Part shown: positions 1 to 61,500 of the stretch, piece by piece
How positions within the stretch are numbered: the stretch's first letter is position 1
Layout of the letters: each line of letters starts with the position of its first letter
Source: a virus
Taxonomy: Duplodnaviria > Caudoviricetes
Reading direction: 5' to 3' (one strand)
Length of the DNA stretch: 61,500 nucleotides
Virus record (IMG/VR): IMGVR_UViG_3300047509_000139
Coordinates: 1 to 61,500 of that record
Translations under genes and position numbers: made by a program
Notes under the pieces: model-generated
Told to the model about the DNA's origin: nothing
The model's input: the letters and a program-made list of their open reading frames with translations, nothing else
The model's database searches: none

Positions 1-17
1 CTTCCGGCGACAGGTAT

Positions 18-797
18 TCACGCGTTACTGGTTTTCCAGTCGCGCTTTTTGGGTTCCGGCTTCGGAAACGTGGGCGGCGCAGCGGGCCGACCTCCCGAAG
101 TTGTATGCGATTCCATCTCCGCCCGCTGAGCGTCGTCGATGAAGTCTACGTCAACCATCGCGCGCACGCCCTTGGTTCGATAGCCGGACGCGCGAAGGTT
201 TGAAGACGCAGCGGCAGCACGAAACATAGTCTGCTCGTGGCCGGCGGCGTAGTTCGCAATATTTCCGGGCGCTACTCCAAGCGAAGACCCTACCGCGTAG
301 CTATCGATGTTCGCGCCGAGGAAGCTGAACGTCCAACCTTCGGATTCCTTCTGCTTGATGAGCGCCTTGACGGTCTCCTTGGTAAACTCCGTCGAGGCGT
401 TCTCCATGCCGTCGGTGATCACCAGGACGATCACGCCGCGGCCGTTGGCGTCGGTCCTTCTAACGCATTCGCCGATCGCGTCGTAGAGCGGGGTGTTGCC
501 GCGCGGGACGTAGCCTTCGAGCGTCAATTCCGGCACGTCGGCGAGCGCCCGATTCTCGTAGCTAACCGTGAGTTCCGGGGTATTGACTGGAGCATCGAAC
601 TGGATCAGCGTCACGTCGTACGTTGAGTCCTTCTCCTGCTTCAGCCCGTTGATGTATTCGTTGTACCCAGAGATAGTACTGGCGCGGTTGCTGTTCATCG
701 AACCGGATCGGTCGAGGACCACGCTCACCAGTACCTTGCTGGTCTTGTCGTTTGGGATATTGCTCGGCGCTTCCGCGCCGGTTGTGGTTGTAGTCAT
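18..797 (-). CDS. von Willebrand factor A (vWA) domain protein
   Basis: MIDAS motifs VLDRSGSM, TPLYDAIG, ITDGMEN; TAAACT -10 lies 6 nt before the ATG. Confidence 0.9.
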   Translation of the reverse strand: MTTTTTGAEAPSNIPNDKTSKVLVSVVLDRSGSMNSNRASTISGYNEYINGLKQEKDSTYDVTLIQFDAPVNTPELTVSYENRALADVPELTLEGYVPRGNTPLYDAIGECVRRTDANGRGVIVLVITDGMENASTEFTKETVKALIKQKESEGWTFSFLGANIDSYAVGSSLGVAPGNIANYAAGHEQTMFRAAAASSNLRASGYRTKGVRAMVDVDFIDDAQRAEMESHTTSGGRPAAPPTFPKPEPKKRDWKTSNA

Positions 798-850
798 ATC
801 AATAGTTTACAACGATATGATAGGAAAGTAAAGTTATTTGTAGGAAGTAA

Positions 851-1072
851 TTACCGCTTCGCGTCTTTCACTCCGTACAGCCGCCTGATCTCGTTGCGCT
901 CGCCCTGGTTGATCGAGAGGTCGTGGATCGCTTGGGCCGTCTTGCGGCGGATCTCCTTCATCTCGTGGATCATAGCCTTGTGCCCGCCGAAGATTGCGCG
1001 GCTTGCGGCCTGAGCGATTTCGATGTCCGTAGGGATCGGCTCCTGGTTGTGCCTGTAGGGGCTTAGGGTCAC
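851..1072 (-). CDS. hypothetical protein
   Basis: Small ORF overlapping the stop of the upstream gene in a co-directional run. Confidence 0.45.
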   Translation of the reverse strand: MTLSPYRHNQEPIPTDIEIAQAASRAIFGGHKAMIHEMKEIRRKTAQAIHDLSINQGERNEIRRLYGVKDAKR

Positions 1073-1386
1073 AAATCTTTTGCCTCTTCGCCGATCGCAA
1101 CGTTTAGCAAGTTTTGAAGTTCAACGATTCTTGCGGTTGTTTCTTTGTACACCGACGCAAGGTCTTTCAGGCGATTGAGCCCACCCTTCGCGATCAGGTT
1201 GTCGAGCAACGTGTTAGCTTCTGCAAGGAGCGCGCCGTCGTTGCGAACGTCGATGCCTTGCGCTATCCGATGAAGCGCGAGAGGAAAGGCGTGAATCTCT
1301 GCCGACAGTTCTGCGGCCAGCCGGTTCTTTGTCGCCAATTCCACGGTCGTCTGCCCGATCTTGAATATATTCTGCGTATCGCTCAT
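1069..1386 (-). CDS. hypothetical helical protein
   Basis: Start/stop overlaps with both neighbours; protein-like composition. Confidence 0.65.
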   Translation of the reverse strand: MSDTQNIFKIGQTTVELATKNRLAAELSAEIHAFPLALHRIAQGIDVRNDGALLAEANTLLDNLIAKGGLNRLKDLASVYKETTARIVELQNLLNVAIGEEAKDL

Positions 1387-1847
1387 GTGATCTTTTCTTC
1401 CCTACACCGCATGCACAGCGCCTTGCCGTCCGCCAGCTTCAGGTCGCCGAACGTTTGAACGACGTGACCGCACTCCAGCGTACAGACGCTGCCGGCCTTG
1501 GTATTCGGGATTGATTCGCTCTTGATTATCCGCTTGTGAAACGGCGAGTTCCGGTCTTCCTTGCGCTCGCCTTCGATCCTCACTTCCACGGTTCGGTCTC
1601 CTTCCGCCGCCACGCGGAGCGTGTTGAGTTGCGGCACGATGTCGCAGTTGTCGCACGTCAACAGCGGGGCCTTGCCGTCTTCGAACGTGGACGTGCAGCA
1701 GAACTCGCAGGCCCAGTGACCGCACGAGCACAGCGTTAGTTCGACTTCCCGTGCTCCGTCGCACTCCGTTCGGACCGGGCACTTGCCGCGCTTCGTCTCC
1801 CACGGGACGGCGTTCACCTGAGCGTTGATCTCAGTTAGGTTTGCCAA
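1383..1847 (-). CDS. Cys-rich (zinc-binding) hypothetical protein
   Basis: Several CxxC/CGH motifs; GGAGG upstream of TTG start. Confidence 0.6.
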   Translation of the reverse strand: MANLTEINAQVNAVPWETKRGKCPVRTECDGAREVELTLCSCGHWACEFCCTSTFEDGKAPLLTCDNCDIVPQLNTLRVAAEGDRTVEVRIEGERKEDRNSPFHKRIIKSESIPNTKAGSVCTLECGHVVQTFGDLKLADGKALCMRCREEKIT

Positions 1848-1940
1848 CTTTCTCCTCCGCGATCTTCCGCAGCTGCGCAGCCTCTTCGCGGTGAAGACGA
1901 TTCAAAGCTTCGTCTGATAGGTTGTCAGCGCTAGCCATGA

Positions 1941-2228
1941 TTATTCCCGGGATTCCGCTCCAAACTCGACCGGGTCGTAGGTCTTGTGAAAGATCGCGTC
2001 CTTGACCGCGTGAAACTCGCCCTCCACCCCGCGAACTATCCAGCTGCCGACGACGGCTTCCATCTCGCCTTCCAGTGTGCAGATGATCAGCGTCCCATCT
2101 TCCGACGATGGCCGACGCCTGATGAACATGCTACCGTCCGGAACGTTCAGTTCGCGCCGAACTTCCGCGATGTTCTCACCGGTCCATTGAACCGCCTCGA
2201 CCATAACCGGCTTTTTGCGTACCTTCAT
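1941..2228 (-). CDS. conserved phage protein (RKKPV-vEAvQW...TLEG...GEF type)
   Basis: MKVRKKPVMVEAVQW and TLEGEMEAVVGSWIVRGVEGEF pattern; true start is internal to the listed ORF. Confidence 0.8.
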   Translation of the reverse strand: MKVRKKPVMVEAVQWTGENIAEVRRELNVPDGSMFIRRRPSSEDGTLIICTLEGEMEAVVGSWIVRGVEGEFHAVKDAIFHKTYDPVEFGAESRE

Positions 2229-2788
2229 GTAGTCCTTCCGAAGACCATGAACAGCACGGCAAGGCATACTACGACCGCCGCCGCGAGCATGTTGAGGAAT
2301 CCGGTGTTCAGCCCGGTCCCTGGATCGCTCGGGTCCGGCACCTCCGCTTGGAGCGCCCCATAGTGCTCCGTCCACGGGTTGCTGCCCTTGGTTACGTAGT
2401 CTACCATCGCGAACTCCTTCTCCGACCAGCGCTGGAGTTCGCCGTTGAGGTTGCCATGAATATTGTGACCCCACGTACCGATCAGGCAGTGCGTCGGCCA
2501 GATGCATAGCACGTACTTGCCTCCGTCCTTGAGCGCCTTGGTGTAGTCCAGCATCCGCGACCTGAAAGCCGGGTTGCGCGGCGTCCAGATCCCGGACTCC
2601 ACGTCGATCATCCTGTGGCTGTCCATCGTGACGTGTATATCGTCCAACTTGTGTCCTATGCGGTTTACCATCTTGGCTACGCGGTCCATGTCGGCGTTCG
2701 CCACGCTCACGGGCAGCGAAGAGTCCGGCAGGTCCATGAAGTCGTTCTGGGGGTCGATGACCACCAGGTGTACCTTGAGTTTTGCCAT
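2225..2788 (-). pseudogene. nicotinamidase/isochorismatase-family hydrolase, internally deleted and C-terminally truncated
   Basis: VIDPQNDF, DSH, WPTHC, KGSNPWTEHYG motifs present; C-terminal catalytic Cys segment replaced by a hydrophobic tail. Confidence 0.7.
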
Positions 2789-2830
2789 GGTTAGGTTGGT
2801 TGTTCCTTTCGACTGTTATTCTTGCTTCGT

Positions 2831-3103
2831 TCAGCTTCTCGGGGCCAAGAAGCAGTGAATCTTCCGCCCCTCCGTCCTCGTTGCCATCTTCCAGTCACCG
2901 TTTGGAAAGATCCGCGCACCGGCAGTCAGGAGTATCGACCGCACGTCCGGAACGTTTCTGTCTTTCGGACAGATCACAGTAAGCACGCCTCCCGGATCGA
3001 GCCGCTTTAGCTTGCCGCGAACTTCAGACCAGTCCGAGCGCGACCTCAGTGGCAGTTCCAAGAGGTCGCTCAGGTGCCGATTCTCCGTTCGGACCCTCTC
3101 CAC
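2831..3103 (-). CDS. hypothetical protein
   Basis: Co-directional ORF in the operon downstream of the TROVE gene. Confidence 0.6.
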   Translation of the reverse strand: MERVRTENRHLSDLLELPLRSRSDWSEVRGKLKRLDPGGVLTVICPKDRNVPDVRSILLTAGARIFPNGDWKMATRTEGRKIHCFLAPRS

Positions 3104-3112
3104 GATCTGGAC

Positions 3113-3442
3113 TTACCGGCCGGCTTTCGCCGTAGTAGACAGGCCGAGCTTCTTCTGAAGCGCTGTGATCTGGTTGGTAGCCTCGTTGCGCTTCTCAGCC
3201 GCGGTCTTGAGGCTGTCCACCGTCTGCTCCAGTTCGCGAAGCTTTGCCATGTCGGCCGCCCGGTTGCGCCGCGCGATCTCGGTCCGCAGCACGTCGGTGA
3301 CCTTTACGAGCCAGTCCGGTACATCTTGGCCGAGTTCTTCGTACTCGGACGCTAGGTTACGAGCGTAAGCCGACAAAGATACCGCCTCATCGTTGTCCAG
3401 CACGCGGTCTAGTTGCAGAGCCTTCAATGCTTGGATGTTCAC
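3113..3442 (-). CDS. coiled-coil hypothetical protein
   Basis: GTG start overlapping upstream TGA; heptad-like C-terminal half. Confidence 0.7.
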   Translation of the reverse strand: MNIQALKALQLDRVLDNDEAVSLSAYARNLASEYEELGQDVPDWLVKVTDVLRTEIARRNRAADMAKLRELEQTVDSLKTAAEKRNEATNQITALQKKLGLSTTAKAGR

Positions 3443-3624
3443 TTTGCTTTTCTCCTCTTCTTTCTCTTCGTGCTCCAACCGCTGGCTGATATATCCAGAG
3501 GCTCGATTGCTTCTACCTTCTTAGGCTTCCCGAGTTCCTCGTTGACGGCCTTCGCACGCAGAAACTTTTGATGACCGCTCACCCGCGCCGGGTGATAGGT
3601 TGAGCCCTTGACGTTGTGAGCCAT
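3439..3624 (-). CDS. small basic hypothetical protein
   Basis: Fills the gap with start/stop overlaps on both sides. Confidence 0.5.
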   Translation of the reverse strand: MAHNVKGSTYHPARVSGHQKFLRAKAVNEELGKPKKVEAIEPLDISASGWSTKRKKRRKAK

Positions 3625-4193
3625 CAGCGCGACCGTGATTTCACCTTCAAAGTTCTAAGCCGATCCAGATTCTCAAGCAACGACAGATTGCTATTGAGCC
3701 CAGCCCACGAAAGCCCCTTTGTACTTCGACGCGCATATTCTATAGAACCAATCCACCTCTCGTACGGCATGCTCCCGCGCGTCTTGTTGCAGTCCTTGCA
3801 GGCCGAGACAAGGTTCTCTTCTACCGTTGCTCCGCCGTCTTCCCAGAGAATAACGTGATCGACCGTAAGCGGGCCTTTTCGACCGCAGTACCGGCATCGG
3901 TACCCGTCGCGCTCGAAGACCTTCCACGCGACGATCTGGTCTATCTGCCGCTGGCTCTTGCGCAGGATAGCCTTGTTCGGTCCGGCGATGTCGAGAACGT
4001 CCGACTGGTTGAGAAACGCCGCCCACTCGGTTTCGTTCATCCGCAGCCAATCGAAGTGAGCAAGCGGGTCGAAGTCTTCGTCCGGAAACGGTACGATGAA
4101 AACCCGCCCGATTCCTCCGTAGACCGCTCCCACCAGCGTGATCCTGTTGCCCACGTCAAGCAGGTCGAGTTCCTTCAACGAAACAACGTTCAT
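3624..4193 (-). CDS. HNH endonuclease with extra N-terminal domain
   Basis: VFERDGYRCRYCG, TVDHV, NLVSACKDCNKTRG; ATGA overlap with TROVE stop. Confidence 0.9.
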   Translation of the reverse strand: MNVVSLKELDLLDVGNRITLVGAVYGGIGRVFIVPFPDEDFDPLAHFDWLRMNETEWAAFLNQSDVLDIAGPNKAILRKSQRQIDQIVAWKVFERDGYRCRYCGRKGPLTVDHVILWEDGGATVEENLVSACKDCNKTRGSMPYERWIGSIEYARRSTKGLSWAGLNSNLSLLENLDRLRTLKVKSRSR

Positions 4194-5788
4194 TGCGCGG
4201 CCACCGCAAACCCTGGAGCGAACACCTGATCGAGCGTCAGCAACGGACATGCCATGATCTGATCAACCATGCTAAACCGGTTGACCTTCATTTGTTGCAC
4301 TAAATTTGGGATCGAATAATAATCGACTTGACCCTGTGAGATATCAAACTTAGTAAGCGATACCGGCCCAAGCCCGTAACTGCCTCCGCTCAAGTCAGTT
4401 AGCCCACCGTTCATGTACTGCTCGAACCTGTCCGGACGGGCGTTCTCCTGCACCGCAAACCGCGGCTCGCAGTACGTCTGATAGAAGTAGACGGCCAGTT
4501 CCTTGTCGAACCGCTTCTTGTACTCGTGCCACCTGCCGACGAATACCGGGGCACGGTTCTCGCCGCCGTCGCCAACTATCACGACGCCGTCTATGTCGAA
4601 CTTGTTGGAGATCGCCCAGTCAAGCCCGACACCGTACGACGTTGCTCCGTCCGCCTTGACCCACTTAGTTCCTTGCTGGATCTTCTCTAGCGATAGTCCG
4701 GTTACTTCAGTACCGTGAGCGCCGGTATCGCAGAACACCAGCCACACGCGCCCGGTGACGAACTTTGCGATGGCCGCCGCAACGTGCTTTCCCAGTTCGA
4801 TGCCGACTTCTTGGGACTGGGACTTGTCCAAGATCACCAGCCAGTTTCCGTCGATCCCGCGGCCGGCGTCCTTCTTAGCCTGGATCTGCCGCTCTTGGAG
4901 CTCGCGCAGCATCGTCTTCAGGCTTTCGTCTTCGACTTCTTCGGCGGCTACTGAGGTCTTCAGCGTTGCCTTCTTACTGCCCGTAGCCTTCGACACCTTC
5001 TTGCGGAACGCTTCTTTCAGCCCAGCGTCTCTCGACAGCCCCTTGCGCTCCAAGCTCGCCGCCCGCGTCACGACCTCCGTGTCACTCATCTGGTCCATCG
5101 TCGCCTGAACCACGGCGGAGTCTTCCTGCTTCTTGCCGGAACCGGCCATCGCCCCGCTGACTACCAGCGGAGACAGATGCCACTTGCGGATCGTTGCGGC
5201 AGCCGACGCCGGGTCCATCCGCGACAGGTTCGCAATGTCAGCGAAGATGCTGCCGGGAGCATGGCCAAGCATAATCTTTTGCCCGTCCTCGGCCTTCCGG
5301 AAGCCCCAGAGCGTTCGAGAGACGAACTCCGGAGCCGGCATGCGGGTGAGCGAGTACAGCGCCTTGAGCGGCCTCCGATGGCGTACGGCGAGGCGCTCCC
5401 AATTTCCTGGTTCCGACTGCTTCGCTTCCAAGTACCGACGGATGATCTTCTCTAACGCGTGCTGCCGCCGCGCCTTCGTCCCGCGCTCCATCGAGTAGCG
5501 AAGGGCTTTCAGGAGTTCGCGTGGCGGCTGCAAGCAAAGATGCGCCAGGGAATTCTCAACCAACTCGTCCGGAAACTCCGCAGTGCCAGCCGATATGATA
5601 GGCAGCGCGACCTTCGAGTCCTTGACCTGTCCGTGCGTGAAGTCCCACGCGATCAGCCGCGCGACGAACTCCGGATCTGATGCGCACGCCGGACCAATGA
5701 TCGGCTCATACTCAGCATACTTTCCGTGAGAGGACCGGTGGACTTCCCCGATGATCTGTTCTCTGGTTAACCCTTGCTCTTGCGACAT
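4190..5788 (-). CDS. Ro60/Rsr-like TROVE + vWA protein
   Basis: About 530 aa; helical N-terminal region with DPEFVARLIAW; C-terminal vWA (ILDKSQS, GATS, VIVGDGGEN); adjacent tRNA-like RNAs. Confidence 0.75.
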   Translation of the reverse strand: MSQEQGLTREQIIGEVHRSSHGKYAEYEPIIGPACASDPEFVARLIAWDFTHGQVKDSKVALPIISAGTAEFPDELVENSLAHLCLQPPRELLKALRYSMERGTKARRQHALEKIIRRYLEAKQSEPGNWERLAVRHRRPLKALYSLTRMPAPEFVSRTLWGFRKAEDGQKIMLGHAPGSIFADIANLSRMDPASAAATIRKWHLSPLVVSGAMAGSGKKQEDSAVVQATMDQMSDTEVVTRAASLERKGLSRDAGLKEAFRKKVSKATGSKKATLKTSVAAEEVEDESLKTMLRELQERQIQAKKDAGRGIDGNWLVILDKSQSQEVGIELGKHVAAAIAKFVTGRVWLVFCDTGAHGTEVTGLSLEKIQQGTKWVKADGATSYGVGLDWAISNKFDIDGVVIVGDGGENRAPVFVGRWHEYKKRFDKELAVYFYQTYCEPRFAVQENARPDRFEQYMNGGLTDLSGGSYGLGPVSLTKFDISQGQVDYYSIPNLVQQMKVNRFSMVDQIMACPLLTLDQVFAPGFAVAAQ

Positions 5789-5796
5789 AAACTTTA

Positions 5797-5935
5797 GAGG
5801 CAGCATGTCAGTGGACGACTCCTGAAGAGTGATTGACTGTCACTTGCCTTAACCACTAGGCTACTCGGGCATAAGCAAGCGCCCGAGGTTGGATTCGAAC
5901 CAACGTATGCGTGTACGTCCGCTATTCTCTGCCTC
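5797..5935 (-). ncRNA. Y-RNA-like RNA A: T arm, closed acceptor, D arm, anticodon-like arm (GTC)
   Basis: GAGGCAG/CTGCCTC terminal stem; GTTGG-TTCGAAT-CCAAC; CTCGGGC/GCCCGAG; GCCT-AGTGGTTA-AGGC; AGTGA-CAGTCAA-TCACT. Confidence 0.85.
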
Positions 5936-5942
5936 AACTTGA

Positions 5943-6085
5943 AGGGCGGCATGTCGGTGGACAACTAGCGATTTGGCATCAATTGCTCTACCGTTGAGCT
6001 ATTCCCCCATAAGTGGAGGGGGGAATTCGGAGTCGAACCGAATACAGATTGATAAGTTGCGTGTACGTCCGCCAGTCACCGCCCT
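5943..6085 (-). ncRNA. Y-RNA-like RNA B with YrlA-type topology: T arm, closed acceptor, D arm, opened at the anticodon
   Basis: AGGGCGG/CCGCCCT terminal stem; TTCGG-TTCGACT-CCGAA; TTCCCCC/GGGGGAA; GCTC-AACGGTA-GAGC; ATCAAT/ATTGAT. Confidence 0.85.
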
Positions 6086-6092
6086 AACTTGA

Positions 6093-6219
6093 TCACGGAA
6101 TGTAGGTGCGCTTGTAAGCCATTGCTGGCCGCAACTGGAGTCGAACCAGTAACCTTCTGCTTGAAATACAGACGCTCTACCCAAGTGAACTATGCGTGTA
6201 AGCGCGCCAGTCGCCGGGA
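6093..6219 (-). ncRNA. Y-RNA-like RNA C: D, anticodon (TTC) and T arms in normal order, opened at the acceptor stem
   Basis: Same scaffold; GTTC-ACTTGGGTA-GAGC, TCTGT-ATTTCAA-GCAGA, ACTGG-TTCGACT-CCAGT. Confidence 0.8.
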
Positions 6220-6274
6220 AACCTTTTTGCTCCGCTAACACTACCGGAGCAGATACCATCAATACCGAAGTACC

Positions 6275-6303
6275 AATTTAAGCTATCCGCGAAGGAATTG
6301 CAA
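6275..6303 (-). promoter_or_regulatory. sigma70-type promoter for the Y-RNA/TROVE operon
   Basis: TTGCAA-17 nt-TAAATT. Confidence 0.65.
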
Positions 6304-6655
6304 CAGTTTTTTTCGGATTTCTTGCCGCTCCCAATCCTCTCGAATGGTACGCGACGAACTCGCGAATACCCGCAAACACCGTTCGCGTGTTCGGCGGGAG
6401 GCTTAGTGCCCGACCGTCGCGCGGCACCTTGCACACGTTGGCCCGGTAGATCGCCATGCCCGCACACTGCGGCCCGATCTTTGCATGGCACGGGTAGATC
6501 ACCTCGCCGTGGGCTTGCATGACGAACTCCATCGGAGTCTTGCCGCCGAGCCATCCCGGTATCGCGTCGCGACGGAACGGGCAGTCAGAGCACGGCGTCC
6601 GGTGCTGGACCTTTGACGGCTTCGCTTCGGCAGCGCAGATCAGCTTCCTCCTCAT
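6278..6655 (-). CDS. Cys-rich phage protein (PCxxCPFR type)
   Basis: PCSDCPFRRD, PCH, QCAG motifs. Confidence 0.7.
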   Translation of the reverse strand: MRRKLICAAEAKPSKVQHRTPCSDCPFRRDAIPGWLGGKTPMEFVMQAHGEVIYPCHAKIGPQCAGMAIYRANVCKVPRDGRALSLPPNTRTVFAGIREFVAYHSRGLGAARNPKKTVAIPSRIA

Positions 6656-7147
6656 GCAAGTATCGCCGACGCCGGAACGAGTCCTTCAATCAACTGACGG
6701 CAGTGTTCGCCCATCCAGTTGAATAGCAGAGAGTAACTCCCGCCGTTCTGCTTGCGACAATCGCCTAGGACTTCGGTCTTGCAGACTATCCCGAAGTACG
6801 AAACTCCTGGATCGGCCCACGTAATCTCGATGCCTTTTCCGGTCGCTGTATCGATCAGCCATGCATGCTCCATAGGTACGCGAATGTTCGATGGAACCGG
6901 CGTATCCTTCCACGTATCTATAGCGCCGGTTGCGACGCGCCACGCGGTAGCAGTTCATGAAGCACGCCTTGTTCTGCAAGCCGCCGCGCAATCTTGCCGG
7001 CATCTCTACGTTCGGAAACTCCCGCCCATGCGATAGCAGGAAATCAGGAGCGCCCGCATACTTCAATTCGCTCGTCCCTCGCATCTGCATGTTGAGCTTG
7101 AGCAGCATCTCAGCATAGTCCTTGGCTTCGTGATTCATCGCTTCCAC
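6652..7147 (-). pseudogene. frameshifted phage protein with transglutaminase/papain-like Cys-His motifs
   Basis: KACFMNC...YVEGYA in one frame and EHAWLID...ITW...YFGI in the next; break near 6880-6895. Confidence 0.65.
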
Positions 7148-7380
7148 CCCAACCTTTTCCTCTCAAGTGCAAATTCTTCGTCCGACATTATGTACTCGCA
7201 TGCTCCATCCAGATTCATCGGTAACCTGAACATATGCGGGCAGCACATATCCGACGGAACTTTGCCGCCAAGATATACCTTGTTGCGGCAGTCCGCAACG
7301 GAGCAATCCGGCCACCGAGCCAGTACGTCCGGAGGTATCCAGGAGAAGTCCCTCACTTGCGCCTCTTTGTTTTTGCCCAA
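7135..7380 (-). CDS. Cys-rich hypothetical protein
   Basis: CSVADC and CCPH motifs; co-directional. Confidence 0.5.
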   Translation of the reverse strand: MGKNKEAQVRDFSWIPPDVLARWPDCSVADCRNKVYLGGKVPSDMCCPHMFRLPMNLDGACEYIMSDEEFALERKRLGWKR

Positions 7381-7504
7381 CGCGCTGCAACCGCCTTCCG
7401 AGCGCGCCGCTTACGAGCCGCCGGAGTCATAGTCACCAAACAGCGCTTGCCGCCCTTACTCCCGGTCTTGCGGAAGAACTCCAAATCAAAGACTACCTGA
7501 CCAC

Positions 7505-7533
7505 TTGACATTTTCTTACCGCCTTAGTATACT
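7505..7533 (+). promoter_or_regulatory. near-consensus sigma70 promoter pointing against the flanking genes
   Basis: TTGACA-17 nt-TATACT. Confidence 0.75.
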
Positions 7534-7539
7534 TCCGCT

Positions 7540-7835
7540 TTGCAGTACGCAGTTCCGGCCATCTTCGGCGATCCTGGGATGGCATGGCAGCCGGAGTCAC
7601 AGTAGACATTTAAGCTGCCGAACCAGTTGATAGGAGCGTGTACGGGTAACCCAGCGGCGTATCGTCGTGAGCGGGGCGACCTCGGGTGATGTCCGAGGTT
7701 AAACAGCCTGCGGAGTCTTCCTAATGGGCAGGAAGAATCCAGAACCCGCGACACGCTCCTAACTTTAGATTCTACGCTATTCAACCTACGGGTTGCTAGG
7801 CGCAGGGCAATTGCTAAGAGCCCAAGGTAGAACTT
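7540..7835 (+). ncRNA. unidentified structured RNA
   Basis: No credible ORF; 11-bp stem 7631-7641/7751-7761 enclosing hairpins; further hairpins on both sides; follows the promoter. Confidence 0.5.
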
Positions 7836-7840
7836 TGCTT

Positions 7841-8176
7841 TCACGCTCGCTTCTCCCTCGGCCGCTTCGGACAGACCTCGAAATGTTGCTCTATCCCGTT
7901 CTTGCCGGTCTTCGAAAGCATAGCTCCGCACCCCCATCCGCATCGCATCAGCCGCTTCGGTTTCGGTCCGCTCCCCTCACGCGCTCCTCCGCGCGCCGGG
8001 CTCAACTGCTTCGCGCTCGAGATGAACAACTCTTTTGCTCCGTTCTCCACGTCTTCCGCCTTCCAGCCCACGCGGTTCTCGCGCCCTACGATCATCTCCA
8101 GGATCTTCACGCGCCGGACCTTGTCGCGCAGAGCAGCCTTGTAGGTTGCCCCTATCTTCACTTCGCTTGCTATCAT
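7841..8176 (-). CDS. hypothetical protein with C-terminal zinc finger
   Basis: CGWGC...HFEVC; GAGGAG upstream. Confidence 0.6.
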   Translation of the reverse strand: MIASEVKIGATYKAALRDKVRRVKILEMIVGRENRVGWKAEDVENGAKELFISSAKQLSPARGGAREGSGPKPKRLMRCGWGCGAMLSKTGKNGIEQHFEVCPKRPREKRA

Positions 8177-8668
8177 TGCTTCTCCTCACATACCGATAGC
8201 GTTCTTAGGTAGGTCTACATCTCGTCGCATTCTCCGGACTCGAATAGCGCCGTTGAGAACTCGGGGAACTCACGTCGGTACATCTTCAACAGATCTGGGC
8301 GCTGCTTAATAGCCGCTTCCGTATTGGCGATACGATCCGCCAATTTCAGGATGACTGCATTGACGCCGGCCGCCCTGATCTTCGGATAAGTCTTGATATG
8401 CCGCTCTTGGCGGTTTGCCCCAGGCTCATCGGTAACTGCTTTTTACCAGCGATACGGTGGCCGATGCGAATTCTCTTGCTAGTTCGGCTTCCGTAACGCT
8501 TGTATCTTCCAAAACATCATGAAGCCATGCCGCCTCAAGTACCGTCTGGGAGCGCACCTTGAACCTTACGAGTACGTCAACGACGTACTGGAGATGAGCA
8601 GAATACGGTTGCTCGACTCCGTACTTTTGATCTCCGTGGGCCTTGATCGCAAAGTCTTTAGCTTTCAT
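8173..8668 (-). pseudogene. HD-domain (p)ppGpp hydrolase-like protein (SpoT/Mesh1 family), frameshifted
   Basis: AHGDQKYG..PYSAH, LHDVLEDT; removing one base of the A5 run (8440-8444) restores VTDEPG...KLADRIAN; TAG at 8215-8217 may be premature. Confidence 0.8.
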
Positions 8669-8774
8669 CGTTGCTCCTCGGTAAACGACAACCAGAAGCG
8701 CGCGAGCAGGTTTCTCGTATGCTCTATATCGTCCGTATTCGCGACGGCTTCCAGAAAGGCGTACAGGCGCTCGA

Positions 8775-9170
8775 TCATTGGGTTTCTCCTCTGGCCATCT
8801 TTTGCAATCGACCGCATTCTGCCAGGACCTCGGTAACGCCGGATACCAACTCCGGATCAACCTTGCGACCGTATGCTTCTTCCCGTACTTCCATTGCCGA
8901 TAGCAGCAGAGCAAGGAGCGTTCCAGCCTTGCTCACAACCCCGTAGAGTTCAGGAGCCGCCGCGATCAACTGCGCGTTGTCGTCGTTAGGCAAGCCCTCG
9001 CCGTTGCAATCGCAGACGAAGGACGTACACCTCAGCCCTTCCGCGTTGATAAACTTGCGGACGACGTGAGCAGGGTACTCAAACGTTTCCACGGTACCGG
9101 GAGTAAACTCTATTGCGCCAGAGCCCGCCTTCCGCGCTTCCCATGGTCCGTCAGACCATCGATTGCTCAT
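8775..9170 (-). CDS. conserved phage protein (GPW...NAxLIAAAPEL type)
   Basis: GPW at N-terminus and NAQLIAAAPELY motif. Confidence 0.7.
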   Translation of the reverse strand: MSNRWSDGPWEARKAGSGAIEFTPGTVETFEYPAHVVRKFINAEGLRCTSFVCDCNGEGLPNDDNAQLIAAAPELYGVVSKAGTLLALLLSAMEVREEAYGRKVDPELVSGVTEVLAECGRLQKMARGETQ

Positions 9171-9460
9171 TCCGCACCGACCTTGTAGTACGTACAGTCC
9201 GGATACTCGGATTTAGGAGCCGGGAGGTCCTTGTCCTCCGGAAAAAAAGAGAGTACCTGATTGTTGAAGTCTTCCTCCGTCGCCGTTCCCAACACCATGA
9301 TCGGCCCGGCAAGAGGAGTCATATCGCACGCTATATTGTCGATCTCTTGCATGGGCTTTCCGACGGTCAACGGTTTCGAACTCCATACTACGAGGTAGCC
9401 CTGCACATCAATCACTAGTTGGGCAATCTGGCTTGCGTCTCTCATGTCGTACTGCTCCAC
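9167..9460 (-). CDS. hypothetical protein
   Basis: Overlap-coupled ORF. Confidence 0.55.
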   Translation of the reverse strand: MEQYDMRDASQIAQLVIDVQGYLVVWSSKPLTVGKPMQEIDNIACDMTPLAGPIMVLGTATEEDFNNQVLSFFPEDKDLPAPKSEYPDCTYYKVGAE

Positions 9461-9882
9461 TCGGGCGGGAGCGGCGGGAAGTCGAGTTCAAGCCAACAGG
9501 TAGCACTGGGCGTATTCTGCATGCTTCGGTTGCGCAGTTCCATAGCCTTACCGAAAGAAAATGGCCCCATCATTCCAGGGCTAACGCACCAGCACACCCG
9601 CGCCATCTGCTCGCGCCCCTGCCACCAGATATCGGCTGATTCGTTGCTAACACGGAGGCAGTTGAAGCCGCTACCAGCCGGAGCAATCTGGCCAATATTA
9701 AGCGCATAATCGGAATCGTACCCGATCAGGCCAATCTCCGGCACTTCCGGGCACTGGTCGCCGGAGGCTATGCCGGGATAGCGGCTGTTGCCGAGCTTGC
9801 CGCGCTCGACCGAGATGCAGATCGCGTTGTCGAAGAGGCTGCCAGCCGCCTGCGTAGTATCCGGAATTATCGCTGTTGCCAT
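9442..9882 (-). CDS. hypothetical protein, possibly a deletion fusion
   Basis: N-terminus resembles DUF3150-type starts (from memory); abrupt change after KLGNSR. Confidence 0.4.
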   Translation of the reverse strand: MATAIIPDTTQAAGSLFDNAICISVERGKLGNSRYPGIASGDQCPEVPEIGLIGYDSDYALNIGQIAPAGSGFNCLRVSNESADIWWQGREQMARVCWCVSPGMMGPFSFGKAMELRNRSMQNTPSATCWLELDFPPLPPEWSSTT

Positions 9883-9883
9883 C

Positions 9884-10192
9884 TCAGTACCCCATCTTTC
9901 GCTCTTCGTAGCAGTCCCGGCATTCGCCGCTCTTGTAGATCCGGTCGTAACGGTCGCCGTAGCGTGGCTTGTGACCGCAGACTACGCACTGCGTAGGAGC
10001 CCGCAGGCAGAGCGTGTAGCCGGCGCGGGAAGCGTTCTCGACAAGCCTTTTCGCTTCCGCTGCCTTCGCTTCCGAGACCATCCAGCACTTTTGGTCCTGG
10101 TTCCATTTTGCCCCGAGCGCCTTGAGAGCGTCTTTTACCGGGTACGTATTCCCTGTGATCGCTATTTGTTGGGTTGCCATCGTCGTCTCCAT
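9884..10192 (-). CDS. phage protein (GNTYPVKDxLKALG type), leaderless
   Basis: ITGNTYPVKDALKALGAKWN plus zinc-finger tail; ATG 7 nt after the -10. Confidence 0.75.
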   Translation of the reverse strand: METTMATQQIAITGNTYPVKDALKALGAKWNQDQKCWMVSEAKAAEAKRLVENASRAGYTLCLRAPTQCVVCGHKPRYGDRYDRIYKSGECRDCYEERKMGY

Positions 10193-10228
10193 GCTTTTGA
10201 ATATACCAGTATTCAAACAGGATGTCAA
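10190..10228 (-). promoter_or_regulatory. repeated promoter/operator copy 1
   Basis: TTGACA-17-TATATT with palindrome TTGAATA-N6-TATTCAA. Confidence 0.85.
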
Positions 10229-10332
10229 TGGTTATTTCGGCGCTGCCGCCCTCAATATCTCAGCGAACCACTCCTTAACCCGGCACCACCAGCATTCCAC
10301 CGTCTCTGGATCGAGGATAGTAGCGTCCGGAT

Positions 10333-10962
10333 TCATAGCGAGAATCCAGTTACTTGAACTAGTCCTTCCGCTCCGATGTTTACCTCGTACTGGAGCGGCG
10401 CGAAGTCAGCGAAGCTGTGCCGGTTGCTCAGTAACACCAACTGCTGATTGCTGCTCGACACGAAGTGAGCATCCGGACGCGAACCAGGCATGATGTCGGA
10501 CGCCGGCGAATTGCGGTCGTACCTTCCACAGACCGCCCAATCCAGTAGCGGGCTTAGTTGCGACTCCCACAGGGCTTTCTTGACTCCACGGTTTGCAAGC
10601 ACTCCGATGTCTTCCCGCAGGTCGTAGTCGCCGTGCTTCAGTTCTGTGATGTAGTAGCCGGAGAACATGCCGCACGACCATTCCGGACGCCGGAGTTTCA
10701 CAGCAAGCAGGAGTCGCCAAACGCTCTCCGCCTGGTGCATTGGTTCACCACCACTAATCGTCAGGCCGGTCGTTCCCGGAGCGGCACTATTAACTATCTG
10801 CTCGGCTAGATCGTAGGAGTCGATCTCTTCTCCAGCGTCAAAGGCGTGAGTTAGTGGATTCCAGCAGCCCTTGCAAGAAAGAGAGCAACCCTGCACCCAC
10901 GCGACTGAGCGGATGCCGGGACCGTTGACACAGGAGCCGTGAAGTACTGCGTGGAGTCTCAT
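10333..10962 (-). CDS. radical SAM protein, NrdG/activase-like
   Basis: NGPGIRSVAWVQGCSLSCKGCWN (CxxxCxxC), SGGEP, SSNQ. Confidence 0.9.
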   Translation of the reverse strand: MRLHAVLHGSCVNGPGIRSVAWVQGCSLSCKGCWNPLTHAFDAGEEIDSYDLAEQIVNSAAPGTTGLTISGGEPMHQAESVWRLLLAVKLRRPEWSCGMFSGYYITELKHGDYDLREDIGVLANRGVKKALWESQLSPLLDWAVCGRYDRNSPASDIMPGSRPDAHFVSSSNQQLVLLSNRHSFADFAPLQYEVNIGAEGLVQVTGFSL

Positions 10963-11198
10963 GCTATCGACTCCGGAATAGGAGCGTATCCTGCCATCCG
11001 CGTGTGTTGCCCTGACGGGACTATTTCTGTTTCCCATTTCCTCCGGTAGAACTCGCGATGGGTTTCTCTGCAATGCAACAGTACCGCTATATAGTCCCAG
11101 CACGGATAGATATGTTCACAGTGCGCGCATAATACCGAATTCCGGCCGTTGTGCGGCTTTCCATCCGGCCTCGGTTTTGTCCATCGCTGTTCACTCAC
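10959..11198 (-). CDS. hypothetical protein
   Basis: Overlap-coupled small ORF with CxxC. Confidence 0.5.
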   Translation of the reverse strand: MSEQRWTKPRPDGKPHNGRNSVLCAHCEHIYPCWDYIAVLLHCRETHREFYRRKWETEIVPSGQHTRMAGYAPIPESIA

Positions 11199-11386
11199 TG
11201 CCTACTCCTCTCCCGCGCCGCTTCCCGGTCAGGCTCTCCGTGCTCACGCTTCTTGCGATTCACAGATAGAGCTTCACCGTCCGTAAAGTCTTTCATAACC
11301 GCGTCGCAGCCTTCACCTCTGAAGTTCAAAAGGTCGATGTCCGTCGAACCGTCCGGCTGGACCGTAACCACGATCTGCTTGCTCAT
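11195..11386 (-). CDS. DUF2997-like small protein
   Basis: KQIVVTVQPDGST...NFRGEGC; adjacent to DUF1257-like gene. Confidence 0.7.
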   Translation of the reverse strand: MSKQIVVTVQPDGSTDIDLLNFRGEGCDAVMKDFTDGEALSVNRKKREHGEPDREAARERSRQ

Positions 11387-11805
11387 CCGCGCACCGAAAA
11401 AAGCAGCCTGACTGCTTTCCCCTTCTCCGTATCTACTTCCTCGCGACGGTCGAAGCGATACCCGCGCTGCCGCGCCGTTGCGATGGTCCGCTCCTCGGTA
11501 TATCGCTGCTTCAAGAGTCCCATCCAAGCGGTATCGAATTTTGCAGACTGGTCATATTCGCTTATGATCGCCCGAAACGGCTTGCCGACTCCGTCCCGCA
11601 CGAAGCCGATGTCGTTGCTTGAGCCGATCCCGGTGTTGTGCCGACGTATGATCACGTTAGCCTTCTCCGCCCTTGCGTCACCGAGGTAGCCGAAGAGGGT
11701 CTGAGGCGTAGCGTGCACTTCGCATTCGTAGCCCATCGCCTTGAGCGCGCAGACGAGGAAGTGTTCGTCTCGCAGCTCGGTCTCAAACTCGGCGTATCTC
11801 GACAT
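11383..11805 (-). CDS. DUF1257-like protein
   Basis: MSRY..TELRD..LVCALKAMG, SNDIGF, IISEYD. Confidence 0.75.
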   Translation of the reverse strand: MSRYAEFETELRDEHFLVCALKAMGYECEVHATPQTLFGYLGDARAEKANVIIRRHNTGIGSSNDIGFVRDGVGKPFRAIISEYDQSAKFDTAWMGLLKQRYTEERTIATARQRGYRFDRREEVDTEKGKAVRLLFSVRG

Positions 11806-11978
11806 TATTGCCTCCGCAATGAATTGAGAATCTTGATCATCCGCCGCTGCTCACCGGCTACAGCATCAGCCCGAGCGCAATCGAGATGACACCATCCGGG
11901 AGAATGCTTTGCGTCCGCTTCGTTCTGCGCCGCGCACCGCTCTAACTCCCGCACGATAGCCGCAAGCTTCTCAGCCAC

Positions 11979-12269
11979 TTATCGACGCTCTAGCAATAAC
12001 CCATGCTCGCGGGCTACCGTCACGATGATCTGAACAGCTGCGTGCAGTTGGTCTCCGCTATCGCTATGAGGTTCGATGTTCTGCTTGATTAGATTCAGCG
12101 CGGCGAAGAGACAGTCCCCATGGCTGACGATACCGTCATTGCTTACTACGTATTCGGCGTCCCTAATCCGTTCACTACACTTTGCGCAGCGGTAAAGGCT
12201 TACAGCGGCCGGATCGTTTTCCAGGTCTTGCTGAATCGCGCTCTTTTGTTGAACTTGCTTTCTGCTCAT
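11979..12269 (-). CDS. hypothetical zinc-binding protein, leaderless
   Basis: CAKC...HGDC; ATG 7 nt after the -10. Confidence 0.6.
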   Translation of the reverse strand: MSRKQVQQKSAIQQDLENDPAAVSLYRCAKCSERIRDAEYVVSNDGIVSHGDCLFAALNLIKQNIEPHSDSGDQLHAAVQIIVTVAREHGLLLERR

Positions 12270-12305
12270 GCTTTTGAATATACCAGTATTCAAGTTGGAT
12301 GTCAA
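12267..12305 (-). promoter_or_regulatory. repeated promoter/operator copy 2
   Basis: TTGACA-17-TATATT with the same palindrome. Confidence 0.85.
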
Positions 12306-12314
12306 CGTAAATCT

Positions 12315-12780
12315 TTAGTCTTCCACTCCTACCAGCACCGTCATCTCGTTTACCTGCCGCTGAAGTGCCTCGATTGGGTCTTCTCCAGGCTCGCAGCGGT
12401 AATCCTCCGACGCTTCAAGCATATCCAGCATCCACCGCATGAACTGCTCCAGCGACATGCGCGGCTCCTCCCCGCATCCGTGAATGCACGTCAAGGTAGC
12501 TACCCGGTGCCCGAATGCACGACAAATCAGTGGCCGGTCCTCGTAGATCGAGCAGCGGTTCTCGGCGTTCAGGAACTGGCACCGCTGGCCGTCCGGCCCA
12601 AGCGTAGGGAGGAACCATCAGATAGTACGCCTCTACCGGATGGACCGGAACGCGAGTGCAGGAGTCGTAGCACAAGCCCTTGCAGCCGGAGACCGCAGGA
12701 ACGCGCGCCTGGATCTCCTTCATCTTGTTGATTTCTATATTAGTTAGTTGCCGGTGCGGCTGGATTGCCATGAGCTTCAT
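12315..12780 (-). pseudogene. YkgJ-family Cys-cluster protein, frameshifted
   Basis: CKGLCYDSC in one frame and CQFL...CSIYEDRPLICRAFG in another; break near 12610-12620. Confidence 0.75.
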
Positions 12781-13206
12781 TTCAAGTCCTCAAGCCGCAT
12801 GCCAACAGGAACTGCATCAAAGATCGGATTGCCGCTGGAATCTTCCGCAGCTCTGCGGTAGTTTTCACACATGCAAGCATACCCGTAGTACGAGCATCTC
12901 TTGCCGGATTCCACTTCGCGCTGGTAGTGCTGAGACTTAGCATGCCCGCATTTGCATAGGGTTGTCATCGGTCTACCTGTTTCGTTATTTTCCTCAATCG
13001 TTTGCGCGGAAAACGTAGGTTTTTGTCCGGCAAGCGATCATAGTCATCTAAAGAAGGTTTTCGCCCGCTTGTGGCTTCCAGGTTCCTCTTCATACCATCC
13101 CACCATAGAAGCTTTGCCATCTATCCGTCTCCTTCCTAGGTATCTTCCCCTCTGCCACAAGCTCGCCGGACCAGCCAGCAGGCTCAGAACGCGCAGAAAC
13201 AGGGTT

Positions 13207-13521
13207 TTACGGAGCTTCCTCCAGGTAGTCGTTCGCCCAAGATGCCATGTCCCAGCCGGACGAGACATCCGTCATCTCGTAGACCTTCTTCCCGTCCGCG
13301 AACACCTGAAACTCAGGATCTCCGGGCTTGTGCTCGTCATCCCTCCAGATCGTTCGGGCGCATGCTTGCTCTCCCGGCTTGATGGGCCGGTTGCAGCCGT
13401 CGCATTCCCAGTGGCTTGCGTCGAGTTGGATCGGATCACCGTTGATCCGGATCACCCGCTGCTCCGGCTTGGGCTGCTTCGCGGTTCCCCACTGGATACG
13501 CTCGTACTCGGCAGGTTCCAT
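13207..13521 (-). CDS. hypothetical protein
   Basis: CDGC motif; co-directional. Confidence 0.5.
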   Translation of the reverse strand: MEPAEYERIQWGTAKQPKPEQRVIRINGDPIQLDASHWECDGCNRPIKPGEQACARTIWRDDEHKPGDPEFQVFADGKKVYEMTDVSSGWDMASWANDYLEEAP

Positions 13522-13603
13522 CCCCAGTAGCTTCGTAGATCACGCGCTGACCTTCGACCTTGCCGAATCCGCAATGCTGACAGAGGAAGTAACGCGCCGG
13601 CAT

Positions 13604-14104
13604 TTATTCTTCCTCTGCTCCGAGCGCCGCTTTCCATTCCGCGGCAACGGCGCGGCCGGCTTCGGTAATCTTGAGCACCTTGACGAACAGGGAATTGTGC
13701 TTTAGCCTTGCCTGGTCGAGATTCTGAAGAACTGCCAGAGCCGCAACCAGATCCGTCCCGTAGAGCTTCTCGCCAGGGTCATGAGCACGCGCAATCTCCC
13801 ATGCCGACGTGATCAGCCTGTTTTCTTCGCTGGCTATCGCCCGACGCTGCTCTTCATCGTCGATCTTCCACGTCTGGTGAATCCAGCTGCGAGATTTCAG
13901 GATGTCGAGCGTCTCCTGGCGGATGTTGTAGATATCGACCGTTCCATCCCAAAGCGGCCATACCACATCGCCAGTCTCCCGATCTCTTGTCGGGAAGCCG
14001 TACTTTCGCGCTGCTCTCCGCAGCACGTCCGCTTGCGCCGACGTGATATTGTGCTTCTTTAGCACGGTCTTGCTATCCGTTATCTTTTGCTCTTGAGCCG
14101 TCAT
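13604..14104 (-). CDS. hypothetical protein
   Basis: Start MTAQEQK overlaps the AAA stop, GGAGG upstream. Confidence 0.6.
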   Translation of the reverse strand: MTAQEQKITDSKTVLKKHNITSAQADVLRRAARKYGFPTRDRETGDVVWPLWDGTVDIYNIRQETLDILKSRSWIHQTWKIDDEEQRRAIASEENRLITSAWEIARAHDPGEKLYGTDLVAALAVLQNLDQARLKHNSLFVKVLKITEAGRAVAAEWKAALGAEEE

Positions 14105-15709
14105 TGTTGCTCCTCCACCCGGATCGTCCGGGCCTTCTTCGGTGCCGCCTTGTCTTCCGGTTCGTCCTGCCTTGCGAAGACGTACCGCCCCGGATGGCTC
14201 GCGCTGAGGTATCCGGCAGATTGCGCCGCCCTGCGAAGCTGCTCGATGCGCCGCGCGTCCGTATGAGCTACCGGAGTCAGGTACTCGGAAGCCTCGATCA
14301 GCGATATGCCAAATGACCAACTGGTCTCACATGCCTGCTTGATATCAGCAGCCGTCCAGCCCGCGTCGTTCGGCCGCTTCTGCTTCGGATTGATCTCGTA
14401 CCGCTTCAGGTAGATGTCCCAGATCGGTACCTTCTCCTCGTCACTTGGAAGGTCGAAGAAAAACGTGCCTTTGTTGAACCGCCGTTTCAGCGCAGGGCTG
14501 AGGTTGCCGGTAGAGTTGCACGAACCGATCCAGAATGCAGATCCCTGACTGATAGCCTTGATAACAGCAAACACCGAGTTAAGGTTCTCGTTGCTCGACC
14601 CGACCCACTTTTCCTGGATGCCGGCGAAGTCCAGAATGATCAGCGGTCGCCCAGCTTCACCTGCGAGGCTCTTGGCAAACTGTGTCTTCCCAGTGCCGGC
14701 CGGTCCGACCGCGATCATGCCGTCGTACTCGCGGTTCGCCATCGGAGTTATCCGCGCCGGCCACCGCTTTTTCCAATTCATCGATCAGGATGTACGTTCG
14801 ATACTGTTTTCGGCCGCCGATGATATTGCGCCCGAACTTCTTGGCCTGCTCAACTCCTCCCATTGCGGAGAAGCCGTCTTTACCGCGCCATACCGATAAG
14901 CCGCGCGTCCGCTCGATCTCTTCGACTTTGCGATTCCAGAGCGCTTCCGTATCCAGGGTTATTATCTTTCCGCCGCTATCCTTGACAAAGCTCATCGCTA
15001 CCGACTGCTCCGCCGGAAACGCTGCCAACCCGCAGACTGCGTCTACCGCAGCCGTCTTGGCTTCAGCGGACATCTCTACCGTTGCCGGAGCCCGCTTCGC
15101 TTTCTTCGCTGATTCTTTCTCTCCGAGGTCGGCCAGTTCCATGTTCTCGGTGACGATGTGCTCAAGCTCTTCGAGGCTCGGCAGTTCTTCGGCGAGCGGC
15201 AGCGCATCCCGCAGTTCCGTAGGCAGCGAGGCACTCTGAGTCGTTAGCAGCACCAGGATCTTGGCGTCTCGCTTGAACGAGTCACGGAGGTTGCAGATCG
15301 CCTGTACCACATGCGGCTTCTCCCACCATAGGTGAGCGTTCATGACCACGATAACGGAGCCGTCTTCGACCGCAGGAGTATCTACCGCCAGAAGCGCATC
15401 GACCAGATCAGCCGTAGCCTGGGCTAGTTCCTTCTTCGCGGCTTCCAGGTCGCCGGCGTTCTTTGGCACGGGCTCCGTCTTCCGGCCGAGAATGCCCTTC
15501 CAGCAGACTTCCAACCCTTGCTCGTTGCCCCACTGACAGCCGCGGACGGCATCCCATACCAGGACCGGAGGCGTTGAGCCGTTCGTTACGGCGGTCTTGA
15601 TCGCTTCCAAGGTCATTGCTTGGTCTGGCGTTTTTACATGCGCGATGGGGGTGCTGACTCTTCGCGCCGCGCGGAAGGATAGTTGGAATGGCGTCATGAT
15701 GCTCCCCAC
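14101..15709 (-). pseudogene. Ycf46-like AAA+ ATPase split by a frameshifting deletion
   Basis: N-part ends IDELEKAVAGADNSDG; Walker A GPAGTGKT and ALKRRF lie in another frame; junction near 14735-14745. Confidence 0.8.
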
Positions 15710-16182
15710 ACTACATCAGCCGTAGCGAGATTCCGGACCTGTTCTTCGGTTAGGTTGTGAAACTCTACCGTCCACTTCCCGATGCGTTCCGCTTCGCTTC
15801 CGTACTGCTCTTCGTGAACGTAGGTAGCATCACCGCCGAAGAGAGCGCCGAGTTCCGACCGCTTGCGTTCCGTCGCTTCCTTCTCCGCTTGCTTGCGCTC
15901 CGCTTCCTGCTTCTCACGCTGTTGCTTCTCGTCCCATGCCTTGCACTCTTGCGACGTAGCCCGGTCAAGGATCTGATCGGCAAACATGCCGGCCCCGATC
16001 TGAAAGCCTCCGTCAAGCTTAAAGCGGCACTCATAGGTAGGTGTAATCTTGACGACGGCCTGGGTACGGGTAACCTTGACTACCTCGCATATCTTTCCAG
16101 CCCATCTCCCGTATTGGCTGCGCCCGATCCATACGCGATCTCCGGCCTTGAGCGATGCTAGGATAACCGAATAGTCCGTCAT
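15694..16182 (-). CDS. hypothetical protein (SH3-like barrel plus coiled coil)
   Basis: LKAGDRVWI...VVKVTRTQ; overlap-coupled. Confidence 0.65.
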   Translation of the reverse strand: MTDYSVILASLKAGDRVWIGRSQYGRWAGKICEVVKVTRTQAVVKITPTYECRFKLDGGFQIGAGMFADQILDRATSQECKAWDEKQQREKQEAERKQAEKEATERKRSELGALFGGDATYVHEEQYGSEAERIGKWTVEFHNLTEEQVRNLATADVVWGAS

Positions 16183-16418
16183 TGCTTTGCTCCGATCTCC
16201 GGCAGCGGATTGGATACCACCGTATTAACCTTCTCCGACCACTGCTTCGCACAGTTGGTTGCGACGCTTGACCAACTCCCACTCCATAACGTCGTGAATC
16301 GCTTGGAGGAGTTCGCCGCCGTTGCCATCGGCATAATCTTCCGGCACTCCCGGACCTCGATCACGAAACGGGAGTTGTTCGAGGCGTTGCGGTGGACTGA
16401 GATTACGACGCCGTTCAT
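16179..16418 (-). CDS. hypothetical protein
   Basis: GGAGG upstream; overlap-coupled. Confidence 0.5.
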   Translation of the reverse strand: MNGVVISVHRNASNNSRFVIEVRECRKIMPMATAANSSKRFTTLWSGSWSSVATNCAKQWSEKVNTVVSNPLPEIGAKQ

Positions 16419-16442
16419 GCGGCACCTCCCGTACAGGCTAGT

Positions 16443-16838
16443 TCAGCACAACGACTCTTCCACTCCAGCCGCAGCCTGATCGCAGCATCTTGAGATTTGT
16501 CTACCGCCGCGCGATATCGCTCGGTCCATGTCGGCTTCTCGGCAACTACCGCTTCGCGAACGAGAAACCTTGTTTCCGTGCTTCCAGTAGTCGAGAGCAA
16601 CGCCTTCGTTCATCCCGATATCCTCGTGGGAGATTACAACTGCTGAACCGTCGAAACTAACGCCGATCATATAGAGCTTTGTAGCCTCATCACCCGGATA
16701 TAGGCGGATATTCCGCTGCCGCCAGTTGTTCTTGATGCAGCCGATCAGGCCGCGCGATTCAATCTGCTCAATCGAGAGCGCCGTGTTGTTATGAACGGTC
16801 TGCGTTACCGGTTTGCTCTTTGCTGTTGTGGTCTTCAT
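16443..16838 (-). CDS. hypothetical protein, leaderless
   Basis: ATG 6 nt after the -10 of the repeated promoter. Confidence 0.6.
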   Translation of the reverse strand: MKTTTAKSKPVTQTVHNNTALSIEQIESRGLIGCIKNNWRQRNIRLYPGDEATKLYMIGVSFDGSAVVISHEDIGMNEGVALDYWKHGNKVSRSRSGSCREADMDRAISRGGRQISRCCDQAAAGVEESLC

Positions 16839-16873
16839 GCTTTGAATATAGCAATGTTCAAAGTAGATGTCAA
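16836..16873 (-). promoter_or_regulatory. repeated promoter/operator copy 3
   Basis: TTGACA-17-TATATT; TTGAACA-N6-TATTCAA. Confidence 0.8.
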
Positions 16874-16899
16874 GAGAAAAGTGCGTCTATTTTTCGTGC

Positions 16900-17484
16900 T
16901 CAGATGTCGAACCGGTACGCGCGCTTTGGTTTGGGAGTCGGAGGCGGTTCAGGCTTAGCAACATTCTCGGTACGGTACCATACATGCGCCCACTCCCCTT
17001 GCTTCAGCGGAGGCTGCGACTTGTTGTGCCGAATCTGTCGGCCGCCGTCCCAGAAGAACGTGAACGTTCCGCCGATCCCTTCCGGCCCCCAGGACATCTC
17101 CTCGTCGGAGCCCATGCCCCAGCGCTTGATCGTGATCCGCTCGATAGACAATGCCGGGCCGGATAGCTCCCAGGTCCGCCGCTTCCCGTCGCCTTGCAAC
17201 GTATCGGAGACAGTTGCACCATTCGGAACGACGTTGATGCCGTACTTTTTCTCTACTTCTAGAACGACCTCGTTAACCTTTGTGAGTATCAACTTCGCTG
17301 GATCGACGCTGTTGAACAAGTCCTGTTCTTCCAGGTCACGCCGCGCCACCTGCTTGCCGTTCTGGTCCGATATCGCGATTACCGTCTTGTCGTCGATAGC
17401 GCTCCGATGAATCCACAAGCGGTATCCTCCGCCGAGGTCCTGGCCGTTGAAGTTGTTATTTCCTAATGCCGTAGTAAAAGCCAT
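16900..17484 (-). CDS. hypothetical protein ending KPKRAYRFDI
   Basis: TAATG overlap with the upstream small ORF. Confidence 0.65.
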   Translation of the reverse strand: MAFTTALGNNNFNGQDLGGGYRLWIHRSAIDDKTVIAISDQNGKQVARRDLEEQDLFNSVDPAKLILTKVNEVVLEVEKKYGINVVPNGATVSDTLQGDGKRRTWELSGPALSIERITIKRWGMGSDEEMSWGPEGIGGTFTFFWDGGRQIRHNKSQPPLKQGEWAHVWYRTENVAKPEPPPTPKPKRAYRFDI

Positions 17485-17603
17485 TACTCGTCCCACTTGT
17501 ATGCGCGCTTGGGCTTCTCTGCCACCGCATTAGCAACGACCGATTTACCTGCCGCATTCAGCCGCTTGAAGATCTTGGCGACCTTGACGACGAACTCGCT
17601 CAT
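17484..17603 (-). CDS. 39-aa ORF ending KPKRAYKWDE (absent from the ORF track)
   Basis: MSEFVVKVAKIFKRLNAAGKSVVANAVAEKPKRAYKWDE fills the gap and shares the C-terminal motif of both neighbours. Confidence 0.65.
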   Translation of the reverse strand: MSEFVVKVAKIFKRLNAAGKSVVANAVAEKPKRAYKWDE

Positions 17604-17607
17604 TTGT

Positions 17608-17997
17608 TCACTCTTCAAATCTATACGCCCGCTTGGGCTTGCTCTTGACGGCACTTTCTATCGGCTCTATCACGACCTCATCAACTCTTGGTACTTCTCC
17701 GGTCCCGTTGCAAACTGAACACGGTTCGAGATATTCCAAACCGGAGCTGAGTAGGTCTTTCATCCCAGATAGTACCTCTCCAGATCCGCCGCACGTACCA
17801 CACGGTATCAGCAAGTGCTCGGTACTCAGCCCGCGATGCTTCAACTCCGCGATCAGACTTTCTCTCAGCCACCACCATTTCGGATCTTTGAGTATTGCCG
17901 TCGTGGTCAGAAAGGATAGGTACGCGTCCGGTAGCAGTTTTATTCGCGCCCCGCGATGCTTGCCCCACGGCATCGTCGCTCTACCGTGCCTGAACAT
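17608..17997 (-). CDS. DUF3820-like domain plus DnaJ-type zinc finger
   Basis: MPWGKHRG...PDAYL; CGTCGGSG and CSVCNGTG. Confidence 0.7.
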   Translation of the reverse strand: MFRHGRATMPWGKHRGARIKLLPDAYLSFLTTTAILKDPKWWWLRESLIAELKHRGLSTEHLLIPCGTCGGSGEVLSGMKDLLSSGLEYLEPCSVCNGTGEVPRVDEVVIEPIESAVKSKPKRAYRFEE

Positions 17998-18183
17998 ATC
18001 ACTCCGCGTTCTCTTTCAGAATCGCCCGCTTCTCTTCTTCCCAGTCTTCGATGCCCAACGTTACGAGCCACGCTGGAGCCGTACCGTCTTTCACGCTCGG
18101 CAGGTTGCGGATTGCTTCGATCTCCCTGTCGCAGCGCGCCAGTTGTGATTCCATGTCCGGCTCGGCGCGCGGCAACTTCTCCA

Positions 18184-19173
18184 TTAGATCGCCGCCTCTT
18201 CCAATCGCAATTGCCCATGAGCTTCGTCGGCGATGGCAAGGTTGCGACAGCACTGATTGTAGTAGGTCTCTTTCAGTTCACTTCCTACGAACCGCCGCCC
18301 TTCTCCCAACGCCACGAAACCGGAACTACCGATGCCGACGAACGGATCGAAGACAACGTCACCTGGATTGCTCCACAATTCCAGCGCGCGGCGGATAACG
18401 GTCAGCTGCAAAGGACAGATGTGGCGCGAGTCGTCGTCCTCACGAGCGCTCTGAAATTGCAGCGTATCACCAGGATCAATGTCAAACCAGACAGGAGACG
18501 CATAGCGCTGCCAGACCTCGTGTGAATACTTATTCGTCCGCGGATCTACGCGCTGTAATGCTAGAGGCTCAGCCGATGGCGGACCTATCCACCGCTCGAA
18601 GCCTCCTGGCTTGTGGGATATTGGCTCCGGATTGCGCCCGGGCTTGCGAACGACCACGAGGTAATCCGGTATGCCGGTACGGCAGAGCGCCGAATCCTCT
18701 ACAATCTGTTTGTGGGCCAAGCCTATTGCGTGCGTCCGCGTCGCGGCCACCAACGGATCTTTCCAGATAACGACTTCGGAATGATAAATGAAATCGTGCT
18801 TCTCATACGCGCGGATGATATCTCCGCGAAAGTCGTACATTCCGATCGCGCCGTCGCGCTCCAAGGTTTTTGGTAACTGCATGCAGTGAGTCGCAACGAG
18901 ACGCCCTGGCATCATTGCCCGGTATAGTTGCGAGATCAGGAAATCCATTCCAGCGAAGAATTGCTCCGGCGTCTCGATATTCGACATGTCTTCGACGGCA
19001 TCCGTATATGAATACAGTGAGGAAAATGGCCACGATGACACCGTTAGGTGAAGAGAATTGTCCGGTATCCCGTGCAGTACCGGAACAGCGTCAGCATGAA
19101 ATACGGCGTACTTGCCGTTCACGACCTGATTGATTACCTTGATCTCTTTCTGTATCGCGGCGGTTTTGTTCAT
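18184..19173 (-). CDS. DNA amino-methyltransferase (N6A/N4C)
   Basis: SWPF (SPPF-like) catalytic motif, HICPLQL, DPFVGIGS. Confidence 0.9.
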   Translation of the reverse strand: MNKTAAIQKEIKVINQVVNGKYAVFHADAVPVLHGIPDNSLHLTVSSWPFSSLYSYTDAVEDMSNIETPEQFFAGMDFLISQLYRAMMPGRLVATHCMQLPKTLERDGAIGMYDFRGDIIRAYEKHDFIYHSEVVIWKDPLVAATRTHAIGLAHKQIVEDSALCRTGIPDYLVVVRKPGRNPEPISHKPGGFERWIGPPSAEPLALQRVDPRTNKYSHEVWQRYASPVWFDIDPGDTLQFQSAREDDDSRHICPLQLTVIRRALELWSNPGDVVFDPFVGIGSSGFVALGEGRRFVGSELKETYYNQCCRNLAIADEAHGQLRLEEAAI

Positions 19174-21143
19174 GCAACCTCTGATACGAGCCAGTTAGGT
19201 ACTTCCATCGGTATCTCGTGGTCATAGCGCGTTGCCTTGTGCCGCGCCAGCAGTTGCTCTTCGCGCATAGCCTCGTTCATCTCCGATTGCAGTTCTTCAT
19301 ATTGGGCCTCTTTCCGCCGAATCGTTGCCAATACCGGCCCTTCCGTCTCAGCGATCACGATATGGGCATCGACTGAATTCAACTGTCCGAATCTCCAGCA
19401 GCGGCGGATCGCCTGAAAGAACGCCTCGAACGAATAACTGAGTCCGACAAATACCATATTGTGGCATTGTTGAAGATTGAGCCCACTCCCTGCTATCGAT
19501 GGCTTGGTAAGAAGAATAGGTTTTTCGTTATTGAGCCATCTCAATATCCGCTTCTCCTTCTCTTCCGGACGCATGGAACCTCGTATCGATATACAGAGTT
19601 CTCCGAATAATCTTTCCAATGGCGTCTGCTCGTAATCTGTATTACACCAAACGATCCATTGTGGGAGTTCCGAGATACGAGACGGCTCGACGTAGCGTAT
19701 TTTCTGAGTGTTTGAACTTCCCGATTCCGAGGTTACAGTTTCCGCATAGCAGCCCTCTAACCTTTCCTGTTTTGTGACAGTGGTCAACGTGGAATCGTTT
19801 GCATCGTTTGTCAAGGGTTTTGGTCCGGCAAATAGCGCATCTTCCGCCTTGCGCCCTAAGTAATCGTTTATAGTCTGCCCCTGTAATTCCGTACGGGCGG
19901 AGTCGTTGATCGAGAAATTTGTCTGGATTGTTTGCCCGCCACTTTTTGCTTTGCGCGATGTAATATTGCCTGACTGCTGGATTGGATCTATACAAGTCCC
20001 GCTTGCCAGCGTTGATCTCTGTTTGGCGGCGTTGTCTTGACTCTGTCCATTTTGGTTTGTTGTTTCTATAGTACTCTCGCATGTATACGGAGTTTTCTTC
20101 TGGAGTTCGCGATCTTCTGTTTCTGGTTCGCGCGGCGTATTCTGGATCAGCCTTGAATTTTCGACGCCGATTGACTTCGTATTCTGGTTTCCACATGTAT
20201 ATAGATTACCATGTTTAGGTTTTAATCCCCAACCAACTCCAAGCACTATTTCAGCCGTTTTGAGCGCCCGGTCTTCCGCCGTCAATCTCATCTCCTTGTG
20301 CAATCCGGTAGCGCTGAGATCCGGACTCCGGTAGAGCATTCCGTCGCTTTCCACGCCGTAATCAATCGGCACGACGTGCTCGATCATGTTGAGCGGAGGA
20401 ATGTCGAATCCATCGTCCGGATAACCCAAGTCTGAAGGTCTCTTTATGCAGACGCTCCATGACGCGCAGAACCGAAAGAACGGCTTCTTTCCGTGCCCCT
20501 TCAGAGACCACTTGGAAGTCTCGCCTCCATCGTGCTCAAAGAACATGGCCAGCATCGCCGGCCGCCGCATCACGTCGAGCAGTTCGCAGTGCGTACCGAG
20601 TTCCGCATGGTCATTCGGAGACGGCGTCGCGCTAGAGCACAACTTGTACGGCGTCGCCTTCAGTCGCTCAATCAGCGTACTCGATGTCTTCGATGTCCAG
20701 TCCTTCAGGATACTCGACTCGTCGAGCGATACGCCAACGAACTTTGTTAGGTCGAACTGGTCTAGCCGGTCGTAGTTCGTTACGTTGATTCCTCTACGCA
20801 CATCGCCCTGATCTTTGCATAAAGTCACGTCGTAGTTAAATTTTATTGCTTCCCGCTTGAATTGTTGCGCCACGCAGAGCGGAGCAGCGATCAGCGTATC
20901 GCCCTTCGCACGCTCGCTAACATGACCGCACCATTCCATCTGCATCGGCCCCTTGCCGAGTCCGGTATGGGCGAAGTTCGCCGCCTTGCCGCGCATCAGA
21001 TCGAAGCGCACGGTATCTTTCTGAAACGCGAACAGACGAGGATTGATCTTGCTTTCCGATATCTCGAAGCCGCACGGCTGAGCGAGGGTGCGCTTGGTTG
21101 CAAGAAACTTTCGGTACTGTTCGAGAGAATATGGATCGATCAC
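19170..21143 (-). CDS. SNF2-like helicase with ~200-codon in-frame insertion
   Basis: HTGLGK, DESS, SATP, GLNLQ, QAIRRCWRFGQ. Confidence 0.85.
   Translation of the reverse strand: MIDPYSLEQYRKFLATKRTLAQPCGFEISESKINPRLFAFQKDTVRFDLMRGKAANFAHTGLGKGPMQMEWCGHVSERAKGDTLIAAPLCVAQQFKREAIKFNYDVTLCKDQGDVRRGINVTNYDRLDQFDLTKFVGVSLDESSILKDWTSKTSSTLIERLKATPYKLCSSATPSPNDHAELGTHCELLDVMRRPAMLAMFFEHDGGETSKWSLKGHGKKPFFRFCASWSVCIKRPSDLGYPDDGFDIPPLNMIEHVVPIDYGVESDGMLYRSPDLSATGLHKEMRLTAEDRALKTAEIVLGVGWGLKPKHGNLYTCGNQNTKSIGVENSRLIQNTPREPETEDRELQKKTPYTCESTIETTNQNGQSQDNAAKQRSTLASGTCIDPIQQSGNITSRKAKSGGQTIQTNFSINDSARTELQGQTINDYLGRKAEDALFAGPKPLTNDANDSTLTTVTKQERLEGCYAETVTSESGSSNTQKIRYVEPSRISELPQWIVWCNTDYEQTPLERLFGELCISIRGSMRPEEKEKRILRWLNNEKPILLTKPSIAGSGLNLQQCHNMVFVGLSYSFEAFFQAIRRCWRFGQLNSVDAHIVIAETEGPVLATIRRKEAQYEELQSEMNEAMREEQLLARHKATRYDHEIPMEVPNWLVSEVA
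19642..20196 (-). CDS. endonuclease VII-type homing endonuclease nested in the helicase gene
   Basis: YGIT..DY, CAIC, HVDHCHKTGKVRGLLCGNCNLGIG. Confidence 0.9.
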   Translation of the reverse strand: MWKPEYEVNRRRKFKADPEYAARTRNRRSRTPEENSVYMREYYRNNKPKWTESRQRRQTEINAGKRDLYRSNPAVRQYYIAQSKKWRANNPDKFLDQRLRPYGITGADYKRLLRAQGGRCAICRTKTLDKRCKRFHVDHCHKTGKVRGLLCGNCNLGIGKFKHSENTLRRAVSYLGTPTMDRLV

Positions 21144-21916
21144 AACGATATCGTCCTCATCACTTCACTCTGGCTTGCCACTGATACTTCTGCATTCAAC
21201 CCGCGCTCACGGACCGCCCGCTCCGCCATCAACCGTACCAGATCGAAGCTGTTGTTCTCACAAGACAGATGCGCCGCGATCAGATGTTTGGTATCTGGAG
21301 ACATAAACTCCCGTACGAACTCCATCGCGGCATCGTTTGATAGGTGGCCGAGAGAGCTCCTCACGCGCTTGCGAACTGGATCGGGATAGCTACTAACTGA
21401 CATAATCTCGTCGTCGTAATTGCACTCCAAGAGTAGCACCTGAGTCTTCGCAAGCACTCTTGTCGCCTCGCTCGGCACGAACCCTAGGTCGTACATGCAG
21501 CCGATCCGCGCGCCGTTTGCAGAGAAACAGAACGCGACCGGATCAGCAGCGTCGTGTGGCACCATGAAAGTCTCGCACTTAATATCTCCAACAGTGAACC
21601 CTTCTCCAGCTTCGAACAGTTTCAGCCGCGGCTCTCCCTGCCACTTGATCGCCTCCGCCGTCCCGCGCGTCATATGCATTGTGCCGTAGAACTTCCTACC
21701 CGACGCGAGAACCGGCAATGCTTCCGCGTGATCTCCGTGCTCATGCGTCACTACTATCGCGTTGATCCGCTCCAGGTCTTCTCCGATGGAAGCCAGCCGC
21801 TTTGCCAGATCACGAACGTTCAGTCCGGCATCAATCAGGATGCGAGTCTTGCCGGTTGACAGTAGGGCTGCATTGCCTCCGCTTCCGCTCGCGAGCACTA
21901 TGAACTTAACAGTCAT
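21140..21916 (-). CDS. metallo-beta-lactamase-fold hydrolase (YycJ/WalJ-like nuclease)
   Basis: LASGSGGN, IDAG, THEHGDH, PHDA, LECNYD, GHLSN, AHLS. Confidence 0.9.
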   Translation of the reverse strand: MTVKFIVLASGSGGNAALLSTGKTRILIDAGLNVRDLAKRLASIGEDLERINAIVVTHEHGDHAEALPVLASGRKFYGTMHMTRGTAEAIKWQGEPRLKLFEAGEGFTVGDIKCETFMVPHDAADPVAFCFSANGARIGCMYDLGFVPSEATRVLAKTQVLLLECNYDDEIMSVSSYPDPVRKRVRSSLGHLSNDAAMEFVREFMSPDTKHLIAAHLSCENNSFDLVRLMAERAVRERGLNAEVSVASQSEVMRTISL

Positions 21917-22653
21917 TGGCGATCCGACGACGCTGGCGGGGCAGTAAGGCGCTTGGCTCTCGATGCCGCTCTCCTTTGGTGGTTTACTGGATGCAAATAC
22001 GGAGTACCGACACCTTCCCCGAAAACTTCGGCAATTTCCGATGCGAACGTAAAGTAGCAATAGTTGGAGTTACTGAGCGTCCCTAGAAGCATGCGCTGCG
22101 CGTTGGCCTTGGAGATCCCCCGCGTTCGTAAGTAGAACAAGGCACTTTCATCAACACGGGCCTCATCGGACAGGTAGTGAATGAACAACCCGTCCTCATC
22201 ACAGAATTCAAGAAACTTTGCAATATCAACCTTACTGTATTCGTGCGGCCAGATATGGACCGCGCCATCAGGAGTGTTTATGACGGCCTGCTTCAGATGA
22301 ACGTATTCCAGGTTCTTCTGGCGTTTTGTTCCGATATCGCGCAGCAGAACCCTTGCATTAGAAGTATGCGGCATCGCGTACCAGAGCGAGAGACGTGGAA
22401 CGGTGATGGCTTTAGTGTTTGAATTGTCGATTAGTCGGCCAACCTTCACTGACATTAGCAGTATAATCCAAGCGCCGCTCTCCGGAATATCTTTGTCGTA
22501 TTCCTCTGGGAAGGCGTCCTCGGGACACTCACCGCGGTGACACGTGTCGTCCATCGTAAGCTTCCGCTGCAATTTGGCATCATCCGATGTAGTCCATGCG
22601 GGATTGGGAATCATCCGCGGAATATCTCCGAAATCGGCACTAGTGTTTTTCAC
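21913..22653 (-). CDS. hypothetical protein with SufB/SufD C-terminal-like motif
   Basis: DESALFYLRTRGISKANAQRMLL. Confidence 0.6.
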   Translation of the reverse strand: MKNTSADFGDIPRMIPNPAWTTSDDAKLQRKLTMDDTCHRGECPEDAFPEEYDKDIPESGAWIILLMSVKVGRLIDNSNTKAITVPRLSLWYAMPHTSNARVLLRDIGTKRQKNLEYVHLKQAVINTPDGAVHIWPHEYSKVDIAKFLEFCDEDGLFIHYLSDEARVDESALFYLRTRGISKANAQRMLLGTLSNSNYCYFTFASEIAEVFGEGVGTPYLHPVNHQRRAASRAKRLTAPPASSDRQ

Positions 22654-22768
22654 TCCCCCTCCTTCCGGCTCCGCTTAGTGCGGCTCCGCTGATATCGCAT
22701 GTGCAAGTAATCGATGACTATAGCAGCCATGCACGCCCCCGTTAAGAGGCCAACAATGTAGTCACGGG

Positions 22769-23047
22769 TCATCCGCTTTCCTTCCGGATCAGCATGATCT
22801 CATCTATTTGATGCTGAAGGTGCAAGAGCCTGCCCTCCAAACTGCCTCTGCTGTCGATATGATCCCCAACAAACACTCGCCATCCACACGAGCACGTAGC
22901 GTAAATAAATACCGTGCTCCCGGTGTGAATATGGCCCGCAGTATTGCAACTTTCCAGACACGGATACAGTTCGTATCTAGAGGCAACGGTGGCGTGAGTG
23001 AGCAAAGACTTGCGAGGCTCGTCTAGGAATGTGAGAGTATGTTTCAT
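22769..23047 (-). CDS. hypothetical protein
   Basis: CSCGW motif; co-directional. Confidence 0.5.
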   Translation of the reverse strand: MKHTLTFLDEPRKSLLTHATVASRYELYPCLESCNTAGHIHTGSTVFIYATCSCGWRVFVGDHIDSRGSLEGRLLHLQHQIDEIMLIRKESG

Positions 23048-23239
23048 CGGGCGTCATCCTTCCGGCTCCGCGCGATGGCGGCGCGAAGCAGTGGCATTTC
23101 TCCGGCGAGAGCGTCCTGTGCGTACCGCATTTGCCGCTTCAGATAATCGACAGACTGCGTATTTGTAAGTTCTAGGCGCGTGAATGCCTGAATAGCCGCC
23201 TTGCGAAGTTCAATAAGCGCCATAAGCGCCATCGTGTCC

Positions 23240-23623
23240 TCACTCTCCCGCTGGCCTAGCTCGTAGGCGGCCTAGCACGTCGCGCAATTCTTCGATGCGC
23301 GCCGCAAGTTGGCATTCTCGGCAGAGCGGAAACCGCAATGGCCGATGGCCGGGCTTTTCGCACAACCTATTTACGTCAAATGCAGTAACGGCCACCGCTG
23401 CCTGCCTGATTTCCGCCACCCTCCGGTCGCCCTCGGCTCGCTCGGCGGCCACGGCGGCTTGGATCTCGGCCTTGCGCTGCACGATAGGGTCCTGCATTGA
23501 GCGCACCCGCTCGCCCGTCCCGTAAAACTCTATTACCTCTTTCGCGTCCACTTCCGTGCGTCCGCTCCAGTCCGTTCTCGGCTTCGGCGGCAACTCCCGC
23601 GCTGCGTCGATGTGATCGCTCAT
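23240..23623 (-). CDS. hypothetical protein
   Basis: GGAGG upstream; overlap-coupled. Confidence 0.55.
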   Translation of the reverse strand: MSDHIDAARELPPKPRTDWSGRTEVDAKEVIEFYGTGERVRSMQDPIVQRKAEIQAAVAAERAEGDRRVAEIRQAAVAVTAFDVNRLCEKPGHRPLRFPLCRECQLAARIEELRDVLGRLRARPAGE

Positions 23624-23840
23624 ACACTCCTCCCGTATCTGCAATCCGCGCGGTGATTCCTTCGTCGGAGATCAGAACGGCAACGCGGGCAGATATGCTT
23701 GCTCCACTCTTCCATCGGGTCTTCCTCCACCATTCGCTTCCACTTGCACAAGACATCGAAAGCGAGCTGCTCTTCAGCGGAGCCGCCGCGCGATTGCTCC
23801 ATCTGTGCATAGGCCAGCAGGATCGCGAATTCTACTACGG

Positions 23841-24215
23841 TCACGTCGCCCTCCCGAACTTCATCCTACCGCCCATCGTCTCAACCCACCTGGTCACAGA
23901 CTTGCGCTTCTTGACGTACTTCGCTCGCTCCGCTTCCGCCTCGTACGAGTGGCAGTAGAAGCCTCCGTTCGCCTTGCGGTACCGGAACGCGAGCGAGTGA
24001 CCGCACTTCTGCTTCGTCGGCTCCCTCACCCCGGTCATCTCCGCCGCCTTACACCACTTCAGGAACTCCGGATCGTCCCACGGCTGCCACTTGATGAACA
24101 GGCTTCCGCCGGATATCCATATCCCGCTGAACTCACCAGCGCGGCGCTTCTCCAGGAGTCGCGCGACGATCAGGTCTTTCTCTGCGTTGGTCAGCGGTTG
24201 ACGAGGAGCGGTCAT
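23841..24215 (-). CDS. hypothetical protein
   Basis: Overlap-coupled ORF. Confidence 0.55.
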   Translation of the reverse strand: MTAPRQPLTNAEKDLIVARLLEKRRAGEFSGIWISGGSLFIKWQPWDDPEFLKWCKAAEMTGVREPTKQKCGHSLAFRYRKANGGFYCHSYEAEAERAKYVKKRKSVTRWVETMGGRMKFGRAT

Positions 24216-24505
24216 CGGTTAACCCTCTGGCGCAGTTCATCGATCTCAGCCGCGAGTTTCTGACACCGGTCCGCCTGGTTCTTCCAATCGTCGGCGCACT
24301 TGTTGATGATCTTGCCGCAGTCGCTCAGTAATCCCCAGATTCCGCATACGGACTGAATCGAGAGGCCGATTACGATGGCAAGGCAGATCCATCTCCACAT
24401 CTCATCTGGATGTTTTCCTACCGCGAAACCGTTGATTGCTACACAGATAATTAGCACTAATGATCCGTATGGATACCTTTGAAGCTTCGGGAGAGGTTCG
24501 GTCAT
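24212..24505 (-). CDS. small membrane protein
   Basis: Two hydrophobic segments; ATGA overlap with dnaB. Confidence 0.55.
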   Translation of the reverse strand: MTEPLPKLQRYPYGSLVLIICVAINGFAVGKHPDEMWRWICLAIVIGLSIQSVCGIWGLLSDCGKIINKCADDWKNQADRCQKLAAEIDELRQRVNR

Positions 24506-25854
24506 GCTTCCGCCTCATAGCCGACGTCTTCCGCACGGTTCTCGAATTTTGTCATCGCGTGCAAGAAAACAAGATTTGCTATGCCGATGGGTCCGTTGCG
24601 CTGTTTTGCGATTATTAACTCAGCCAACCCATGCAAGTCTTCACGGTCGCGCTTGTAAACTTCTTCACGATAGATGAATCCTACGAGGTCAGCGTCCTGC
24701 TCAATCGCACCAGATTCTCTGAGATCACTCAACTGTGGGCGGTGGTCGCCGGTGCGGTTCTCCACAGCGCGGCTCAACTGAGACAATACCAGCAGCGGTA
24801 TCTTGAGGTCCTTTGCGAGTAGTTTCATCCCGCGCGACAACCCGCTCACTTCCTGGTTGCGGTTCTCCCCGCGCCCGCTCATCAGTTGCAGATAGTCCAC
24901 GATAGCCAGTTTAACTCCGTGCTCTGCCTTGAGCCTCCGCAGTTTTGCGCTCATTTGCGCCATGCTAATACCGGCTGAGTCGTCGATGTACAGAGGGGCT
25001 TCAGTCAGTTCGTGCAGCGCGTGGTTCAACTTCTCACGCTCGTGCTGATTCAGATAACCCATTCGGAACTTCCAGCTATCTACCCGCGCCGCAGCGCAGA
25101 GCATCCGTACGAGGAGCGACTCCTTCGACATCTCCAGCGAGAATATTGCAACCGGTTCTTTGAGTTTCAGCACCACGTGCTGCGCGATGTTCAAGCCCAA
25201 CGATGTCTTCCCCATGGAAGGTCGGCCGGCCAGAATCAGCAGGTCTCCTTCATGTAACCCTCCGGTGTAGTCATCGAACTTCACGAACCCAGTACTCAGT
25301 CCTTTCGCGTGTTTGCTCGGGTCCAAAAACTCGCTTATCCCGCCTGGGTACGCCTGCAAGATCTGAAGCGGCGTCCGCGGGCCGTCTCCATTCACGTTGC
25401 CGTCGCCGATCTTGAGCAGCTCGTGGTTCGCACCAGCCAGGATTTCCTCGGCCGATTCCTCACCGTTAAGACAGCGGTTCATGATATGCTGAGCCGCGAA
25501 GATCGTTTGCCGCAGCGCGTGCTTCTCACGGACGATCCGAACGTAGCCCTCGATGTTGGGGACCTGAGGCAGCCCTTCATCGAGGTCCATCAGGTAGCTA
25601 AACCCACCGACGGATTCCAGTTCGCCGTTCTTCATGATTTCATTGGCAAGCGTGACGCGGTCGATCTTTTCACCACGCGAGTTCAGGTCTATCATCCGCT
25701 TGAATATGCGGCGATGTTTTTCGAGGCTGAAGGCGTCCGCGCTGAGCACTGAGGCCGCGTCTCCGAATAGGTCTCCGTTCAGTTGGATCGAGCCAAGGAT
25801 AAACCTCTCCGCGTCCAGATTTGAAGGAAGTCCCTTTTCTCTGTTCATTGGCAT
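24502..25854 (-). CDS. dnaB: replicative DNA helicase
   Basis: GRPSMGKT, FSLEMS, VDYLQLM, LSQLSR, DLRESGAIEQDAD, KQRNGP. Confidence 0.97.
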   Translation of the reverse strand: MPMNREKGLPSNLDAERFILGSIQLNGDLFGDAASVLSADAFSLEKHRRIFKRMIDLNSRGEKIDRVTLANEIMKNGELESVGGFSYLMDLDEGLPQVPNIEGYVRIVREKHALRQTIFAAQHIMNRCLNGEESAEEILAGANHELLKIGDGNVNGDGPRTPLQILQAYPGGISEFLDPSKHAKGLSTGFVKFDDYTGGLHEGDLLILAGRPSMGKTSLGLNIAQHVVLKLKEPVAIFSLEMSKESLLVRMLCAAARVDSWKFRMGYLNQHEREKLNHALHELTEAPLYIDDSAGISMAQMSAKLRRLKAEHGVKLAIVDYLQLMSGRGENRNQEVSGLSRGMKLLAKDLKIPLLVLSQLSRAVENRTGDHRPQLSDLRESGAIEQDADLVGFIYREEVYKRDREDLHGLAELIIAKQRNGPIGIANLVFLHAMTKFENRAEDVGYEAEA

Positions 25855-26357
25855 ACCTTCATTTTGTCTGCGATAGGATTCCCTGGTTTGACGTACTGCC
25901 TCCAGTGAATAAACTCGCTATTGTGCCAGAAACCCCACTCGCGTTCCGCCCTAAGCACGATCACGAGCGTCCAGCAGGACTTCTCAGGAACGGTTAGTCG
26001 GTGAATATAGTTTGCTGGGAAGGATCGTATCCACGGCGCTCGATATTCGCGAGCCTTTCTTCCAAACCCCACGATTGCTGAATCTGGCGTCCACTCAAAG
26101 TAGCGGCCTTTCAACCCTATCGAGATGAAGCGCTTGGGAATTATATACATGACTACCTTGGGAATAATGTATATAATTCCCAAGCGCTTCGGATGATCGT
26201 GAAGGTCCAGTGACCAATCATCGTTTACGAAATGATGAAGGTAAATTCCGCGACCGTGGCGGAGCTTTAGGACCGTCCAGCGCCAGAGGTACGTTGGGCA
26301 TCGGTTCGCGCCGTTGATCTCCTCCGGCTTCCCGAACAATCGCGTGAGTATATTCAT
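25845..26357 (-). CDS. cupin-like phage protein with an 18-codon insertion
   Basis: YLWRW, YLHHF..DD..DLHDHP, HRL, CWTL, REWGFW. Confidence 0.75.
   Translation of the reverse strand: MNILTRLFGKPEEINGANRCPTYLWRWTVLKLRHGRGIYLHHFVNDDWSLDLHDHPKRLGIIYIIPKVVMYIIPKRFISIGLKGRYFEWTPDSAIVGFGRKAREYRAPWIRSFPANYIHRLTVPEKSCWTLVIVLRAEREWGFWHNSEFIHWRQYVKPGNPIADKMKVCQ
26136..26181. mobile_element. 46-bp transposon-end remnant with 8-bp target-site duplication
   Basis: 15-bp terminal inverted repeats GGGAATTATATACAT; AAGCGCTT at 26128-26135 and 26182-26189. Confidence 0.8.
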
Positions 26358-26559
26358 CAGCAGAATCCCTCGCCAAGTTGTTCCGCTGTAGGTTGCGGGT
26401 TTAGACGGCAGTCGCGCTCTTTTTTAGTTTCCAGCCGCTCAATATCCACCATGTCACATTTTGGATACCGCCTATCGTGGTTTGCCCTGGATTCACGCAC
26501 AAGCGGAGCCAGCGCTTCCGAAGCCCAGTAAATGCGCCGCATGGGTCCCATTCCTGGCA

Positions 26560-26952
26560 TTACTTCACCGCCTTGATTACTCGCGCCAAAGCGGCGATCT
26601 TCTGAGCAGCCGTCGCGTGCCACGTTGACGCAGCAGTCGCATTGCTCCAGACCTCGAAGGAAAACTGCTCGTCGATCTGTGCGCGGTAGCCGAGAGCAAT
26701 CAGCCGTTCCTCGACTTCGTACAGGGCATCGAGAGTAAGTTGTCGCGGGCCGCTGATCCGCCACCAGCCTTCCGGTCTACTTGTCAATCCGTGCCATTGC
26801 AAGTCATCTAAATCCATCGTTGCAAAGTTCGGTTCCATCCACGTACAGATCTGTTCTTCGTTTGTCTCGGCAATGCCGATACCGATGCTCACTGGATAAC
26901 CTCCGCGTATACGCCGGGTGCTTTCTTGCGGAGGTCGTGAATGCTTCGGCAA
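26560..26952 (-). CDS. hypothetical protein (Lin0368-like HAtaxQK tail)
   Basis: LDALYEVE...WHATAAQKIAAL; start uncertain. Confidence 0.5.
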   Translation of the reverse strand: MPKHSRPPQESTRRIRGGYPVSIGIGIAETNEEQICTWMEPNFATMDLDDLQWHGLTSRPEGWWRISGPRQLTLDALYEVEERLIALGYRAQIDEQFSFEVWSNATAASTWHATAAQKIAALARVIKAVK

Positions 26953-27230
26953 CCAGTAAGGCTCTTAAACTCCGCTAACTCGCGCTCTATGTTTTCGGAT
27001 GTATCCTCCGCTCGATTGGCGGATTCCTGGCATTGAAGCGCATACTCCTGCGCTTCCCGAAGTTCCGTTAGGCGCGCTTTCTCATCGGTCCTCAGCGGAT
27101 CAACGCAAGCCGTCGGCATCTTGTCGCAACCGTCGTCCGGACCGAAGTGCGCCCAGGCGGCCTTTCGAGAGCGGAACACTTCATCGCAATGAAAGCAGCG
27201 CCACGATTTGCGCTTTGGTTTGATACTCAT
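26889..27230 (-). CDS. phage protein with C2H2-type finger
   Basis: WRCFHCDEVF....AWAHFG. Confidence 0.65.
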   Translation of the reverse strand: MSIKPKRKSWRCFHCDEVFRSRKAAWAHFGPDDGCDKMPTACVDPLRTDEKARLTELREAQEYALQCQESANRAEDTSENIERELAEFKSLTGCRSIHDLRKKAPGVYAEVIQ

Positions 27231-27640
27231 AGTGCCGCCTCAAATTCAGCTTCTTCGCGCTTATTCTGCTCAGCTAGCAACTTCAACCTGCGCGCGTAGT
27301 AATCCAGGATCGGTGCGCGGTAGTCGATCAGGAAGTTCTCAAACGGCTTGGCACCGTGGCAGAGACATCCCCATACAAGAATGCCTCCAGGTCCGTCCAT
27401 GACGGCGACTGAAGAATCAATCGAGTTCTGGATGTATTTGTCGGGATCGATAGCCGCGTTCGCCAGCAACCCCGCCAACTCGCCGTCTTCGTAATCCAGA
27501 TCGGTATTACTACAGAAATGCGTCCTCCCGCAACGACAGGTTGTAACGAGCGTACCGCCAAACTGAAAAGCATCCCAGAATTGCTCAGAGGCTTCCTCGG
27601 TGGGTACCGGTACCTTGCGCGGCGTTGGCAACTCGCGGCG
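27227..27640 (-). CDS. hypothetical protein (start uncertain)
   Basis: CRCGRTHF and WGCLC in the 3' part of the listed ORF. Confidence 0.55.
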   Translation of the reverse strand, partial: RRELPTPRKVPVPTEEASEQFWDAFQFGGTLVTTCRCGRTHFCSNTDLDYEDGELAGLLANAAIDPDKYIQNSIDSSVAVMDGPGGILVWGCLCHGAKPFENFLIDYRAPILDYYARRLKLLAEQNKREEAEFEAAL

Positions 27641-27696
27641 CTTACGGATTTCAGTTAAGAGACCAAACTGAAACCGAACGCCAAATAGCTCGATTC

Positions 27697-28101
27697 TCAC
27701 TGTATCGTTCCTTCCCGCTCTGCGTCTTTCGCCCTGAGCCACTGCCCGCGCGGACATATGCAGCGAGCACCGTTGACGAAGTAGCCCCAGCGAGGCGTCC
27801 ATCCATCCACTCCGATAGCATCCGCAGGCAGTTTGCACAACTCACAACCATCCGGAGCCTTCTCGGACTTTGCGGTTTCGCGTGCGATCTTGACCAGCTC
27901 AGCAATCGGGTTGTACCAGTTGGCAACGTTCTCCTGAAATATCTGGAGGACGAGTGATACGTGCATATCATCCTGGCAGTTGCGTTCAAGGGCAGCTACG
28001 ACTTCGCGCTTGCCGGTATCGCTCATGGCATCTAGCATCGGGATCGAGCTGAAAATTCTGTCGCATTCGTTTTTTACGTAATGCGTTATCGGTTTGCTCA
28101 T
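27697..28101 (-). CDS. putative replication accessory protein
   Basis: Directly follows the initiator; CELC...RCIC zinc motif. Confidence 0.55.
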   Translation of the reverse strand: MSKPITHYVKNECDRIFSSIPMLDAMSDTGKREVVAALERNCQDDMHVSLVLQIFQENVANWYNPIAELVKIARETAKSEKAPDGCELCKLPADAIGVDGWTPRWGYFVNGARCICPRGQWLRAKDAEREGTIQ

Positions 28102-28919
28102 AGATCTTTCCACCCTTTCCGTTGTTTCTCTGGTTCCGTTCTGGCCGGCGGTCGTATTGGGCGCTTCCACTCCACTTCCAAGAACTTTAGAGGCTTAGGT
28201 ATAAAACGGGGATTGCCTTGATATTCAGGCCGGTGTGCTCCAAGTGACGAGATCCTTTGACTTTTCTGATCAGGGTCTAGTGATTTCCAACAGAACTGAA
28301 ACGCCTGAGCAAAATCATCCTCGATGAATGCGCCGCCTAGTTTTTCGTATTCACTCTTGAACACTCCGAAGTCTTCGCTCTGCTTCCAGCGCTCATTAGA
28401 AAAGTGCCCGTTCTGCGGAACCTGAACGGACGTTGAACGAACGTTAGGAACGCCCTCTCTTGTTTTTGTAGTTGAAGTAGTTGTTGTAGTAGTAGGTATA
28501 GGTATAGGTTCAACAGCCGTTGTCAAGTCCGTTGTGGTATCCGTTTGAACAGATCTTGAACGAACGTTCAACGCTCGTTCGCGTCTTGCTTGCCCTGATT
28601 TTACTCCAGCAGTTTTCTTTTGAGCATGATAGGAGAATAGACGTTCGCGGACTTCGTCTACCTTGCGATGTACCAACCTGTCTCCATTTGGAGTTGAAAC
28701 CGCCTCGAACAGTACGCAAACTTCGCTCCATGCTGACGCGAACTCGCGCCCATCCGTACCAGATATGAGCTTGATCTGGTTTTTATCAGCCGGCAAACTT
28801 CCCTCCAAGTAACAATAATCGAGTAACTCTCGGTACAATCCGCGACCGGCAAGAGACAGCTTTAAGCGCGTTTCCGATTCCCTCCAGTCGGCTATGTACC
28901 ATGGGTAAGACTGAATCAA
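28098..28919 (-). CDS. DUF1376/YdaU-family phage replication initiator
   Basis: YPWYIADW...LSLAGRGLYRELLDYCY.EGSLP; low-complexity linker with repeats. Confidence 0.8.
   Translation of the reverse strand: MIQSYPWYIADWRESETRLKLSLAGRGLYRELLDYCYLEGSLPADKNQIKLISGTDGREFASAWSEVCVLFEAVSTPNGDRLVHRKVDEVRERLFSYHAQKKTAGVKSGQARRERALNVRSRSVQTDTTTDLTTAVEPIPIPTTTTTTSTTKTREGVPNVRSTSVQVPQNGHFSNERWKQSEDFGVFKSEYEKLGGAFIEDDFAQAFQFCWKSLDPDQKSQRISSLGAHRPEYQGNPRFIPKPLKFLEVEWKRPIRPPARTEPEKQRKGWKDL
28423..28580. repeat. iteron-like repeats, putative origin inside the initiator gene
   Basis: TTGAACGAACGTT at 28433-28445 and 28556-28568 plus partial TGAAC copies flanking a strand-skewed tract. Confidence 0.5.
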
Positions 28920-29226
28920 ATGACCGATTCCTCCCAGTAGCGCAGTAGATACTCAGCGAGTTGTTCGGCGGACGCACTTCTAGCGTCCAACGTGTTCGAA
29001 TCGTTCATTGTTTCCCCAAACCCACGAGGAACAGTCGTGGGGGGCCGGATGGCGGGTTTGGGAGTTGGTTTGGAACCACCCAAGCCCCGTGTCCGACTGC
29101 TTGCCTACGCCGCGGGGATCAGCCGCTTGCGGTTGAACATCAGGCTTTCAAACTATACTACGACGCGGACCGAATTGCAATAGAAAACTATATATCAAGT
29201 AGCGGACAGAAAGCAACGGGAAAATA

Positions 29227-29255
29227 TTGCAATCGCGCCGGAGACGGCTTATAAT
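29227..29255 (+). promoter_or_regulatory. promoter of tRNA block 1
   Basis: TTGCAA-17 nt-TATAAT. Confidence 0.85.
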
Positions 29256-29261
29256 CCTTGC

Positions 29262-29333
29262 ATGGACCACGCAACCATGCGACTAAGCAGTTCACTCCGG
29301 TCCTTGTTATCACTCTGTTTGTATAGTTGGTAA
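29262..29333 (+). CDS. leader peptide 1 MDHATMRLSSSLRSLLSLCLYSW
   Basis: ATG 6 nt after TATAAT; 15 of the last 16 codons are Ser/Leu/Cys/Tyr/Trp, the amino acids of block 1. Confidence 0.75.
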   Translation: MDHATMRLSSSLRSLLSLCLYSW

Positions 29334-29339
29334 TCCCAC

Positions 29340-29430
29340 CGAAGGGATGGGAGCAGTTGGCCGCTCCGCTCGTTTGCTAAACGAGAAATCCTTTTGGGAC
29401 ACGAGGGTTCGATTCCCTCCCCTTCGGCCA
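29340..29430 (+). tRNA. tRNA-Ser(GCT)
   Basis: Cloverleaf, long variable arm, loop TTGCTAA, G73-CCA. Confidence 0.85.
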
Positions 29431-29432
29431 TA

Positions 29433-29443
29433 GCTCTTTGACA
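29433..29443 (+). promoter_or_regulatory. boxA-like antitermination site
   Basis: GCTCTTTGACA versus rrn boxA GCTCTTTAACA. Confidence 0.65.
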
Positions 29444-29455
29444 TCTGAATCTTTT

Positions 29456-29543
29456 GGGTGGTTCGTCTAGCGGCAATGGCTCCTGGCTGTAACCCAGGCG
29501 ACGGTCTCCGTCTACATAGGTTCGAGTCCTATACCACCCACCA
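29456..29543 (+). tRNA. tRNA-Tyr(GTA)
   Basis: Cloverleaf with variable arm, loop CTGTAAC, CCA. Confidence 0.92.
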
Positions 29544-29546
29544 TGT

Positions 29547-29631
29547 GGCCCTCTGGCGTAATTGGCAGCCGCGCTGGTCCTAGAAACCAGTGCCTTCGGG
29601 CGTAAGAGTTCAAGTCTCTTGGGGGCCACCA
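29547..29631 (+). tRNA. tRNA-Leu(TAG)
   Basis: Loop CCTAGAA (C33), variable arm, CCA. Confidence 0.92.
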
Positions 29632-29639
29632 AAGTTTTT

Positions 29640-29723
29640 AGGCCCGTGGTGGAACGGTTTACGCAGCGCGCTCAAAACGCGTGGTCTTCGGACATGAGGG
29701 TTCGACTCCCTCCGGGCCTACCA
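29640..29723 (+). tRNA. tRNA-Leu(CAA)
   Basis: Loop CTCAAAA, variable arm, CCA. Confidence 0.92.
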
Positions 29724-29728
29724 AAGAT

Positions 29729-29804
29729 GGGGGATAGGCTCGACTGGGAGAGCGCCGGACTCCAAACCCGGTATTGCAGAGTTCGAATCTCTGATCCCCC
29801 GCCA
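29729..29804 (+). tRNA. tRNA-Trp(CCA)
   Basis: Loop CTCCAAA, G73-CCA. Confidence 0.9.
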
Positions 29805-29816
29805 AGAACATAATAC

Positions 29817-29891
29817 CCAGGGGATGCTGATCGGTTAAGCGGTCGCCTGCAAAGCGACTTGTGGCGGGTTCGATTCCCGCTCCCTGGTCCA
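29817..29891 (+). tRNA. tRNA-Cys(GCA)
   Basis: Loop CTGCAAA, U73-CCA. Confidence 0.9.
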
Positions 29892-29892
29892 C

Positions 29893-29979
29893 GGAAGGTA
29901 GGGGGCTCTGGGATGCCCAACCAGCTTCGAATACTGGCCCTCCGCAAGGATGATCGTTCGAATCGATTACCTTCCGCCA
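29893..29979 (+). tRNA. tRNA-Ser(CGA), 8/4 fold
   Basis: GGAAGGTA/TACCTTCC acceptor, ATCG/CGAT T stem, loop TTCGAAT. Confidence 0.8.
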
Positions 29980-29986
29980 CTTTCAC

Positions 29987-30071
29987 GGAGAGTACGGCAG
30001 TAGGATCTGCAATCGGGTTTGAATTCCGACGCTCCTTCGGGATGGCCGTTCGAGTCGGCTACTCTCCTCCA
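29987..30071 (+). tRNA. tRNA-Ser(TGA), 8/4 fold
   Basis: GGAGAGTA/TACTCTCC, GCCG/CGGC, loop TTTGAAT. Confidence 0.8.
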
Positions 30072-30079
30072 TGCCTTGC

Positions 30080-30164
30080 AGAGAGCGCCGCCGATGGTTG
30101 GCGACCGGTTTGGAACACCGGGGATTCCTTCGGGAATGCGGTTCGATTCCGCCGCTCTCTGCCA
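30080..30164 (+). tRNA. tRNA-Ser(GGA), 8/4 fold
   Basis: AGAGAGCG/CGCTCTCT, GCGG/CCGC, loop TTGGAAC. Confidence 0.85.
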
Positions 30165-30173
30165 AAATACCTG

Positions 30174-30202
30174 TTGCAATGTTCAAAACTTTGCTTTAGT
30201 AT
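30174..30202 (+). promoter_or_regulatory. promoter of tRNA block 2
   Basis: TTGCAA-17 nt-TAGTAT. Confidence 0.75.
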
Positions 30203-30253
30203 TGAATTGCGAAGGAACTGCCCTACCCAGTAGGCATTTAGACTGTTTAGACA

Positions 30254-30346
30254 ATGATTCGAACCGTCCAATTCGGGAGAAGGCCGCAAGGAACAAATCC
30301 AACGTGCGCCGCCATCATGGCAGACACGCATGAAGGCGGTCCTTAG
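30254..30346 (+). CDS. leader peptide 2 MIRTVQFGRRPQGTNPTCAAIMADTHEGGP
   Basis: 30 codons, 26 different; no Ser/Leu/Tyr/Trp; stop codon overlaps the antiterminator strand. Confidence 0.7.
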   Translation: MIRTVQFGRRPQGTNPTCAAIMADTHEGGP

Positions 30347-30384
30347 CCCCAGTTGAACAGGTGTTGTTAGTTTTCAACGGGGCT
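30345..30384 (+). promoter_or_regulatory. antiterminator hairpin
   Basis: AGCCCC-A-GTTGAA (30345-30357) pairs with TTCAACGGGGCT (30373-30384), which overlaps the terminator 5' arm. Confidence 0.75.
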
Positions 30385-30413
30385 GATCGAAAGATTGGCC
30401 CCGTTTTGTTTTT
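30376..30413 (+). terminator. intrinsic terminator (attenuator) before tRNA block 2
   Basis: AACGGGGCTGATC-GAAA-GATTGGCCCCGTT followed by TTGTTTTT. Confidence 0.85.
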
Positions 30414-30414
30414 G

Positions 30415-30488
30415 CGGGGTGTAGCTGGAAGGTCGAGCCCGTGGCCTGGGACCACGAGATTGGAGTTCAATTCTCCACACCCCGACCA
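30415..30488 (+). tRNA. tRNA-Pro(TGG)
   Basis: Loop CCTGGGA (C33), CCA. Confidence 0.88.
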
Positions 30489-30495
30489 TGAGTTT

Positions 30496-30573
30496 CGGGA
30501 TGTAGCGCAGTCTGGTCAGCGCACACGCCTCGGGCGCGTGGGGCCGCTGGTTCGAATCCAGCCATCCAGACCA
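30496..30573 (+). tRNA. tRNA-Pro(CGG)
   Basis: Loop CTCGGGC, CCA. Confidence 0.92.
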
Positions 30574-30656
30574 AGTTCGCTGCGGCGAGAATCGTCACGG
30601 AAGACGGGATGCTGCTGTAAGGGCGATAACCGTAGCACCCGCGCCACAGCGATTCA

Positions 30657-30668
30657 GTTCTTTGACAA
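30657..30668 (+). promoter_or_regulatory. boxA-like antitermination site
   Basis: GTTCTTTGACAA, preceded by a branched hairpin at 30577-30652. Confidence 0.65.
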
Positions 30669-30688
30669 TTGAAAGTCTTGATTCATAA

Positions 30689-30762
30689 GCGGGCGTGGTA
30701 TAGAGGCCGTGCCCTGGGCTTCCAACCCAGAGACGAGGATTCGAATTCCTCCACCCGCTCCA
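30689..30762 (+). tRNA. tRNA-Gly(TCC)
   Basis: Loop CTTCCAA, U73-CCA. Confidence 0.9.
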
Positions 30763-30770
30763 ATTTGCTT

Positions 30771-30845
30771 GCTGGGTTCGTCTAGCGGCTAGGATTGGGC
30801 GTTGCCAATGCTCAGACACGGGTTCGAGTCCCGTACCCCGCACCA
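30771..30845 (+). tRNA. tRNA-Gly(GCC)
   Basis: Loop TTGCCAA, CCA. Confidence 0.88.
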
Positions 30846-30846
30846 T

Positions 30847-30921
30847 GCCGGAATAGCTCAGGTGGAAGAGCACCTCACTCGTAACGAGGAGATCTGGTTT
30901 CGATTACCAGTTCTGGCTCCA
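30847..30921 (+). tRNA. tRNA-Thr(CGT)
   Basis: Loop CTCGTAA, CCA. Confidence 0.9.
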
Positions 30922-30995
30922 GCCGGTATAGCTCAGTGGAAGAGCAGTTGCTTGGTAAGCAACCGACGAGCGTTCAATTCGCTCTGCTGGCTCCA
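30922..30995 (+). tRNA. tRNA-Thr(GGT)
   Basis: Loop TTGGTAA, CCA. Confidence 0.92.
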
Positions 30996-31001
30996 AGTTT
31001 T

Positions 31002-31076
31002 GCCGCGCAAGCATTGCTGGCGATGCGCTGCTCCTGTAAAGCAGTGAATTCCGTTCGATTCGGAAGCGTGGCTCCA
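31002..31076 (+). tRNA. tRNA-Thr(TGT)
   Basis: Loop CCTGTAA (C33), CCA. Confidence 0.88.
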
Positions 31077-31077
31077 T

Positions 31078-31154
31078 CCCCTCCAAGCTCTCCGGGTGGG
31101 CGCTCGTCTGATACGCGAGTTATCGACTGTGTTCGATTCACAGGGAGGGGACCA
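31078..31154 (+). tRNA. tRNA-Ile(GAT)
   Basis: Loop CTGATAC, CCA. Confidence 0.85.
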
Positions 31155-31201
31155 AGTTCTATTGCGGAACCCGGTGCGTTATGCCGTAGCATATAAGCTT
31201 A

Positions 31202-31550
31202 ATGGCGAACCGATACGCATACGTAAAGAAGGCAATTGCTAAAAGGAAACTCTGGGCCGACAAACTTAAGGATCGTCCATGTGAGCGATGTGGTATCAGG
31301 TATCCGCCATGTTGTCATGGAGTGGCATCATAGAGATCGAGCCAAGAAGTCCTTTGGGATTGGCCCAGGCAATTTTACGCGCAGTCGCAAGTTGTTACTT
31401 GAAGAGATTGCCAAGTGCGATTTGTATTGCGCTAACTGTCATCGTTTGGTTGAGGAATCATTGCGGCGAAGTGGACCGGTGCCATGCGAGGCTCATAACC
31501 TCAGCGAGTCCGTTCAACTCGGAACGCCGCAACCATTTTTGGGGTGCTAG
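31202..31550 (+). pseudogene. HNH endonuclease inserted in the tRNA array, frameshifted
   Basis: KDRPCERCGIRYPP in one frame; VMEWHH...EEIAKCDLYCANCHR in the next; extra base near 31290. Confidence 0.8.
31462..31535 (+). tRNA. tRNA-Met(CAT), initiator-like
   Basis: TGCGGCG/CGCCGCA-A-CCA, loop CTCATAA. Confidence 0.8.
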
Positions 31551-31616
31551 CTCATTCAGGAGAGCGCCGGTCCTGCAAACCGGAGGCGCTGGGGGCAGAG
31601 CCCAGGCATTCCACCA
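31541..31616 (+). tRNA. tRNA-Ala(TGC)
   Basis: G3:U70, loop CCTGCAA (C33), atypical T loop GGCAGAG. Confidence 0.85.
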
Positions 31617-31621
31617 TTTTC

Positions 31622-31697
31622 GCAGGGGAGGCCGTCGTGGTCGAGGCGCTGGCCTGAAAAGCCAGACAAGCACGTTCGATTCGTGCCCCCTGCACCA
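31622..31697 (+). tRNA. tRNA-Phe(GAA)
   Basis: Loop CTGAAAA, CCA. Confidence 0.88.
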
Positions 31698-31700
31698 GAT

Positions 31701-31775
31701 GTGACCGTGGCCGAGTGGCTTAGGCGTGCGGCTGTGAACCGCTCCACGAGAGTTCAATTCTCTCCGGTCACCCCA
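31701..31775 (+). tRNA. tRNA-His(GTG)
   Basis: Loop CTGTGAA, C73-CCA; T rather than G at -1. Confidence 0.9.
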
Positions 31776-31782
31776 TTGTTGA

Positions 31783-31857
31783 TGGCGGGTCGTTCAGTGG
31801 CCAGGACGGCAGATTTTGAATCTGTTCACGCCGGTTCGAGTCCGGCCCCGCTAACCA
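31783..31857 (+). tRNA. tRNA-Gln(TTG)
   Basis: U1-A72, loop TTTTGAA, CCA. Confidence 0.9.
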
Positions 31858-31858
31858 T

Positions 31859-31933
31859 AGCCGGTTCATTCAGCGCTTAGGATTCCTGGCTCTGACCCAG
31901 GCCACGAAGGTTGAAATCCTTCACCGGCTACCA
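31859..31933 (+). tRNA. tRNA-Gln(CTG)
   Basis: Loop CTCTGAC; D loop GC and T loop TTG (swapped 19:56 pair). Confidence 0.85.
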
Positions 31934-31940
31934 TTTTCAA

Positions 31941-32018
31941 GCCCCCGTCGTTCAATGGATTAGGATACTGCGCTACGAACGCAGAGATTTGTAGGTTCGA
32001 GTCCTACCGGGGGTACCA
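31941..32018 (+). tRNA. tRNA-Arg(ACG)
   Basis: Loop CTACGAA, A20, CCA. Confidence 0.92.
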
Positions 32019-32022
32019 TTTT

Positions 32023-32100
32023 GACCGTGTAGCTCAGTTGGAAACGAGCGCTGTCCTCCGAAGGCAGAGGCCGCTGGTTCGATCCCAGCCACGGTCACCA
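32023..32100 (+). tRNA. tRNA-Arg(CCG)
   Basis: Loop CTCCGAA, A20, CCA. Confidence 0.92.
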
Positions 32101-32108
32101 AAGTTTAT

Positions 32109-32183
32109 GGGCGCGTCTTCCAGCGGCCAGGATGGGGCTCTGTCTAAGCCTCGACGGGAGTTCAACTCTCCTCGCGCCCGCCA
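32109..32183 (+). tRNA. tRNA-Asp(GTC)
   Basis: Loop CTGTCTA (U37), G73-CCA. Confidence 0.88.
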
Positions 32184-32189
32184 TATTAC

Positions 32190-32266
32190 GTCCGCATGGT
32201 GCAGACGGCTAGCATACCTGATTCTCAATCAGGAGATCGCGGGTTCGAGTCCCGCTGCGGACGCCA
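32190..32266 (+). tRNA. tRNA-Glu(CTC)
   Basis: Loop TTCTCAA, CCA. Confidence 0.92.
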
Positions 32267-32267
32267 C

Positions 32268-32343
32268 GGCCCAGAGCACGAACGGATGAGTGCCCTGACT
32301 TTCAATCAGGTGACAGTGGGGTCAGCACCCACCTGGGCTACCA
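32268..32343 (+). tRNA. tRNA-Glu(TTC)
   Basis: Loop CTTTCAA; atypical T loop GTCAGCA. Confidence 0.8.
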
Positions 32344-32350
32344 AGTTTTC

Positions 32351-32425
32351 GGGACCAAAGCTTAGATGGCGAAGCAGGAGGCTCTTAACCTTCAGAACTC
32401 GGTTCGATTCCGAGTGGTCCCACCA
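32351..32425 (+). tRNA. tRNA-Lys(CTT)
   Basis: Loop CTCTTAA, CCA. Confidence 0.9.
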
Positions 32426-32431
32426 AGTTGT

Positions 32432-32518
32432 TGGCAGGTACCCGAGCGGTAGCAGGGATCTGGCTGTTAACCAGACGGCGCAAGCCCATCGCAGGTTCGA
32501 ATCCTGCCCTGCCAGCCA
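32432..32518 (+). tRNA. tRNA-Asn(GTT) with long variable arm
   Basis: U1-A72, G73, loop CTGTTAA, GGC-GCAA-GCC variable hairpin. Confidence 0.88.
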
Positions 32519-32526
32519 ACATTCGA

Positions 32527-32600
32527 TTCCTGGTCGTCCAACGGCAGGGCGGTGTTCTTATAAAGCACTTACGGTGGTTCGACTCCACCCCAGGGAACCA
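32527..32600 (+). tRNA. tRNA-Ile(TAT)
   Basis: Loop CTTATAA, A73-CCA. Confidence 0.88.
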
Positions 32601-32601
32601 T

Positions 32602-32680
32602 GCGGGAGTCACCGGTATTGGCATCCGGTCCTAGTCCTACAAACTAGTGATTGCTGGTTCAATTCCAGCCTCCCGTACCA
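32602..32680 (+). tRNA. tRNA-Val(TAC)
   Basis: Loop CCTACAA (C33); 5-bp D stem. Confidence 0.85.
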
Positions 32681-32685
32681 TTTTC

Positions 32686-32761
32686 GGGAAGGTAGCTCAA
32701 ACGGCAGAGCGCAGTCCTTTTAAGTCTGGCGATCGGGGTTCGAGGCCCCGCCTTCCCACCA
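32686..32761 (+). tRNA. tRNA-Lys(TTT)
   Basis: Loop CTTTTAA, CCA. Confidence 0.88.
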
Positions 32762-32763
32762 AG

Positions 32764-32842
32764 ATCCCCGTATCGGTCCTGTTTCCTAAACAGGTAAAGC
32801 CGTAATTGGACGATGCGAGTTCGAGTCTCGCCGGGGATACCA
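32764..32842 (+). tRNA. non-canonical tRNA-Arg(CCT), D arm absent from its usual position
   Basis: 7-bp acceptor, CCTGT-TTCCTAA-ACAGG, CGT-AATTGG-ACG 3' of the anticodon arm, canonical T arm, CCA. Confidence 0.75.
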
Positions 32843-32843
32843 C

Positions 32844-32920
32844 GGGCGCGTACCGGCCTCGGTTTCTACCCGAGTTCACCGTAATGGACGATGCGGGTTC
32901 AAGTCCCGCCGCGCCTTCCA
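32844..32920 (+). tRNA. non-canonical tRNA-Arg(TCT), D arm absent from its usual position
   Basis: 7-bp acceptor, CTCGG-TTTCTAC-CCGAG, CGT-AATGG-ACG 3' of the anticodon arm, canonical T arm, CCA. Confidence 0.75.
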
Positions 32921-33031
32921 CCTCGTTCGTTGAGCTTGCCGCACGCGATGGCATCGCGCTTGCGCACCGCTCTCCGAAGCTTGCGCCGTTTCTGCTCGTT
33001 GCGCCACTTCGTCTGTTCTCGTGTAGTCATC

Positions 33032-33244
33032 TCAGTTTCGAGCCTTTGCCCTGGAGTCGATGGCCGGCCCAGGCATGGAAGTTATGAACCACCGGTCATC
33101 GTCGTTCTCGCCGAGTGCCCAGAGCAGGGTCTTGCATGCAGCTATCTTGCTGTAGACGATGCGAGGATCGTGAGCTTTGCGGCAGTCCATGGAGAGCAGT
33201 GCTTTCAGTTTTTCTCTCAACTCCTGCTTTGTCTTGACGCTCAT
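33032..33244 (-). CDS. hypothetical protein
   Basis: AGGAG upstream of MSVKTKQ; ATGA overlap. Confidence 0.5.
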   Translation of the reverse strand: MSVKTKQELREKLKALLSMDCRKAHDPRIVYSKIAACKTLLWALGENDDDRWFITSMPGPAIDSRAKARN

Positions 33245-33570
33245 TGCGAACTCCTTGGCAGCGCTGGGCCGTCGCTCAGCCGATTCTTCAACCTGCCCTG
33301 ATTCGCCGGAGTAAAGTCTTCCTGGTCCAGCTTTTCGCGCGGGTTGAGAGCTTGCAACGCTCCGTCCTTGGTCAACCAAAACAGAGAGTCGCCGCCGAAT
33401 GGTATGGTACTACCCTGGCGTACGCATGCGTTTCCCTCGACAACCATTTGCATCCAGTCCACATAATCATCGTGATCTACGCCGGCAACGAAGCGGTTGC
33501 GGTAGGACATCCGCATCTTGTTCGGCAAGCCCAAGGCATGGCGAGCGAGTTCCCTTTGTTTCTCTGTCAT
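33241..33570 (-). CDS. conserved phage protein (ARHALGL...SYRNRF type)
   Basis: QRELARHALGLPN...SYRNRFVAG. Confidence 0.7.
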   Translation of the reverse strand: MTEKQRELARHALGLPNKMRMSYRNRFVAGVDHDDYVDWMQMVVEGNACVRQGSTIPFGGDSLFWLTKDGALQALNPREKLDQEDFTPANQGRLKNRLSDGPALPRSSQ

Positions 33571-33758
33571 GGTTGGACCTTCTGCCCAATTCGTGTATTC
33601 CACTGAAAGGCTGCACCGCCTTGGTCTCCACCGATTGGCCCGGTGGCCCCGCATGGGCATGTGACCCGAACGCCACGAGGCGATGCTAGAAACGATAAAT
33701 CTTCTCCGGATTCACCGCACCACGGGCACGGTAGCAGTTTATCAGTCTTGACGCTCAC
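33567..33758 (-). CDS. Lar-family zinc-ribbon protein
   Basis: LLPCPWCG...CPCGATGP...WNTR. Confidence 0.75.
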   Translation of the reverse strand: MSVKTDKLLPCPWCGESGEDLSFLASPRGVRVTCPCGATGPIGGDQGGAAFQWNTRIGQKVQP

Positions 33759-34126
33759 TTCGTCTTCTCCAGAATGGCTATCGCGCGATCCGCCAATGCG
33801 CTCGTGATACCGGTAGAGAACTCGGTCTGCACGAGGTTCGGTTGAAAACCGTCAACGTCTCCATCATCGTCTATGATCACGAAAGATTCCAGGTCGAATT
33901 TGTGCCCGTTCTCGTCGAACCACTTCCAGATCTCACGCCCGCGCGTTGGAGATTCCAGGAGCAGAGAACCAGGCTTCGGATACTCGCGCAGGTCCGGAGT
34001 CTTGCCGACCACCTGAGCGCGGACTCCCCAAGATGACAGATATTCTCGGAGCTTTACCAACGGCGTACCGTAGCGCATTGTTTCCGAGGTCCGCAAGCAC
34101 GCGGAACTCATGGATTTCCTATCCAA
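33755..34126 (-). pseudogene. HAD domain of the Swiss Army Knife RNA-repair type, N-terminus apparently missing
   Basis: VVGKTP, RGREIWKW, FVIIDDD, LVQT..STGIT present; no N-terminal DxDG motif. Confidence 0.6.
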
Positions 34127-34626
34127 TCTCCAAACAAATCATGCGGAGGAAAGATCGGGGATAGCAGCGTTGAGTTTTTCCAGTTGAACAGGATTTTGCC
34201 AGTTCGCCCATTGCCGTCAACGAACGGATGAATCAGTTCGAACTCTTTGTAGAATTCCAGCGGCGTGAGGTTATCTTTCTGCTCAAACAAGAAGGCAAGT
34301 TTTAGCGGTACTTCCTCCCAATCTGGGAATATTCGCGAACCGATACGCACGCGTACCTGACGGAGGCCGTTTAGATTCTTGCGTGGCTCAATCATCTGCC
34401 CAAGCATGATCGCATCCTTTAATACAGGCCCACTCTGCGGACATGCTTGTGCAAGCGTCCACGCCCAGGCATTGAGCATCCAACCAACGCGGGTTATCCC
34501 GTCAAGAGCAGATACATCGTGCCCCTGCCTGCGAACTTCTTCAGCCACGTAATCGATAACACCGTACTTCAATCGGCACCTTCCTGCAATTGTTCCGGAA
34601 GTGGTGCAGGTATTGCACCATTCCAT
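34108..34626 (-). CDS. Fic/Doc-family protein (start uncertain)
   Basis: FELIHPFVDGNGRTGK. Confidence 0.85.
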   Translation of the reverse strand: MEWCNTCTTSGTIAGRCRLKYGVIDYVAEEVRRQGHDVSALDGITRVGWMLNAWAWTLAQACPQSGPVLKDAIMLGQMIEPRKNLNGLRQVRVRIGSRIFPDWEEVPLKLAFLFEQKDNLTPLEFYKEFELIHPFVDGNGRTGKILFNWKNSTLLSPIFPPHDLFGDWIGNP

Positions 34627-34877
34627 AGTTCGTCCTCATAGATCGGCTTGCCGAACTTGATCTGCGGTTGTACTCCGCAAGACGGGCACCAGAGGTGGTC
34701 AACGTATCGGACCTCGCCACCGCCGCCTCCGGCACAACCCCACTCTCTGCCCCACCAGATCGAGCGGCCGGTTCGGACGGTCTGGATGAACGCTCCAGTC
34801 TTCTTGCACTTGTAGCCGCCGTCCGGCTGACGCACGGCGTGCGCAGCGAGAAATAGCCAGTCAGTCTTTCGCATCAT
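34569..34877 (-). CDS. hypothetical zinc-binding protein
   Basis: CKKT...CPSC; co-directional. Confidence 0.55.
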   Translation of the reverse strand: MMRKTDWLFLAAHAVRQPDGGYKCKKTGAFIQTVRTGRSIWWGREWGCAGGGGGEVRYVDHLWCPSCGVQPQIKFGKPIYEDELWNGAIPAPLPEQLQEGAD

Positions 34878-35154
34878 GCGGTACCTTTCCGGACACCACG
34901 AAGTCCGCGAACTGCTTCAGCACCGCGCTGTAGCGGTCGTGATGCACTTCCGGATTCGAATGGAAATCCACTTCGGCCTCTTCCAGCCTGCGCCTCAACA
35001 GGTCTTTCGATCAGGTCGTCTATCATTCGCTGCAATCTGCTCCTTCTTGCTGATCAAATTCTTCGTAAGCGCCCATGTCTTGACGCGCGTCGTCTAGAGA
35101 TTCATTGAACATTTCATCGTTGTTGCGTTGCTCTTCCGTGTATTTTGCGTATGT

Positions 35155-35192
35155 CATGCGTTGAATATACCAGTATTCAAGTTGGATGTCAA
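35155..35192 (-). promoter_or_regulatory. repeated promoter/operator copy 4
   Basis: TTGACA-17-TATATT, palindrome, ATG 6 nt downstream. Confidence 0.85.
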
Positions 35193-35215
35193 CAGAAAAG
35201 TGATGTGCAAGAAGT

Positions 35216-36726
<1,511 letters not shown>

Positions 36727-36730
<4 letters not shown>

Positions 36731-37521
36731 TTTGCAACGTTCCAAAACAGAGCACCAGGAGACGCCTGTGTCTTTATGAACTGCCACGCCTTGGCATCGT
36801 AGTTTGTACACGACGGAAACGGCGGAGGTGCCTTGGCGTCCTGCTCGAACCTTTCCGGTGCAACCGTCAGGAACGCCCTCCCCGCATCCGGAACTGCGCC
36901 GATCTGAACTGCATGGAACTGAGCGCACGGCCAAGCCAACTGAAGTGCGCGTGTGAGCACGCCGCTTCCGGCTACGGTCCACACCTCAGTCGGCATTACT
37001 GGCAGCGATAACGCAAAGTAGGCAAGAGCACTGATGAACTCCACCGTATCCAACCCGAACGGTAGAAACGTTGCTCCAGAGATGGCACAGTAAGAACGCG
37101 CACGCGCACGGACCACAGACATGTATCCGACCGGGACCTCCACAATTCGCGCTCCCATGCGTTCAGCTTCCAGCGTCAGCGGATACCGTTCGGACCGCTG
37201 AGCGCAAAATATCGTGGCTCTCTTTCCAGTTGCAATAGCGGCATGAGCTAGCGCCACCTGAGCATATCCGTAAACCGGTGAAGCATAGACATATTCTTCC
37301 TCCGAACCATTCATCAGCAAGGGCAAGATGCGGGCTTTCGTTCCTCCAGGCACCAGATCGTCGCGGACCACGGTTATGCCTTCCACTTCCTCGATCACAG
37401 CCGGGGGTCCGAAACAGGTATCGGATGACAACGATATGCCGGAATCGAACAATCCCTGCTGTGCCGTCGTTCTAGCCACGCTTGCGCCTCGGAACAACTG
37501 GTTCCTGGACAGCCCGGCCAA
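36727..37521 (-). CDS. PLP-dependent enzyme-like protein (Trp synthase beta/cysteine synthase fold; start uncertain)
   Basis: VVRDDLVPGGTKAR, GYAQVALA, VAGSGVL, YDAKAW. Confidence 0.75.
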
Positions 37522-37673
37522 GGTGCTCCATCATCGCTGGATTGTCGCGCAGAGCATTGCGGAGTTCGACGATGCGTTTGGATGCGCGCACGACACCCGC
37601 TGGATCGACGCCACCCATGCATCGGTTCAGATCCCGTTTGGCACTTTCGAGTTCCGACAGCAGTACCGCACGA

Positions 37674-37916
37674 TCAGGCATCGTTGTCCCTCAGTTCGTA
37701 CACGGTGATACCGGAGTCTCGATCTCTGGCGATGCATACGATCACATGTCCGGCCTTCCTGAGATCGCTCACACGGCCGGTATACTTCAGCGATATTTCC
37801 GCCAACTCCCGGTTGGTAGCCCGCCCTCGCTGTAGCCGCTCCAGAATGGCGCGGCATTGGGCAGAAAGGCGGGCTACCTCTGGCGGAGTAGCCCATTGAA
37901 GACTCAGTTGATCCAT
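37674..37916 (-). CDS. small winged-helix protein
   Basis: ILERLQRGRATNRELA...RVSDLRKAGH. Confidence 0.7.
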   Translation of the reverse strand: MDQLSLQWATPPEVARLSAQCRAILERLQRGRATNRELAEISLKYTGRVSDLRKAGHVIVCIARDRDSGITVYELRDNDA

Positions 37917-37933
37917 GGCCGCCTCAGCGCCGA

Positions 37934-38614
37934 TTAAACAGGCTCCGCGTAATAGGTTCGCTCGCCGCTCTTCTCGGATTTCTCCGAACGCACTCCCTTG
38001 CCGGTAAGCGATTCTGCTCCGCGCTTAATCGTCCCGCCGAGCGCAGCCCGCACCGTGGATTCGCCCCAGCCGGTGCGCTCCATGATCTGAGCTATCGTTG
38101 CTCCACTCTTTCGCTGGAGCATGGCGACAACTTCCAGCGTCTTCGGTCCGAACGCTTCGTGACCATTGCTCGATGCCCTTGCTTTTCGGGCTTTCTTCTC
38201 CGCGGCCGGCTTTGCGACCTTCGCTGTCTTTGCCGCCTTTGCCGCCTTCGGCTTGCGCACTAGCTTATTCTTCGTTGCCATTTCCTCTCCTTCTCCTTTG
38301 CTTGCTTCCGCTGCCGCGATCTCTTCCTCGGTAGGACCGAGGCGCGAATCAGCGAGCCGCTGGATGACCTTCCAGATTCTACCCAGCATGTCTGTATTCG
38401 ACCGGACTTTGTTGACTGGCTTGCAATCCGCAAAGCCCGGTATACCAGCAAAGCTGTTCCACAACGCTACCAGCTTGCTACCCGGCCAGTCCGCGCCGAT
38501 GCGTAGCAGTTCTTCTTTCGCACTGAAGCAGATCTTATCCGGCTCGACCTCAGGATCAATCGGTTTTTCTACCGCAGCCACATTTAGATCAGAATCGATC
38601 GTGAAATAAAACAT
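37934..38614 (-). CDS. DUF3489-domain protein
   Basis: KTLEVVAMLQRKSGATIAQIMERTGW..TVR...GERTY; GGAGG upstream. Confidence 0.8.
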   Translation of the reverse strand: MFYFTIDSDLNVAAVEKPIDPEVEPDKICFSAKEELLRIGADWPGSKLVALWNSFAGIPGFADCKPVNKVRSNTDMLGRIWKVIQRLADSRLGPTEEEIAAAEASKGEGEEMATKNKLVRKPKAAKAAKTAKVAKPAAEKKARKARASSNGHEAFGPKTLEVVAMLQRKSGATIAQIMERTGWGESTVRAALGGTIKRGAESLTGKGVRSEKSEKSGERTYYAEPV

Positions 38615-38633
38615 CGTTCGTGTTTCCTCCGAC

Positions 38634-38665
38634 TTGAATGTACCAGTATTCAAAGTGCATGTCAA
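38634..38665 (-). promoter_or_regulatory. repeated promoter/operator copy 5
   Basis: TTGACA-17-TACATT; TTGAATA-N6-CATTCAA. Confidence 0.8.
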
Positions 38666-38870
38666 GAGAAAAGTGCACTGAGATTTAGTTGCTCCGGCTC
38701 CGGCGCGGTTTCTGCCGCCCGCGCGCGCTTCTTCGCGGCCCGCTTCTCCTCGCGCGCCTTCTGCCGCACCGCAAACCCATTGAGTCCGTCCAGCCGCCAC
38801 TTCACTTCGTCCCGAATTTCTCGCGAAGACGGAGTAAAACGGTTGAACGGATAAGGAAACCGCTCCTGCC

Positions 38871-39917
38871 TCACAAACCGCAACCTCCCTCACATTCCAT
38901 GGCGAAGCGGTTCTGCTTTTCGTTACCAAAGTCGATCTTATCTATAGGCTTGCAGGCTTTGTGCAGATAGAGTTTCTGCTTTAGATCGCGCGATACTAAA
39001 ACGTTCGGCGCTCGCATACCGGCGTCGATCCTTATAAGTGCATCGTGAGTAGTTGGCTGCTGCATGTGCCGCGCCCACGTCGGGTCATCCTTGAACGGGC
39101 ACATAATGCATGCGGAGCCGTAGACCTTGTGCGGGACGGAGTGCTGTAGCTCCCGGTCGCAATCATCGCGCGTAAGCATGCGGCCATCTTCGATCAACGG
39201 GAAATGAACGCGCCAGTTTGCCTTCTGTCGTCGCCCTGTCGTTACTGATATAACCGTCTCTTCGCCGAATAGCCCTTCCTGAACGGTATCTTCTTTATCC
39301 GCCGTCTCAAAACGCCGCGCTATATCGTATGCTCGTGAACGTTCGTCCCAGGAGATGCCGATGTACTGATGAACCACCATATCCTTTGGCAGACGATCTC
39401 CTGGCGACAGGCCGAGCAGTTCATACCTAATCGCGCGCTCGATGACCTCGATCTTGTATTCCTTCGTGCACTGACGTGGAACGATGGATAGATTGCGTCC
39501 TTCTATCGCGGCCGTATAGGCCGGAATGGTTGCGAACCGGTGGTGCATGTTCTCAGTAAGAGCATCGCCATTCGGATGATTAGGAGATACCGCATCATCG
39601 CGAAGCAGGTCCGAGCTAATCTGTCCTCGCGTGCGTACGAGGATCGGGCAACCGTACCCACCGTGGTTCGAACTCTTCACTAGCGGAGACTTAGAGTCCA
39701 GAAACGCGGCCTGCGTTCCAAGCCAATCCAGATGAGCGTAGAACGATTCCTCCGGGTCGGGTAAACCTTGCCGTCGTTCTTCTCCGCCTATTTCATCCTG
39801 TGTATCTGATATAATCGCGTAATCGAACCGCTGGATATCTCCGCGCATCGAAAGCAGGTACAGCCACGTTGACTGAACTCCCGCGCCAAGGTTGAGGATA
39901 TGCAATTCAAAAGTCAC
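38871..39917 (-). CDS. PAPS reductase/PP-loop family protein
   Basis: NLGAGVQS, SDTQDE, RQCTKEYKI, SACIMCPF, ECEGGCGL. Confidence 0.85.
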   Translation of the reverse strand: MTFELHILNLGAGVQSTWLYLLSMRGDIQRFDYAIISDTQDEIGGEERRQGLPDPEESFYAHLDWLGTQAAFLDSKSPLVKSSNHGGYGCPILVRTRGQISSDLLRDDAVSPNHPNGDALTENMHHRFATIPAYTAAIEGRNLSIVPRQCTKEYKIEVIERAIRYELLGLSPGDRLPKDMVVHQYIGISWDERSRAYDIARRFETADKEDTVQEGLFGEETVISVTTGRRQKANWRVHFPLIEDGRMLTRDDCDRELQHSVPHKVYGSACIMCPFKDDPTWARHMQQPTTHDALIRIDAGMRAPNVLVSRDLKQKLYLHKACKPIDKIDFGNEKQNRFAMECEGGCGL

Positions 39918-40201
39918 CGCGCCAACTCCCGCGCCCGCTCGTTCATCCTGGTTTCCAGCCGTTGCCGCTCCATCCTAATCACCGCGCGGAGATCTTCCTC
40001 CGTTGCCATACGCACGAACGTCCTCGCTTTGCCTACCCTACACGATGGACAGATGGCCGGAAGCCAAGGAGCAACGTACATCGCGACGCACGTCGGACAG
40101 AATACGTCGATGCCGCGGAACGGCTCTAGTTGCTCAGGCACCGACCAGGAACCTCGCTTCCCGAGCTTCGGTGATGGACCGAAACTTGTAGATCCTGTCA
40201 C
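39914..40201 (-). CDS. small zinc-finger protein
   Basis: CPTC...CPSC. Confidence 0.5.
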   Translation of the reverse strand: MTGSTSFGPSPKLGKRGSWSVPEQLEPFRGIDVFCPTCVAMYVAPWLPAICPSCRVGKARTFVRMATEEDLRAVIRMERQRLETRMNERARELAR

Positions 40202-40506
40202 CGTGCTCGATCACTACGGGAGTCGGTTTGTGAGCATCGAGCGACTTCCCGCACTCTAGGCAGCCGTCCCCGCTCCTCGGAGTCTTGCGCTGCGGTTCAC
40301 GAAATGGATGATCTTGTGGCATTGCTGGTGACCTCCTTCGGTACATAGACTGGATGCAGTATCGTCGGCTTGTTCGGACGCTGAGGAACCGGCAACGGTT
40401 TGATGCCCATTAGCACGAACTTGCGAAACCACTTCCGAACGGAGATTGCAGCGACGTGCCACTCAAGGCAGGGAAGAGGATCGCAGTAGCGGCAAGCGTT
40501 AGGCAT

Positions 40507-40968
40507 CTATCCGGTTACCTCCATCAACAGATCCATTTGCCCCTTGGCCGCGCCGGTATGGAGCCACGAGAACCTTTTCTCATAGCGGGCCATGAAGTCG
40601 TCCAGGTCTTTGATGTCGCCCCAAACCTCGGCACCGCGCTGCCGTTCGCGTTCCTGCCACCGGAACTGGCGGCAGACTCCGCATACCTTTGAATCTCCTG
40701 GGATACAGGTACACTGTCGGCGATCACCACGCTGCTTGAACTCGCACCATAGCACCAGCGTCAACCCGGCGATCTTGAAGTCGTCACCGATGTACCGGAC
40801 GAACAGGTAGTCACACTGGCCAGGCTCGCCGGAGGAGAACGTCTGCGCCGGTCCCTGAAACACTCCGCGCGTAATCCGAACGGCCCGCCACTGCCTCCAC
40901 GCCATGAAGTCGCAGCACTGCCGCGTTACATGGCGCTCCAGAACCTTGATCGAAGTGGACTGCTTCAT
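40507..40968 (-). CDS. VRR-NUC-like PD-(D/E)xK nuclease
   Basis: ERHVTRQC, GEPGQCDYL, WCEFK. Confidence 0.7.
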   Translation of the reverse strand: MKQSTSIKVLERHVTRQCCDFMAWRQWRAVRITRGVFQGPAQTFSSGEPGQCDYLFVRYIGDDFKIAGLTLVLWCEFKQRGDRRQCTCIPGDSKVCGVCRQFRWQERERQRGAEVWGDIKDLDDFMARYEKRFSWLHTGAAKGQMDLLMEVTG

Positions 40969-41103
40969 AACTTCACAATACCAAACATTCCACGTCAATC
41001 GTCATCTGCCGCCGGCCAGAATCCTGATAGCCGATCCCATTCGGTACGGCCATCTTGATCGGTAGCATGGCAAGAACATTCACATTGCCAGTCGTCGTCT
41101 ACT

Positions 41104-41466
41104 TCATCTCCGTCTCCGTAACCGATACGCCTTCAATTCATCTAGCCGCGATTTCAGGATCGCCATAGCCTTGCCGAATTCTTCTGGATCTTCTTCCATC
41201 GCCTCCCACTTCTCCATCGCTTCAGCCGCCGCGATGCAGATGTTGAGGAACTTCAACTCCGGCCGCTTTGGGCATTTCAGGATATGAGCTAACAGACGCT
41301 TGCTGCGTTCAGCATCCGACAACCCGCCGTAGTCCGATAGTTCTCCGCAGTAGGAGCAGTACGCCCGACCGATGGCATGCCACGTAGCCGCCTTGATCAG
41401 CCGCACGCGGTCCTGCTTCGGCGTGTGCAAGAGATCGGTCGAAAGTTGAGTGGCCCAGTCTTTCAT
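41104..41466 (-). CDS. zinc-finger hypothetical protein
   Basis: CSYCG...HILKCPKRP. Confidence 0.65.
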   Translation of the reverse strand: MKDWATQLSTDLLHTPKQDRVRLIKAATWHAIGRAYCSYCGELSDYGGLSDAERSKRLLAHILKCPKRPELKFLNICIAAAEAMEKWEAMEEDPEEFGKAMAILKSRLDELKAYRLRRRR

Positions 41467-42227
41467 ATCCCCGCCTCTGGAGCCCATATGGAATGCTGGT
41501 TAGAGTGCGCCCAGTACTTCTTCTCATCCGATCTCATCATCAACAAATGCGCCAACACGTCGTCTGTTGGTACGAGCGCTCCCGCCCAAGTCCCGTCAAA
41601 TAGTCCTATCGGATGCATGCAGAGAGCGCACAGGAGCCGAACGCCCACGTCTCCGCGCTTCCGGTCTGGAGTCGTCGTCATGGCTAACGTTGGACGTAGC
41701 CTGCGGAACATGTAGATTATCTTGCTGCGCGGGCTCGTTTCCAGGAACGTGCCGGTCATGACGTAAGCCTGATAAGCCCACTCCGAGACGTGCCGCTTGA
41801 AGGTTTCCAGTGCTTTCAGTTCCGCCTCAAAGCTCCATGACCGCGCCGCACCGATTGTATCGATCAACATCGTTGCTTGGTTCTGCCGCCGTCCATAGGT
41901 GAAGTAAAACCCTTTGGAATCGCGCCAGATCTGCAATCGTTTGCCGTCGCGGTAGGATTCCCAGGAATTGCGAAGAGTCACCGATTCGTCTACGTCAACG
42001 TTTCGGCATACGTGAAGGCTCGGCTCCGGATCAAAGGTCTGGGAAAGCCTTTCAGCGAACGGATACGACGGGTGAATTACCATCCGCATCCCCTTGACCG
42101 GCATCGGCATGCCGGCCCATTCGCCTTGCCGCTTCGCTTCTCGTGCGATGGCAGCGTGAACCTCGTCCCAGGAAACGCTTCCGGGAGTGATCTTGGCTCG
42201 CTTTGCTAGGTCCGTTAGGATGGCCAC
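41463..42227 (-). CDS. conserved hypothetical protein
   Basis: GGAGG before GTG; FLETSPRS..YMFRRLRPT, LCMHPIG. Confidence 0.7.
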   Translation of the reverse strand: MAILTDLAKRAKITPGSVSWDEVHAAIAREAKRQGEWAGMPMPVKGMRMVIHPSYPFAERLSQTFDPEPSLHVCRNVDVDESVTLRNSWESYRDGKRLQIWRDSKGFYFTYGRRQNQATMLIDTIGAARSWSFEAELKALETFKRHVSEWAYQAYVMTGTFLETSPRSKIIYMFRRLRPTLAMTTTPDRKRGDVGVRLLCALCMHPIGLFDGTWAGALVPTDDVLAHLLMMRSDEKKYWAHSNQHSIWAPEAGI

Positions 42228-42229
42228 GG

Positions 42230-42823
42230 TTATCCTCCAGCCGAGCGGCCTACCGCCGTCGCCTTGGTCGTCTCCATCGGTAGCCGCCTCTCCTTCTTGT
42301 GGGGTCCCTTGTGGCCTTTCGGGCGACCGCAGCTGCACAGAGTTGTATCTTCCGGTTCGACTGCGACGGTTGCAATCTTCTGAAATTTCTCTATGTAGGC
42401 TTGGTCTACAGGGGGATAAGTTGTAATTACATCGTTAGTTTCACGCTGTTTTCTTAGCCGATATGCACCTTCTTCCATGTCGGACTCTCGTGCTGCAAGC
42501 GGATCGAAATCGGCCACGATATACTCCCCGCGCGCTTCATCGAAGTCCTTGATTCTCTCGTACGCCTTCTTGCCATCGCGCTCAATTTCAACGATCAATG
42601 CGAACCCGCGCCGAAGCATGTCCGTAATGATCCGCTTCGCGCGTATGGTTTCGGACGGATTGTCCTTATCATATGTGATCTTCACATCCCCTCCCTGCAC
42701 ATTAAGAATCTCCAGTACGCCGGTCGGTTGCGGAAGTGCGGCTGCTTTTGCCGCCTGGGCTTCAAGGCATGCACGGCAAGCCTCCTTGTTCTCGCTGATC
42801 GTTTTACCGCATGCGCACTTCAT
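42230..42823 (-). CDS. hypothetical protein ending in Gly-Gly
   Basis: C-terminus TKATAVGRSAGG. Confidence 0.75.
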   Translation of the reverse strand: MKCACGKTISENKEACRACLEAQAAKAAALPQPTGVLEILNVQGGDVKITYDKDNPSETIRAKRIITDMLRRGFALIVEIERDGKKAYERIKDFDEARGEYIVADFDPLAARESDMEEGAYRLRKQRETNDVITTYPPVDQAYIEKFQKIATVAVEPEDTTLCSCGRPKGHKGPHKKERRLPMETTKATAVGRSAGG

Positions 42824-43098
42824 TTTGCCCCCCTTCGCTTCAGCAGCGATTGAAGCTCTTCCACGAGCGGAAAGATGTGCTTCTCCTGATGCTCGATCTT
42901 GTCCAGAAAGTGGTTGATTTGGCTCCGCCGTTGAAACAGCGCCTTCCGGATCTGGACGATGCGCAACTCGTCACCGCCTTCCCGCTTGATCTTGGCGTAC
43001 CGTTCCGCAGATTGATTGCGGACGCGCTCCTGATAGTCAGGATGAGTTTTGTAGTAGCGCTGATGGTAGGAAAGCGACCGGACAGGCATTACATGCAC
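42820..43098 (-). CDS. small basic coiled-coil protein
   Basis: Overlap-coupled ORF. Confidence 0.55.
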   Translation of the reverse strand: MHVMPVRSLSYHQRYYKTHPDYQERVRNQSAERYAKIKREGGDELRIVQIRKALFQRRSQINHFLDKIEHQEKHIFPLVEELQSLLKRRGAK

Positions 43099-43621
43099 CC
43101 CCTCAATATGAATACGGCCGCGATGAGGATGGCGATCAGAGCCCAGGGAGACGGTCGCCGGTTAGTCATTCATTGCCTCCATGGGTACGTCTCCGGCACC
43201 GCTTGATCGTTCAGCAGCGAGTATCTTGTTTATCTGCCGCTTCCATGCGTTGCGGACTTCATGGCGCGGACAGTCTCCGCCCATTTCGAATAAGCACTTC
43301 GGACGGTCAACTCCGGCTCCGCATGCTGGGCACTTCGGTTCAGGAGGAAGATTCATACCACCCCGATCAAGTGGAGCAACCACGTAACGATGGCCGCAGG
43401 CACCATGAACTCTCCGAGGAATAGTCCCGCTATCGCGCACGGCCAGAACGGTACGGCGACCGCATTGGCTCACGATGAGCGGCAACCACGTTTGGAGAAC
43501 GTACTGCGTCGTGAATCCTCCGGCTAGGAGGTTCGCCGCGACGATCATGATGCAGCAGCCGGAACTTAGGGTAAATCCTGCGAGCTGTTTAGCCATCGAA
43601 AACTAGTTTACTACTTTTCTG

Positions 43622-43650
43622 TTGCTTTTTCAAAACTTTTATTCTAGAAT
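43622..43650 (+). promoter_or_regulatory. promoter at the strand switch
   Basis: TTGCTT-17-TAGAAT, ATG 7 nt downstream. Confidence 0.7.
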
Positions 43651-43657
43651 CTTTTCG

Positions 43658-43855
43658 ATGGCTGAAAAAGAAGATTGGCGAACATTTGCAGGAGCTACCT
43701 TTCCTGTCGAAGTGGCTGAGCAGTTGGAGCGTCCATGCAAACGGGCCGATATAAAGAAGCGCAAGCGTCTACTTGAAATTGTACGACGCGGCCTTGCCGC
43801 TGAACGAAACCGTATGTTCGGACCGAAAGAATTGAAAGGCGCTACCAAACGATGA
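43658..43855 (+). CDS. putative ribbon-helix-helix regulator
   Basis: Strand-helix-helix pattern; first gene after the divergent promoter. Confidence 0.5.
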   Translation: MAEKEDWRTFAGATFPVEVAEQLERPCKRADIKKRKRLLEIVRRGLAAERNRMFGPKELKGATKR

Positions 43856-45270
43856 CCCCACAAGAGCAGCGCGGCCTAGTCAAGCGTGAAGAGTTCGCGG
43901 CTACGCAGGTTGAATCTTCCGCCGAGATCCAGGTAGCTGGAATTACGGCACGGGAGCGTGCCCGCGTTGAGGCCATGTCAATTATCGCGGAGCGACATCC
44001 GAGAAACTGGGATACTGTCCGTGTCCGGCTGCTATCGCACTGTGACCGTCCGGGTTTTGCCGAGATCGCCCGCTACTGCAAGCCGGTGGGAAAGAAGAAG
44101 GTCAACGGCAAGTGGGAGGATAGCTTTGCCGAAGGTTTGTCAGCGCGGTTTGCAGAAACCGCTCGTCAGGAAATCGGCAATATGTGTGCAGAAACCAGCG
44201 TCGTCTACGAGGACGACCTCATCCGCATCGTGCGCGCCTCAGTACTTGACCTCCAGCGAAATAACCTCGACTCTCGTGAGATCACTGTTGCCAAGGCAGT
44301 AGAGAAACGCGGGAAGAAGAACGCGAAAGGTGAATGGGAACCGCCAGAGGGCCGCGAAGTGATCGGACATCCGCGCATCAACTCGTACGGCGACCCAGTA
44401 TGGCTCGTCAAGGCTACCAACGACGAGATCCGCAACGCTCAAAACTCAGAGATCTCCAAGGCCCAGCGTGACGAGTCGCTTAGGCTTATCCCGAAGGACA
44501 TCCGCGACGATTGCGAAGCGCGAGTGCTCGAAACGTTGAACGATCCAAAGAAGGTAGATCCTACAGCGGCGCGCAAGCGGATCATCGACGCCTTCGCTTC
44601 GATCAACGTTACTCCGGACGACCTGGAGCTATACATTGGTACGAGGCTGGACAAGATTTCGCCGGCTCAGTTGAACAACCTGCGCGGCTTGTTCTCCGCG
44701 ATCAAAGACGGCGAGATATCGTTCGCTGATGCCTTTGAATCTGCTCAGGGCAAGAAACCGAGCGGTTCTCAGGCAGCCGCCGACTCCGTAGCCGACCAAA
44801 AGATCCGCGACCTGGAAGAACAGGCGCGAAAAGGTCAAGCGGGTTCGAATCCCGCCTCTGTTGAGTCGCAGAGAGACGCTGCTGGTAGCAGCACAGGCGG
44901 TTTGAAAGTTCCGCCAGACTCATCCAAATCCCCGCAAGCACCCTCGCAGCAAGAGGCCGCTTCTACCGCTGCTCCGCCGGACGCACAGACTGCCACTGCC
45001 GTTCCAGCGGAGGAGCGGCAAGCGGATGTACGGATTCCTATCTACACCATCGAGAATCCGCCGCCTGACCCTGAAGAAACCAACCTACCCAACGGATCGC
45101 GGTGCAACTTCATGGGGAAACCGCTCGTCGTAACGGAGGAAGCGGGTGAACCGAAGAAGTGGTCTCCAGATACAACCGCTCAGTCTCAACCGAAGCAGGA
45201 GCCGCCGAAGGATGCCAAGCCGGACGCTCCGAAGATCCAGTTTGGGAAGAAGCCGGGGAACGGGAAATGA
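43852..45270 (+). CDS. putative single-strand annealing/recombination protein
   Basis: Long ORF with low-complexity tail next to a Rad50-like ATPase; family assignment is inference. Confidence 0.55.
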   Translation: MTPQEQRGLVKREEFAATQVESSAEIQVAGITARERARVEAMSIIAERHPRNWDTVRVRLLSHCDRPGFAEIARYCKPVGKKKVNGKWEDSFAEGLSARFAETARQEIGNMCAETSVVYEDDLIRIVRASVLDLQRNNLDSREITVAKAVEKRGKKNAKGEWEPPEGREVIGHPRINSYGDPVWLVKATNDEIRNAQNSEISKAQRDESLRLIPKDIRDDCEARVLETLNDPKKVDPTAARKRIIDAFASINVTPDDLELYIGTRLDKISPAQLNNLRGLFSAIKDGEISFADAFESAQGKKPSGSQAAADSVADQKIRDLEEQARKGQAGSNPASVESQRDAAGSSTGGLKVPPDSSKSPQAPSQQEAASTAAPPDAQTATAVPAEERQADVRIPIYTIENPPPDPEETNLPNGSRCNFMGKPLVVTEEAGEPKKWSPDTTAQSQPKQEPPKDAKPDAPKIQFGKKPGNGK

Positions 45271-45653
45271 TCACGCGCCGCTACTTATTCTGGATGATCG
45301 CATGCGCCGTACTCGGTAGAAAGTTGTTCGCTGAATTGCATCTACCGATCGTAGATGACTTGCGCGATCTTCCACCGGGAGTTCCGGGGCTACTGCGCTT
45401 TGACTTTGCCGCGCAGTTTGCGAACGCTCTAGGAGTTCCGATGAAACCCGACCATCAGCCGGTCTGGTACTACATCTCCGCGATGGATAACAAGGTGCTG
45501 TGCCTAATCGTTCCGGATTACGAGACCGGCAAACCGGCAGCTATCCCGTGGATGAAGTCGCCGTATCCGGAGTTCGAGAAGAAGCTCTTGATTGAACACC
45601 TATCCGGAGTACAAACTAAGAATCGAACCCAATGGGTAAAGTTGCCGGAGTAG
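45267..45653 (+). CDS. hypothetical protein
   Basis: ATGA overlap. Confidence 0.55.
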   Translation: MITRRYLFWMIACAVLGRKLFAELHLPIVDDLRDLPPGVPGLLRFDFAAQFANALGVPMKPDHQPVWYYISAMDNKVLCLIVPDYETGKPAAIPWMKSPYPEFEKKLLIEHLSGVQTKNRTQWVKLPE

Positions 45654-47149
45654 CCCAAGTGAAAATTACCAACATCACGATCACGGACACTTATGGGACA
45701 ACCCATGCAGCGTTCAAGCCCGGTACGGTTACGCGGATCTGTGGCCGCAACGGGAGCGGAAAGTCATCGGTACTCCGAGCCCTGCTTTACATCTTCTCCG
45801 GTGGCTGCGATCCGTCCGTCGTGCGCAAGGGAGCCGAGAAAAGCTTCATCTCACTTACCCTGGACGACGGTACGATCATCGCGAAGACTACGAGGCCGAA
45901 GCGCGCACGCAAGGGATCGGAAATCACCGGCTGGGTAGCGGACCTAGAGATTACCGCGCCGGACGGGTCCGTGATCGATGCACCGCAGTCGTACATCAAC
46001 CAACTAAGCGAGGCGCTGGCCGTCGATCCGTCTGTATTGCTCCGAGTAGACGCAACCACCGTACCTGGACGCAGGCAACTTGCCGCAGAACTCATGAGGC
46101 TGGTGCCGATAGTATTTACACAAGAGGAGATTGCAACCGCAATCAGATACCGTAGCACGGTTGAGGTGCCAAGAGGGAACGAAGACGTACTCGCACTTCC
46201 TCCAGCAATAGACTTGCCTGCTGAGATGTCCATCAATCTGGAGCAATTAAAGAAACTTGCTGCCTCTGTAACCGAGCAGCGCCGCAGGATCGGACAGATG
46301 CGCGATGAATCCTCCGGAGCGGTAGCGCAGCTCAAGAAAGCATTGCCGGAAACGACCGGGGAAGTCGCCGCTGCTTTCTTATCCGACCAACTCAAAGATC
46401 TGGAAGCCGCGCGTATCGAGATTGAGAAGGCTCACGCTGACCGCCGCCTTGAGATCGAACGCGAGAAGACGGCAGCACTGGATAAGGCACGGCAGGAGTG
46501 GACAGAATCGGTTCAGGCAACAAACGCTGAAATCGATGCAAAGATTCGTGCTCTAGAAACGGAGCGTAGCACGCGCAATGCTGCCGCGAAAGATATCCAG
46601 TTGAAGATCAATGCCGCATGCGCTGAGGCCGAGAAGTTGGCACTCGCCGAACTCGAAAAGGAAGCCGACCCGGAGAAGCAGCGTGTAGTCCAGGAGATTG
46701 CGGTAATCAAAGAGCGCATCGTCGCCAACGCCAAGGCCGAAGGAGTGCGGCAGCAGATCGCCATCCAGGAGCAGTCGGCCCGCGCTGCGAACTGGACGTA
46801 TGACCAACTGACCGAAGTACTTACCCGCATGGAAGCGCTACGGCTGGAGAAGCTGAACGGATTGCCGGTCAGCGGGTTGACGGTTGAAGGCGATGCGGCT
46901 TACCTGGACGGGATACCGTGGGAGAATCAGAATACTATGCGCCGCGTCCAGGCCGTGCTGGAGATCTGCACGCAGCGGTCCGGCAAGCTCCCTTTTCTGA
47001 TCATAGATGACGCCGAGCATGCCGATGCAGAGATGCGCGCGGCTATCGAGCGCGGATTGGCGGAGGCGGGCTACCAGGTGATCGAGGCGATTGTGTCGGA
47101 GGGGCCGCTGACGATTGAGACGGTAAGCAAGGAGACGCTGTTCGCATGA
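45632..47149 (+). CDS. SbcC/Rad50-like coiled-coil ATPase
   Basis: GRNGSGKS Walker A, central coiled coil, LIIDDAE Walker B. Confidence 0.88.
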   Translation: MGKVAGVAQVKITNITITDTYGTTHAAFKPGTVTRICGRNGSGKSSVLRALLYIFSGGCDPSVVRKGAEKSFISLTLDDGTIIAKTTRPKRARKGSEITGWVADLEITAPDGSVIDAPQSYINQLSEALAVDPSVLLRVDATTVPGRRQLAAELMRLVPIVFTQEEIATAIRYRSTVEVPRGNEDVLALPPAIDLPAEMSINLEQLKKLAASVTEQRRRIGQMRDESSGAVAQLKKALPETTGEVAAAFLSDQLKDLEAARIEIEKAHADRRLEIEREKTAALDKARQEWTESVQATNAEIDAKIRALETERSTRNAAAKDIQLKINAACAEAEKLALAELEKEADPEKQRVVQEIAVIKERIVANAKAEGVRQQIAIQEQSARAANWTYDQLTEVLTRMEALRLEKLNGLPVSGLTVEGDAAYLDGIPWENQNTMRRVQAVLEICTQRSGKLPFLIIDDAEHADAEMRAAIERGLAEAGYQVIEAIVSEGPLTIETVSKETLFA

Positions 47150-47709
47150 GAATACGGAGGCCCTAGATGGGAAGCGATCCTCAGACCTACTTGCAAGATC
47201 AGCACGACCGCGACTTTGGAGACGTGGAGCGCATGCTGGAGCGTATCTACTCGTTTCTGGAAAAGGTTAACCACGTTCATCTACCGGACGCCACGATCCT
47301 GCGCGCGAGTGAAGTATGGGATCTTCTCCAGAAGGTGAAACGACGATGACGCGACCAACGGAAGGCGAACTGGTGGACATGCAGCGACGGGCGCGGGCCG
47401 TCATCGAGACGCTAAACAACGCTGAAGGATCCGTAAAAAACCGCCGAGGCAACGCCCTTGACTTTCAGGATGCGGCGGAGCGCATCGGCCAGTGCTCTGA
47501 TCTCGCCGAGCGCGTTTCGGACGACATCGACAAGCTCGCGGACTGGATACGGTCCGCAGATAACGTCACCCAGCGACGATAACCTGGGAGAAAATGGAGG
47601 TAGTCTCCCGCTTCGGTAAGGGATATGCAAACTTGAGTTTCACGGAGCCTGACTGTTAAGAATCAGCGGGACCGCTTGCAAACCGGTCCCGCGTTAAAAT
47701 TAAGCCAAT

Positions 47710-48537
47710 ATGCAAGAACTCAATCCAGACGGAGTAAGCGTTAAAGGTTGCTCGATCATTTACGCGCCCGCTGGCCAGGCCGGTGAGTATTCAGCGCTAG
47801 CTGCAAATCCGTACCGTGGCTGCGGTCATGCTTGTGCCTACTGCTACGTGCCGAACGTCCTACGCATGAGCCGGACGGAGTTCGATGCCGGTGCTATCGA
47901 ACGACCGGATTTCTTGCGGCTACTGGAAAAGGACGCGCGAAAGTATCAGGCTCTTGGCATCACCGAACAGGTAATGCTATCCTTCACGACCGATCCATAC
48001 GCGCCGAATGCCACGACTCTGACGCGTGACGTGCTTAGGACGCTGCAAGCCTATGGACTCGGAATCTGCACGCTCACAAAGGGCGGATATAGGGCGTTGC
48101 GAGACATCGACTTGTTTCGCCCAGGCCGCGATGCGTTTGCTTCCACGCTCACCTCCCTCGATGCCTCGTTCTCGGCGAAGTGGGAACGCGCCGCTGCCTG
48201 TCCAGATGAGCGCATCGATACGCTGCGAGAGTTCCATAGAATAGGGGTTTTTACCTGGGTAAGCCTAGAGCCGGTCCTCGATACGGCGGCTACATTGGAG
48301 ATCATCCGGCGAACTCATCGTTTTGTTGACCTGTACAAAATTGGGAGGGTAAACTACGTCGGGCTAACGAAGACGACAGACTGGCGGAAGTTCACCAGTG
48401 ATGTACTGAAAGTCCTAGCCGATACCGACGCGCGGCACTACATAAAGCGCGACCTCCAACCATACCTACCGGCCGGATATCAGAACCCGATGCGGGTAGA
48501 CCAGTTCCGGGCAGAGGCTTTTCCAATCTTGCAATGA
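47710..48537 (+). CDS. radical SAM protein (spore photoproduct lyase-like)
   Basis: NPYRGCGHACAYCY, FTTDPY, LTKGG, WVSLEPV. Confidence 0.88.
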   Translation: MQELNPDGVSVKGCSIIYAPAGQAGEYSALAANPYRGCGHACAYCYVPNVLRMSRTEFDAGAIERPDFLRLLEKDARKYQALGITEQVMLSFTTDPYAPNATTLTRDVLRTLQAYGLGICTLTKGGYRALRDIDLFRPGRDAFASTLTSLDASFSAKWERAAACPDERIDTLREFHRIGVFTWVSLEPVLDTAATLEIIRRTHRFVDLYKIGRVNYVGLTKTTDWRKFTSDVLKVLADTDARHYIKRDLQPYLPAGYQNPMRVDQFRAEAFPILQ

Positions 48538-48893
48538 CCAGAGCCGATAAAACCCCAATTGCCGCTAATCCTAGCCCCGCCATTGAATCGGCAAGCCGCT
48601 CCAGGTCTGTAACCATCCGGACGACGGAAGGCCCGGAGGACGTTGAGGCGGAGGTTTACGGTGTACTTGCCGTCCACGAAGGCGTCAACGGCAAGAAACT
48701 AAATAACTTAACTCATGTTTCGACCGGCAAATCCGTGATCCGAGACTTGACGGAACTGGAAGCGCTGCTCCTAGCGCGGATTCTCTGCCGGCTGGATTGG
48801 GAAAACTACGATGTCGCGCGGAAGGAAGAGTTCCGGCTGGGAGTCCGGCAGGCAGCCAAGGGAATCGCCGGACCGCAGGCAAACATCCCCTGA
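48534..48893 (+). CDS. hypothetical protein
   Basis: ATGA overlap; LTHVSTG motif. Confidence 0.55.
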   Translation: MTRADKTPIAANPSPAIESASRSRSVTIRTTEGPEDVEAEVYGVLAVHEGVNGKKLNNLTHVSTGKSVIRDLTELEALLLARILCRLDWENYDVARKEEFRLGVRQAAKGIAGPQANIP

Positions 48894-49251
48894 ACGGAAG
48901 CGGGAGGCCGAATCACTACTGCACCTCGGGTTCTCGATCAGAGCGGTATGCCGGGAACTTCAGATGGGGAAGGATACGGCGCGGAAGATCGCGCGGGAGA
49001 TGGGAAGCTGGAGGATCGCTGCGGTAGGGAAGCGGTGGAGGATCTAATGGTGGTAGCAGGACGAGTAATGCTGCGTTCGATAGCCGATTTTACGCACCGG
49101 TGCGAGACGTTGATCCGCGCCGAGCAGGAAAAGATTGCTCCGGACAACTTCCTGATCGACGTGCTCTGCGATGCGGTAAGATTATGCCGCGAAATGGAAG
49201 ATAGCCACAAGGACCTACTGAGCAACCTTCGCGGTTCCCAAAAGTTCTAAG

Positions 49252-49737
49252 GTGTACTGGAGACTTTCAGATCGCGCTGACGTAACGGTCCTGCCATTAG
49301 CCGACCGTCATTACAACCGCCAAAAGCCAGGTACACCACAATTTGTTCCGCCCGGTCGCTGTCTTGTACTAGCGACCGCCGATCAGGGTGCGCTGTGGGT
49401 AACCAGTTGGCCGCTGCCGCAATACGTGAAGCACCGCTGGCCTGGCGCGTGGGTCAATTCCCTATTCAGGCGTGAGAATGGCCCGTTGCCTTCTGTGCTG
49501 ATACGCGAAGCCGTGGCCGCAACTATGTGGTATTGGCCGGAAGTTCCAGAACTCGGCATGGTGACGTTTATCGATCGGGATAAGGTTCGACCGCGGCGCG
49601 CTGGCTATGGCAAGTGCTACCTGAAGGCGGGATTTGAGCCAGACGGCGAGACCAAGGGCGGCTTGCTAGCATTCAGATTGCGACCAGAACGCATGCCGGA
49701 ACCTGAAGCACCGGCAATTAGCGAACTATTTTTGTAA
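49252..49737 (+). CDS. conserved phage protein, possibly Mom/GNAT-like
   Basis: LADRHYNRQKPG..QFVPPGR, FRRE, GKCYLKAGF. Confidence 0.65.
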   Translation: MYWRLSDRADVTVLPLADRHYNRQKPGTPQFVPPGRCLVLATADQGALWVTSWPLPQYVKHRWPGAWVNSLFRRENGPLPSVLIREAVAATMWYWPEVPELGMVTFIDRDKVRPRRAGYGKCYLKAGFEPDGETKGGLLAFRLRPERMPEPEAPAISELFL

Positions 49738-49738
49738 G

Positions 49739-50377
49739 CTACTGAGCGATCCTGAAGACTGCCCTCGGAGACTTGATCTTCTTGCCGGTCACCGGGTCCT
49801 TCACGACCGCCGAGCCAAAAGCCGAGAGCGTGATCGAATCCATGGCCTTCAGAGTGAACGGTTGATCCAGCGCGTCATCGGTTAGTGACGAGAGATCCGG
49901 CTGCGATGCCTGCAACTGATTGCCGACCAGATGCAAAAACCCGATGCCCGCTCCGACCTCGCCCATCACCCGCACCGAGGCTGTAATAAATCCTCCCCCC
50001 ATGAACACCAGCCCGCCGTCCGCCGCCAGTTCGATCCCTTCCACAACGATGTGCTGCCACGATTGCGATTGTTTCTGGCTGAGATATGCGTTGAGTCGCC
50101 TCGGAGTAATCAGGTTGATGTCGCCACTCCCGGCACGGATGCGGGTGGGCTGAATCGGTTGATCGGTAGGGAGGTTGCTGATGATGTAGATGTTGTAGAG
50201 CATCAGTCCTTTGATGTGAAATTTCTTGACCGTCACCGGGTCTGGCTTGATGACTACACAAACCCCAACCACGCCGTCACAGGGATTGTCGGATAGAACG
50301 GGCGGAGCTGGCGCTCGCGGTTGGCCTGCATAAGCCGCCGCGGTCCAAAGCATCGGCAATAGGAGCAGCCGCGTCAC
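49739..50377 (-). CDS. exported/membrane protein
   Basis: Signal-peptide-like N-terminus ending AAAYA. Confidence 0.6.
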   Translation of the reverse strand: MTRLLLLPMLWTAAAYAGQPRAPAPPVLSDNPCDGVVGVCVVIKPDPVTVKKFHIKGLMLYNIYIISNLPTDQPIQPTRIRAGSGDINLITPRRLNAYLSQKQSQSWQHIVVEGIELAADGGLVFMGGGFITASVRVMGEVGAGIGFLHLVGNQLQASQPDLSSLTDDALDQPFTLKAMDSITLSAFGSAVVKDPVTGKKIKSPRAVFRIAQ

Positions 50378-50378
50378 G

Positions 50379-50828
50379 TCAACCAGCCTTGTTCCGACTT
50401 GCTACCCGCGCGATCGGCACCGGCTTCTCGTTCTCGGTATCGGAGTCTGGGCAGAAGATCGGGAATAGGTCCAGGTGCTCATCCCGCACCTTTTCCGCCG
50501 CACTCAGTTTGTCGAGTTCCCTCCGAATGACCGCAGAGGCTTCCGGCGAGATATCAATCGGAGACTCCACGTTCGTCTCCTTGTTCAGTTTAGTGAAGAT
50601 AGACGAGCCGGCGGGAACCTTGGTAATCGGCTTTCCGTCTGGTCCGAGAGTCTGAAACTCCGGCGGAATTGCATCGCCTTCCTGCAAAATCCCTAGAGCT
50701 TTGTGCTCTGCGGGACTTTCGAACGACAACGCTTCTTTCAGGCGTCGTACCGTTCTCATATTGACCAGACCGCCTTCGGCCGGCAAAAGCTTCATCAGAA
50801 CGATTCGTTGTGTTGGCGTCAGTTTCAT
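50379..50828 (-). CDS. hypothetical protein after the tail fibre (possible fibre chaperone)
   Basis: Co-directional ORF with purine-rich upstream sequence. Confidence 0.65.
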   Translation of the reverse strand: MKLTPTQRIVLMKLLPAEGGLVNMRTVRRLKEALSFESPAEHKALGILQEGDAIPPEFQTLGPDGKPITKVPAGSSIFTKLNKETNVESPIDISPEASAVIRRELDKLSAAEKVRDEHLDLFPIFCPDSDTENEKPVPIARVASRNKAG

Positions 50829-50843
50829 GTAATTCTCTTCCTT

Positions 50844-53800
50844 TTACGCGGTCAGAATACCGCCGCGAAACTGTCTTGTGCCGTTTGCTAGCGAGGCAGT
50901 CAGGCTCTCAGTCAATCCTATGTGGCCGCCTACGGAGAAATAGCCGGAATTTAGTAAAACGTTGGTATCTACTGAGATGCCTCCGGTTACCTGGAGCCGC
51001 AAGCCGCTTCCGTCATCCGACGTACGACCAAGATAGATCAGGCTGGTCGTTGTGATCCGCATGGCCTCAGCGTTGTTGGTAAAAAACGCCATCGGCAGGA
51101 ACGTACCTGCACCTGTTCGTCCGCTCGATACTGCTATATAGGTACTAGCGATTGCAGCGAAACTTCCGACCGACGCATTGGTCGAAGCCGTCACGCTCAC
51201 GAAAGAATTGATTGAGACGATGGCTCCAGCAGACAGTGATGCATCAGTGGAAGTGAGCCCAACCAATAACTGCCCGGCAGGCAACAGCCGCATTCGCTCA
51301 TTCGGATTGAGGAAGAAGCGGATCGGCAATAGCGCTCCGGTTCCAGTCTTGCCGGAAGATAAGTCAGCTCCAGCTCCGGTAGTAATGCCAAGAGCGAGAC
51401 ATGAACAGTTGGTAGCTGTATCGGCAGCAATGATCCCGTCCGCACTAACGATTGAACCTGGGAGTAGGCTGAGATCCGTAGAAGTGAATCCGAACAGCGT
51501 CGCCCCGTTTGTCAGCATCCTCACGCGCTCCGCCCCGTTGACAAAGAAGACGAGAGGAAGTTGGGTGCCTGATCCGGTAGCGAATGAAGACAGAGAGACG
51601 TAATTTCCTGCTATAGCGGCGAGACTGGCAACCGATGCGTTCGTCGAAGCCGTAACGCTTACGAAGACGCCTTTTACGATCAGGGCACTCGTAGACAGGC
51701 TTACGTCGGTAGAAGTAAGTCCAAAGAATCCGCTGCCGGCAATGTCCAACGGCCCTACTGCGCTTACGGCCCCTGCACCACTAACGATAAACGTGCCCGA
51801 GTTGGCCTGAAACGCTAGACTTGCTCCGGTAGCATACGATTGAATCAATCCGGATACGTTGACGGCACCGAGAACTTGAAGTTTGGCTCCGCTCCCATCG
51901 TCTGAAGTAGCGCCTACAAACACACTGCCCGGTGTCAGCGAGATACTCGGCACCGTAACCGCGCTGCGGTTGACCTCCATCCATACGAGGCTCGAAGCGC
52001 CAGTATCACTAGTGACGTAGAACAGAAGAGAATTTCCACTTACTGCACTAGCCCAGACCTTGTCATCTGTTGGGGCGGTCGTGTTGTTGTAACCCATTGG
52101 AGCCGACCCGCCCGCGCCCTGAACGAAGATCCCTCCGTCGCCGTGGATGACGCAACCGGAACTAGAAGTACCGACCAGGAAGGCGCTGCCTGAGATCGTT
52201 GAGGAGGAGAAGTCGATGCCGTTGAGGACCGTACCGCCGATGGTGCGCATAATGGTCCCGAACGTAGCATTGATCGGGAACGCGCCGTGGGCATCGCTAA
52301 TCAAGATTCCGTCCGTCCAGGTAACCGCACCTGTCGCGTTCGACAGCGCGAGCATGGAGTCATACGACGCACCGCGAACGGCGTCGTCAGGCCGTCCGCT
52401 AAGAGCCAGGATTTCCTTGATAGCTACCGACGAACCAGTCTGGGCCGCCGTATTCATCTCGCAGGCGAGGAGCGCGAACATGTGCTGGGCTGCTGATGTA
52501 AGAACTGCTTCCGCGCCCAACGCAAAGATGGAGCCTAACGGAGTGAGTGCCGTACCGCGATCTGATGACTGGGCATTGCACTGTGCACTGATCGCCTCAT
52601 ACTGGCGGTTGAACGGACTGCCGGCATCACTTGGACCTACGAGATAGGAATTGACGGACAAGCTCTGACGCCCGCCTCTCATCCCAGTGCCGCCGTAAAA
52701 ATGATTGATGAGCGAGGCTAAGACAAAGCCAGAACCAACATTCAATACGTCTGTACCGATCTCAATATCGGTGAAGCCGTTCCACGTATGCGTCCCGAGG
52801 GTGGCAATACCGATGGTATTGGTATACTTCCAGAGGACGTTGTTGCCGCTGTCACGGAAGTGAACCTCATGCTCTGGTAAAGCGTTGGTTCCTGCCAAGT
52901 TGATTCGAGTCAGGTCGAAATAATCGCCTTGGGCCTGCGACCACCGGCCTTTTACTCGGAACACGTTTCCTTCGCATCCATAGGCATCGACTATGAATGA
53001 ATCTCCGCCTAATCCTGTGGTTGCCGAACCTGGCGTTTGTCCCGTAGCGGTATCGAGCAACAGTCTGGCAAAGTAAGTACTGACTGACGTATTGCCGGTA
53101 AGTGACACGCTCCCGAGTACTTGTACCGGAGCGCCGGTGCCGTCATCAGAGATATGGTTAACGAGCACGTTTCCGCCGGATGTCAGGATGAAGTCTGGAT
53201 TAATATTGCCTTTTCCGCTCAGCCCGATGCCGGAGTATAAACCTGAGGTCCCGTAAGCCAATTCGATGTAGCCTCGATTGCCGCTTACGCCAGAAAAGCT
53301 GGCATCGACGGTAGGCTGAATGCGCCAGGCGCTCGTAGTCCATGACGATCCGGCGAGAGTGCGGTGCTGTACAAACAACAACCTGTCGTTATCGCCGCTG
53401 TTACCCATGAACTCAACGGCGTAGTTCATGGCGTCGAGGGTCGTGGCTAAGGAAGAGGTAGACTGCACCGCTAAGCCAGTCGCATTGTTTACACCGACTC
53501 CTCCGGTATTTACGGATAACAGGGCCGATGGAGAAGTAGTGCCTATTCCGACCTTAGCTGTCACGTCTACTGTGATCGCTCGCGTCGCGCCCATGAAGAC
53601 AGCTATCGGGAGAAGCGTCCCGCTGTTCGTCTTATTGCTGCTGAGGGCTACATAGTTTCCGGCGATGGCAGCGAAGCTCCCCACGGAAGCGTTCGACGCG
53701 GCAGTAACGCTCACGATGGCATTGCTCGTAAGCAGCCCGCCGACGCCGCTGAACACCACGTCCGTAGTCGATATGCCGACCAGAACTGGGTGAGTATTGG

Positions 53801-56072
53801 AAGAATGAAGAAACGTTCCAGAATCCAACCACAGAGAACTCAGGTCGCCGCCAACTCCTCCGGAACCGGCACCGCTCAGGCGTATCAATACCGTCGAATC
53901 CGGAGGGAACAGGATTACTACGAGGCCGGTCGCGTCGAACTGGTCCGGCAGGATTACGAACGTGGCCCCCGAATCAAAAGTATTGGCCGCGTTCGCGACT
54001 ACCTTTACGTAGTTGATGTCCGTGGAGATCTTCTTGATAGCCAGGCGATGATCTGGCACGCTGGTATTCACGAGAAGCGTAAAGATCAATCCACCTGGAA
54101 GCGTTACCGCAGCCCCGTTGCTGTGAGTAGCCGGAGTCGTTCCTGACGCTCCGCGTTCTACCGTCGGTGTCGCCGTCAAGGCTCCGCTGATGATCCGCAT
54201 GCGCTCCGTACCGCACAGGGTGTCTGTACCGTTGACCGTTCCCGCACCGCTAGACGATAGCGTAATAACTTCTTGGGTTCCCGGCGCTGGCGTAGTTGTG
54301 ATTGCGGCACCGAGCGTCAGGGCGGTAGGTTGGGTAATAGTGCTAGTATCGCACTCAACCAAGTCATCAGTAGAAAGTTGCGTACTGCTAGCAGTTATCT
54401 TTCGTGCTAATCCGAGAGGCCCGGAACCTCCTCCTCCGCCGCCAACGCCGGAAATGCTTCCGGCGGAAGAACCACCCAACGTAGAACGCCAGTCCCAGTT
54501 AATCAGCGAACCTTTGATCGCCGTAGCTTTCCAGAGCGACAGGTTGTCTTGGGAGGTCAGAACTACGGAGTCGATCAGGAAGTCGTCATTGACGCCGAAG
54601 TCGCTCAGCTCGATGTGGATCATTTGCCCGATGGCAAGTCCACTGCGGTACGTTTCAATCTCGAAGCGCGATGGAACCTTGCCGTACTGAAGCACGGTTG
54701 CCTGAGCCTGAGCCTGACCATCGTTTGCTCCAGGACCGGTAGAAGCAGCGTCGAACACTTGCTCGTAGTATCCGGTGCCACTCTCCAAGGCTGCGCGATT
54801 GCCTACTTCCGTGTCGTCGCTGTAAAGAAAGATCGGATTGATGTTGTACTGATAGGTTATATGAAGATTCTGCGCAGACGTGAGTACTGTACCGCCCGCA
54901 TCTTGAGTGATCACGGTCGAGTCTTGGTTCCAATACCAGTCTTTGCCGGTATCTGACCCGAGGACGCCGACCGTCTTCATTACTCCGTTTACATCGATCG
55001 TCGGAGTTGCCCCGACCGGATGCGTCGTATAGAAGACGGTCTTCACCGAATCACCGGCAAACGTATCGACGACGCTTCCCCCTGTCAGTGATTGGCCCAG
55101 ATGGACGTACGCGCGGTTCAAATACTGCTCACGCGTCTCGGTGTCTTTAATATGAACGAGGACGTTGCCATCGCTGAGGTCGGAGTCGTCTACGTTGAAC
55201 GGAGCCGCCGTGGTCGTTTGCTTCGCCAGAACCACCACGCGGTACGGCGTGGTGTACCAATACCATACGTCGGTGCCGCTGGCCAACGTGCAAAGGTTGT
55301 CGAACCAATTGCCCACCGTGTCATACTTGATGCTCGATACGCTGGGAATGGTAGGCCCGGTAATAAGGCTCAGTCCGATGCCATCGTCGTATAGAGAGAA
55401 GCCGATCCCAACTCCGGTATCATGGATGGCCTGGAAGATGGCATCCAGCGTCATGTTGCTGAACGTCTGTCCAGGGATCACGCGCTTGTATAGCAAAAGA
55501 TCCCACGAGACGCACGAGCACGTTACCATGATCAGGTTGAGGTTCGAAGACGCCCGCTGCGAACCAGGAAGGTTGTCAAGTTCAACTTGATCTACCGTTC
55601 CTCCGAAGATTGCACCGATCACGTCGTCGATCAGCATCACCGGTTGGCCCTGGAACGGTAGGGCGGTAAGCCCATAAGATCCACCTGGGTCACCGAACGC
55701 TCCGGCTTTGAACTTCAGCGTGTCCCTAACCGTCAAAGAAGAGTCGTATTCGATGGAGCCGGACTCCGCAGAGATCGCGCGAAAGATGATGCCGTTTGGA
55801 GTGTCAGCGGTGACGGTGGTCAATGCAGCGTTCGCCAAGCTGCACGCTCCAGGTCCGGACACGGAAACGATGGTCGTGACGTGCAGCCCGCCCAACGCGC
55901 CGGCTCCGATGATCGTGACCGGGCATCCTACATCCGCAGACGTCAGGGTCTGCCCGGCAGGCAAGCCCCACCCCGTTACGTTGAAGCCGAACGCCGTAAT
56001 ATTGAGACCTCCTACGTACCCAAGGCGGAGCTTCAGCGTTGAAGTAGTATTCGGAGATGGAGTGAATCCCAT
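50844..56072 (-). CDS. large tail protein/tail fibre
   Basis: 1742 aa, Gly/Ser/Thr-rich, follows tape measure; VGIGTTSP and internal repeats. Confidence 0.85.
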   Translation of the reverse strand: MGFTPSPNTTSTLKLRLGYVGGLNITAFGFNVTGWGLPAGQTLTSADVGCPVTIIGAGALGGLHVTTIVSVSGPGACSLANAALTTVTADTPNGIIFRAISAESGSIEYDSSLTVRDTLKFKAGAFGDPGGSYGLTALPFQGQPVMLIDDVIGAIFGGTVDQVELDNLPGSQRASSNLNLIMVTCSCVSWDLLLYKRVIPGQTFSNMTLDAIFQAIHDTGVGIGFSLYDDGIGLSLITGPTIPSVSSIKYDTVGNWFDNLCTLASGTDVWYWYTTPYRVVVLAKQTTTAAPFNVDDSDLSDGNVLVHIKDTETREQYLNRAYVHLGQSLTGGSVVDTFAGDSVKTVFYTTHPVGATPTIDVNGVMKTVGVLGSDTGKDWYWNQDSTVITQDAGGTVLTSAQNLHITYQYNINPIFLYSDDTEVGNRAALESGTGYYEQVFDAASTGPGANDGQAQAQATVLQYGKVPSRFEIETYRSGLAIGQMIHIELSDFGVNDDFLIDSVVLTSQDNLSLWKATAIKGSLINWDWRSTLGGSSAGSISGVGGGGGGSGPLGLARKITASSTQLSTDDLVECDTSTITQPTALTLGAAITTTPAPGTQEVITLSSSGAGTVNGTDTLCGTERMRIISGALTATPTVERGASGTTPATHSNGAAVTLPGGLIFTLLVNTSVPDHRLAIKKISTDINYVKVVANAANTFDSGATFVILPDQFDATGLVVILFPPDSTVLIRLSGAGSGGVGGDLSSLWLDSGTFLHSSNTHPVLVGISTTDVVFSGVGGLLTSNAIVSVTAASNASVGSFAAIAGNYVALSSNKTNSGTLLPIAVFMGATRAITVDVTAKVGIGTTSPSALLSVNTGGVGVNNATGLAVQSTSSLATTLDAMNYAVEFMGNSGDNDRLLFVQHRTLAGSSWTTSAWRIQPTVDASFSGVSGNRGYIELAYGTSGLYSGIGLSGKGNINPDFILTSGGNVLVNHISDDGTGAPVQVLGSVSLTGNTSVSTYFARLLLDTATGQTPGSATTGLGGDSFIVDAYGCEGNVFRVKGRWSQAQGDYFDLTRINLAGTNALPEHEVHFRDSGNNVLWKYTNTIGIATLGTHTWNGFTDIEIGTDVLNVGSGFVLASLINHFYGGTGMRGGRQSLSVNSYLVGPSDAGSPFNRQYEAISAQCNAQSSDRGTALTPLGSIFALGAEAVLTSAAQHMFALLACEMNTAAQTGSSVAIKEILALSGRPDDAVRGASYDSMLALSNATGAVTWTDGILISDAHGAFPINATFGTIMRTIGGTVLNGIDFSSSTISGSAFLVGTSSSGCVIHGDGGIFVQGAGGSAPMGYNNTTAPTDDKVWASAVSGNSLLFYVTSDTGASSLVWMEVNRSAVTVPSISLTPGSVFVGATSDDGSGAKLQVLGAVNVSGLIQSYATGASLAFQANSGTFIVSGAGAVSAVGPLDIAGSGFFGLTSTDVSLSTSALIVKGVFVSVTASTNASVASLAAIAGNYVSLSSFATGSGTQLPLVFFVNGAERVRMLTNGATLFGFTSTDLSLLPGSIVSADGIIAADTATNCSCLALGITTGAGADLSSGKTGTGALLPIRFFLNPNERMRLLPAGQLLVGLTSTDASLSAGAIVSINSFVSVTASTNASVGSFAAIASTYIAVSSGRTGAGTFLPMAFFTNNAEAMRITTTSLIYLGRTSDDGSGLRLQVTGGISVDTNVLLNSGYFSVGGHIGLTESLTASLANGTRQFRGGILTA

Positions 56073-56075
56073 GAC

Positions 56076-58427
56076 TTAGAGGCTGGGTACGCGGGCTGGA
56101 GCGGCGAGCTTCAGGTTGCGCAGGGCGCGCTGCATCATGTCGCTCACGGACCGGTCGTTGAGGCCGGCACCGAACGACGAGCCGCGCATGTCGAAGTAGT
56201 GGCCGGTAGGCTGCCTGTTGTCATCTCCGCCCATCGTCCCTATCACGTTGCGGAGGCCGGTAGCCAGGTCGGCAGGGAGGACCATTTCGTCCGGATGGAG
56301 CATGGTCAGTGTTTCTTTCTTGACGTCGAACCCACCCTGTGCGGCGGCCAGGCCGATCAACGGAGTAATCGCCGCCATCTCTGCTGCTGCTGCCGCGGCT
56401 CCGAGTGCTTCACCGATAAACGGAATGTCCGCGTACGCCGCCATCGCCTTTGCCGATGCTACGGCACCCTCACCGATAACCTGATTGGTGCGGAGCGCTA
56501 CGCCACTGGCTAGGCTTGCGGCGTCTGCTGCTTCCTGGGCAGTCTTTACGCCCATGATGTGAGCGACGATGGTAGTTAGGTACCGTGCAAAGCCAGCTTC
56601 TATGGGTGCAAGCATTTGCCCGAGTACGATGCGCAGCACGTCGGTCCCCAAGGTCTGAAACATCCCTTTAATTGCAGAAACGAACCCGGTCCAGTGAGTC
56701 AAGCTGTTGATCAGTCCGTTCTCTATGCCGACGAACGCCTTCTGGCCTTCCTTGTAGATCGTTTGAAAGAGGTCTAGGTGGCTGTTCTTGATACGCTGGT
56801 TGTCGGCGACTTGCTCGGCAACCAACTGCCCCATGTGGTCACCGATGTCATTGATTGTTTCCAGGGAAGTCTTGTCGGCATCAACCATTGCGGCGCTGAG
56901 TTCGTTCTCTACTACTATGGCGCGGCGCAAATCATCAGCGGCGGTACGCACCACCGGAGGTATGCTCGCCCATGCTTCGGCCATCTGATCAACGGCGTCG
57001 TTTACTTGCTTCGTCCAGAAGGCCGTCTGATCGAGGCCTGATTCGGCCATGGCTTTTATTACTGCTGATTGGGCAGAGGCAAGCAACTTCTCCTTTTCGA
57101 CGAGAACCGCGGCATCGACGGACATCTCCTTGAACGGAGTATGCTTCTTCAACTGCTCAAAGTCGTCCGCCACGTGGTTGATAGCGGTAGATACAGAATC
57201 TAGATGAGTCTTGGCCCCTGCAAACCCGTTGGTCATGTCGAGCGTCGTTTTGTTGACGACCTTGTCAACCATGTCGATGCTAGCCGCGATGGCTCCGCCG
57301 GTGCCGCCAACGAACATTTGAAGGAAGTTCTTCCACGACACCATCCCCTTGTCAACCCATCCGATGAACGTTGTAATCGAACCAGTGAGTTTGCTGAAGA
57401 AATCCACGACCGGAGTAAGAACCGGAACGGTTAACTTCCCAAGTTCTTCAAGGAAAAACTCAATCTGCTGCCACAGGTTCTTCCACGTACCGGCGCTCGA
57501 CGCGGCGATCTTTTCGGCGGTACCGTCGTATCGCTGCATAGCCTCGGTCAGTTTGTCCAGGCGGTCGCTTTCGTCGAGAGCCTTGAAAGCTTTGGACACT
57601 TCGTCGCTGGCCACACCCATGGCTTTCGCGAGGTCCTGCGTATTGATGCCAAGGGCCAACATCGTGCGCCCTGTAACCATGCCTGACACGGTTATGCGTT
57701 GTAGTGCTGTAGCGATGCCTTCGAACGGTCTGCCAGTAGCCGCCGCCGTTTCTGCTGCTCCGTGAAGCGCGGCCTGGATTTCCTCCGCTGTCACTCCTGT
57801 GCCTTGCAACTGTGCGGTCATCCGCTGAGTCTCGGATACCAGTTCTTCAAACGATGTAGCTGTTGCGAGCGACATGTCTTTCAAGCGTTCAATGGTCTCT
57901 TCCGCTTGTTGCGAACTACCAGTGAGCGCCGTTAAAGATATCGTAGCTTTTTGGACGGTCGCGAACAGTTCGCCCGCTTCCTTCGCCAATTCTGCTATTC
58001 CCATCGATAGCCCAGCGGCTGCGGATAGTTCCAAAACGAACTCCAAAAACTTGTGAAGTCCCTCGCCTCCTGCCTCGGCTTCCTCACCGACGTGTTTTGT
58101 TTCTTCGCTCAAGTTTTCAAGCGCTGGAGTAACTTCAGCAGCCGCACCAGCGATAGGCTCCAACTCGGTAGCAAACAGGTTCAACTGTCCAGTAGCATCG
58201 GCATAGGAAATCTGCATTGACTCGTCGAACAGATTCAGTTGCTCTGATGCAGCCTCAGCAGCCGTACCCACCGGAGCAAGCTGCGCTTCAATAGATGCCA
58301 GAGCTTCAGTGAGAGACATCCCCTGTGCTTCGAGTTCGGAGATGCTTGCACCGAGGTCCTTGAACCCAGAGTCGTCCAGTTGAGCCGACAGCGTCACCAC
58401 TAGGTCGGCAAGTGAAGTTTCTGCCAA
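56076..58427 (-). CDS. tail tape measure protein
   Basis: Ala-rich helical protein directly after the chaperone genes. Confidence 0.88.
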   Translation of the reverse strand: MAETSLADLVVTLSAQLDDSGFKDLGASISELEAQGMSLTEALASIEAQLAPVGTAAEAASEQLNLFDESMQISYADATGQLNLFATELEPIAGAAAEVTPALENLSEETKHVGEEAEAGGEGLHKFLEFVLELSAAAGLSMGIAELAKEAGELFATVQKATISLTALTGSSQQAEETIERLKDMSLATATSFEELVSETQRMTAQLQGTGVTAEEIQAALHGAAETAAATGRPFEGIATALQRITVSGMVTGRTMLALGINTQDLAKAMGVASDEVSKAFKALDESDRLDKLTEAMQRYDGTAEKIAASSAGTWKNLWQQIEFFLEELGKLTVPVLTPVVDFFSKLTGSITTFIGWVDKGMVSWKNFLQMFVGGTGGAIAASIDMVDKVVNKTTLDMTNGFAGAKTHLDSVSTAINHVADDFEQLKKHTPFKEMSVDAAVLVEKEKLLASAQSAVIKAMAESGLDQTAFWTKQVNDAVDQMAEAWASIPPVVRTAADDLRRAIVVENELSAAMVDADKTSLETINDIGDHMGQLVAEQVADNQRIKNSHLDLFQTIYKEGQKAFVGIENGLINSLTHWTGFVSAIKGMFQTLGTDVLRIVLGQMLAPIEAGFARYLTTIVAHIMGVKTAQEAADAASLASGVALRTNQVIGEGAVASAKAMAAYADIPFIGEALGAAAAAAEMAAITPLIGLAAAQGGFDVKKETLTMLHPDEMVLPADLATGLRNVIGTMGGDDNRQPTGHYFDMRGSSFGAGLNDRSVSDMMQRALRNLKLAAPARVPSL

Positions 58428-58434
58428 TTTGTTG

Positions 58435-58821
58435 TTACCTGTTGTACGGAGTTAGTCCTGCGACTACTTGCTGGAACTTTGCCTCGTCATCAACTTCTTC
58501 ACCGGAGTCTTGATCGTCGCCATCCCGTTCGCGGAGAAGCGGGAATAGTTTCCCTGCGTCGGGGAGTTCCTTAAAGTGATGCGAGGCCCAGATTATCAGA
58601 TAAGCACGGCGGTCTTCCACCCTCTGCTCAGCGTAATAGTCTGCGAGCAGCAAGTAAAATTTTCTGAGCGTGAGTCGCCCTATCTCCCGCTCGCTTAGGT
58701 GAAAGCGTCTACAGGCAATTCGATAGAGCGTTCCCCACCAGCGGTCCCGTTCGATTGAACTGCGGGCGCGGCTTCTGCTGGTGCCGTTGCTGCTTTCGGA
58801 AGCTGCGCCGCGGATTCCCCC
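58435..58821 (-). CDS. -1 frame extension of the tail assembly chaperone (gpT-like)
   Basis: -1 frame is open from the slippery site through WWGTLY...LTLRKFYLL to 58435. Confidence 0.7.
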   Translation of the reverse strand, partial: GGIRGAASESSNGTSRSRARSSIERDRWWGTLYRIACRRFHLSEREIGRLTLRKFYLLLADYYAEQRVEDRRAYLIIWASHHFKELPDAGKLFPLLRERDGDDQDSGEEVDDEAKFQQVVAGLTPYNR

Positions 58822-59240
58822 ATCTCTTCCCTCGTCGGGCTGTTGAGTGATTGCCCCTTGAGAAAACTAGTAAACACCGGAACGATGTCTTCCGGCTGAA
58901 GCAGCCGCCCGACCTGCGATATAGTCAGCGGCCAGTGCGGCTCTCCGCTCTTGTCATATTCATGCAGCGATGCCCATAAGAGAGCCCGCAGAGCCTTCAT
59001 GGAGACATGGCGGATCACTTCGAGAGGGTTGATGCGCGGATCTCCATTCGCGTTGAGGTCCTTTGCCGCGATTGCCTTCTCCCGCGCGGCCGTGACCACG
59101 TCGTACAGAGTGGCCACGGTGTCGAGAAAGAACTTGTCGGTGGCCTCTTCATAAGCAGTAAAACTGTTGAGGTTGAATACGAGTACGCGCTCTACGCCTC
59201 CGAGAGTGATCGGAACGCGCCTCTCTGCGATTGGGTTCAA
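58695..59240 (-). CDS. tail assembly chaperone (gpG-like)
   Basis: GGAGGAGG then TTG; ITLGGVERVLVFNLN; lies between tail tube and tape measure. Confidence 0.8.
   Translation of the reverse strand: MNPIAERRVPITLGGVERVLVFNLNSFTAYEEATDKFFLDTVATLYDVVTAAREKAIAAKDLNANGDPRINPLEVIRHVSMKALRALLWASLHEYDKSGEPHWPLTISQVGRLLQPEDIVPVFTSFLKGQSLNSPTREEMGESAAQLPKAATAPAEAAPAVQSNGTAGGERSIELPVDAFT
58815..58821 (-). other. programmed -1 frameshift site GGGGGAA
   Basis: ATG GGG GAA in the chaperone ORF. Confidence 0.7.
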
Positions 59241-59268
59241 AATTAGTCCTCCTCCTTGATACAATCTA

Positions 59269-59835
59269 ATGATGGCCAACACGGACCAAACAATCTCCGA
59301 ACGATTTTGGGCGCTCGTGGACAAAACGAACGGACCCGTTATCTATCCAAAGCTCGGCCGATGTTGGATTTGGTTTGGCAAGCGGGACACAAAGGGCTAT
59401 GGGAGCATCGCTCGATGGTTCGGCGCAAGAAACGCTCATCGCCTCGCTTGGTTTCTAACATACGGAGCACTACCAAAACCTTGCGCGCTCCACAAGTGCG
59501 ACAACCCGTCTTGCGTTCGTCCTTCTCATTTATTTCAAGGCACTAAACGCGACAACAATTTGGACATGTTCGCAAAAGGTCGAAACCGCTTGCATGGCTG
59601 GGCTCCAGAATCGAGAGCCAAAGTTTCCCAGTTCATGAAAGGAAATACGTTCAGGCTAGGAACGAAACTTTCGCAAGAGCACAAGGAAAGTATCCGTAAG
59701 GCGTCCCTGGGAAACACGTACTACTTGAAGCGAAAGACATTCAAGCGTACGACTGAAACCAAAGAAAAGATTCGCCTATCATGGATTGTACGACGGGCCA
59801 AGAGTAGCAATGGACTCGGCCACGCTTATTCCTAA
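59269..59835 (+). CDS. free-standing HNH homing endonuclease with NUMOD3-like tail
   Basis: RFWALV, CWIW.G, AHRLAW, LHKCDNPSCVRPSHLFQGT..DN. Confidence 0.92.
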   Translation: MMANTDQTISERFWALVDKTNGPVIYPKLGRCWIWFGKRDTKGYGSIARWFGARNAHRLAWFLTYGALPKPCALHKCDNPSCVRPSHLFQGTKRDNNLDMFAKGRNRLHGWAPESRAKVSQFMKGNTFRLGTKLSQEHKESIRKASLGNTYYLKRKTFKRTTETKEKIRLSWIVRRAKSSNGLGHAYS

Positions 59836-59837
59836 CT

Positions 59838-60518
59838 TTACGCGGCACCTACTGCATCAGTGATAGACATTTGGATTTTCGCGGCGAGCACATTGTCCAC
59901 GGGTGCCATAAACTCATGCTGGCCGACGTATCCCTTGAACGTCAGCGTACCGGCAGAGTTCGGGAAGATCATCTGCAAGCCCGTCAGGACCAGACCGACC
60001 ATCTGGTTCCACATACCAGTCGTGAACGACTGAGTGGCGTCGGCCTTGTTGAAGTTGACCTCGAAGCTGATGTCTCCGCCGTCGATCAGTACGGCCAGTT
60101 TGCGCCGCCAGAATCCCGGCGTGTCATGCGTCGTGATATCGACCACATGTGGCTTAACTGTAGGACCGGTGATCGACCGGACTTGTGTGATCGCGGCGTA
60201 CGTCGGAGGTGACGCTACGTCGCTCATGTTCAAACTGTTGTGTTGCGACCGGGATCGCTACTCCCGACCTTCTGCCGGTTTCCTCGGCAGCACAGACTAT
60301 ATCATCACCCTGTTTTAAAGGGCGTCTCGCGCTTCCAGCCGCTTGGCCGTACGTGCTCTCGCACTAGTCGTTGAACCTGCCCATTTCTGGGATTGGCTGC
60401 TGATTACCATGAGCATATGCTTTTAGGCTTCCCAGCAATTCACGAGATTATTCACTGACCGGTTACCCGGTCAGGCCACAGATTGGGCCATGGTGCCCTT
60501 CGCGGTTGTGATGGCCAT
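59838..60518 (-). CDS. tail tube (major tail) protein; exons 60518-60490 and 60234-59838
   Basis: Spliced N-terminus MAITTAKGTILNMSD; ITQVRSITGP, VDITTHD, DGGDISFEVNF; AAGGAG upstream. Confidence 0.85.
60235..60489 (-). ncRNA. group I intron without ORF
   Basis: P AATTGCTGGGAA, Q AATCAGCAG, R GTTCAACGACTAG, S GATGATATAGTC; exon ends in U pairing with GUGG guide; terminal G. Confidence 0.9.
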
Positions 60519-60553
60519 AAGACCTTTAACTCCTTTTTAGCGTTCGAACGGTG

Positions 60554-61231
60554 TTACAACAAACGTGTTTGCTCAGCGATATTCTCGAAATTCGGCAGCT
60601 GCTCCAGCATGATACCGACCGCGCGGAGGCACTTTTTGATGTCGTCCGCGGTTGCCTTCCCGGCATCCATCGCGACCTTCCACCGCTGAAGTATGGGAAT
60701 GGCTTCCGATGCCCGGTGAAGCCCGAGGCTCATCTCGATCAGCTTCGCGACGTAGACGCGGTGAACCGAGACGTCACCGGCGAAGTCTTTCTTCTTTGAC
60801 GTCACGCGGTAGTAGTAGAATATGCCGCGTGCCGCTTCCAGGGCTGGCTTTGAGATGACGTGCTGCTCAGGCTTGTTGCTACCGAACTCCAGCGGTGTTT
60901 CCAGCGTAGTTACCACCCTGGCTTCCTGGACGGATTCCTTTGGAAGCATAGCGAACGCGTCGAGCATGCGTTGGAGAAAGCCCGCGATCTGTGGAGCCGT
61001 CGCCGTGTTTGCGTGCATGCGCTCCTGCCAGTACCGAAGCTCTGGGCGAACGTTGGCGACGTGGAAGACGTTCGACATCCAGTCGATCACGATGGCAAGG
61101 CACTTCTCGGTCGCTTCCAGGTTTGGAATCCGGCCGGACGGCAGTTCCTCGATGGGCTTCGCTTCCAGCGTATAGTGCTTGAGAACCACGCGCGCTGCAT
61201 GGAGCGCGGCTGCTGATACGCGGTGAGCCAT
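60554..61231 (-). CDS. hypothetical protein with two similar halves
   Basis: RVSAAALHAARVV and VISKPALEAARGI internal repeat. Confidence 0.7.
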   Translation of the reverse strand: MAHRVSAAALHAARVVLKHYTLEAKPIEELPSGRIPNLEATEKCLAIVIDWMSNVFHVANVRPELRYWQERMHANTATAPQIAGFLQRMLDAFAMLPKESVQEARVVTTLETPLEFGSNKPEQHVISKPALEAARGIFYYYRVTSKKKDFAGDVSVHRVYVAKLIEMSLGLHRASEAIPILQRWKVAMDAGKATADDIKKCLRAVGIMLEQLPNFENIAEQTRLL

Positions 61232-61372
61232 TAGTTTGCTATTCTAAGATCTAGGGCGCGTAGGCTATTCGGGCGGCATCCCGAGGTACTCAGAAGATAG
61301 CTCTCATGCCGAGTAAGCAAATCTTTTGAGGGAGTCCGGAGATTTGAAAACCTCTGGGCATGGACGCGCCCT

Positions 61373-61500
61373 CTATTCTGCCTTGAACTGGTAATCCTTG
61401 AACTTCGCCGGTTCTTCTTCCGTCACGATTGCTTTGCCTTCGCCGTCTACCAGCGGAGAAACGCGCGTGATCTTCTTCGGAGCCTTGCCGTTCAGCGTAT
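61373..61500 (-). CDS. 3' end of a gene starting beyond the window
   Basis: Open frame ...SPLVDGEGKAIVTEEEPAKFKDYQFKAE-stop. Confidence 0.5.
   Translation of the reverse strand, partial: TLNGKAPKKITRVSPLVDGEGKAIVTEEEPAKFKDYQFKAE

What the first reader, a model, noticed from the sequence alone, without database searches (positions are those of the whole stretch)
29227..32920. Two tRNA operons, each headed by a leader ORF written in the codons its own tRNAs serve: candidate tRNA-depletion sensor
Seen: the 35 tRNAs split into block 1 (Ser x4, Leu x2, Tyr, Trp, Cys) and block 2 (the other 15 amino acids) with no amino acid shared. Each block has its own TTGCAA promoter and short ORF. Leader 1 ends in 16 codons of which 15 are Ser/Leu/Cys/Tyr/Trp. 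Leader 2 has no Ser/Leu/Tyr/Trp, 29 of its 30 codons are block-2 amino acids, and it covers 14 of those 15 (no Lys). Known: leader-peptide attenuation (trp, his, ilv operons) reads charged-tRNA supply, and phage tRNAs are thought to offset host tRNA destruction. Inference: a ribosome stalling on any depleted host tRNA switches on the replacement set. I do not know of this being described for tRNA arrays.
Basis: partly seen in the sequence, partly recalled or inferred. Interest (0 to 1): 0.95.

Follow-up and report, generated by a model that had tools for sequence, protein, structure and literature searches.

The report
Leader-peptide attenuators controlling phage tRNA operons
A soil phage puts a tiny coding frame, spelled almost only in the amino acids its downstream tRNA genes serve, in front of each tRNA block, and the same design recurs in unrelated huge phages, which points to a switch not found in print that makes replacement tRNAs when the cell runs short of them.

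Summary
The window is a 61.5 kb phage record with a 35-tRNA array in two blocks, each behind a promoter-like site and a short ORF. Leader 1's last 16 codons are the single most Ser/Leu/Tyr/Trp/Cys-rich stop-free stretch in the window (1 of 78,604). Leader 2 is among the poorest 0.6% (317 of 55,300).

Leader 2 has the anatomy of a trp/his-type attenuator. Its stop codon opens an antiterminator arm, which competes with a 13-bp terminator ending 10 nt before the first tRNA.

No close relative of this array was found. A blind survey of 122 viral tRNA arrays and three 634-642 kb phage genomes turned up the same design about 20 times, including seven consecutive Gln codons before four tRNA-Gln genes. 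Leaders match their own tRNA sets (0 of 100,000 permutations reach the observed score).

Leader 1 has the composition and a leaderless-gene promoter context. It has no terminator, so its mechanism is open.

Nothing is shown experimentally. Seven literature searches and the main text of the huge-phage paper gave no description of this for tRNA genes. Verdict: a new variant of leader-peptide attenuation, of high interest.

The parts
29152..29180 (-). Divergent promoter-like site (TTGCAA-17-TATAGT) for the leftward DUF1376 gene
   Evidence: Pfam DUF1376 for 28098-28919
29227..29255 (+). P1, sigma-70-like promoter (TTGCAA-17-TATAAT, 10 of 12)
29262..29333 (+). Leader 1 ORF, 23 codons. Its ATG lies 6 nt after the -10 hexamer, the same spacing as at four other promoter-ATG pairs of this phage. 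15 of its last 16 codons are Ser/Leu/Cys/Tyr/Trp.
29340..30164 (+). tRNA block 1: Ser-GCT, Tyr-GTA, Leu-TAG, Leu-CAA, Trp-CCA, Cys-GCA, Ser-CGA, Ser-TGA, Ser-GGA
30174..30202 (+). P2, weaker promoter-like site (TTGCAA-17-TAGTAT, 8 of 12)
   Evidence: own regex; not listed by the scan
30254..30346 (+). Leader 2 ORF, 30 codons, of which 29 are block-2 amino acids. The N-terminus carries the R-T-V motif shared with leaders of other phages.
30263..30277 (+). Region 1, inside leader 2. It pairs with region 2 in the minimum-energy fold of the untranslated leader.
30344..30363 (+). Region 2, the 5' arm of the antiterminator. It begins with the leader 2 stop codon.
   Evidence: 2:3 hairpin 30344-30385, -17.8 kcal/mol
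30366..30385 (+). Region 3, the 3' arm of the antiterminator. Its last 10 nt are the start of the terminator 5' arm.
30376..30414 (+). Intrinsic terminator: 13-bp stem, 7 G-C pairs, 4-nt loop, then a T-rich tract that ends at the first base of tRNA-Pro
   Evidence: -22.2 kcal/mol
30415..32916 (+). tRNA block 2, 26 tRNAs for 15 amino acids. Two are unusual Arg tRNAs at about 32764-32843 and 32844-32916.
31202..31550 (+). HNH-like gene inside block 2, split over two frames (31202-31333 and 31236-31550). Its 3' end overlaps tRNA-Met.
   Evidence: Cys/His motif read by eye; Pfam gave no hit

Best explanation
Leader 2 with the hairpins behind it is a ribosome-mediated transcription attenuator that gates the 26 tRNA genes of block 2.

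Transcripts from P2, and read-through from P1, carry a 30-codon frame that uses almost only amino acids served by block-2 tRNAs. If those charged tRNAs are plentiful, the ribosome runs to the stop codon. That codon is the first triplet of the antiterminator arm, so the arm is covered, the 13-bp terminator forms, and RNA polymerase stops 1-10 nt before tRNA-Pro. If any of those tRNAs is scarce, the ribosome stalls upstream. Scarcity could come from host tRNA cleavage, host shut-off, a codon-usage mismatch or amino-acid starvation. The free arm then pairs with the terminator's 5' arm and polymerase reads into the tRNA genes. The new tRNAs relieve the stall, which closes a feedback loop.

Leader 1 follows the same spelling rule for block 1 and sits in this phage's leaderless-gene context, so it is probably translated. 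It lacks a terminator. It is either a sensor that works by another route, for example a stalled ribosome masking a Rho entry site as in the tna operon, or a leader whose terminator was lost.

Shown here: the sequences, the statistics, the alternative pairings and the recurrence in other phages. Inferred: translation of the leaders, stalling, and regulated read-through.
For: 1. Composition extremes sit exactly at the heads of the matching blocks.

2. The terminator ends directly at the first block-2 tRNA, with no room for a promoter after it.

3. An antiterminator hairpin of -17.8 kcal/mol competes with a terminator of -22.2 kcal/mol. They share 10 nt, and the stop codon lies inside the antiterminator arm. 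A 1:2 pairing appears in the untranslated fold.

4. A terminator within 35 nt upstream of a tRNA is rare: 10 of 604 gaps of at least 60 nt in 122 viral loci plus the window. 6 of those 10 carry an upstream ORF with an N-terminal R-T-I/V motif: window, L131 three times, L122 and L176. That motif occurs in 54 of 18,978 other small ORFs.

5. In 20 units defined by structure alone, from the window, G001/L131, LR745206.1, LR756502.1, LR756504.1, L122 and L176, leaders match their own tRNA sets. The summed score is 51.1, against a permutation mean of 10.5, sd 3.9 and maximum 31.6. 0 of 100,000 permutations reach it. The result holds without the window: 45.4 against 9.5, again 0 of 100,000. 12 of 20 leaders rank their own set first.

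6. Clear cases. Seven consecutive Gln codons precede four tRNA-Gln genes (L198). A leader whose first 27 codons use only the seven amino acids of its unit plus Met precedes that unit (G001).

7. In 11 of 19 units the leader pairs with the terminator 5' arm better than at least 95% of shuffles. The mean z is -2.3, and the window scores 13 of 300.

8. Homologous leaders are 21-71% identical yet keep the match.

9. This phage starts at least four genes 6-7 nt after a -10 hexamer, as at leader 1. Few of its genes have a Shine-Dalgarno site, so the lack of one before leader 2 is not unusual here.
Against: - There is no transcript, ribosome or reporter data. The only sequencing run that holds this DNA is a DNA run.
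- Leader 1 has no terminator or alternative fold that touches the tRNA.
- P2 matches only 8 of 12 consensus positions, and leader 2 has no Shine-Dalgarno site.
- At equilibrium the terminator wins under every ribosome mask I modelled. Antitermination would therefore have to be kinetic, as it is in trp.
- The window's own antiterminator score is modest: 13 of 300 shuffles do as well.
- Leader 2's composition alone is a 0.6% event, and its amino-acid coverage is not significant.
- Leader 1 begins with 7 block-2 codons and holds one Arg codon and one Leu codon (TTA) with no tRNA in the array. Leader 2 holds one Cys.
- Across all viral arrays the design is rare. 775 upstream ORFs before 429 blocks give a near-null distribution; of the 766 informative ones, 45 have p<0.05, 14 p<0.01 and 3 p<0.001.
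- The huge-phage units are related to one another, so the 20 units are not 20 independent events.
- No relative of the window's own array was found, so conservation of these two particular leaders is untested.
Confidence: 0.66

Rival explanations
1. Coincidence plus ordinary signals. The hairpin at 30376-30405 is simply the terminator of the block-1 operon, or a leaky internal terminator. The two small ORFs are untranslated chance frames, and block 2 is made by read-through.
For: The finding was made after looking at the sequence. Leader 2's composition is only a 0.6% event and its coverage is not significant. P2 is weak. The survey of 775 upstream ORFs is close to null overall.
Against: Leader 1 is the extreme of 78,604 windows and lies at the right place. 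The same ORF-antiterminator-terminator-tRNA layout, with matched composition and a shared N-terminal motif, recurs in four other phage lineages.
Confidence: 0.1
2. The attenuators are real but report general translation capacity or amino-acid starvation. They would be a growth-state gauge, not specifically a sensor of host tRNA loss caused by defence nucleases.
For: A ribosome stalls for any lack of charged tRNA. Leader 2 samples 14 amino acids with no run of any one codon, which suits a general gauge. Classical attenuators read amino-acid supply, as stated in the listed start of the abstract of PMC1183508.
Against: Narrow leaders in huge phages are matched one-to-one to small tRNA sets, such as Gln only, Arg+Ser, or Arg+Ile+Met. 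Making more tRNA does not cure amino-acid starvation, so tRNA level is the variable that the output can correct.
Confidence: 0.25
3. Leader 1 is a relic. It is an attenuator leader whose terminator was deleted, so block 1 is now constitutive from P1 and the ORF has no present function.
For: There is no terminator, the stop codon lies 6 nt from tRNA-Ser, and the leader and the tRNA fold independently. All other members found have a terminator.
Against: The frame is intact, sits at the spacing of this phage's leaderless genes and keeps an extreme composition. The region is G-poor, 19% G against 30% C, which would suit a Rho entry site masked by a stalled ribosome. That last point is speculation.
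Confidence: 0.3
4. The small ORFs encode functional peptides, for example membrane or regulatory peptides, whose composition is unrelated to the tRNAs.
For: Leader 1's tail is hydrophobic and rich in Ser and Leu, like many small membrane peptides. A conserved N-terminal motif could mark a peptide family.
Against: The variable middle of the leaders tracks the tRNA set behind each one and changes when the set changes. The 3' ends of the ORFs are constrained as RNA arms.
Confidence: 0.04

Closest known systems
Leader-peptide transcription attenuators of amino-acid operons (trpL, hisL, pheL, leuL, thrL, ilv leaders)
   Same: They share a promoter, a short ORF with regulatory codons, a stop codon at the antiterminator arm, mutually exclusive antiterminator and terminator hairpins, and a 1:2 pairing for the untranslated state. 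Multivalent leaders such as thr and ilv are a precedent for mixed codons (recalled).
   Different: The regulated genes are tRNAs, not enzymes. The leader lists the amino acids of the tRNA genes behind it, up to 14 kinds, rather than one pathway's product. The host is a phage. The output feeds straight back on the sensed quantity. No Rfam leader family matches.
Leader-terminator-tRNA units found here in other phages (G001/L131, L122, L176, LR745206.1, LR756502.1, LR756504.1)
   Same: They have a 17-39 codon ORF with an N-terminal M-[KRT]-[TN]-[ITVL] or R-T-I/V motif, a middle stretch matched to the downstream tRNAs, an ORF 3' part that can pair with the terminator's 5' arm, and a terminator at most 45 nt before the first tRNA.
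   Different: Those phages have 27-42% G+C against 56% here. Their sets are narrow, 1-7 amino acids, apart from L122 with 12, against 15 here. There is no sequence similarity beyond the short motif, so common descent is not shown. Leader 1 has no counterpart among them.
Polycysteine leaderless short-ORF attenuators of mycobacteria (bioRxiv 10.1101/834739; abstract and outline read)
   Same: Both have a leaderless short ORF at the 5' end of an operon whose codon tract makes ribosomes pause when one charged tRNA is short. This is the closest precedent for leader 1's layout.
   Different: [quoted passage not shown]
T-box riboswitches
   Same: They have the same logical task: read tRNA charging and adjust genes of the translation supply chain through an antiterminator/terminator choice (recalled).
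   Different: A T-box binds the tRNA directly and needs no ORF. No T-box or other Rfam cis-regulator is detected in 28800-33300 at E up to 1.
Phage tRNAs as counter-defence against tRNA-cleaving systems (PARIS, retron effectors, Schlafen)
   Same: They give a reason for a phage to carry replacement tRNAs. Sources: PMC11464382 and PMC11555353 (starts of abstracts in the search listing) and PMC13056530 (passages).
   Different: My searches did not show those papers describing any leader-peptide control of the phage tRNA genes.

Membership tests
Ribosome-mediated (leader-peptide) transcription attenuator | Short ORF between the promoter and the regulated genes | tested here: met
   Leader 1 at 29262-29333 and leader 2 at 30254-30346
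Ribosome-mediated (leader-peptide) transcription attenuator | Regulatory codons cognate to what the operon supplies | tested here: met
   15 of the last 16 codons (leader 1) and 29 of 30 codons (leader 2) belong to the block's amino acids. Both are extremes within the window.
Ribosome-mediated (leader-peptide) transcription attenuator | Intrinsic terminator between the leader ORF and the first regulated gene | tested here: met
   Met for leader 2: 30376-30405 plus a T tract. NOT met for leader 1: nothing lies between the stop at 29333 and the tRNA at 29340.
Ribosome-mediated (leader-peptide) transcription attenuator | Antiterminator that overlaps the terminator's 5' arm and is covered by a ribosome at the stop codon | tested here: met
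   Leader 2 only. The hairpin 30344-30385 shares 10 nt with the terminator and starts with the stop codon. 13 of 300 shuffles pair as well.
Ribosome-mediated (leader-peptide) transcription attenuator | Leader is translated and read-through rises when the cognate charged tRNA is scarce | not testable with these tools
Phage tRNA-operon leader units found here | Terminator at most 45 nt before the first tRNA, with an ORF ending at most 90 nt before it | tested here: met
   Leader 2 is picked up by the same structural rule as the other 18 units. Leader 1 is not; it was added by coordinates.
Phage tRNA-operon leader units found here | N-terminal R/K-T-I/V motif | tested here: met
   Leader 2 has R-T-V at residues 3-5. 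Leader 1 does not. The background rate is 54 of 18,978 ORFs.
T-box riboswitch | Match to the T-box covariance model (specifier loop, T-box antiterminator) | tested here: not met
   No such match in 28800-33300 at E up to 1
Leaderless short-ORF attenuator (mycobacterial type) | Transcript starts at the ORF's start codon | tested here: inconclusive
   The ATG lies 6 nt after the -10 hexamer, as at four other genes of this phage. No transcription start site is mapped.
Leaderless short-ORF attenuator (mycobacterial type) | Stalled ribosome opens a structure that hides the next gene's ribosome-binding site | tested here: not met
   The next gene is a tRNA, and the leader and the tRNA fold separately.

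The most novel reading that the evidence does not exclude
Phages from an ~84 kb soil phage to the 634-642 kb giants run their tRNA genes as self-correcting operons. Each operon is headed by a leader peptide that lists the amino acids of the tRNAs behind it, so the translating ribosome itself reports which tRNA is missing and opens only the operon that can replace it. This would be a class of attenuator not found in print, and a built-in sensor of host tRNA depletion, including depletion by anticodon nucleases. Leader 1 would be a terminator-less, possibly Rho-dependent, version on a leaderless transcript.
Probability: 0.55. Interest if true: 0.95.

Novelty: new variant of a known kind. Interest (0 to 1): 0.9.

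Why it matters
Phage tRNA genes are usually treated as passive cargo that is simply expressed. If these leaders work as their anatomy says, phages regulate tRNA supply by demand, tRNA set by tRNA set, using the oldest known RNA switch for a new purpose.

- It would explain why tRNA arrays are cut into blocks.
- It gives a direct readout of which host tRNAs a phage expects to lose.
- It links tRNA arrays to the arms race with tRNA-cleaving defence systems.
- It offers compact, programmable sensors of single tRNA species.
- It makes the question 'what are phage tRNAs for' testable with simple reporter constructs.

Tried and rejected
Looking for relatives of this array:
- Neighbours of the flanking DUF1376 gene in viral contigs gave 6 loci with 0 tRNAs.
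- The protein search found 57 relatives, but the window's own protein is a singleton.
- Two exact stretches of the window searched in viral contigs gave 0 hits.
- An anticodon-loop order pattern (Leu-Trp-Cys) gave 54 hits, about the chance number, and 0 had a tRNA.
- BLAST of the array against 50,697 phage records matched single tRNAs only, with at most 4% of the query covered.

The odd Arg-tRNA motif gave 0 hits in viral contigs and 4 in metagenome contigs. 3 of those 4 hold tRNA arrays, but the arrays are dispersed among protein genes, have a different order and show no comparable leaders.

Sequencing runs: one DNA holder, which may be the source sample, and no RNA holder listed.

Other high-scoring ORFs of the survey (L116, L169, L158, L135, L097) have no terminator and look like noise. 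L155, L167, L090 and L123 have a terminator but no convincing leader.

R-T-I/V hits in L082, L086, L107, L109, L128 and L179 are frames running through tRNA or HNH genes or other false positives.

The RtcB neighbours of L122 in Bacillus phage Goe8 and Enterococcus phage EFDG1 have no tRNA genes nearby. L176 has no close isolate.

I looked for a terminator for leader 1 in the tRNA-Ser body. The scan flags 29369-29385, but that is the tRNA's anticodon stem, so I rejected it.

Literature: seven searches (and the find in PMC7162821) gave no paper on leader-peptide control of tRNA genes. Subscription journals and supplements were not searchable, and the supplements of the huge-phage paper could bear on this.

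Left out of counts:
- L064 (no tRNAs) and loci with fewer than 3 tRNAs were left out.
- Three further leaders seen by eye were not in the permutation test, because ARAGORN missed the first tRNA after their terminators. They are L190 17563-17649, L192 1530-1616 and L204 2170-2253.

Full report
WHAT THE WINDOW IS
The window is a whole IMG/VR virus record of 61,500 bases, estimated 73% complete. The only sequencing run that holds it is a soil metagenome. It encodes a DnaB-like helicase, another helicase, DNA methyltransferases and a tape-measure protein, so it is a tailed phage. The flanking genes on both sides of the tRNA array run on the - strand. The + strand array therefore needs its own promoters.

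CHECK OF THE OBSERVATION
tRNA count. ARAGORN finds 30 tRNAs. Rfam adds one at 31541-31613. A relaxed ARAGORN run adds Met-CAT, Glu-TTC and Arg-TCT, plus one it calls Leu-TAA. I read that last one as Arg-CCT from its canonical stem and loop. The caveat is that the partition 'no amino acid shared' rests on my reading of that one odd tRNA.

Blocks, promoters and leaders.
- Block 1 (29340-30164) holds Ser x4, Leu x2, Tyr, Trp and Cys.
- Block 2 (30415-32916) holds the rest.
- P1 (29227-29255) is a 10-of-12 match to the sigma-70 consensus.
- P2 (30174-30202) is an 8-of-12 match that only my regex lists.
- Leader 1 is 29262-29333 and leader 2 is 30254-30346.

IS IT MORE THAN CHANCE?
- Among 236 ATG ORFs of 20-40 codons in all six frames, leader 1 is the richest and leader 2 the poorest in block-1 amino acids.
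- Among 78,604 stop-free 16-codon windows, only one reaches 15 of 16, and it is the tail of leader 1.
- 317 of 55,300 stop-free 30-codon windows have at most one block-1 residue.
- Leader 1's tail is T-rich (40%) and leader 2 is T-poor (15%). Block-1 codons are T-rich, so part of the signal is base composition. By my own arithmetic, outside any call, a composition-aware estimate for leader 1 still gives about 1e-5.
- At codon level, 12 of the last 16 codons of leader 1 and 25 of 30 of leader 2 are read by their own block's anticodons with standard wobble. 8 of 9 and 20 of 26 tRNAs find a cognate codon.

ANATOMY OF LEADER 2
A 13-bp terminator with a T tract (30376-30414) ends at the first base of tRNA-Pro. 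No promoter can fit after it, so block 2 depends on read-through.

Just upstream, 30344-30385 folds into a -17.8 kcal/mol hairpin. Its 3' arm shares 10 nt with the terminator's 5' arm, and its 5' arm begins with the leader's stop codon. The terminator alone is -22.2 kcal/mol. In the untranslated leader, 30263-30277 pairs with 30347-30362.

This is the four-region layout of the trp and his attenuators. With every ribosome mask I tried, the equilibrium fold keeps the terminator. Any switch must therefore be kinetic, as in the classical cases.

ANATOMY OF LEADER 1
Its ATG lies 6 nt after the -10 hexamer. The same phage has at least four other consensus promoters followed 6-7 nt later by the ATG of an ORF: -10 ends at 35164, 16845, 12277 and 10200 on the - strand. 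Few genes have a Shine-Dalgarno site. Leader 1 therefore sits where this phage puts translated, leaderless genes.

However, its stop codon is 6 nt from tRNA-Ser. No terminator lies between them, and the leader and the tRNA fold independently. I found no switch.

RELATIVES OF THIS ARRAY
None were found. An unusual Arg-tRNA motif led to three metagenome arrays, but they have a different organisation.

BLIND SURVEY OF OTHER ARRAYS
A generic three-T-loop pattern returned 119 viral loci. Over those loci, three metagenome loci and the window, I tested 775 small ORFs upstream of 429 tRNA blocks for enrichment of the block's amino acids.
- The overall distribution is close to null. Of the 766 informative ORFs, 45 have p<0.05, 14 have p<0.01 and 3 have p<0.001.
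- Leader 1 ranks second of the 775.
- The design is therefore not general.

One AT-rich contig, L131, stood out. It has three paralogous leaders, each followed by a terminator directly before a tRNA block and each enriched in that block's amino acids. After fetching the rest of that record, the third leader's first 27 codons use only the seven amino acids of its unit (Asn, Ile, Arg, Thr, Leu, Cys, Val) plus Met.

A terminator within 35 nt upstream of a tRNA is rare, 10 of 604 gaps. 6 of the 10 carry a leader with an N-terminal R-T-I/V motif: the window's leader 2, L131 three times, L122 and L176. L176's leader precedes Trp, Pro, Ser and Cys tRNAs and contains all four amino acids.

HUGE PHAGES
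BLAST of the L131 array hit three unannotated records of 634,780, 642,428 and 636,363 bases. Their lengths match the '634, 636, 642 kb' genomes of PMC7162821 (passages). They hold 61, 50 and 45 tRNA matches in several clusters. I fetched the clusters and applied a purely structural rule: a terminator at most 45 nt before a tRNA, and an ATG ORF ending at most 90 nt before that terminator. This found 13 units in the three huge-phage records, 12 of them with a convincing leader, for example:
- a leader rich in Pro, Gln and Asp before Pro, Asp and Gln tRNAs
- Ile, Gly and Ala before Ile, Gly and Ala tRNAs
- Arg, Ile and Met before Arg, Ile and Met tRNAs
- Glu, Ala, Ile, Val and Gly before those five tRNAs
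- seven consecutive Gln codons before four tRNA-Gln genes, confirmed with the standard tools

Three more leaders were seen by eye where ARAGORN missed the first tRNA.

STATISTICS OVER THE FAMILY
- For 20 units (19 found by the structural rule, plus leader 1 by coordinates), the summed match of each leader to its own tRNA set is 51.1. Set permutations give a mean of 10.5, sd 3.9 and maximum 31.6, and 0 of 100,000 reach the observed value.
- Without the window the score is 45.4 against 9.5, again 0 of 100,000.
- 12 of 20 leaders rank their own set first.
- In 11 of 19 units the leader pairs with the terminator's 5' arm better than 95% of shuffles, with mean z -2.3.
- Homologous leaders are 21-71% identical while the match is kept.
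- The huge-phage units are related, so these are not 20 independent events. The test does show specificity between units within genomes.

HOW IT MOST LIKELY WORKS
Leader 2 most likely works as a classical attenuator with tRNA genes as its output, as set out under Best explanation.

For leader 1 I can only offer two options. One is a stalled ribosome masking a Rho entry site on a G-poor leader (19% G, 30% C), as in the tna operon (recalled). The other is a relic of a lost terminator.

COMPARISON WITH WHAT IS KNOWN
The mechanism class is known: leader-peptide attenuation. The target and the logic are not ones I could find described.
- Rfam has no matching family in the window or in five other loci.
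- Seven literature look-ups found nothing on tRNA genes under leader-peptide control.
- The huge-phage paper's main text has no occurrence of 'attenuat', 'leader' or 'terminator'.
- Mycobacterial leaderless polycysteine ORFs are the nearest precedent for leader 1's layout (abstract).

CAVEATS
- Nothing here shows translation, stalling or regulated termination.
- P2 is weak.
- The window's own antiterminator statistic is modest.
- The link to defence nucleases is a hypothesis.

VERDICT
This is a new variant of a known kind of switch, of high interest.

Noticed in passing
window 32764-32843 and 32844-32916; L062, L063, L064, L065: Two Arg tRNAs (anticodons CCT and TCT by eye) lack a normal D arm. 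The anticodon arm is nested in a short CCGG/CCG stem and is followed by a conserved GG-containing stretch before the T arm. The same build with anticodon TCT occurs in four metagenome contigs, three of which hold tRNA arrays. ARAGORN default misses all of them.
   Followed up: partly
window - strand, -10 hexamers ending at 35164, 16845, 12277, 10200 (also 43605 and near 797): Consensus promoters (TTGACA-17-TATATT) are followed 6-7 nt later by the ATG of an ORF, which suggests this phage makes many leaderless mRNAs. Shine-Dalgarno sites are scarce.
   Followed up: partly
window 31202-31550: An HNH-like gene between tRNA-Ile and tRNA-Met is split over two frames. This is either a one-base frameshift or an assembly error. 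Its 3' end runs into tRNA-Met. Pfam gives no hit, and the Cys/His motif was read by eye.
   Followed up: partly
window 29340-30164: Block 1 gathers all the long-variable-arm tRNAs (Ser, Leu, Tyr; 84-91 nt) together with Trp and Cys. A similar Leu/Ser/Cys cluster, with no leader or terminator before it, occurs in LR756504.1 (L206). Whether this reflects tRNA ancestry or a nuclease that targets long-arm tRNAs is unknown.
   Followed up: no
L122 (reverse strand), upstream of its leader: An RtcB-type RNA ligase gene, similar to those of Bacillus and Enterococcus Herelleviridae phages, lies just upstream of the attenuator-headed tRNA operon. A tRNA-repair gene thus sits next to regulated replacement tRNAs.
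   Followed up: partly
L194 1465-1538 (LR745206.1); L123 about 4142: ARAGORN reports a tRNA with a four-base anticodon (GTAG) inside an Asp/Pro/Gln operon of a huge phage. It also reports a CTA-anticodon suppressor tRNA in another viral array. These may be signs of frameshift suppression or stop-codon recoding.
   Followed up: no
L198 759-866 and 1738-1791 versus L194 804-899: In LR745206.1 one leader rich in Pro, Gln and Asp heads one operon of Pro, Asp and Gln tRNAs. In LR756502.1 the Gln tRNAs have their own poly-Gln leader and terminator, while the first leader still holds several Gln codons. This looks like a recent split of one unit into two.
   Followed up: partly
G001 (L131) and window block 2: HNH-type homing endonuclease genes sit inside attenuator-headed tRNA units without a leader or terminator of their own, so they appear to ride on the operon's transcription.
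   Followed up: no

Follow-up and report, generated by a model that had tools for sequence, protein, structure and literature searches.

Classical leader-peptide attenuators are known from the trp, his, leu, thr and ilv operons, where the speed of the ribosome over regulatory codons is the signal; tnaC and mgtL are upstream ORFs that work as Rho-dependent sensors, and in Actinobacteria the mycobacterial polycysteine ORFs are leaderless short ORFs that attenuate genes of cysteine metabolism. Antitermination in rrn operons works through boxA and the Nus factors, and T-box riboswitches, which control synthetase or amino-acid genes, bind uncharged tRNA directly. Long supernumerary tRNA arrays occur widely, in phages and plasmids as well as in bacteria, and we know of no tRNA operon that reads the performance of its own products through a leader peptide.

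The topAI-yjhQ uORF of E. coli is a further Rho-dependent sensor, as described in the available text of PMC12121999. In that of PMC8421152, L-arrays are presented as long, patchy and horizontally spread among bacteria and phages, with homing endonucleases as neighbours, and the trn operon of Anabaena PCC 7120 as induced when translation is impaired and as controlled by direct repeats in its promoter. The main text of that paper contains none of the words leader, attenuat-, terminator and small ORF; its supplements, with 5'-RACE maps, may bear on leaders. The literature searched holds no description of leader peptides before tRNA genes or arrays, and the signal path from impaired translation to the array has been worked out only for the promoter element in Anabaena. 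The locus analysed here resembles the L-arrays, as the available text of PMC8421152 presents them, in being a long, supernumerary and patchy array with an endonuclease neighbour and, beside one of its relatives, RtcB; in front of its first tRNA block stands a short, codon-biased ORF, and no T-box or other Rfam leader family was matched there.

The tRNA array and its setting

The window, that is, the whole stretch of 61,500 bases, is an IMG/VR virus record with an estimated completeness of 73% and the gene content of a phage (DnaB-like helicase, primosomal protein, helicases, methyltransferases and tape measure protein). In the first 43 kb almost all remaining long frames are on the minus strand, and 30 tRNA genes were placed by ARAGORN on the plus strand between 29340 and 32761, with an endonuclease-like gene inside the array; the leader site is a divergent promoter region that separates the replication genes from the tRNA array. 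Block 1 consists of nine tRNAs, which serve exactly Ser, Tyr, Leu, Trp and Cys. The features around it are as follows.

29152..29180, minus strand: divergent promoter of the minus-strand replication genes; 9 of 12 consensus positions; -35 hexamer the same as that of P1
29227..29255, plus strand: predicted promoter P1, with a -35, a 17-base spacer and a consensus -10; 10 of 12 consensus positions
29262..29333, plus strand: leader ORF, candidate leaderless, 23 codons and TAA, directly behind P1; homologous ORFs in relatives
29283..29330, plus strand: proposed sensor stretch, in which 15 of 16 codons stand for Leu, Ser, Cys, Tyr or Trp
29340..29430, plus strand: tRNA-Ser(GCT), first gene of block 1 (ARAGORN)
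29433..29444, plus strand: rrn-type boxA-like site, after tRNA-Ser(GCT)
29456..30164, plus strand: rest of block 1, with tRNAs Tyr, Leu(TAG), Leu(CAA), Trp, Cys, Ser(CGA), Ser(TGA) and Ser(GGA) (ARAGORN)
30174..30202, plus strand: promoter-like site P2, with the -35 hexamer and spacing of P1; under the cut-off of the promoter scan

Promoter-like sites in this region number three, against a shuffle mean of 2.1, which is not above shuffled sequence. tRNA-Ser(GCT) has a weak Rfam score, 28.4 bits, to the tRNA-Sec model; it heads every related array, and its stems covary. The genes for Ser(CGA) and Ser(TGA) gave no match in cmscan at E up to 1.

The leader ORF in the window

A sequence-only reading of this DNA had drawn attention to an ATG six bases behind a consensus -10 and to a stop six bases before the first tRNA, and both distances are borne out: the -10 hexamer ends at 29255 and the ATG begins at 29262, and the TAA (29331-29333) closes the ORF six bases ahead of tRNA-Ser(GCT), which ARAGORN starts at 29340. 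Since six bases is the usual distance between a -10 and the start of a transcript, the A of the ATG is the likely transcription start; the base before it is a pyrimidine.

The first seven codons are unrelated to the block, and the last 16 comprise six Leu, six Ser and one each of Cys, Tyr, Trp and Arg. Among the 78,607 open 16-codon windows in the six frames of the whole contig, the stretch 29283-29330 ranks first and is the sole one with 15 residues of the set, the runner-up at an independent place having 13; in the window, the frame of the ORF holds 15 in-set residues against 7 and 3 in the other two. The proposal that the codons match eight of the nine block-1 anticodons stands for the window, where 12 codons are cognate under strict wobble and TCG, for Ser(CGA), is the one missing; it does not carry over to the relatives, which match by amino acid only. 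For the whole ORF, the count of cognate codons and the coverage of anticodons are both reached by 71 of 65,608 windows.

Synonymous codon choice in the leader leans to the rarer codons of the phage (P = 0.005), a preference that fits a sensitive sensor and fits the lower G+C of the spacer equally. The leader has a C content of 0.28 and a G content of 0.19, a moderate excess at the 82nd percentile of plus-strand windows, and its G+C is below that of the genome. Leu and Ser are the commonest residues in any random frame. The ORF itself, its codon bias and its layout next to the tRNA block are confirmed.

Relatives of the array and their distribution

Several searches addressed the phage side of the distribution. 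The exact 32-base leader piece was found in 0 viral contigs, and two soil DNA runs gave almost no cover over 29241-29387, the differing pieces being tRNAs of other organisms. The primosomal-like protein led to six viral loci, DnaB to two and a third protein to none; in all eight of these phage-related loci no tRNA was found near the matched gene, and five whole records were without any tRNA match. The 116 GenBank phage records found match the query over no more than 4% of its length each, in only about one or two tRNA genes, and plasmids gave no match.

Relatives were found in metagenomes and in Acidobacteriota. A metagenome scan with three block-1 T-loops returned at least 119 loci, and BLAST showed five of these to be genuinely related to the array, with tRNAs 71-77% identical. 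The genes run in a shared order: first Ser(GCT), one to three Leu, Trp, Cys and Ser(CGA), and then, beyond a spacer of roughly 300 bases, Pro(TGG), Gly, Gly, Thr and further genes. The pattern of the conserved leader start led to three arrays in genome contigs, namely MAGs assigned to Solibacteraceae, Bryobacterales and Bryobacteraceae. A DNA search in 401 sampled genomes of that Bryobacterales-type order found arrays in six, and in a phylum-wide sample of 401 genomes the only full match was in the query's own genome; a loose leader pattern matched in 28 of 401 genomes, and the two of these checked for tRNA genes (G728 and the query's own, G007) both have arrays. The flanks of the arrays in the relatives are ordinary chromosomal genes (outer-membrane barrel, DHDPS, enolase-type enzymes, MFS transporter, NrfD and ferredoxin), and in one relative an RtcB RNA ligase lies directly downstream of the array. 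In G007, 14 of the 45 tRNA matches are inside the array and 31 elsewhere, which marks the array as supernumerary. Block 1 is best explained as part of a long, horizontally mobile tRNA array common to the soil phage and to chromosomes of Bryobacterales-type Acidobacteriota.

The leader ORF across four diverged forms

The homologous arrays, in Acidobacteriota chromosomes and soil metagenome contigs, carry an ORF at the same place in four diverged forms.

Form A: the window; 23 codons; stop-to-tRNA gap of 6 bases
Form B: three variants; 26 codons; stop-to-tRNA gap of 5 bases
Form C: four variants; 28 codons; stop-to-tRNA gap of 20 bases
Form D: two variants; 26 codons; stop-to-tRNA gap of 32 bases

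Forms A, B and C have the first seven codons in common and an ATG exactly six bases after the -10; form D is of unrelated sequence, with a purine-rich stretch before its ATG, and 16 of its 26 residues nevertheless belong to the set, Tyr, Trp and Cys occurring once each. Between forms, length differs by whole codons, and within form C one stop position is occupied by TAA, TGA or TAG. The in-set residues number 15 in form A, 14-15 in B, 17-18 in C and 16 in D, and Cys, Tyr and Trp are found in every form. All ten leaders have 14-18 in-set residues when read in the ORF frame, compared with 3-11 off frame, and Pro is represented 0-1 times in the ORF frame against 1-6 times off frame; C (0.25-0.33) exceeds G (0.17-0.23) in all ten. 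The in-set count together with the presence of Cys, Tyr and Trp is reached by 11, 66, 9 and 27 windows for forms A to D, respectively, in backgrounds of 229,494-249,697 open windows of acidobacterial DNA that include the leaders themselves. Because composition is kept where sequence is not, and is kept in one frame specifically, these data point to selection on the encoded content, rather than on the peptide sequence or on base composition alone.

The correspondence between leader and block holds at the level of the amino acid and not anticodon by anticodon. Some leaders contain CTA where the array has no Leu(TAG) gene, or TCC and TCA where there are no matching Ser genes, and in one lineage the leader has a Tyr codon and the block no tRNA-Tyr. 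Covariation of codon and anticodon (CTA with Leu(TAG) versus CTG with Leu(CAG)) was seen between the window and form B; it fails in forms C and D and was not retained. Taken together, the comparison supports a genuine, conserved leader that is tied to the tRNA block it precedes.

Sequence elements between the leader and the rest of block 1

The boxA-like site that the sequence-only reading had noticed behind the first tRNA is present at 29433-29444, and the same core follows tRNA-Ser(GCT) in nine of nine sequences from four lineages. This core was also seen in two of the four rrn flanks examined, in G728 ahead of the 16S gene and in G007 in the 16S-23S spacer, the host of the phage being itself inferred; the boxA of E. 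coli rrnB is quoted in the available text of PMC2176067. The pattern occurs twice, against a shuffle mean of 1.7, and as such counts alone are not above shuffles, support for boxA comes from its conservation. The second of these sites lies downstream, in the next block.

30657..30668, plus strand: second boxA-like site, after two tRNA-Pro genes; nearly the same as the site in the G007 16S-23S spacer

The statement that no intrinsic terminator separates the ORF from tRNA-Ser(GCT) agrees with the present analysis, in which the sole terminator-like match is the tRNA's own anticodon arm, and none was found in the stop-to-tRNA gap (5-32 bases) of any of the four lineages; nor was there an antiterminator overlapping the end of the ORF at leader 1. 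That tRNA-Ser might hide a cryptic terminator in its anticodon arm was rejected for want of conservation (judged by eye), and so was a pairing of leader and boxA, which is no better than shuffles (z from -0.3 to +1.9 in seven sequences). Two structures involve the leader or the spacer behind it.

29264..29303, plus strand: conserved 5' stem that encloses the first 14 codons, 29264-29268 pairing with 29299-29303
29334..29352, plus strand: hairpin of the sequence-only reading, formed by the spacer and the tRNA's 5' acceptor and D-stem strand; -9.9 kcal/mol, z -0.8

The best fold of the window contains the 5' stem, as does the consensus fold of eight sequences, and one pair of the stem is changed on both sides in the window, a compensatory change. 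The stem could account for part of the conservation of the leader sequence, and in a leaderless mRNA it would mask the 5' end.

The second block carries a classical attenuator

The next block of the same array, which contains tRNAs for Pro, Gly, Thr and Ile, is preceded by a leader of its own.

30254..30346, plus strand: leader ORF 2, 30 codons, before the Pro, Gly, Thr and Ile tRNA block; homologous ORFs in all four lineages
30347..30414, plus strand: antiterminator arm (30347-30383) overlapping an intrinsic terminator (30376-30405) with its T run; ends one base before tRNA-Pro

Leader ORF 2 has 12 cognate codons and covers eight of eight anticodons, which 253 of 55,303 windows do as well. 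The terminator has 13 pairs (z -3.3), and the arm directly after the stop of ORF 2 can pair with its 5' arm. All four lineages retain the ORF as well as a terminator, the stem sequence varying between them. This conserved combination of ORF, antiterminator and terminator at block 2 indicates that the array uses ribosome-mediated attenuation; block 1 differs from block 2 by having no terminator.

A blind scan of tRNA blocks

From all fetched loci 267 tRNA blocks were collected, of which 233 remained after removal of duplicates and 158 were scorable; their upstream ORFs were scored for residues of their own block and compared with permuted pairings. The scanned loci had come through patterns from this window or through a promoter, ATG and T-loop motif, so that they are not a random sample; a broad scan of viral DNA for a -10 with an ATG and a T-loop gave at least 119 loci.

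p < 1e-3: 14 real blocks, 1.7 expected under permuted pairing
p < 1e-4: 8 real blocks, 0.55 expected under permuted pairing
p < 1e-5: 5 real blocks, 0.10 expected under permuted pairing

Nine of the best 14 blocks belong to forms A-D, and the other five to unrelated arrays (L354, L295, L359, L267 and L280) with G+C contents from 33% to 62%. Behind the ORF, L354, L359 and L267 have an intrinsic terminator whose end falls immediately ahead of the first tRNA, and L355, a weaker case, has the same arrangement. A hand count over six unrelated leader families considered Cys, Tyr, Trp and Gln: where the block has the tRNA, the residue is in the leader in 14 of 14 cases, and where it has not, the residue is absent in 9 of 10, a count in which the score-based choice of leaders favours the absent cells.

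Proximity of a stop codon to a tRNA gene was also found in another setting. In more than 115 viral contigs, small ORFs conserved at the protein level end 5-8 bases before tRNA-Ile(TAT), and their products are either zinc-ribbon-like, with about 38 residues, or hydrophobic, with 25-29 residues; an ATA-rich ORF five bases before such a tRNA, the most striking case of the viral scan, had been considered as a parallel and gives weak support, as it belongs to these conserved small protein genes in genomes where ATA is frequent. A stop that abuts a tRNA is therefore not in itself regulatory, and four other ORFs that end 0-9 bases before a tRNA showed no enrichment in cognate codons. The Anabaena trn operon, the only such array with bench work behind it, has a different gene order and, in its leader, only a 4-codon ORF; as it lacks a comparable leader, the sampler design is not universal.

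A possible mechanism and its alternatives

The reading that we favour, with confidence a little above even, is that the leader would act as a ribosome-speed sensor that gates the tRNA block, probably read out through Rho before boxA; the Rho read-out taken by itself is held more tentatively, as a possibility that is on balance doubtful. From the sequence we infer translation of the ORF, the point at which the transcript starts, a rise in tRNA output on slow decoding, and the part played by Rho. The transcript would most likely start at the A of the ATG, so that a ribosome would load on the bare 5' end and, after seven unrelated codons, meet a succession of codons for Leu, Ser, Cys, Tyr and Trp that samples every amino acid of the block. 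Its speed of transit would report how well these codons are decoded, and tRNA cleavage, poor charging or general translational stress could slow it. A ribosome stalled on the leader, which is about 80 bases long, would keep Rho from loading, and RNA polymerase would reach boxA, turn termination-resistant there and make the whole block; under fast decoding the ribosome would leave, the leader, with its excess of C over G, would be bare, and Rho would stop the polymerase early.

The decision is proposed to fall before boxA because there is no terminator hairpin and because a conserved rrn-type boxA follows the first tRNA. Rho is favoured by the lack of a terminator in every lineage, by the need of an untranslated array for protection from Rho, which its boxA implies, by the moderate excess of C over G in the leader and by the precedent of known uORF sensors. 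The sequence-only reading had supposed that block 1 uses a switch of a different kind, through tRNA folding or processing or through Rho and Nus control. The latter part survives as the most natural read-out, given the conserved boxA and the missing terminator, and the former is weakened by the behaviour of the proposed hairpin. According to that proposal, a ribosome at or near the stop would govern pairing of the spacer with the 5' strand of tRNA-Ser(GCT), and hence the folding of the tRNA and its cleavage by RNase P. The hairpin does form in the window at -9.9 kcal/mol, and in form D a bridging hairpin from the spacer to the D-arm is strong (z -2.95); in the window, however, 44 of 200 shuffles fold as well, which is chance level, and in a context of 172 bases the hairpin loses to the cloverleaf as the best fold. 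The bridging hairpin is weak in form B and absent in form C, so that it is not conserved across lineages, the stop-to-tRNA gap ranges from 5 to 32 bases, and a switch of this kind could control only the first of nine tRNAs; we consider it quite improbable.

Three further explanations were weighed. The ORF might encode a small protein, for instance a membrane or amphipathic peptide, that has an independent function and merely lies upstream of the tRNAs; compact phage genomes often have small genes in such places, and the cases before tRNA-Ile(TAT) in more than 115 viral contigs are of this type. Between forms A-C and form D, however, it is the composition that is kept and not the peptide sequence, the rare residues track the tRNAs of the block across unrelated arrays in the hand count, and the neighbouring block has a textbook attenuator of the same plan, which together render such a protein unlikely. 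Slightly less probability is assigned to a region that acts as RNA only, as a pyrimidine-rich loading site for Rho or through its 5' structure, with the frame as a by-product of composition. That each of the ten leaders has more C than G would suit such a region, as would the conserved 5' stem with its compensatory change; an RNA-only role would not explain why the enrichment is confined to the ORF frame, why Pro and Phe are avoided in frame despite the pyrimidine richness, why the purine-rich Ser codons AGC and AGT are in use, or why the stop position is kept with three different stops, lengths change by whole codons and the ATG lies six bases after the -10. Finally, the codons for Leu, Ser, Cys, Tyr and Trp are mostly T-first and the leader is lower in G+C than the genome, so that an ORF of this kind might arise by chance in a T-rich, promoter-proximal spacer; the first rank among 78,607 windows and the conservation in four lineages, one of them with unrelated sequence, make this very unlikely. 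The ribosome-speed sensor remains our preferred reading of the leader.

Beyond this locus, a broader possibility is an undescribed class, in which blocks of long tRNA arrays in phages and bacteria would each be gated by a sampler leader whose codons take in all the amino acids of the tRNAs it precedes; most members would use a terminator, which the present lineage would have replaced by a terminator-less read-out before an rrn-type boxA; we place our confidence in such a class just short of even. If it exists, tRNA supply would be set in a closed loop by decoding speed, which would explain how arrays are switched on under translational stress or tRNA damage. A sampler leader matched to its block would be a direct link from decoding failure to tRNA supply, and candidate causes of such failure are degradation of host tRNA during infection, anticodon nucleases and poor charging. 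For phages this would mean that borrowed tRNA sets bring their own demand sensor, and the terminator-less block before boxA would be a compact natural case of the wiring of translation, Rho and Nus-type antitermination.

Comparison with known systems

With the classical attenuators the locus shares a short, codon-biased leader ORF that would report on the product, and leader 2 also has the antiterminator and the terminator; here, however, tRNAs stand in place of biosynthetic enzymes as the targets, five amino acids are sampled instead of one that is repeated, and leader 1 lacks both terminator and antiterminator and is a candidate leaderless ORF. The resemblance to tnaC, mgtL and topAI-yjhQ lies in a short ORF without an intrinsic terminator; in those systems a stalled ribosome decides on early termination by Rho, whereas here the role of Rho is putative, the codons match the tRNA genes downstream, and a boxA stands behind the first of these genes. 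The mycobacterial ORFs offer the parallel of a leaderless regulatory ORF rich in the amino acid that is sensed, a property that is predicted here, and differ from the present locus, which concerns tRNA genes, occurs in a phage as well as in Acidobacteriota and samples several amino acids. Among the array systems, the Anabaena trn operon differs in its gene order, in the 4-codon ORF of its leader and in control through promoter repeats, the last as presented in the available text of PMC8421152.

The likeness to rrn antitermination is a boxA core that matches the related genomes' own rrn operons; here the site lies behind a leader ORF and one tRNA, and not directly behind the promoter, and the binding of NusB/NusE to it is putative. 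T-boxes likewise couple expression to the state of a particular tRNA, and differ in binding the tRNA directly and in their targets. In summary, leader-peptide attenuation is a known kind of control, and what is new at this locus is the choice of tRNAs as targets, a leader that samples several amino acids and is matched to its block, and a terminator-less form placed before a boxA.

A Classical Attenuator Ahead of the Second tRNA Block

The second block of the array, which encodes Pro, Gly, Thr and Ile tRNAs, carries a complete classical attenuator, with all the elements of that layout lying in one short interval:

30174-30414, + strand, promoter-like site, leader ORF 2, antiterminator arm and terminator, in the classical attenuator layout

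The 30 codons of leader ORF 2 cover all eight (8/8) anticodons of the downstream Pro, Gly, Thr and Ile tRNAs; the antiterminator arm begins immediately 3' of its stop, and the 13-pair terminator ends 1 base upstream of tRNA-Pro. Both leader ORF 2 and the terminator are retained across all four related lineages (4/4). Most of the well-defined gene starts in the window (e.g., 45632, 47710, 50844-56072 and 60554-61231) are not preceded by a Shine-Dalgarno site, which suggests a host with little reliance on this signal, in keeping with leaderless translation.

Diverged tRNAs and Other Elements of the Array

ARAGORN called 30 tRNA genes in the array, and for four of these (4/30) Rfam gave no match with an E value of 1 or less:

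29893-29979, tRNA-Ser(CGA)
29987-30071, tRNA-Ser(TGA)
31002-31076, tRNA-Thr(TGT)
31078-31154, tRNA-Ile(GAT)

The tRNA-Ser(GCT) reaches only 28.4 bits with Rfam, and the array tRNAs are therefore unusually diverged. Four additional tRNA-like elements, none of them called by ARAGORN, were found in the window, the last two by eye only, as hairpins resembling anticodon loops, whose anticodons would be TTC and CCT:

31541-31613, tRNA-like element, 38.4 bits with the Rfam tRNA model
32844-32916, tRNA-like element, 21.3 bits with the tRNA-Sec model
32267-32345, tRNA-like element, by eye
32762-32843, tRNA-like element, by eye

The array also contains a protein gene, the stop of which overlaps a tRNA-like element:

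31202-31550, endonuclease-like gene, by motif

Its product has a Cys pair, followed by His-His and a second Cys pair with His, a motif from which we take the gene to be endonuclease-like; the gene is broken into two frames around 31300-31310, and a direct duplication of 7 bases can be seen there.

Leader-like ORFs in Other Arrays

In five arrays unrelated to that of the window (L354, L359, L267, L295 and L280; G+C of 33-62%), short ORFs upstream of Leu/Ser-type tRNA blocks are rich in precisely the amino acids served by the block that follows. Behind the ORF, L354, L359 and L267 also have an intrinsic terminator whose end lies at the first tRNA. In a gut-metagenome array family, the short ORF of L355 precedes a Trp/Ser/Glu/Arg/Cys/Gln block, has 16 of its 30 residues matching the amino acids of that block and is followed by a terminator, and that of L305 precedes a Lys-Lys-Leu block, with 7 of 14 residues matching; each has a Shine-Dalgarno site and their first three residues are identical, the statistics of both being weaker (p about 0.004-0.006).

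Upstream of the widespread phage tRNA-Ile(TAT), a small conserved protein gene is nearly always found (L017, L036 and some 113 other viral loci, L129-L246), either 5-8 bases from the tRNA or with its stop overlapping it. One type encodes a protein of about 38 residues that resembles a zinc ribbon, and the other a hydrophobic, ATA-codon-rich peptide of 25-29 residues.

Among relatives of the array, the metagenome contig L275 contains two tandem copies of block 1 (162-2111), each with a promoter and leader of its own, the leader variants being a few substitutions apart. Immediately downstream of a chromosomal relative (L370), and in the same direction as the adjoining tRNA array, lies an RtcB RNA ligase gene (109-1377, minus strand); in Anabaena, co-regulation of rtcB and the L-array has been reported (PMC8421152).

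What the first reader, a model, noticed from the sequence alone, without database searches (positions are those of the whole stretch)
30174..30413. Complete attenuator architecture in front of tRNA block 2
Seen: promoter, 30-codon ORF, then mutually exclusive hairpins. AGCCCCAGTTGAA (30345-30357, starting inside the TAG stop) pairs with 30373-30384, which is also the 5' arm of a 13-bp GAAA-capped terminator with a U tract ending 2 nt before tRNA-Pro. The ORF uses 26 distinct codons, including all four Gly codons, three Pro, three Thr and CGA/AGA/AGG, and holds a further hairpin (30309-30339). Inference: a ribosome reaching the stop masks the antiterminator so transcription ends; stalling earlier frees it. 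Unlike classic leaders with runs of one amino acid, this one samples many codons once. No clear Shine-Dalgarno is visible.
Basis: partly seen in the sequence, partly recalled or inferred. Interest (0 to 1): 0.9.

Follow-up and report, generated by a model that had tools for sequence, protein, structure and literature searches.

The report
Leader-peptide attenuator before phage tRNA genes
A short leader reading frame and a switchable transcription stop sit in front of eight tRNA genes of a soil phage, and the frame is built from the codons those tRNAs read, so the phage may make these tRNAs only when decoding falters.

Summary
The window is a 61.5-kb soil phage contig with a tRNA array of at least 30 genes. 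Between tRNA-Ser and tRNA-Pro lie a promoter-like site (30174-30202), a 30-codon ORF (30254-30346), a 13-bp GAAA-loop terminator (30376-30405 plus T tract) and an alternative pairing of its 5' arm with 30345-30357 (6 of 1000 shuffles as good). In staged folds the antiterminator forms unless a ribosome sits on the last codons or the stop.

New here: the ORF holds at least one cognate codon for each of the 8 tRNAs that follow (Pro x2, Gly x2, Thr x3, Ile). A second, leaderless ORF before block 1 is made of Ser, Leu, Cys, Tyr and Trp codons, matching its block.

The same design recurs in unrelated phages. In 10 of 10 phiCbK-like phages fetched, a conserved leaderless ORF rich in Tyr/Phe, Val, Ile, Gln and Arg codons precedes a terminator. 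Terminator, antiterminator and anti-antiterminator all covary there.

Weak points for this locus: no Shine-Dalgarno, no homologue, no RNA data, and only moderate codon statistics (5 of 566 null ORFs match as well). A wider survey is only suggestive.

Verdict: probably a ribosome-mediated attenuator that gauges decoding capacity, a new variant of a known mechanism. Eight of nine literature searches bore on it; none described it.

The parts
30174..30202 (+). Sigma-70-like promoter P2 (TTGCAA, 17 nt, TAGTAT). Predicted start near 30209.
   Evidence: Sequence. The pattern family is enriched 6 vs 0.68 expected. It falls below the generic scan threshold.
30254..30346 (+). Leader ORF of 30 codons (MIRTVQFGRRPQGTNPTCAAIMADTHEGGP, TAG stop). 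It holds at least one cognate codon for each of the 8 downstream tRNAs.
   Evidence: 12 of 29 codons cognate and 8 of 8 anticodons covered. Of 566 null ORFs, 5 reach the codon fraction and 1 reaches both measures. No SD.
30263..30283 (+). Segment 1, inside the ORF (codons 4-10). Pairs with segment 2 as an anti-antiterminator.
   Evidence: Pair list of the minimum-energy fold of 30254-30372. 9 segment 1:2 pairs when the RNA ends at 30372.
30341..30362 (+). Segment 2. Overlaps the last codon and the stop. Pairs with segment 1 or, through 30345-30357, with segment 3.
30373..30385 (+). Segment 3. It is the 5' arm of the terminator and also the 3' arm of the antiterminator.
   Evidence: (6 of 1000 shuffles as good).
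30376..30413 (+). Intrinsic terminator: 13-bp stem with GAAA loop (30376-30405) and T tract (to 30413).
30415..31154 (+). Regulated block 2: tRNA-Pro(tgg), Pro(cgg), Gly(tcc), Gly(gcc), Thr(cgt), Thr(ggt), Thr(tgt), Ile(gat).
   Evidence: No promoter-like site was found between the terminator and these genes.
29227..29255 (+). Promoter P1 (TTGCAA, 17 nt, TATAAT) in front of block 1.
   Evidence: (10 of 12 matches).
29262..29333 (+). Companion leader ORF of block 1 (MDHATMRLSSSLRSLLSLCLYSW). Its ATG lies 7 nt after the -10 box, so it is probably leaderless. The stop is 6 nt before tRNA-Ser. No terminator follows.
   Evidence: 12 of 22 codons and 15 of 22 residues match block 1, and 0 of 566 null ORFs reach this; weakly structured.
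29340..30164 (+). Block 1: tRNA-Ser, Tyr, Leu, Leu, Trp, Cys, Ser, Ser, Ser. Its transcripts would also run into the 30376-30413 terminator.

Best explanation
The 250-nt spacer is most likely a ribosome-mediated transcription attenuator that gates eight phage tRNA genes (Pro, Pro, Gly, Gly, Thr, Thr, Thr, Ile).

Transcripts start at P2 near 30209, or read through from block 1. They carry a 30-codon ORF that contains codons for every one of these tRNAs.

If ribosomes run through the ORF quickly, the ribosome on the last codons or the stop covers segment 2 (30345-30357). The terminator (30376-30413) then folds and RNA polymerase stops 1-2 nt before tRNA-Pro.

If decoding of Pro, Gly, Thr or Ile codons is slow, the ribosome stalls on or near segment 1 (30263-30283). 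That would happen when the matching tRNAs are scarce, uncharged or cleaved. Segment 2 then pairs with the terminator's 5' arm and polymerase reads on into the tRNA genes.

The circuit would make phage tRNAs on demand and shut off once they suffice.

Shown: the sequence elements, the mutually exclusive pairings and the codon-tRNA match. Inferred: translation of the ORF, the start site, kinetic coupling, and the biological signal.
For: 1. A real intrinsic terminator lies 1-2 nt before tRNA-Pro with no room for a promoter after it. Pro(tgg) and Pro(cgg) can therefore only be made by read-through.

2. The antiterminator uses the terminator's 5' arm. Energy gain is -14.1 kcal/mol, and 6 of 1000 shuffles are as good.

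3. Staged folds: the antiterminator forms unless the ribosome A site is at codon 28, codon 30 or the stop. A segment 1:2 helix lies inside the ORF.

4. Codon match: 12 of 29 codons and 8 of 8 anticodons of block 2. The same leader matches 1 of 29 codons against block 1. Of 566 null ORFs, 5 reach the fraction and 1 reaches both fraction and coverage.

5. Reciprocal case in the same array: the block 1 leader matches block 1 at 12 of 22 codons (0 of 566 null) but block 2 at 1 of 22.

6. Promoter family enriched 6 vs 0.68 expected.

7. Independent analogues:
- In 10 of 10 Dolichocephalovirinae fetched, a conserved leaderless ORF with Tyr/Phe-Arg-Gln-Val-Ile codons precedes a terminator. A block follows that begins with Phe or Tyr (3 of the 5 I scanned), Val and Ile; in CcrBL10 it runs on to Gln and Arg.
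- Its antiterminator is paired in 110 of 110 cells with 3 compensatory pairs.
- Its terminator is paired in 140 of 140 cells with 3 compensatory pairs.
- Its segment 1:2 helix is 95% paired with 2 compensatory pairs.
- For the CcrBL10 antiterminator, 0 of 1000 shuffles are as good.
- Tunturi_5 gp308 shows the same layout with 12 of 12 anticodons covered.
- A contig of a different phage, sharing only tRNA-Pro, has a Pro/Ser/Leu leader before Pro, Leu and Ser tRNAs: 20 of 31 codons, 11 of 11 tRNAs covered.
Against: - The ORF has no Shine-Dalgarno (duplex +0.5 kcal/mol). About half of the phage's long ORFs have a start with an SD of -6 kcal/mol or better, against 10% of random positions.
- Its ATG lies about 45 nt from the predicted start, so it is not leaderless, unlike the block 1 leader and the phiCbK-type leaders.
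- No homologue of the spacer was found anywhere, so there is no covariation for this locus.
- Codon statistics for this ORF alone are moderate: binomial p 0.007 and 5 of 566 null ORFs. I fixed the block limit (gaps up to 130 nt) after seeing the window.
- The full-length minimum-energy fold always contains the terminator, whatever the ribosome mask. The switch must therefore be kinetic.
- The last three cognate codons (Gly28, Gly29, Pro30) sit where a stall would favour termination.
- The survey is only suggestive. In 14 test loci, 7 of 151 sense ORFs reach p<0.01, against 20 of 1455 mismatched pairs (Fisher 0.01) and 2 of 148 antisense ORFs (Fisher 0.09). One antisense ORF reached p = 3e-6.
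- The Tunturi_5 antiterminator is weak: 60 of 1000 shuffles are as good.
- The L008 leader shows no ribosome-dependent alternative fold.
- The T5 record annotates stable RNAs of unknown function inside its tRNA region.
Confidence: 0.58

Rival explanations
1. The terminator simply ends the block 1 unit, and P2 plus the structured 200-nt RNA is a stable small RNA of the kind found inside phage tRNA clusters. The Pro to Ile tRNAs are then made by constitutive leaky read-through. The ORF and the alternative pairing are incidental.
For: - The spacer is unusually structured (z = -4.8) and ends in a strong terminator, as sRNA genes do.
- The T5 GenBank record annotates seven 'stable RNA with unknown functions' features between its tRNA genes.
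- There is no SD on the ORF.
- The full-length minimum-energy fold always keeps the terminator.
Against: - It does not explain the stop codon sitting exactly at the 5' edge of the antiterminator arm.
- It does not explain the 8 of 8 anticodon coverage.
- It does not explain the reciprocal codon match of the block 1 leader.
- It does not explain the covarying three-helix design of the analogous phiCbK-type leaders.
- No Rfam family matches the spacer at E up to 1.
Confidence: 0.2
2. The RNA switch is real but is set by something other than the ribosome. Candidates are a small ligand, an uncharged tRNA (T-box-like), a phage or host protein, or polymerase speed. The ORF is not translated.
For: - Terminator and antiterminator are mutually exclusive.
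- The ORF lacks an SD and is not leaderless.
- About 135 nt of structured RNA lie upstream of segment 2 and could form a sensor.
Against: - No riboswitch or T-box model matches at E up to 1.
- The antiterminator has a single bulged base and no T-box-like bulge.
- The codon-tRNA match and the placement of the stop codon would be coincidences.
- In the analogous phage leaders the ORF itself is conserved in frame in 10 of 10 phages.
Confidence: 0.15
3. Chance: an ordinary terminator with a fortuitous upstream complement and a fortuitous ORF in a G+C-rich spacer.
For: - Each single statistic is modest: 6 of 1000, 5 of 566, 10 of 132.
- All were examined after the fact.
- An antisense control ORF elsewhere reached p = 3e-6.
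Against: - Several independent features coincide at one place.
- A second matching leader lies in the same array, with 0 of 566 null ORFs as good.
- The design recurs with compensatory changes in other phages.
Confidence: 0.05

Closest known systems
Leader-peptide attenuators of amino-acid biosynthetic operons (trp, his, thr, ilvGMEDA). The general description is in the abstract of PMC1183508, seen in the listing. The operon names and the multivalent thr and ilv leaders are recalled.
   Same: Promoter, short ORF with regulatory codons, helices 1:2, 2:3 and 3:4, an intrinsic terminator, and a ribosome stall that selects the antiterminator. As in the thr and ilv leaders, several amino acids are sensed at once.
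   Different: - The regulated genes are tRNA genes, not biosynthetic enzymes.
- The regulatory codons are spread singly and cover each isoacceptor instead of forming runs of one amino acid.
- The element is in a phage.
- The ORF has no SD.
Polycysteine leaderless short-ORF attenuators of mycobacteria (bioRxiv 10.1101/834739; title and abstract seen in the listing).
   Same: A short ORF at the 5' end of a transcript senses decoding of particular codons and controls downstream genes. The block 1 leader here and the phiCbK-type, XacN1 and Xoo-sp13 leaders also look leaderless.
   Different: Those sense one amino acid and control cysteine-related protein genes. The ORF under review (30254-30346) is not leaderless.
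T-box riboswitch
   Same: A leader RNA with terminator and antiterminator that reports on the state of tRNA.
   Different: T-boxes bind uncharged tRNA directly and control synthetase or amino-acid genes. No T-box model matches here, and the antiterminator lacks a T-box-like bulge.
Regulated tRNA array of Anabaena (trn operon under the repressor TrcR; PMC10272220, abstract seen in the listing).
   Same: A long accessory tRNA array that is off by default and is switched on under translational stress.
   Different: Control there is by a protein repressor at initiation, not by a translated leader and terminator, and it is chromosomal or plasmid-borne rather than viral.
Stable RNAs of unknown function inside phage tRNA clusters (T5 RNAI, RNAIII, RNA1, RNA2H and others, as annotated in NC_005859).
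   Same: Structured non-tRNA RNA of 100-200 nt lying between phage tRNA genes.
   Different: There is no sequence relation, and those are not known to carry terminator-antiterminator pairs or codon-matched ORFs. I did not test the T5 RNAs for that.

Membership tests
Ribosome-mediated (leader-peptide) transcription attenuator | The leader is transcribed together with the regulated genes, and no promoter lies between terminator and genes. | tested here: met
   Promoter-like site at 30174-30202. The T tract ends at 30413 and tRNA-Pro starts at 30415. No promoter-like site was reported in 30414-31154.
Ribosome-mediated (leader-peptide) transcription attenuator | A short ORF in the leader. | tested here: met
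   30254-30346, 30 codons.
Ribosome-mediated (leader-peptide) transcription attenuator | Regulatory codons tied to the function of the regulated genes. | tested here: met
   12 of 29 codons cognate and 8 of 8 anticodons covered. 5 of 566 null ORFs reach the fraction and 1 of 566 reaches both. 1 of 29 codons match against block 1.
Ribosome-mediated (leader-peptide) transcription attenuator | An intrinsic terminator between ORF and genes. | tested here: met
   13-bp stem, GAAA loop, T tract, -22.2 kcal/mol.
Ribosome-mediated (leader-peptide) transcription attenuator | An antiterminator mutually exclusive with the terminator, and an upstream segment that can sequester it. | tested here: met
   30345-30357 x 30373-30385 (-18 kcal/mol; 6 of 1000 shuffles as good). 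Segment 1, 30263-30283, pairs with 30341-30362.
Ribosome-mediated (leader-peptide) transcription attenuator | Ribosome position decides which helix forms. | tested here: met
   In silico only. Masked staged folds lose the antiterminator only with the A site at codon 28, codon 30 or the stop.
Ribosome-mediated (leader-peptide) transcription attenuator | A recognisable translation start signal (SD or leaderless AUG). | tested here: not met
   Anti-SD duplex +0.5 kcal/mol. The ATG is about 45 nt from the predicted start (sequence).
Ribosome-mediated (leader-peptide) transcription attenuator | ORF and alternative helices conserved with compensatory changes in homologues. | tested here: inconclusive
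   No homologue of this spacer was found. In analogous but not homologous phiCbK-type leaders the feature is met.
Ribosome-mediated (leader-peptide) transcription attenuator | Termination responds to translation of the leader. | not testable with these tools
   No RNA run holds the sequence. An experiment is needed.
T-box riboswitch | Match to the T-box covariance model (Stem I specifier, T-box antiterminator bulge). | tested here: not met
   No non-tRNA family matched 30165-30414 at E up to 1.
Intrinsic (Rho-independent) terminator | A G+C-rich hairpin followed directly by a T tract on the transcribed strand. | tested here: met
   13 pairs, 7 G-C, loop 4, tail TTGTTTTTGC. The reverse strand has no T tract (read).
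Stable small RNA of phage tRNA clusters | Accumulates as a discrete stable RNA. | not testable with these tools
   No RNA data. The T5 annotation shows only that such RNAs exist.

The most novel reading that the evidence does not exclude
Many tRNA-carrying phages gate their tRNA blocks with 'decoding-capacity sensors'. These are mini-ORFs, often leaderless and sitting at the promoter, that sample one or a few codons for each isoacceptor encoded downstream. They couple ribosome speed on those codons to read-through of a terminator. Where no terminator exists, the coupling may be to folding or processing of the first tRNA.

The phage would then switch its tRNA supply on only when host decoding fails. 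Causes could be codon mismatch, host shut-off, or tRNA-cleaving defence nucleases. The supply would switch off once restored.

The window's two leaders, the phiCbK-type leader, Tunturi_5 gp308, the XacN1/Xoo-sp13 Lys/Tyr mini-ORF and the leaders in two uncultured phages would be members of this class.
Probability: 0.4. Interest if true: 0.9.

Novelty: new variant of a known kind. Interest (0 to 1): 0.8.

Why it matters
Why phages carry tRNA genes is an old open question. Recent papers argue that phage tRNAs replace host tRNAs destroyed by defence nucleases (PMC10264068, PMC11555353, PMC11464382; titles and abstracts seen in the listing).

A leader that reads out decoding of exactly the codons served by the downstream tRNAs would mean that phages measure tRNA supply and respond to it. 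This turns a static 'codon compensation' picture into a feedback circuit.

It would also be the first attenuator I know of whose output is tRNA itself. It would explain terminators that genome annotators placed, without comment, in front of tRNA blocks: phiCbK, Karma, Swift and Colossus carry such features.

The phiCbK-type element sits in a cultured phage of a genetically tractable host, so the idea can be tested directly. For annotation, such mini-ORFs are mostly unannotated or labelled 'hypothetical protein'.

Tried and rejected
Homologue searches for the spacer all came back empty.
- Megablast of 29300-32800 against the phage collection: no match.
- Distant blastn of 30100-30700: 198 records matched. 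None of the 20 rows listed reaches upstream of query position 316, which is the start of tRNA-Pro.
- Exact 30-mer of the terminator in IMG/VR: 0.
- A 26-mer of tRNA-Pro in JGI metagenomes: 0.
- The same 26-mer in GTDB genomes: 0.
- The same 26-mer in IMG/VR: 1, which is L008.

Protein relatives of neighbouring genes:
- DUF1376 protein: 6 loci.
- DnaB: 2 loci.
- 139-aa protein: 0 loci.
- HNH: 1 locus.
None of these loci has tRNAs. They share no DNA similarity with the window outside the DUF1376 gene (28558-28918).

Host: a search with the DUF1376 protein gave one Bryobacteraceae MAG at 43% identity. I treat the host as unknown.

Expression: the look-up of sequencing runs listed one DNA run, possibly the source, and no RNA holder. 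Laying that run gave one identical contig over the spacer and no variants there. Neither result is evidence for or against expression.

Ideas rejected:
- A leaderless reading of the block 2 ORF. I found no -10 box at the right distance from 30254 (by eye).
- TTGACA at 30662 as a promoter for tRNA-Gly. The -10 would fall inside the tRNA (by eye; not reported).
- A ribosome-dependent switch in L008. None appears in masked folds.
- A terminator after the block 1 ORF. None exists; only 6 nt separate the stop from tRNA-Ser.

T5: two small ORFs abutting tRNAs show weak matches (p 0.003 and 0.007; one is a CxxC protein). I do not count them.

Literature: I ran nine searches. Eight bear on the claim, and none listed a description of leader-ORF control of tRNA genes. 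The ninth was aimed at the older phage T5 tRNA-region papers; its listing showed no such paper, so that work could not be checked. I saw titles and abstracts of the listings only. I read passages around 'tRNA' in PMC2965389. In PMC3556154, 'attenuat' and 'leader' occur 0 times. Supplements were not opened.

Full report
WHAT THE WINDOW IS

The window is a whole IMG/VR virus record of 61.5 kb, rated 73% complete. The one run that holds it is a soil metagenome.

Its flanking genes are on the minus strand and are phage replication and modification genes. They include DnaB, a DUF1376 primosomal-type protein, helicases, methyltransferases and a Fic/DOC protein.

On the plus strand ARAGORN tRNA genes between 29340 and 32761. 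Rfam adds one at 31541-31613.

The array falls into blocks:
- Block 1 (29340-30164): Ser, Tyr, Leu, Leu, Trp, Cys, Ser, Ser, Ser.
- The 250-nt spacer under review.
- Block 2 (30415-31154): Pro, Pro, a 115-nt gap, then Gly, Gly, Thr, Thr, Thr, Ile.
- A disrupted HNH gene.
- The remaining tRNAs.

THE OBSERVATION

The terminator (30376-30405) has 13 pairs, a GAAA loop and a T tract running to 30413. It is the only strong terminator-like site in 28800-33200. It folds at -22.2 kcal/mol.

Its 5' arm can instead pair with 30345-30357, a segment that starts inside the TAG stop of the ORF 30254-30346 (-18.0 kcal/mol). Only 6 of 1000 dinucleotide shuffles of the upstream 80 nt bind the arm as well.

Segment 30341-30362 can in turn pair with 30263-30283 inside the ORF. 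This gives the classical three-helix layout.

The spacer as a whole is far more stable than shuffles (z = -4.8).

The promoter-like site at 30174-30202 is weak by the generic rule (8 of 12). It belongs, however, to a pattern found 6 times in the window against 0.68 expected. One copy (29227-29255) stands before block 1.

HOW THE SWITCH WOULD WORK

I folded the nascent RNA at three lengths while masking 31 nt around a ribosome A site.

With RNA ending at 30388 or 30391, before the terminator's 3' arm exists, the antiterminator forms 12-13 pairs when there is no ribosome. It also forms at every A-site position tested from codon 2 to codon 25. It disappears when the A site is at codon 28, codon 30 or the stop.

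The full-length minimum-energy fold always has the terminator. This is usual for attenuators and means the choice is kinetic.

No promoter can fit between the T tract and tRNA-Pro, so at least the two Pro tRNAs depend on read-through.

THE NEW POINT: THE LEADER'S CODONS MATCH THE tRNAs THAT FOLLOW

I used simple wobble rules of my own: G34 reads C/U, C34 reads G, U34 reads A/G, and A34 reads all four.

Under these rules the ORF has cognate codons for each of the 8 tRNAs of block 2:
- Pro: CCA, CCG
- Gly: GGA, GGG, GGC, GGT
- Thr: ACG (twice), ACC, ACA
- Ile: ATT, ATC

That is 12 of 29 codons, or 13 of 29 residues. The same ORF matches block 1 at 1 of 29 codons.

Among 566 small ORFs from the rest of the window:
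- 5 reach this codon fraction.
- 12 cover all 8 anticodons.
- 1 does both.

Prompted by this, I read the sequence after promoter P1. An ORF starts at 29262, 7 nt after the -10 box, so it is probably leaderless. It encodes MDHATMRLSSSLRSLLSLCLYSW and stops 6 nt before tRNA-Ser.

This second ORF shows the reciprocal pattern:
- 15 of 22 residues are Ser, Leu, Cys, Tyr or Trp, the amino acids of block 1.
- 12 of 22 codons are strictly cognate.
- 8 of 9 tRNAs are covered.
- 0 of 566 null ORFs reach this.
- Against block 2 it scores 1 of 22.

No terminator follows it, and it is only weakly structured. Its mode of action, if any, must differ.

NO RELATIVE OF THIS PHAGE CARRIES THE ARRAY

All searches for the spacer or the array in relatives failed. 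The only shared piece is tRNA-Pro(tgg), which is 96% identical over 82 nt to a gene in an unrelated 118-kb phage contig of 42-43% G+C (loci L008 and L010).

In that contig a TG-extended promoter and an SD precede a 32-codon ORF, MNINTFKLSPSSLSPSLVVLPLPSPFLSLLLS. The next 11 tRNAs are Pro, Pro, Leu, Ser, Leu, Leu, Leu, Leu, Ser, Ser and Ser (the last on the other strand).

Here 20 of 31 codons are cognate, 11 of 11 tRNAs are covered, and 0 of 566 null ORFs reach the fraction. I found no ribosome-dependent alternative fold there.

ANALOGUES IN CULTURED PHAGES

I ran a scripted screen: ARAGORN, ATG-initiated ORFs of 8-60 codons ending up to 330 nt upstream of a tRNA block, and a binomial score against the locus's own small-ORF codon usage. 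I applied it to 18 loci of 15 phages.

Over all 18 loci:
- Sense ORFs: 10 of 187 at p<0.01.
- The same ORFs scored against other blocks of the same phage: 21 of 1662 (Fisher 6e-4).
- Antisense ORFs: 3 of 188 (Fisher 0.04).

Over the 14 loci not used for discovery:
- Sense ORFs: 7 of 151.
- Mismatched pairs: 20 of 1455 (Fisher 0.01).
- Antisense ORFs: 2 of 148 (Fisher 0.09).

The survey is therefore only suggestive. One antisense ORF reached p = 3e-6, which shows that low-complexity ORFs inflate the test.

The individual cases carry more weight.

(a) Caulobacter phage CcrBL10. A promoter is followed after 7 nt by ATG and a 31-codon ORF, MSKSYRQFVQIQVVRNFRAGRSRMDDGGTFI. A 15-bp terminator comes next. 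A block follows with Val, Ile, Ile, Val, Gln, Gln, Ile, Arg and Arg, preceded by Phe in close relatives.

A distant-mode search found 49 records. I fetched 9 more, spanning Caulobacter and Brevundimonas phages. All 10 of 10 keep the promoter, the in-frame ORF with the Tyr-Arg-Gln-(Phe/Asn)-Val-...-Ile-Gln-Val-Val-Arg core, and the terminator.

An 11-nt stretch inside the ORF is a near copy of the terminator's 3' arm in every lineage and changes with it. On the 10-sequence alignment:
- Antiterminator: paired in 110 of 110 cells, with 3 pairs changed on both sides; slid controls give 23-55% paired.
- Terminator: paired in 140 of 140 cells, with 3 such pairs.
- Short 1:2 hairpin, formed by the Val-Arg codons with the antiterminator segment: 95% paired, with 2 such pairs.

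The compensatory changes come from two lineages (Colossus; CcrSC with CcrBL9), so independent events are few. For the CcrBL10 antiterminator, 0 of 1000 shuffles are as good.

The phiCbK genome paper does not mention it. 'attenuat' and 'leader' occur 0 times in that paper, which states that Rfam found no RNA elements other than tRNAs (passages).

(b) Tunturiibacter phage Tunturi_5. The annotated 49-aa gp308 has an SD-like site. It covers 12 of 12 anticodons of the 13 tRNAs that follow, with 27 of 48 codons cognate. Its last codons pair with the 5' arm of an intrinsic terminator, and a ribosome at the stop abolishes that pairing. This pairing is weak statistically: 60 of 1000 shuffles are as good.

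(c) Xanthomonas phages XacN1 and Xoo-sp13. They share a promoter-proximal, apparently leaderless mini-ORF (MNKPYYKRYYAKA and MNKLYYKRYYKKLP) before Lys, Lys and Tyr tRNAs. A hairpin there uses the 5' acceptor strand of the first tRNA and differs by one compensatory change. The Lys/Tyr richness partly reflects an internal 14-nt repeat.

(d) An uncultured 485-kb phage (LR745208). It has two promoter-proximal ORFs, one rich in Arg and Gly and one rich in Glu and Asp. They lie before Arg-Arg-Arg-Gly-Gly and Glu-Asp-Glu tRNAs respectively.

WEIGHING

For the locus under review, the architecture is complete and internally consistent. The codon match supplies a functional rationale, and a covarying analogue exists in another phage family. 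These are the reasons for the best explanation.

Five points count against it:
- The ORF has no SD and is not leaderless.
- There is no homologue and no RNA evidence.
- Each statistic is moderate and was examined after the fact.
- Three of the cognate codons lie where a stall would favour termination.
- Phage tRNA clusters are known to hold stable RNAs of unknown function (T5 annotation).

I put the attenuator reading at about 0.6. The alternatives stand at about 0.2 for an sRNA with a plain leaky terminator, 0.15 for a non-ribosomal switch, and 0.05 for chance.

COMPARISON WITH WHAT IS KNOWN

Mechanistically this is classical ribosome-mediated attenuation, with multivalent sensing as in the thr and ilv leaders (recalled). 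Leaderless short-ORF attenuators are described in mycobacteria (bioRxiv 10.1101/834739, abstract in the listing). It is not a T-box.

What differs is the target and the logic. The output is tRNA, the sensor samples each isoacceptor's codons, and the element is viral.

Of my nine full-text searches, eight bore on this question. None listed a description of such control. The ninth looked for the older phage T5 tRNA-region papers, and its listing showed no such paper; that literature may not be held in the library, and supplements were closed. The claim 'not described' therefore rests on those eight searches only.

VERDICT

I class it as a new variant of a known kind, with interest 0.8.

Noticed in passing
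window 29227-29333: Promoter P1 is followed after 7 nt by an apparently leaderless 23-codon ORF made largely of Ser, Leu, Cys, Tyr and Trp codons. These are the amino acids of the 9 tRNAs that follow. The stop is 6 nt before tRNA-Ser and there is no terminator. A possible -16.6 kcal/mol duplex links the leader with the tRNA's 5' strand.
   Followed up: partly
L015 9610-9818 and L028-L036 (phiCbK-like Caulobacter and Brevundimonas phages): A conserved leaderless leader ORF, three covarying helices and a terminator stand before a block that begins with Phe or Tyr, Val and Ile and, in CcrBL10, runs on to Gln and Arg. It is not annotated as a gene in most records. Only the terminator is annotated, in phiCbK, Karma, Swift and Colossus.
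   Followed up: yes
L008 3000-3304 (IMG/VR contig of 118 kb): A promoter, an SD and a 32-codon ORF rich in Pro, Ser and Leu precede Pro, Leu and Ser tRNAs. Two very stable hairpins (-101.7 kcal/mol over 275 nt) and a T run lie just before tRNA-Pro. No ribosome-dependent switch was found.
   Followed up: partly
window 30408-30489 vs L008 3298-3379: tRNA-Pro(tgg) is 96% identical between two otherwise unrelated phages (56% vs 42% G+C). Its 26-mer is absent from 185,579 species genomes. This suggests tRNA genes move between phages.
   Followed up: partly
window 31202-31550: An HNH endonuclease gene inside the array appears split by a frameshift. A CxxC N-terminal part is in one frame (from ATG 31202) and the HNH core is in another (31236-31550). 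This could be a pseudogene, a sequencing error or recoding.
   Followed up: no
window 31541-31613, 32267-32350, 32768-32925: Further tRNA-like sequences missed by ARAGORN. One is an Rfam tRNA hit (38.4 bits). Three are seen by eye and through repeat families D2 and D10, with anticodon loops that would read GAA, AGG and AGA. The last three are unconfirmed.
   Followed up: no
window 29432-29456 and 30656-30680; L012 about 14043-14067: A repeated motif (AGYTCTTTGACA..TGAA, family D18) lies just upstream of tRNA-Tyr and tRNA-Gly. A similar TCTTTGACAA stretch precedes tRNA-Trp of Tunturi_5. The spacing is wrong for a sigma-70 promoter of the tRNA, and its function is unknown.
   Followed up: no
window 10200, 12277, 16845, 35164, 38637 (minus strand): Five near-identical promoter-like sites (TTGACAT..CTTGAATACTGGTATATT, with extended -10) were found. 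They are probably the phage's main early or middle promoters for the minus-strand genes.
   Followed up: no
L013 69-152 and L026 about 1510-1600 (XacN1, Xoo-sp13): A Lys/Tyr mini-ORF is followed by a hairpin whose 3' arm is the 5' acceptor strand of tRNA-Lys, with one compensatory change between the two phages. In XacN1 that tRNA copy is truncated. It may be a leader that controls tRNA folding or processing rather than termination.
   Followed up: partly
L038 (phage T5, record 28000-41600): Small annotated ORFs end 1-6 nt before tRNA genes (T5.065 before Lys and Val, T5.070 before Cys), with weak codon matches. Stable RNAs of unknown function lie between the tRNAs.
   Followed up: partly
window 30574-30688: A 115-nt gap inside block 2 has no called gene. 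Its ends (TCGCTG... and ...CAGCGA) could pair like an acceptor stem, so it may be a decayed tRNA.
   Followed up: no
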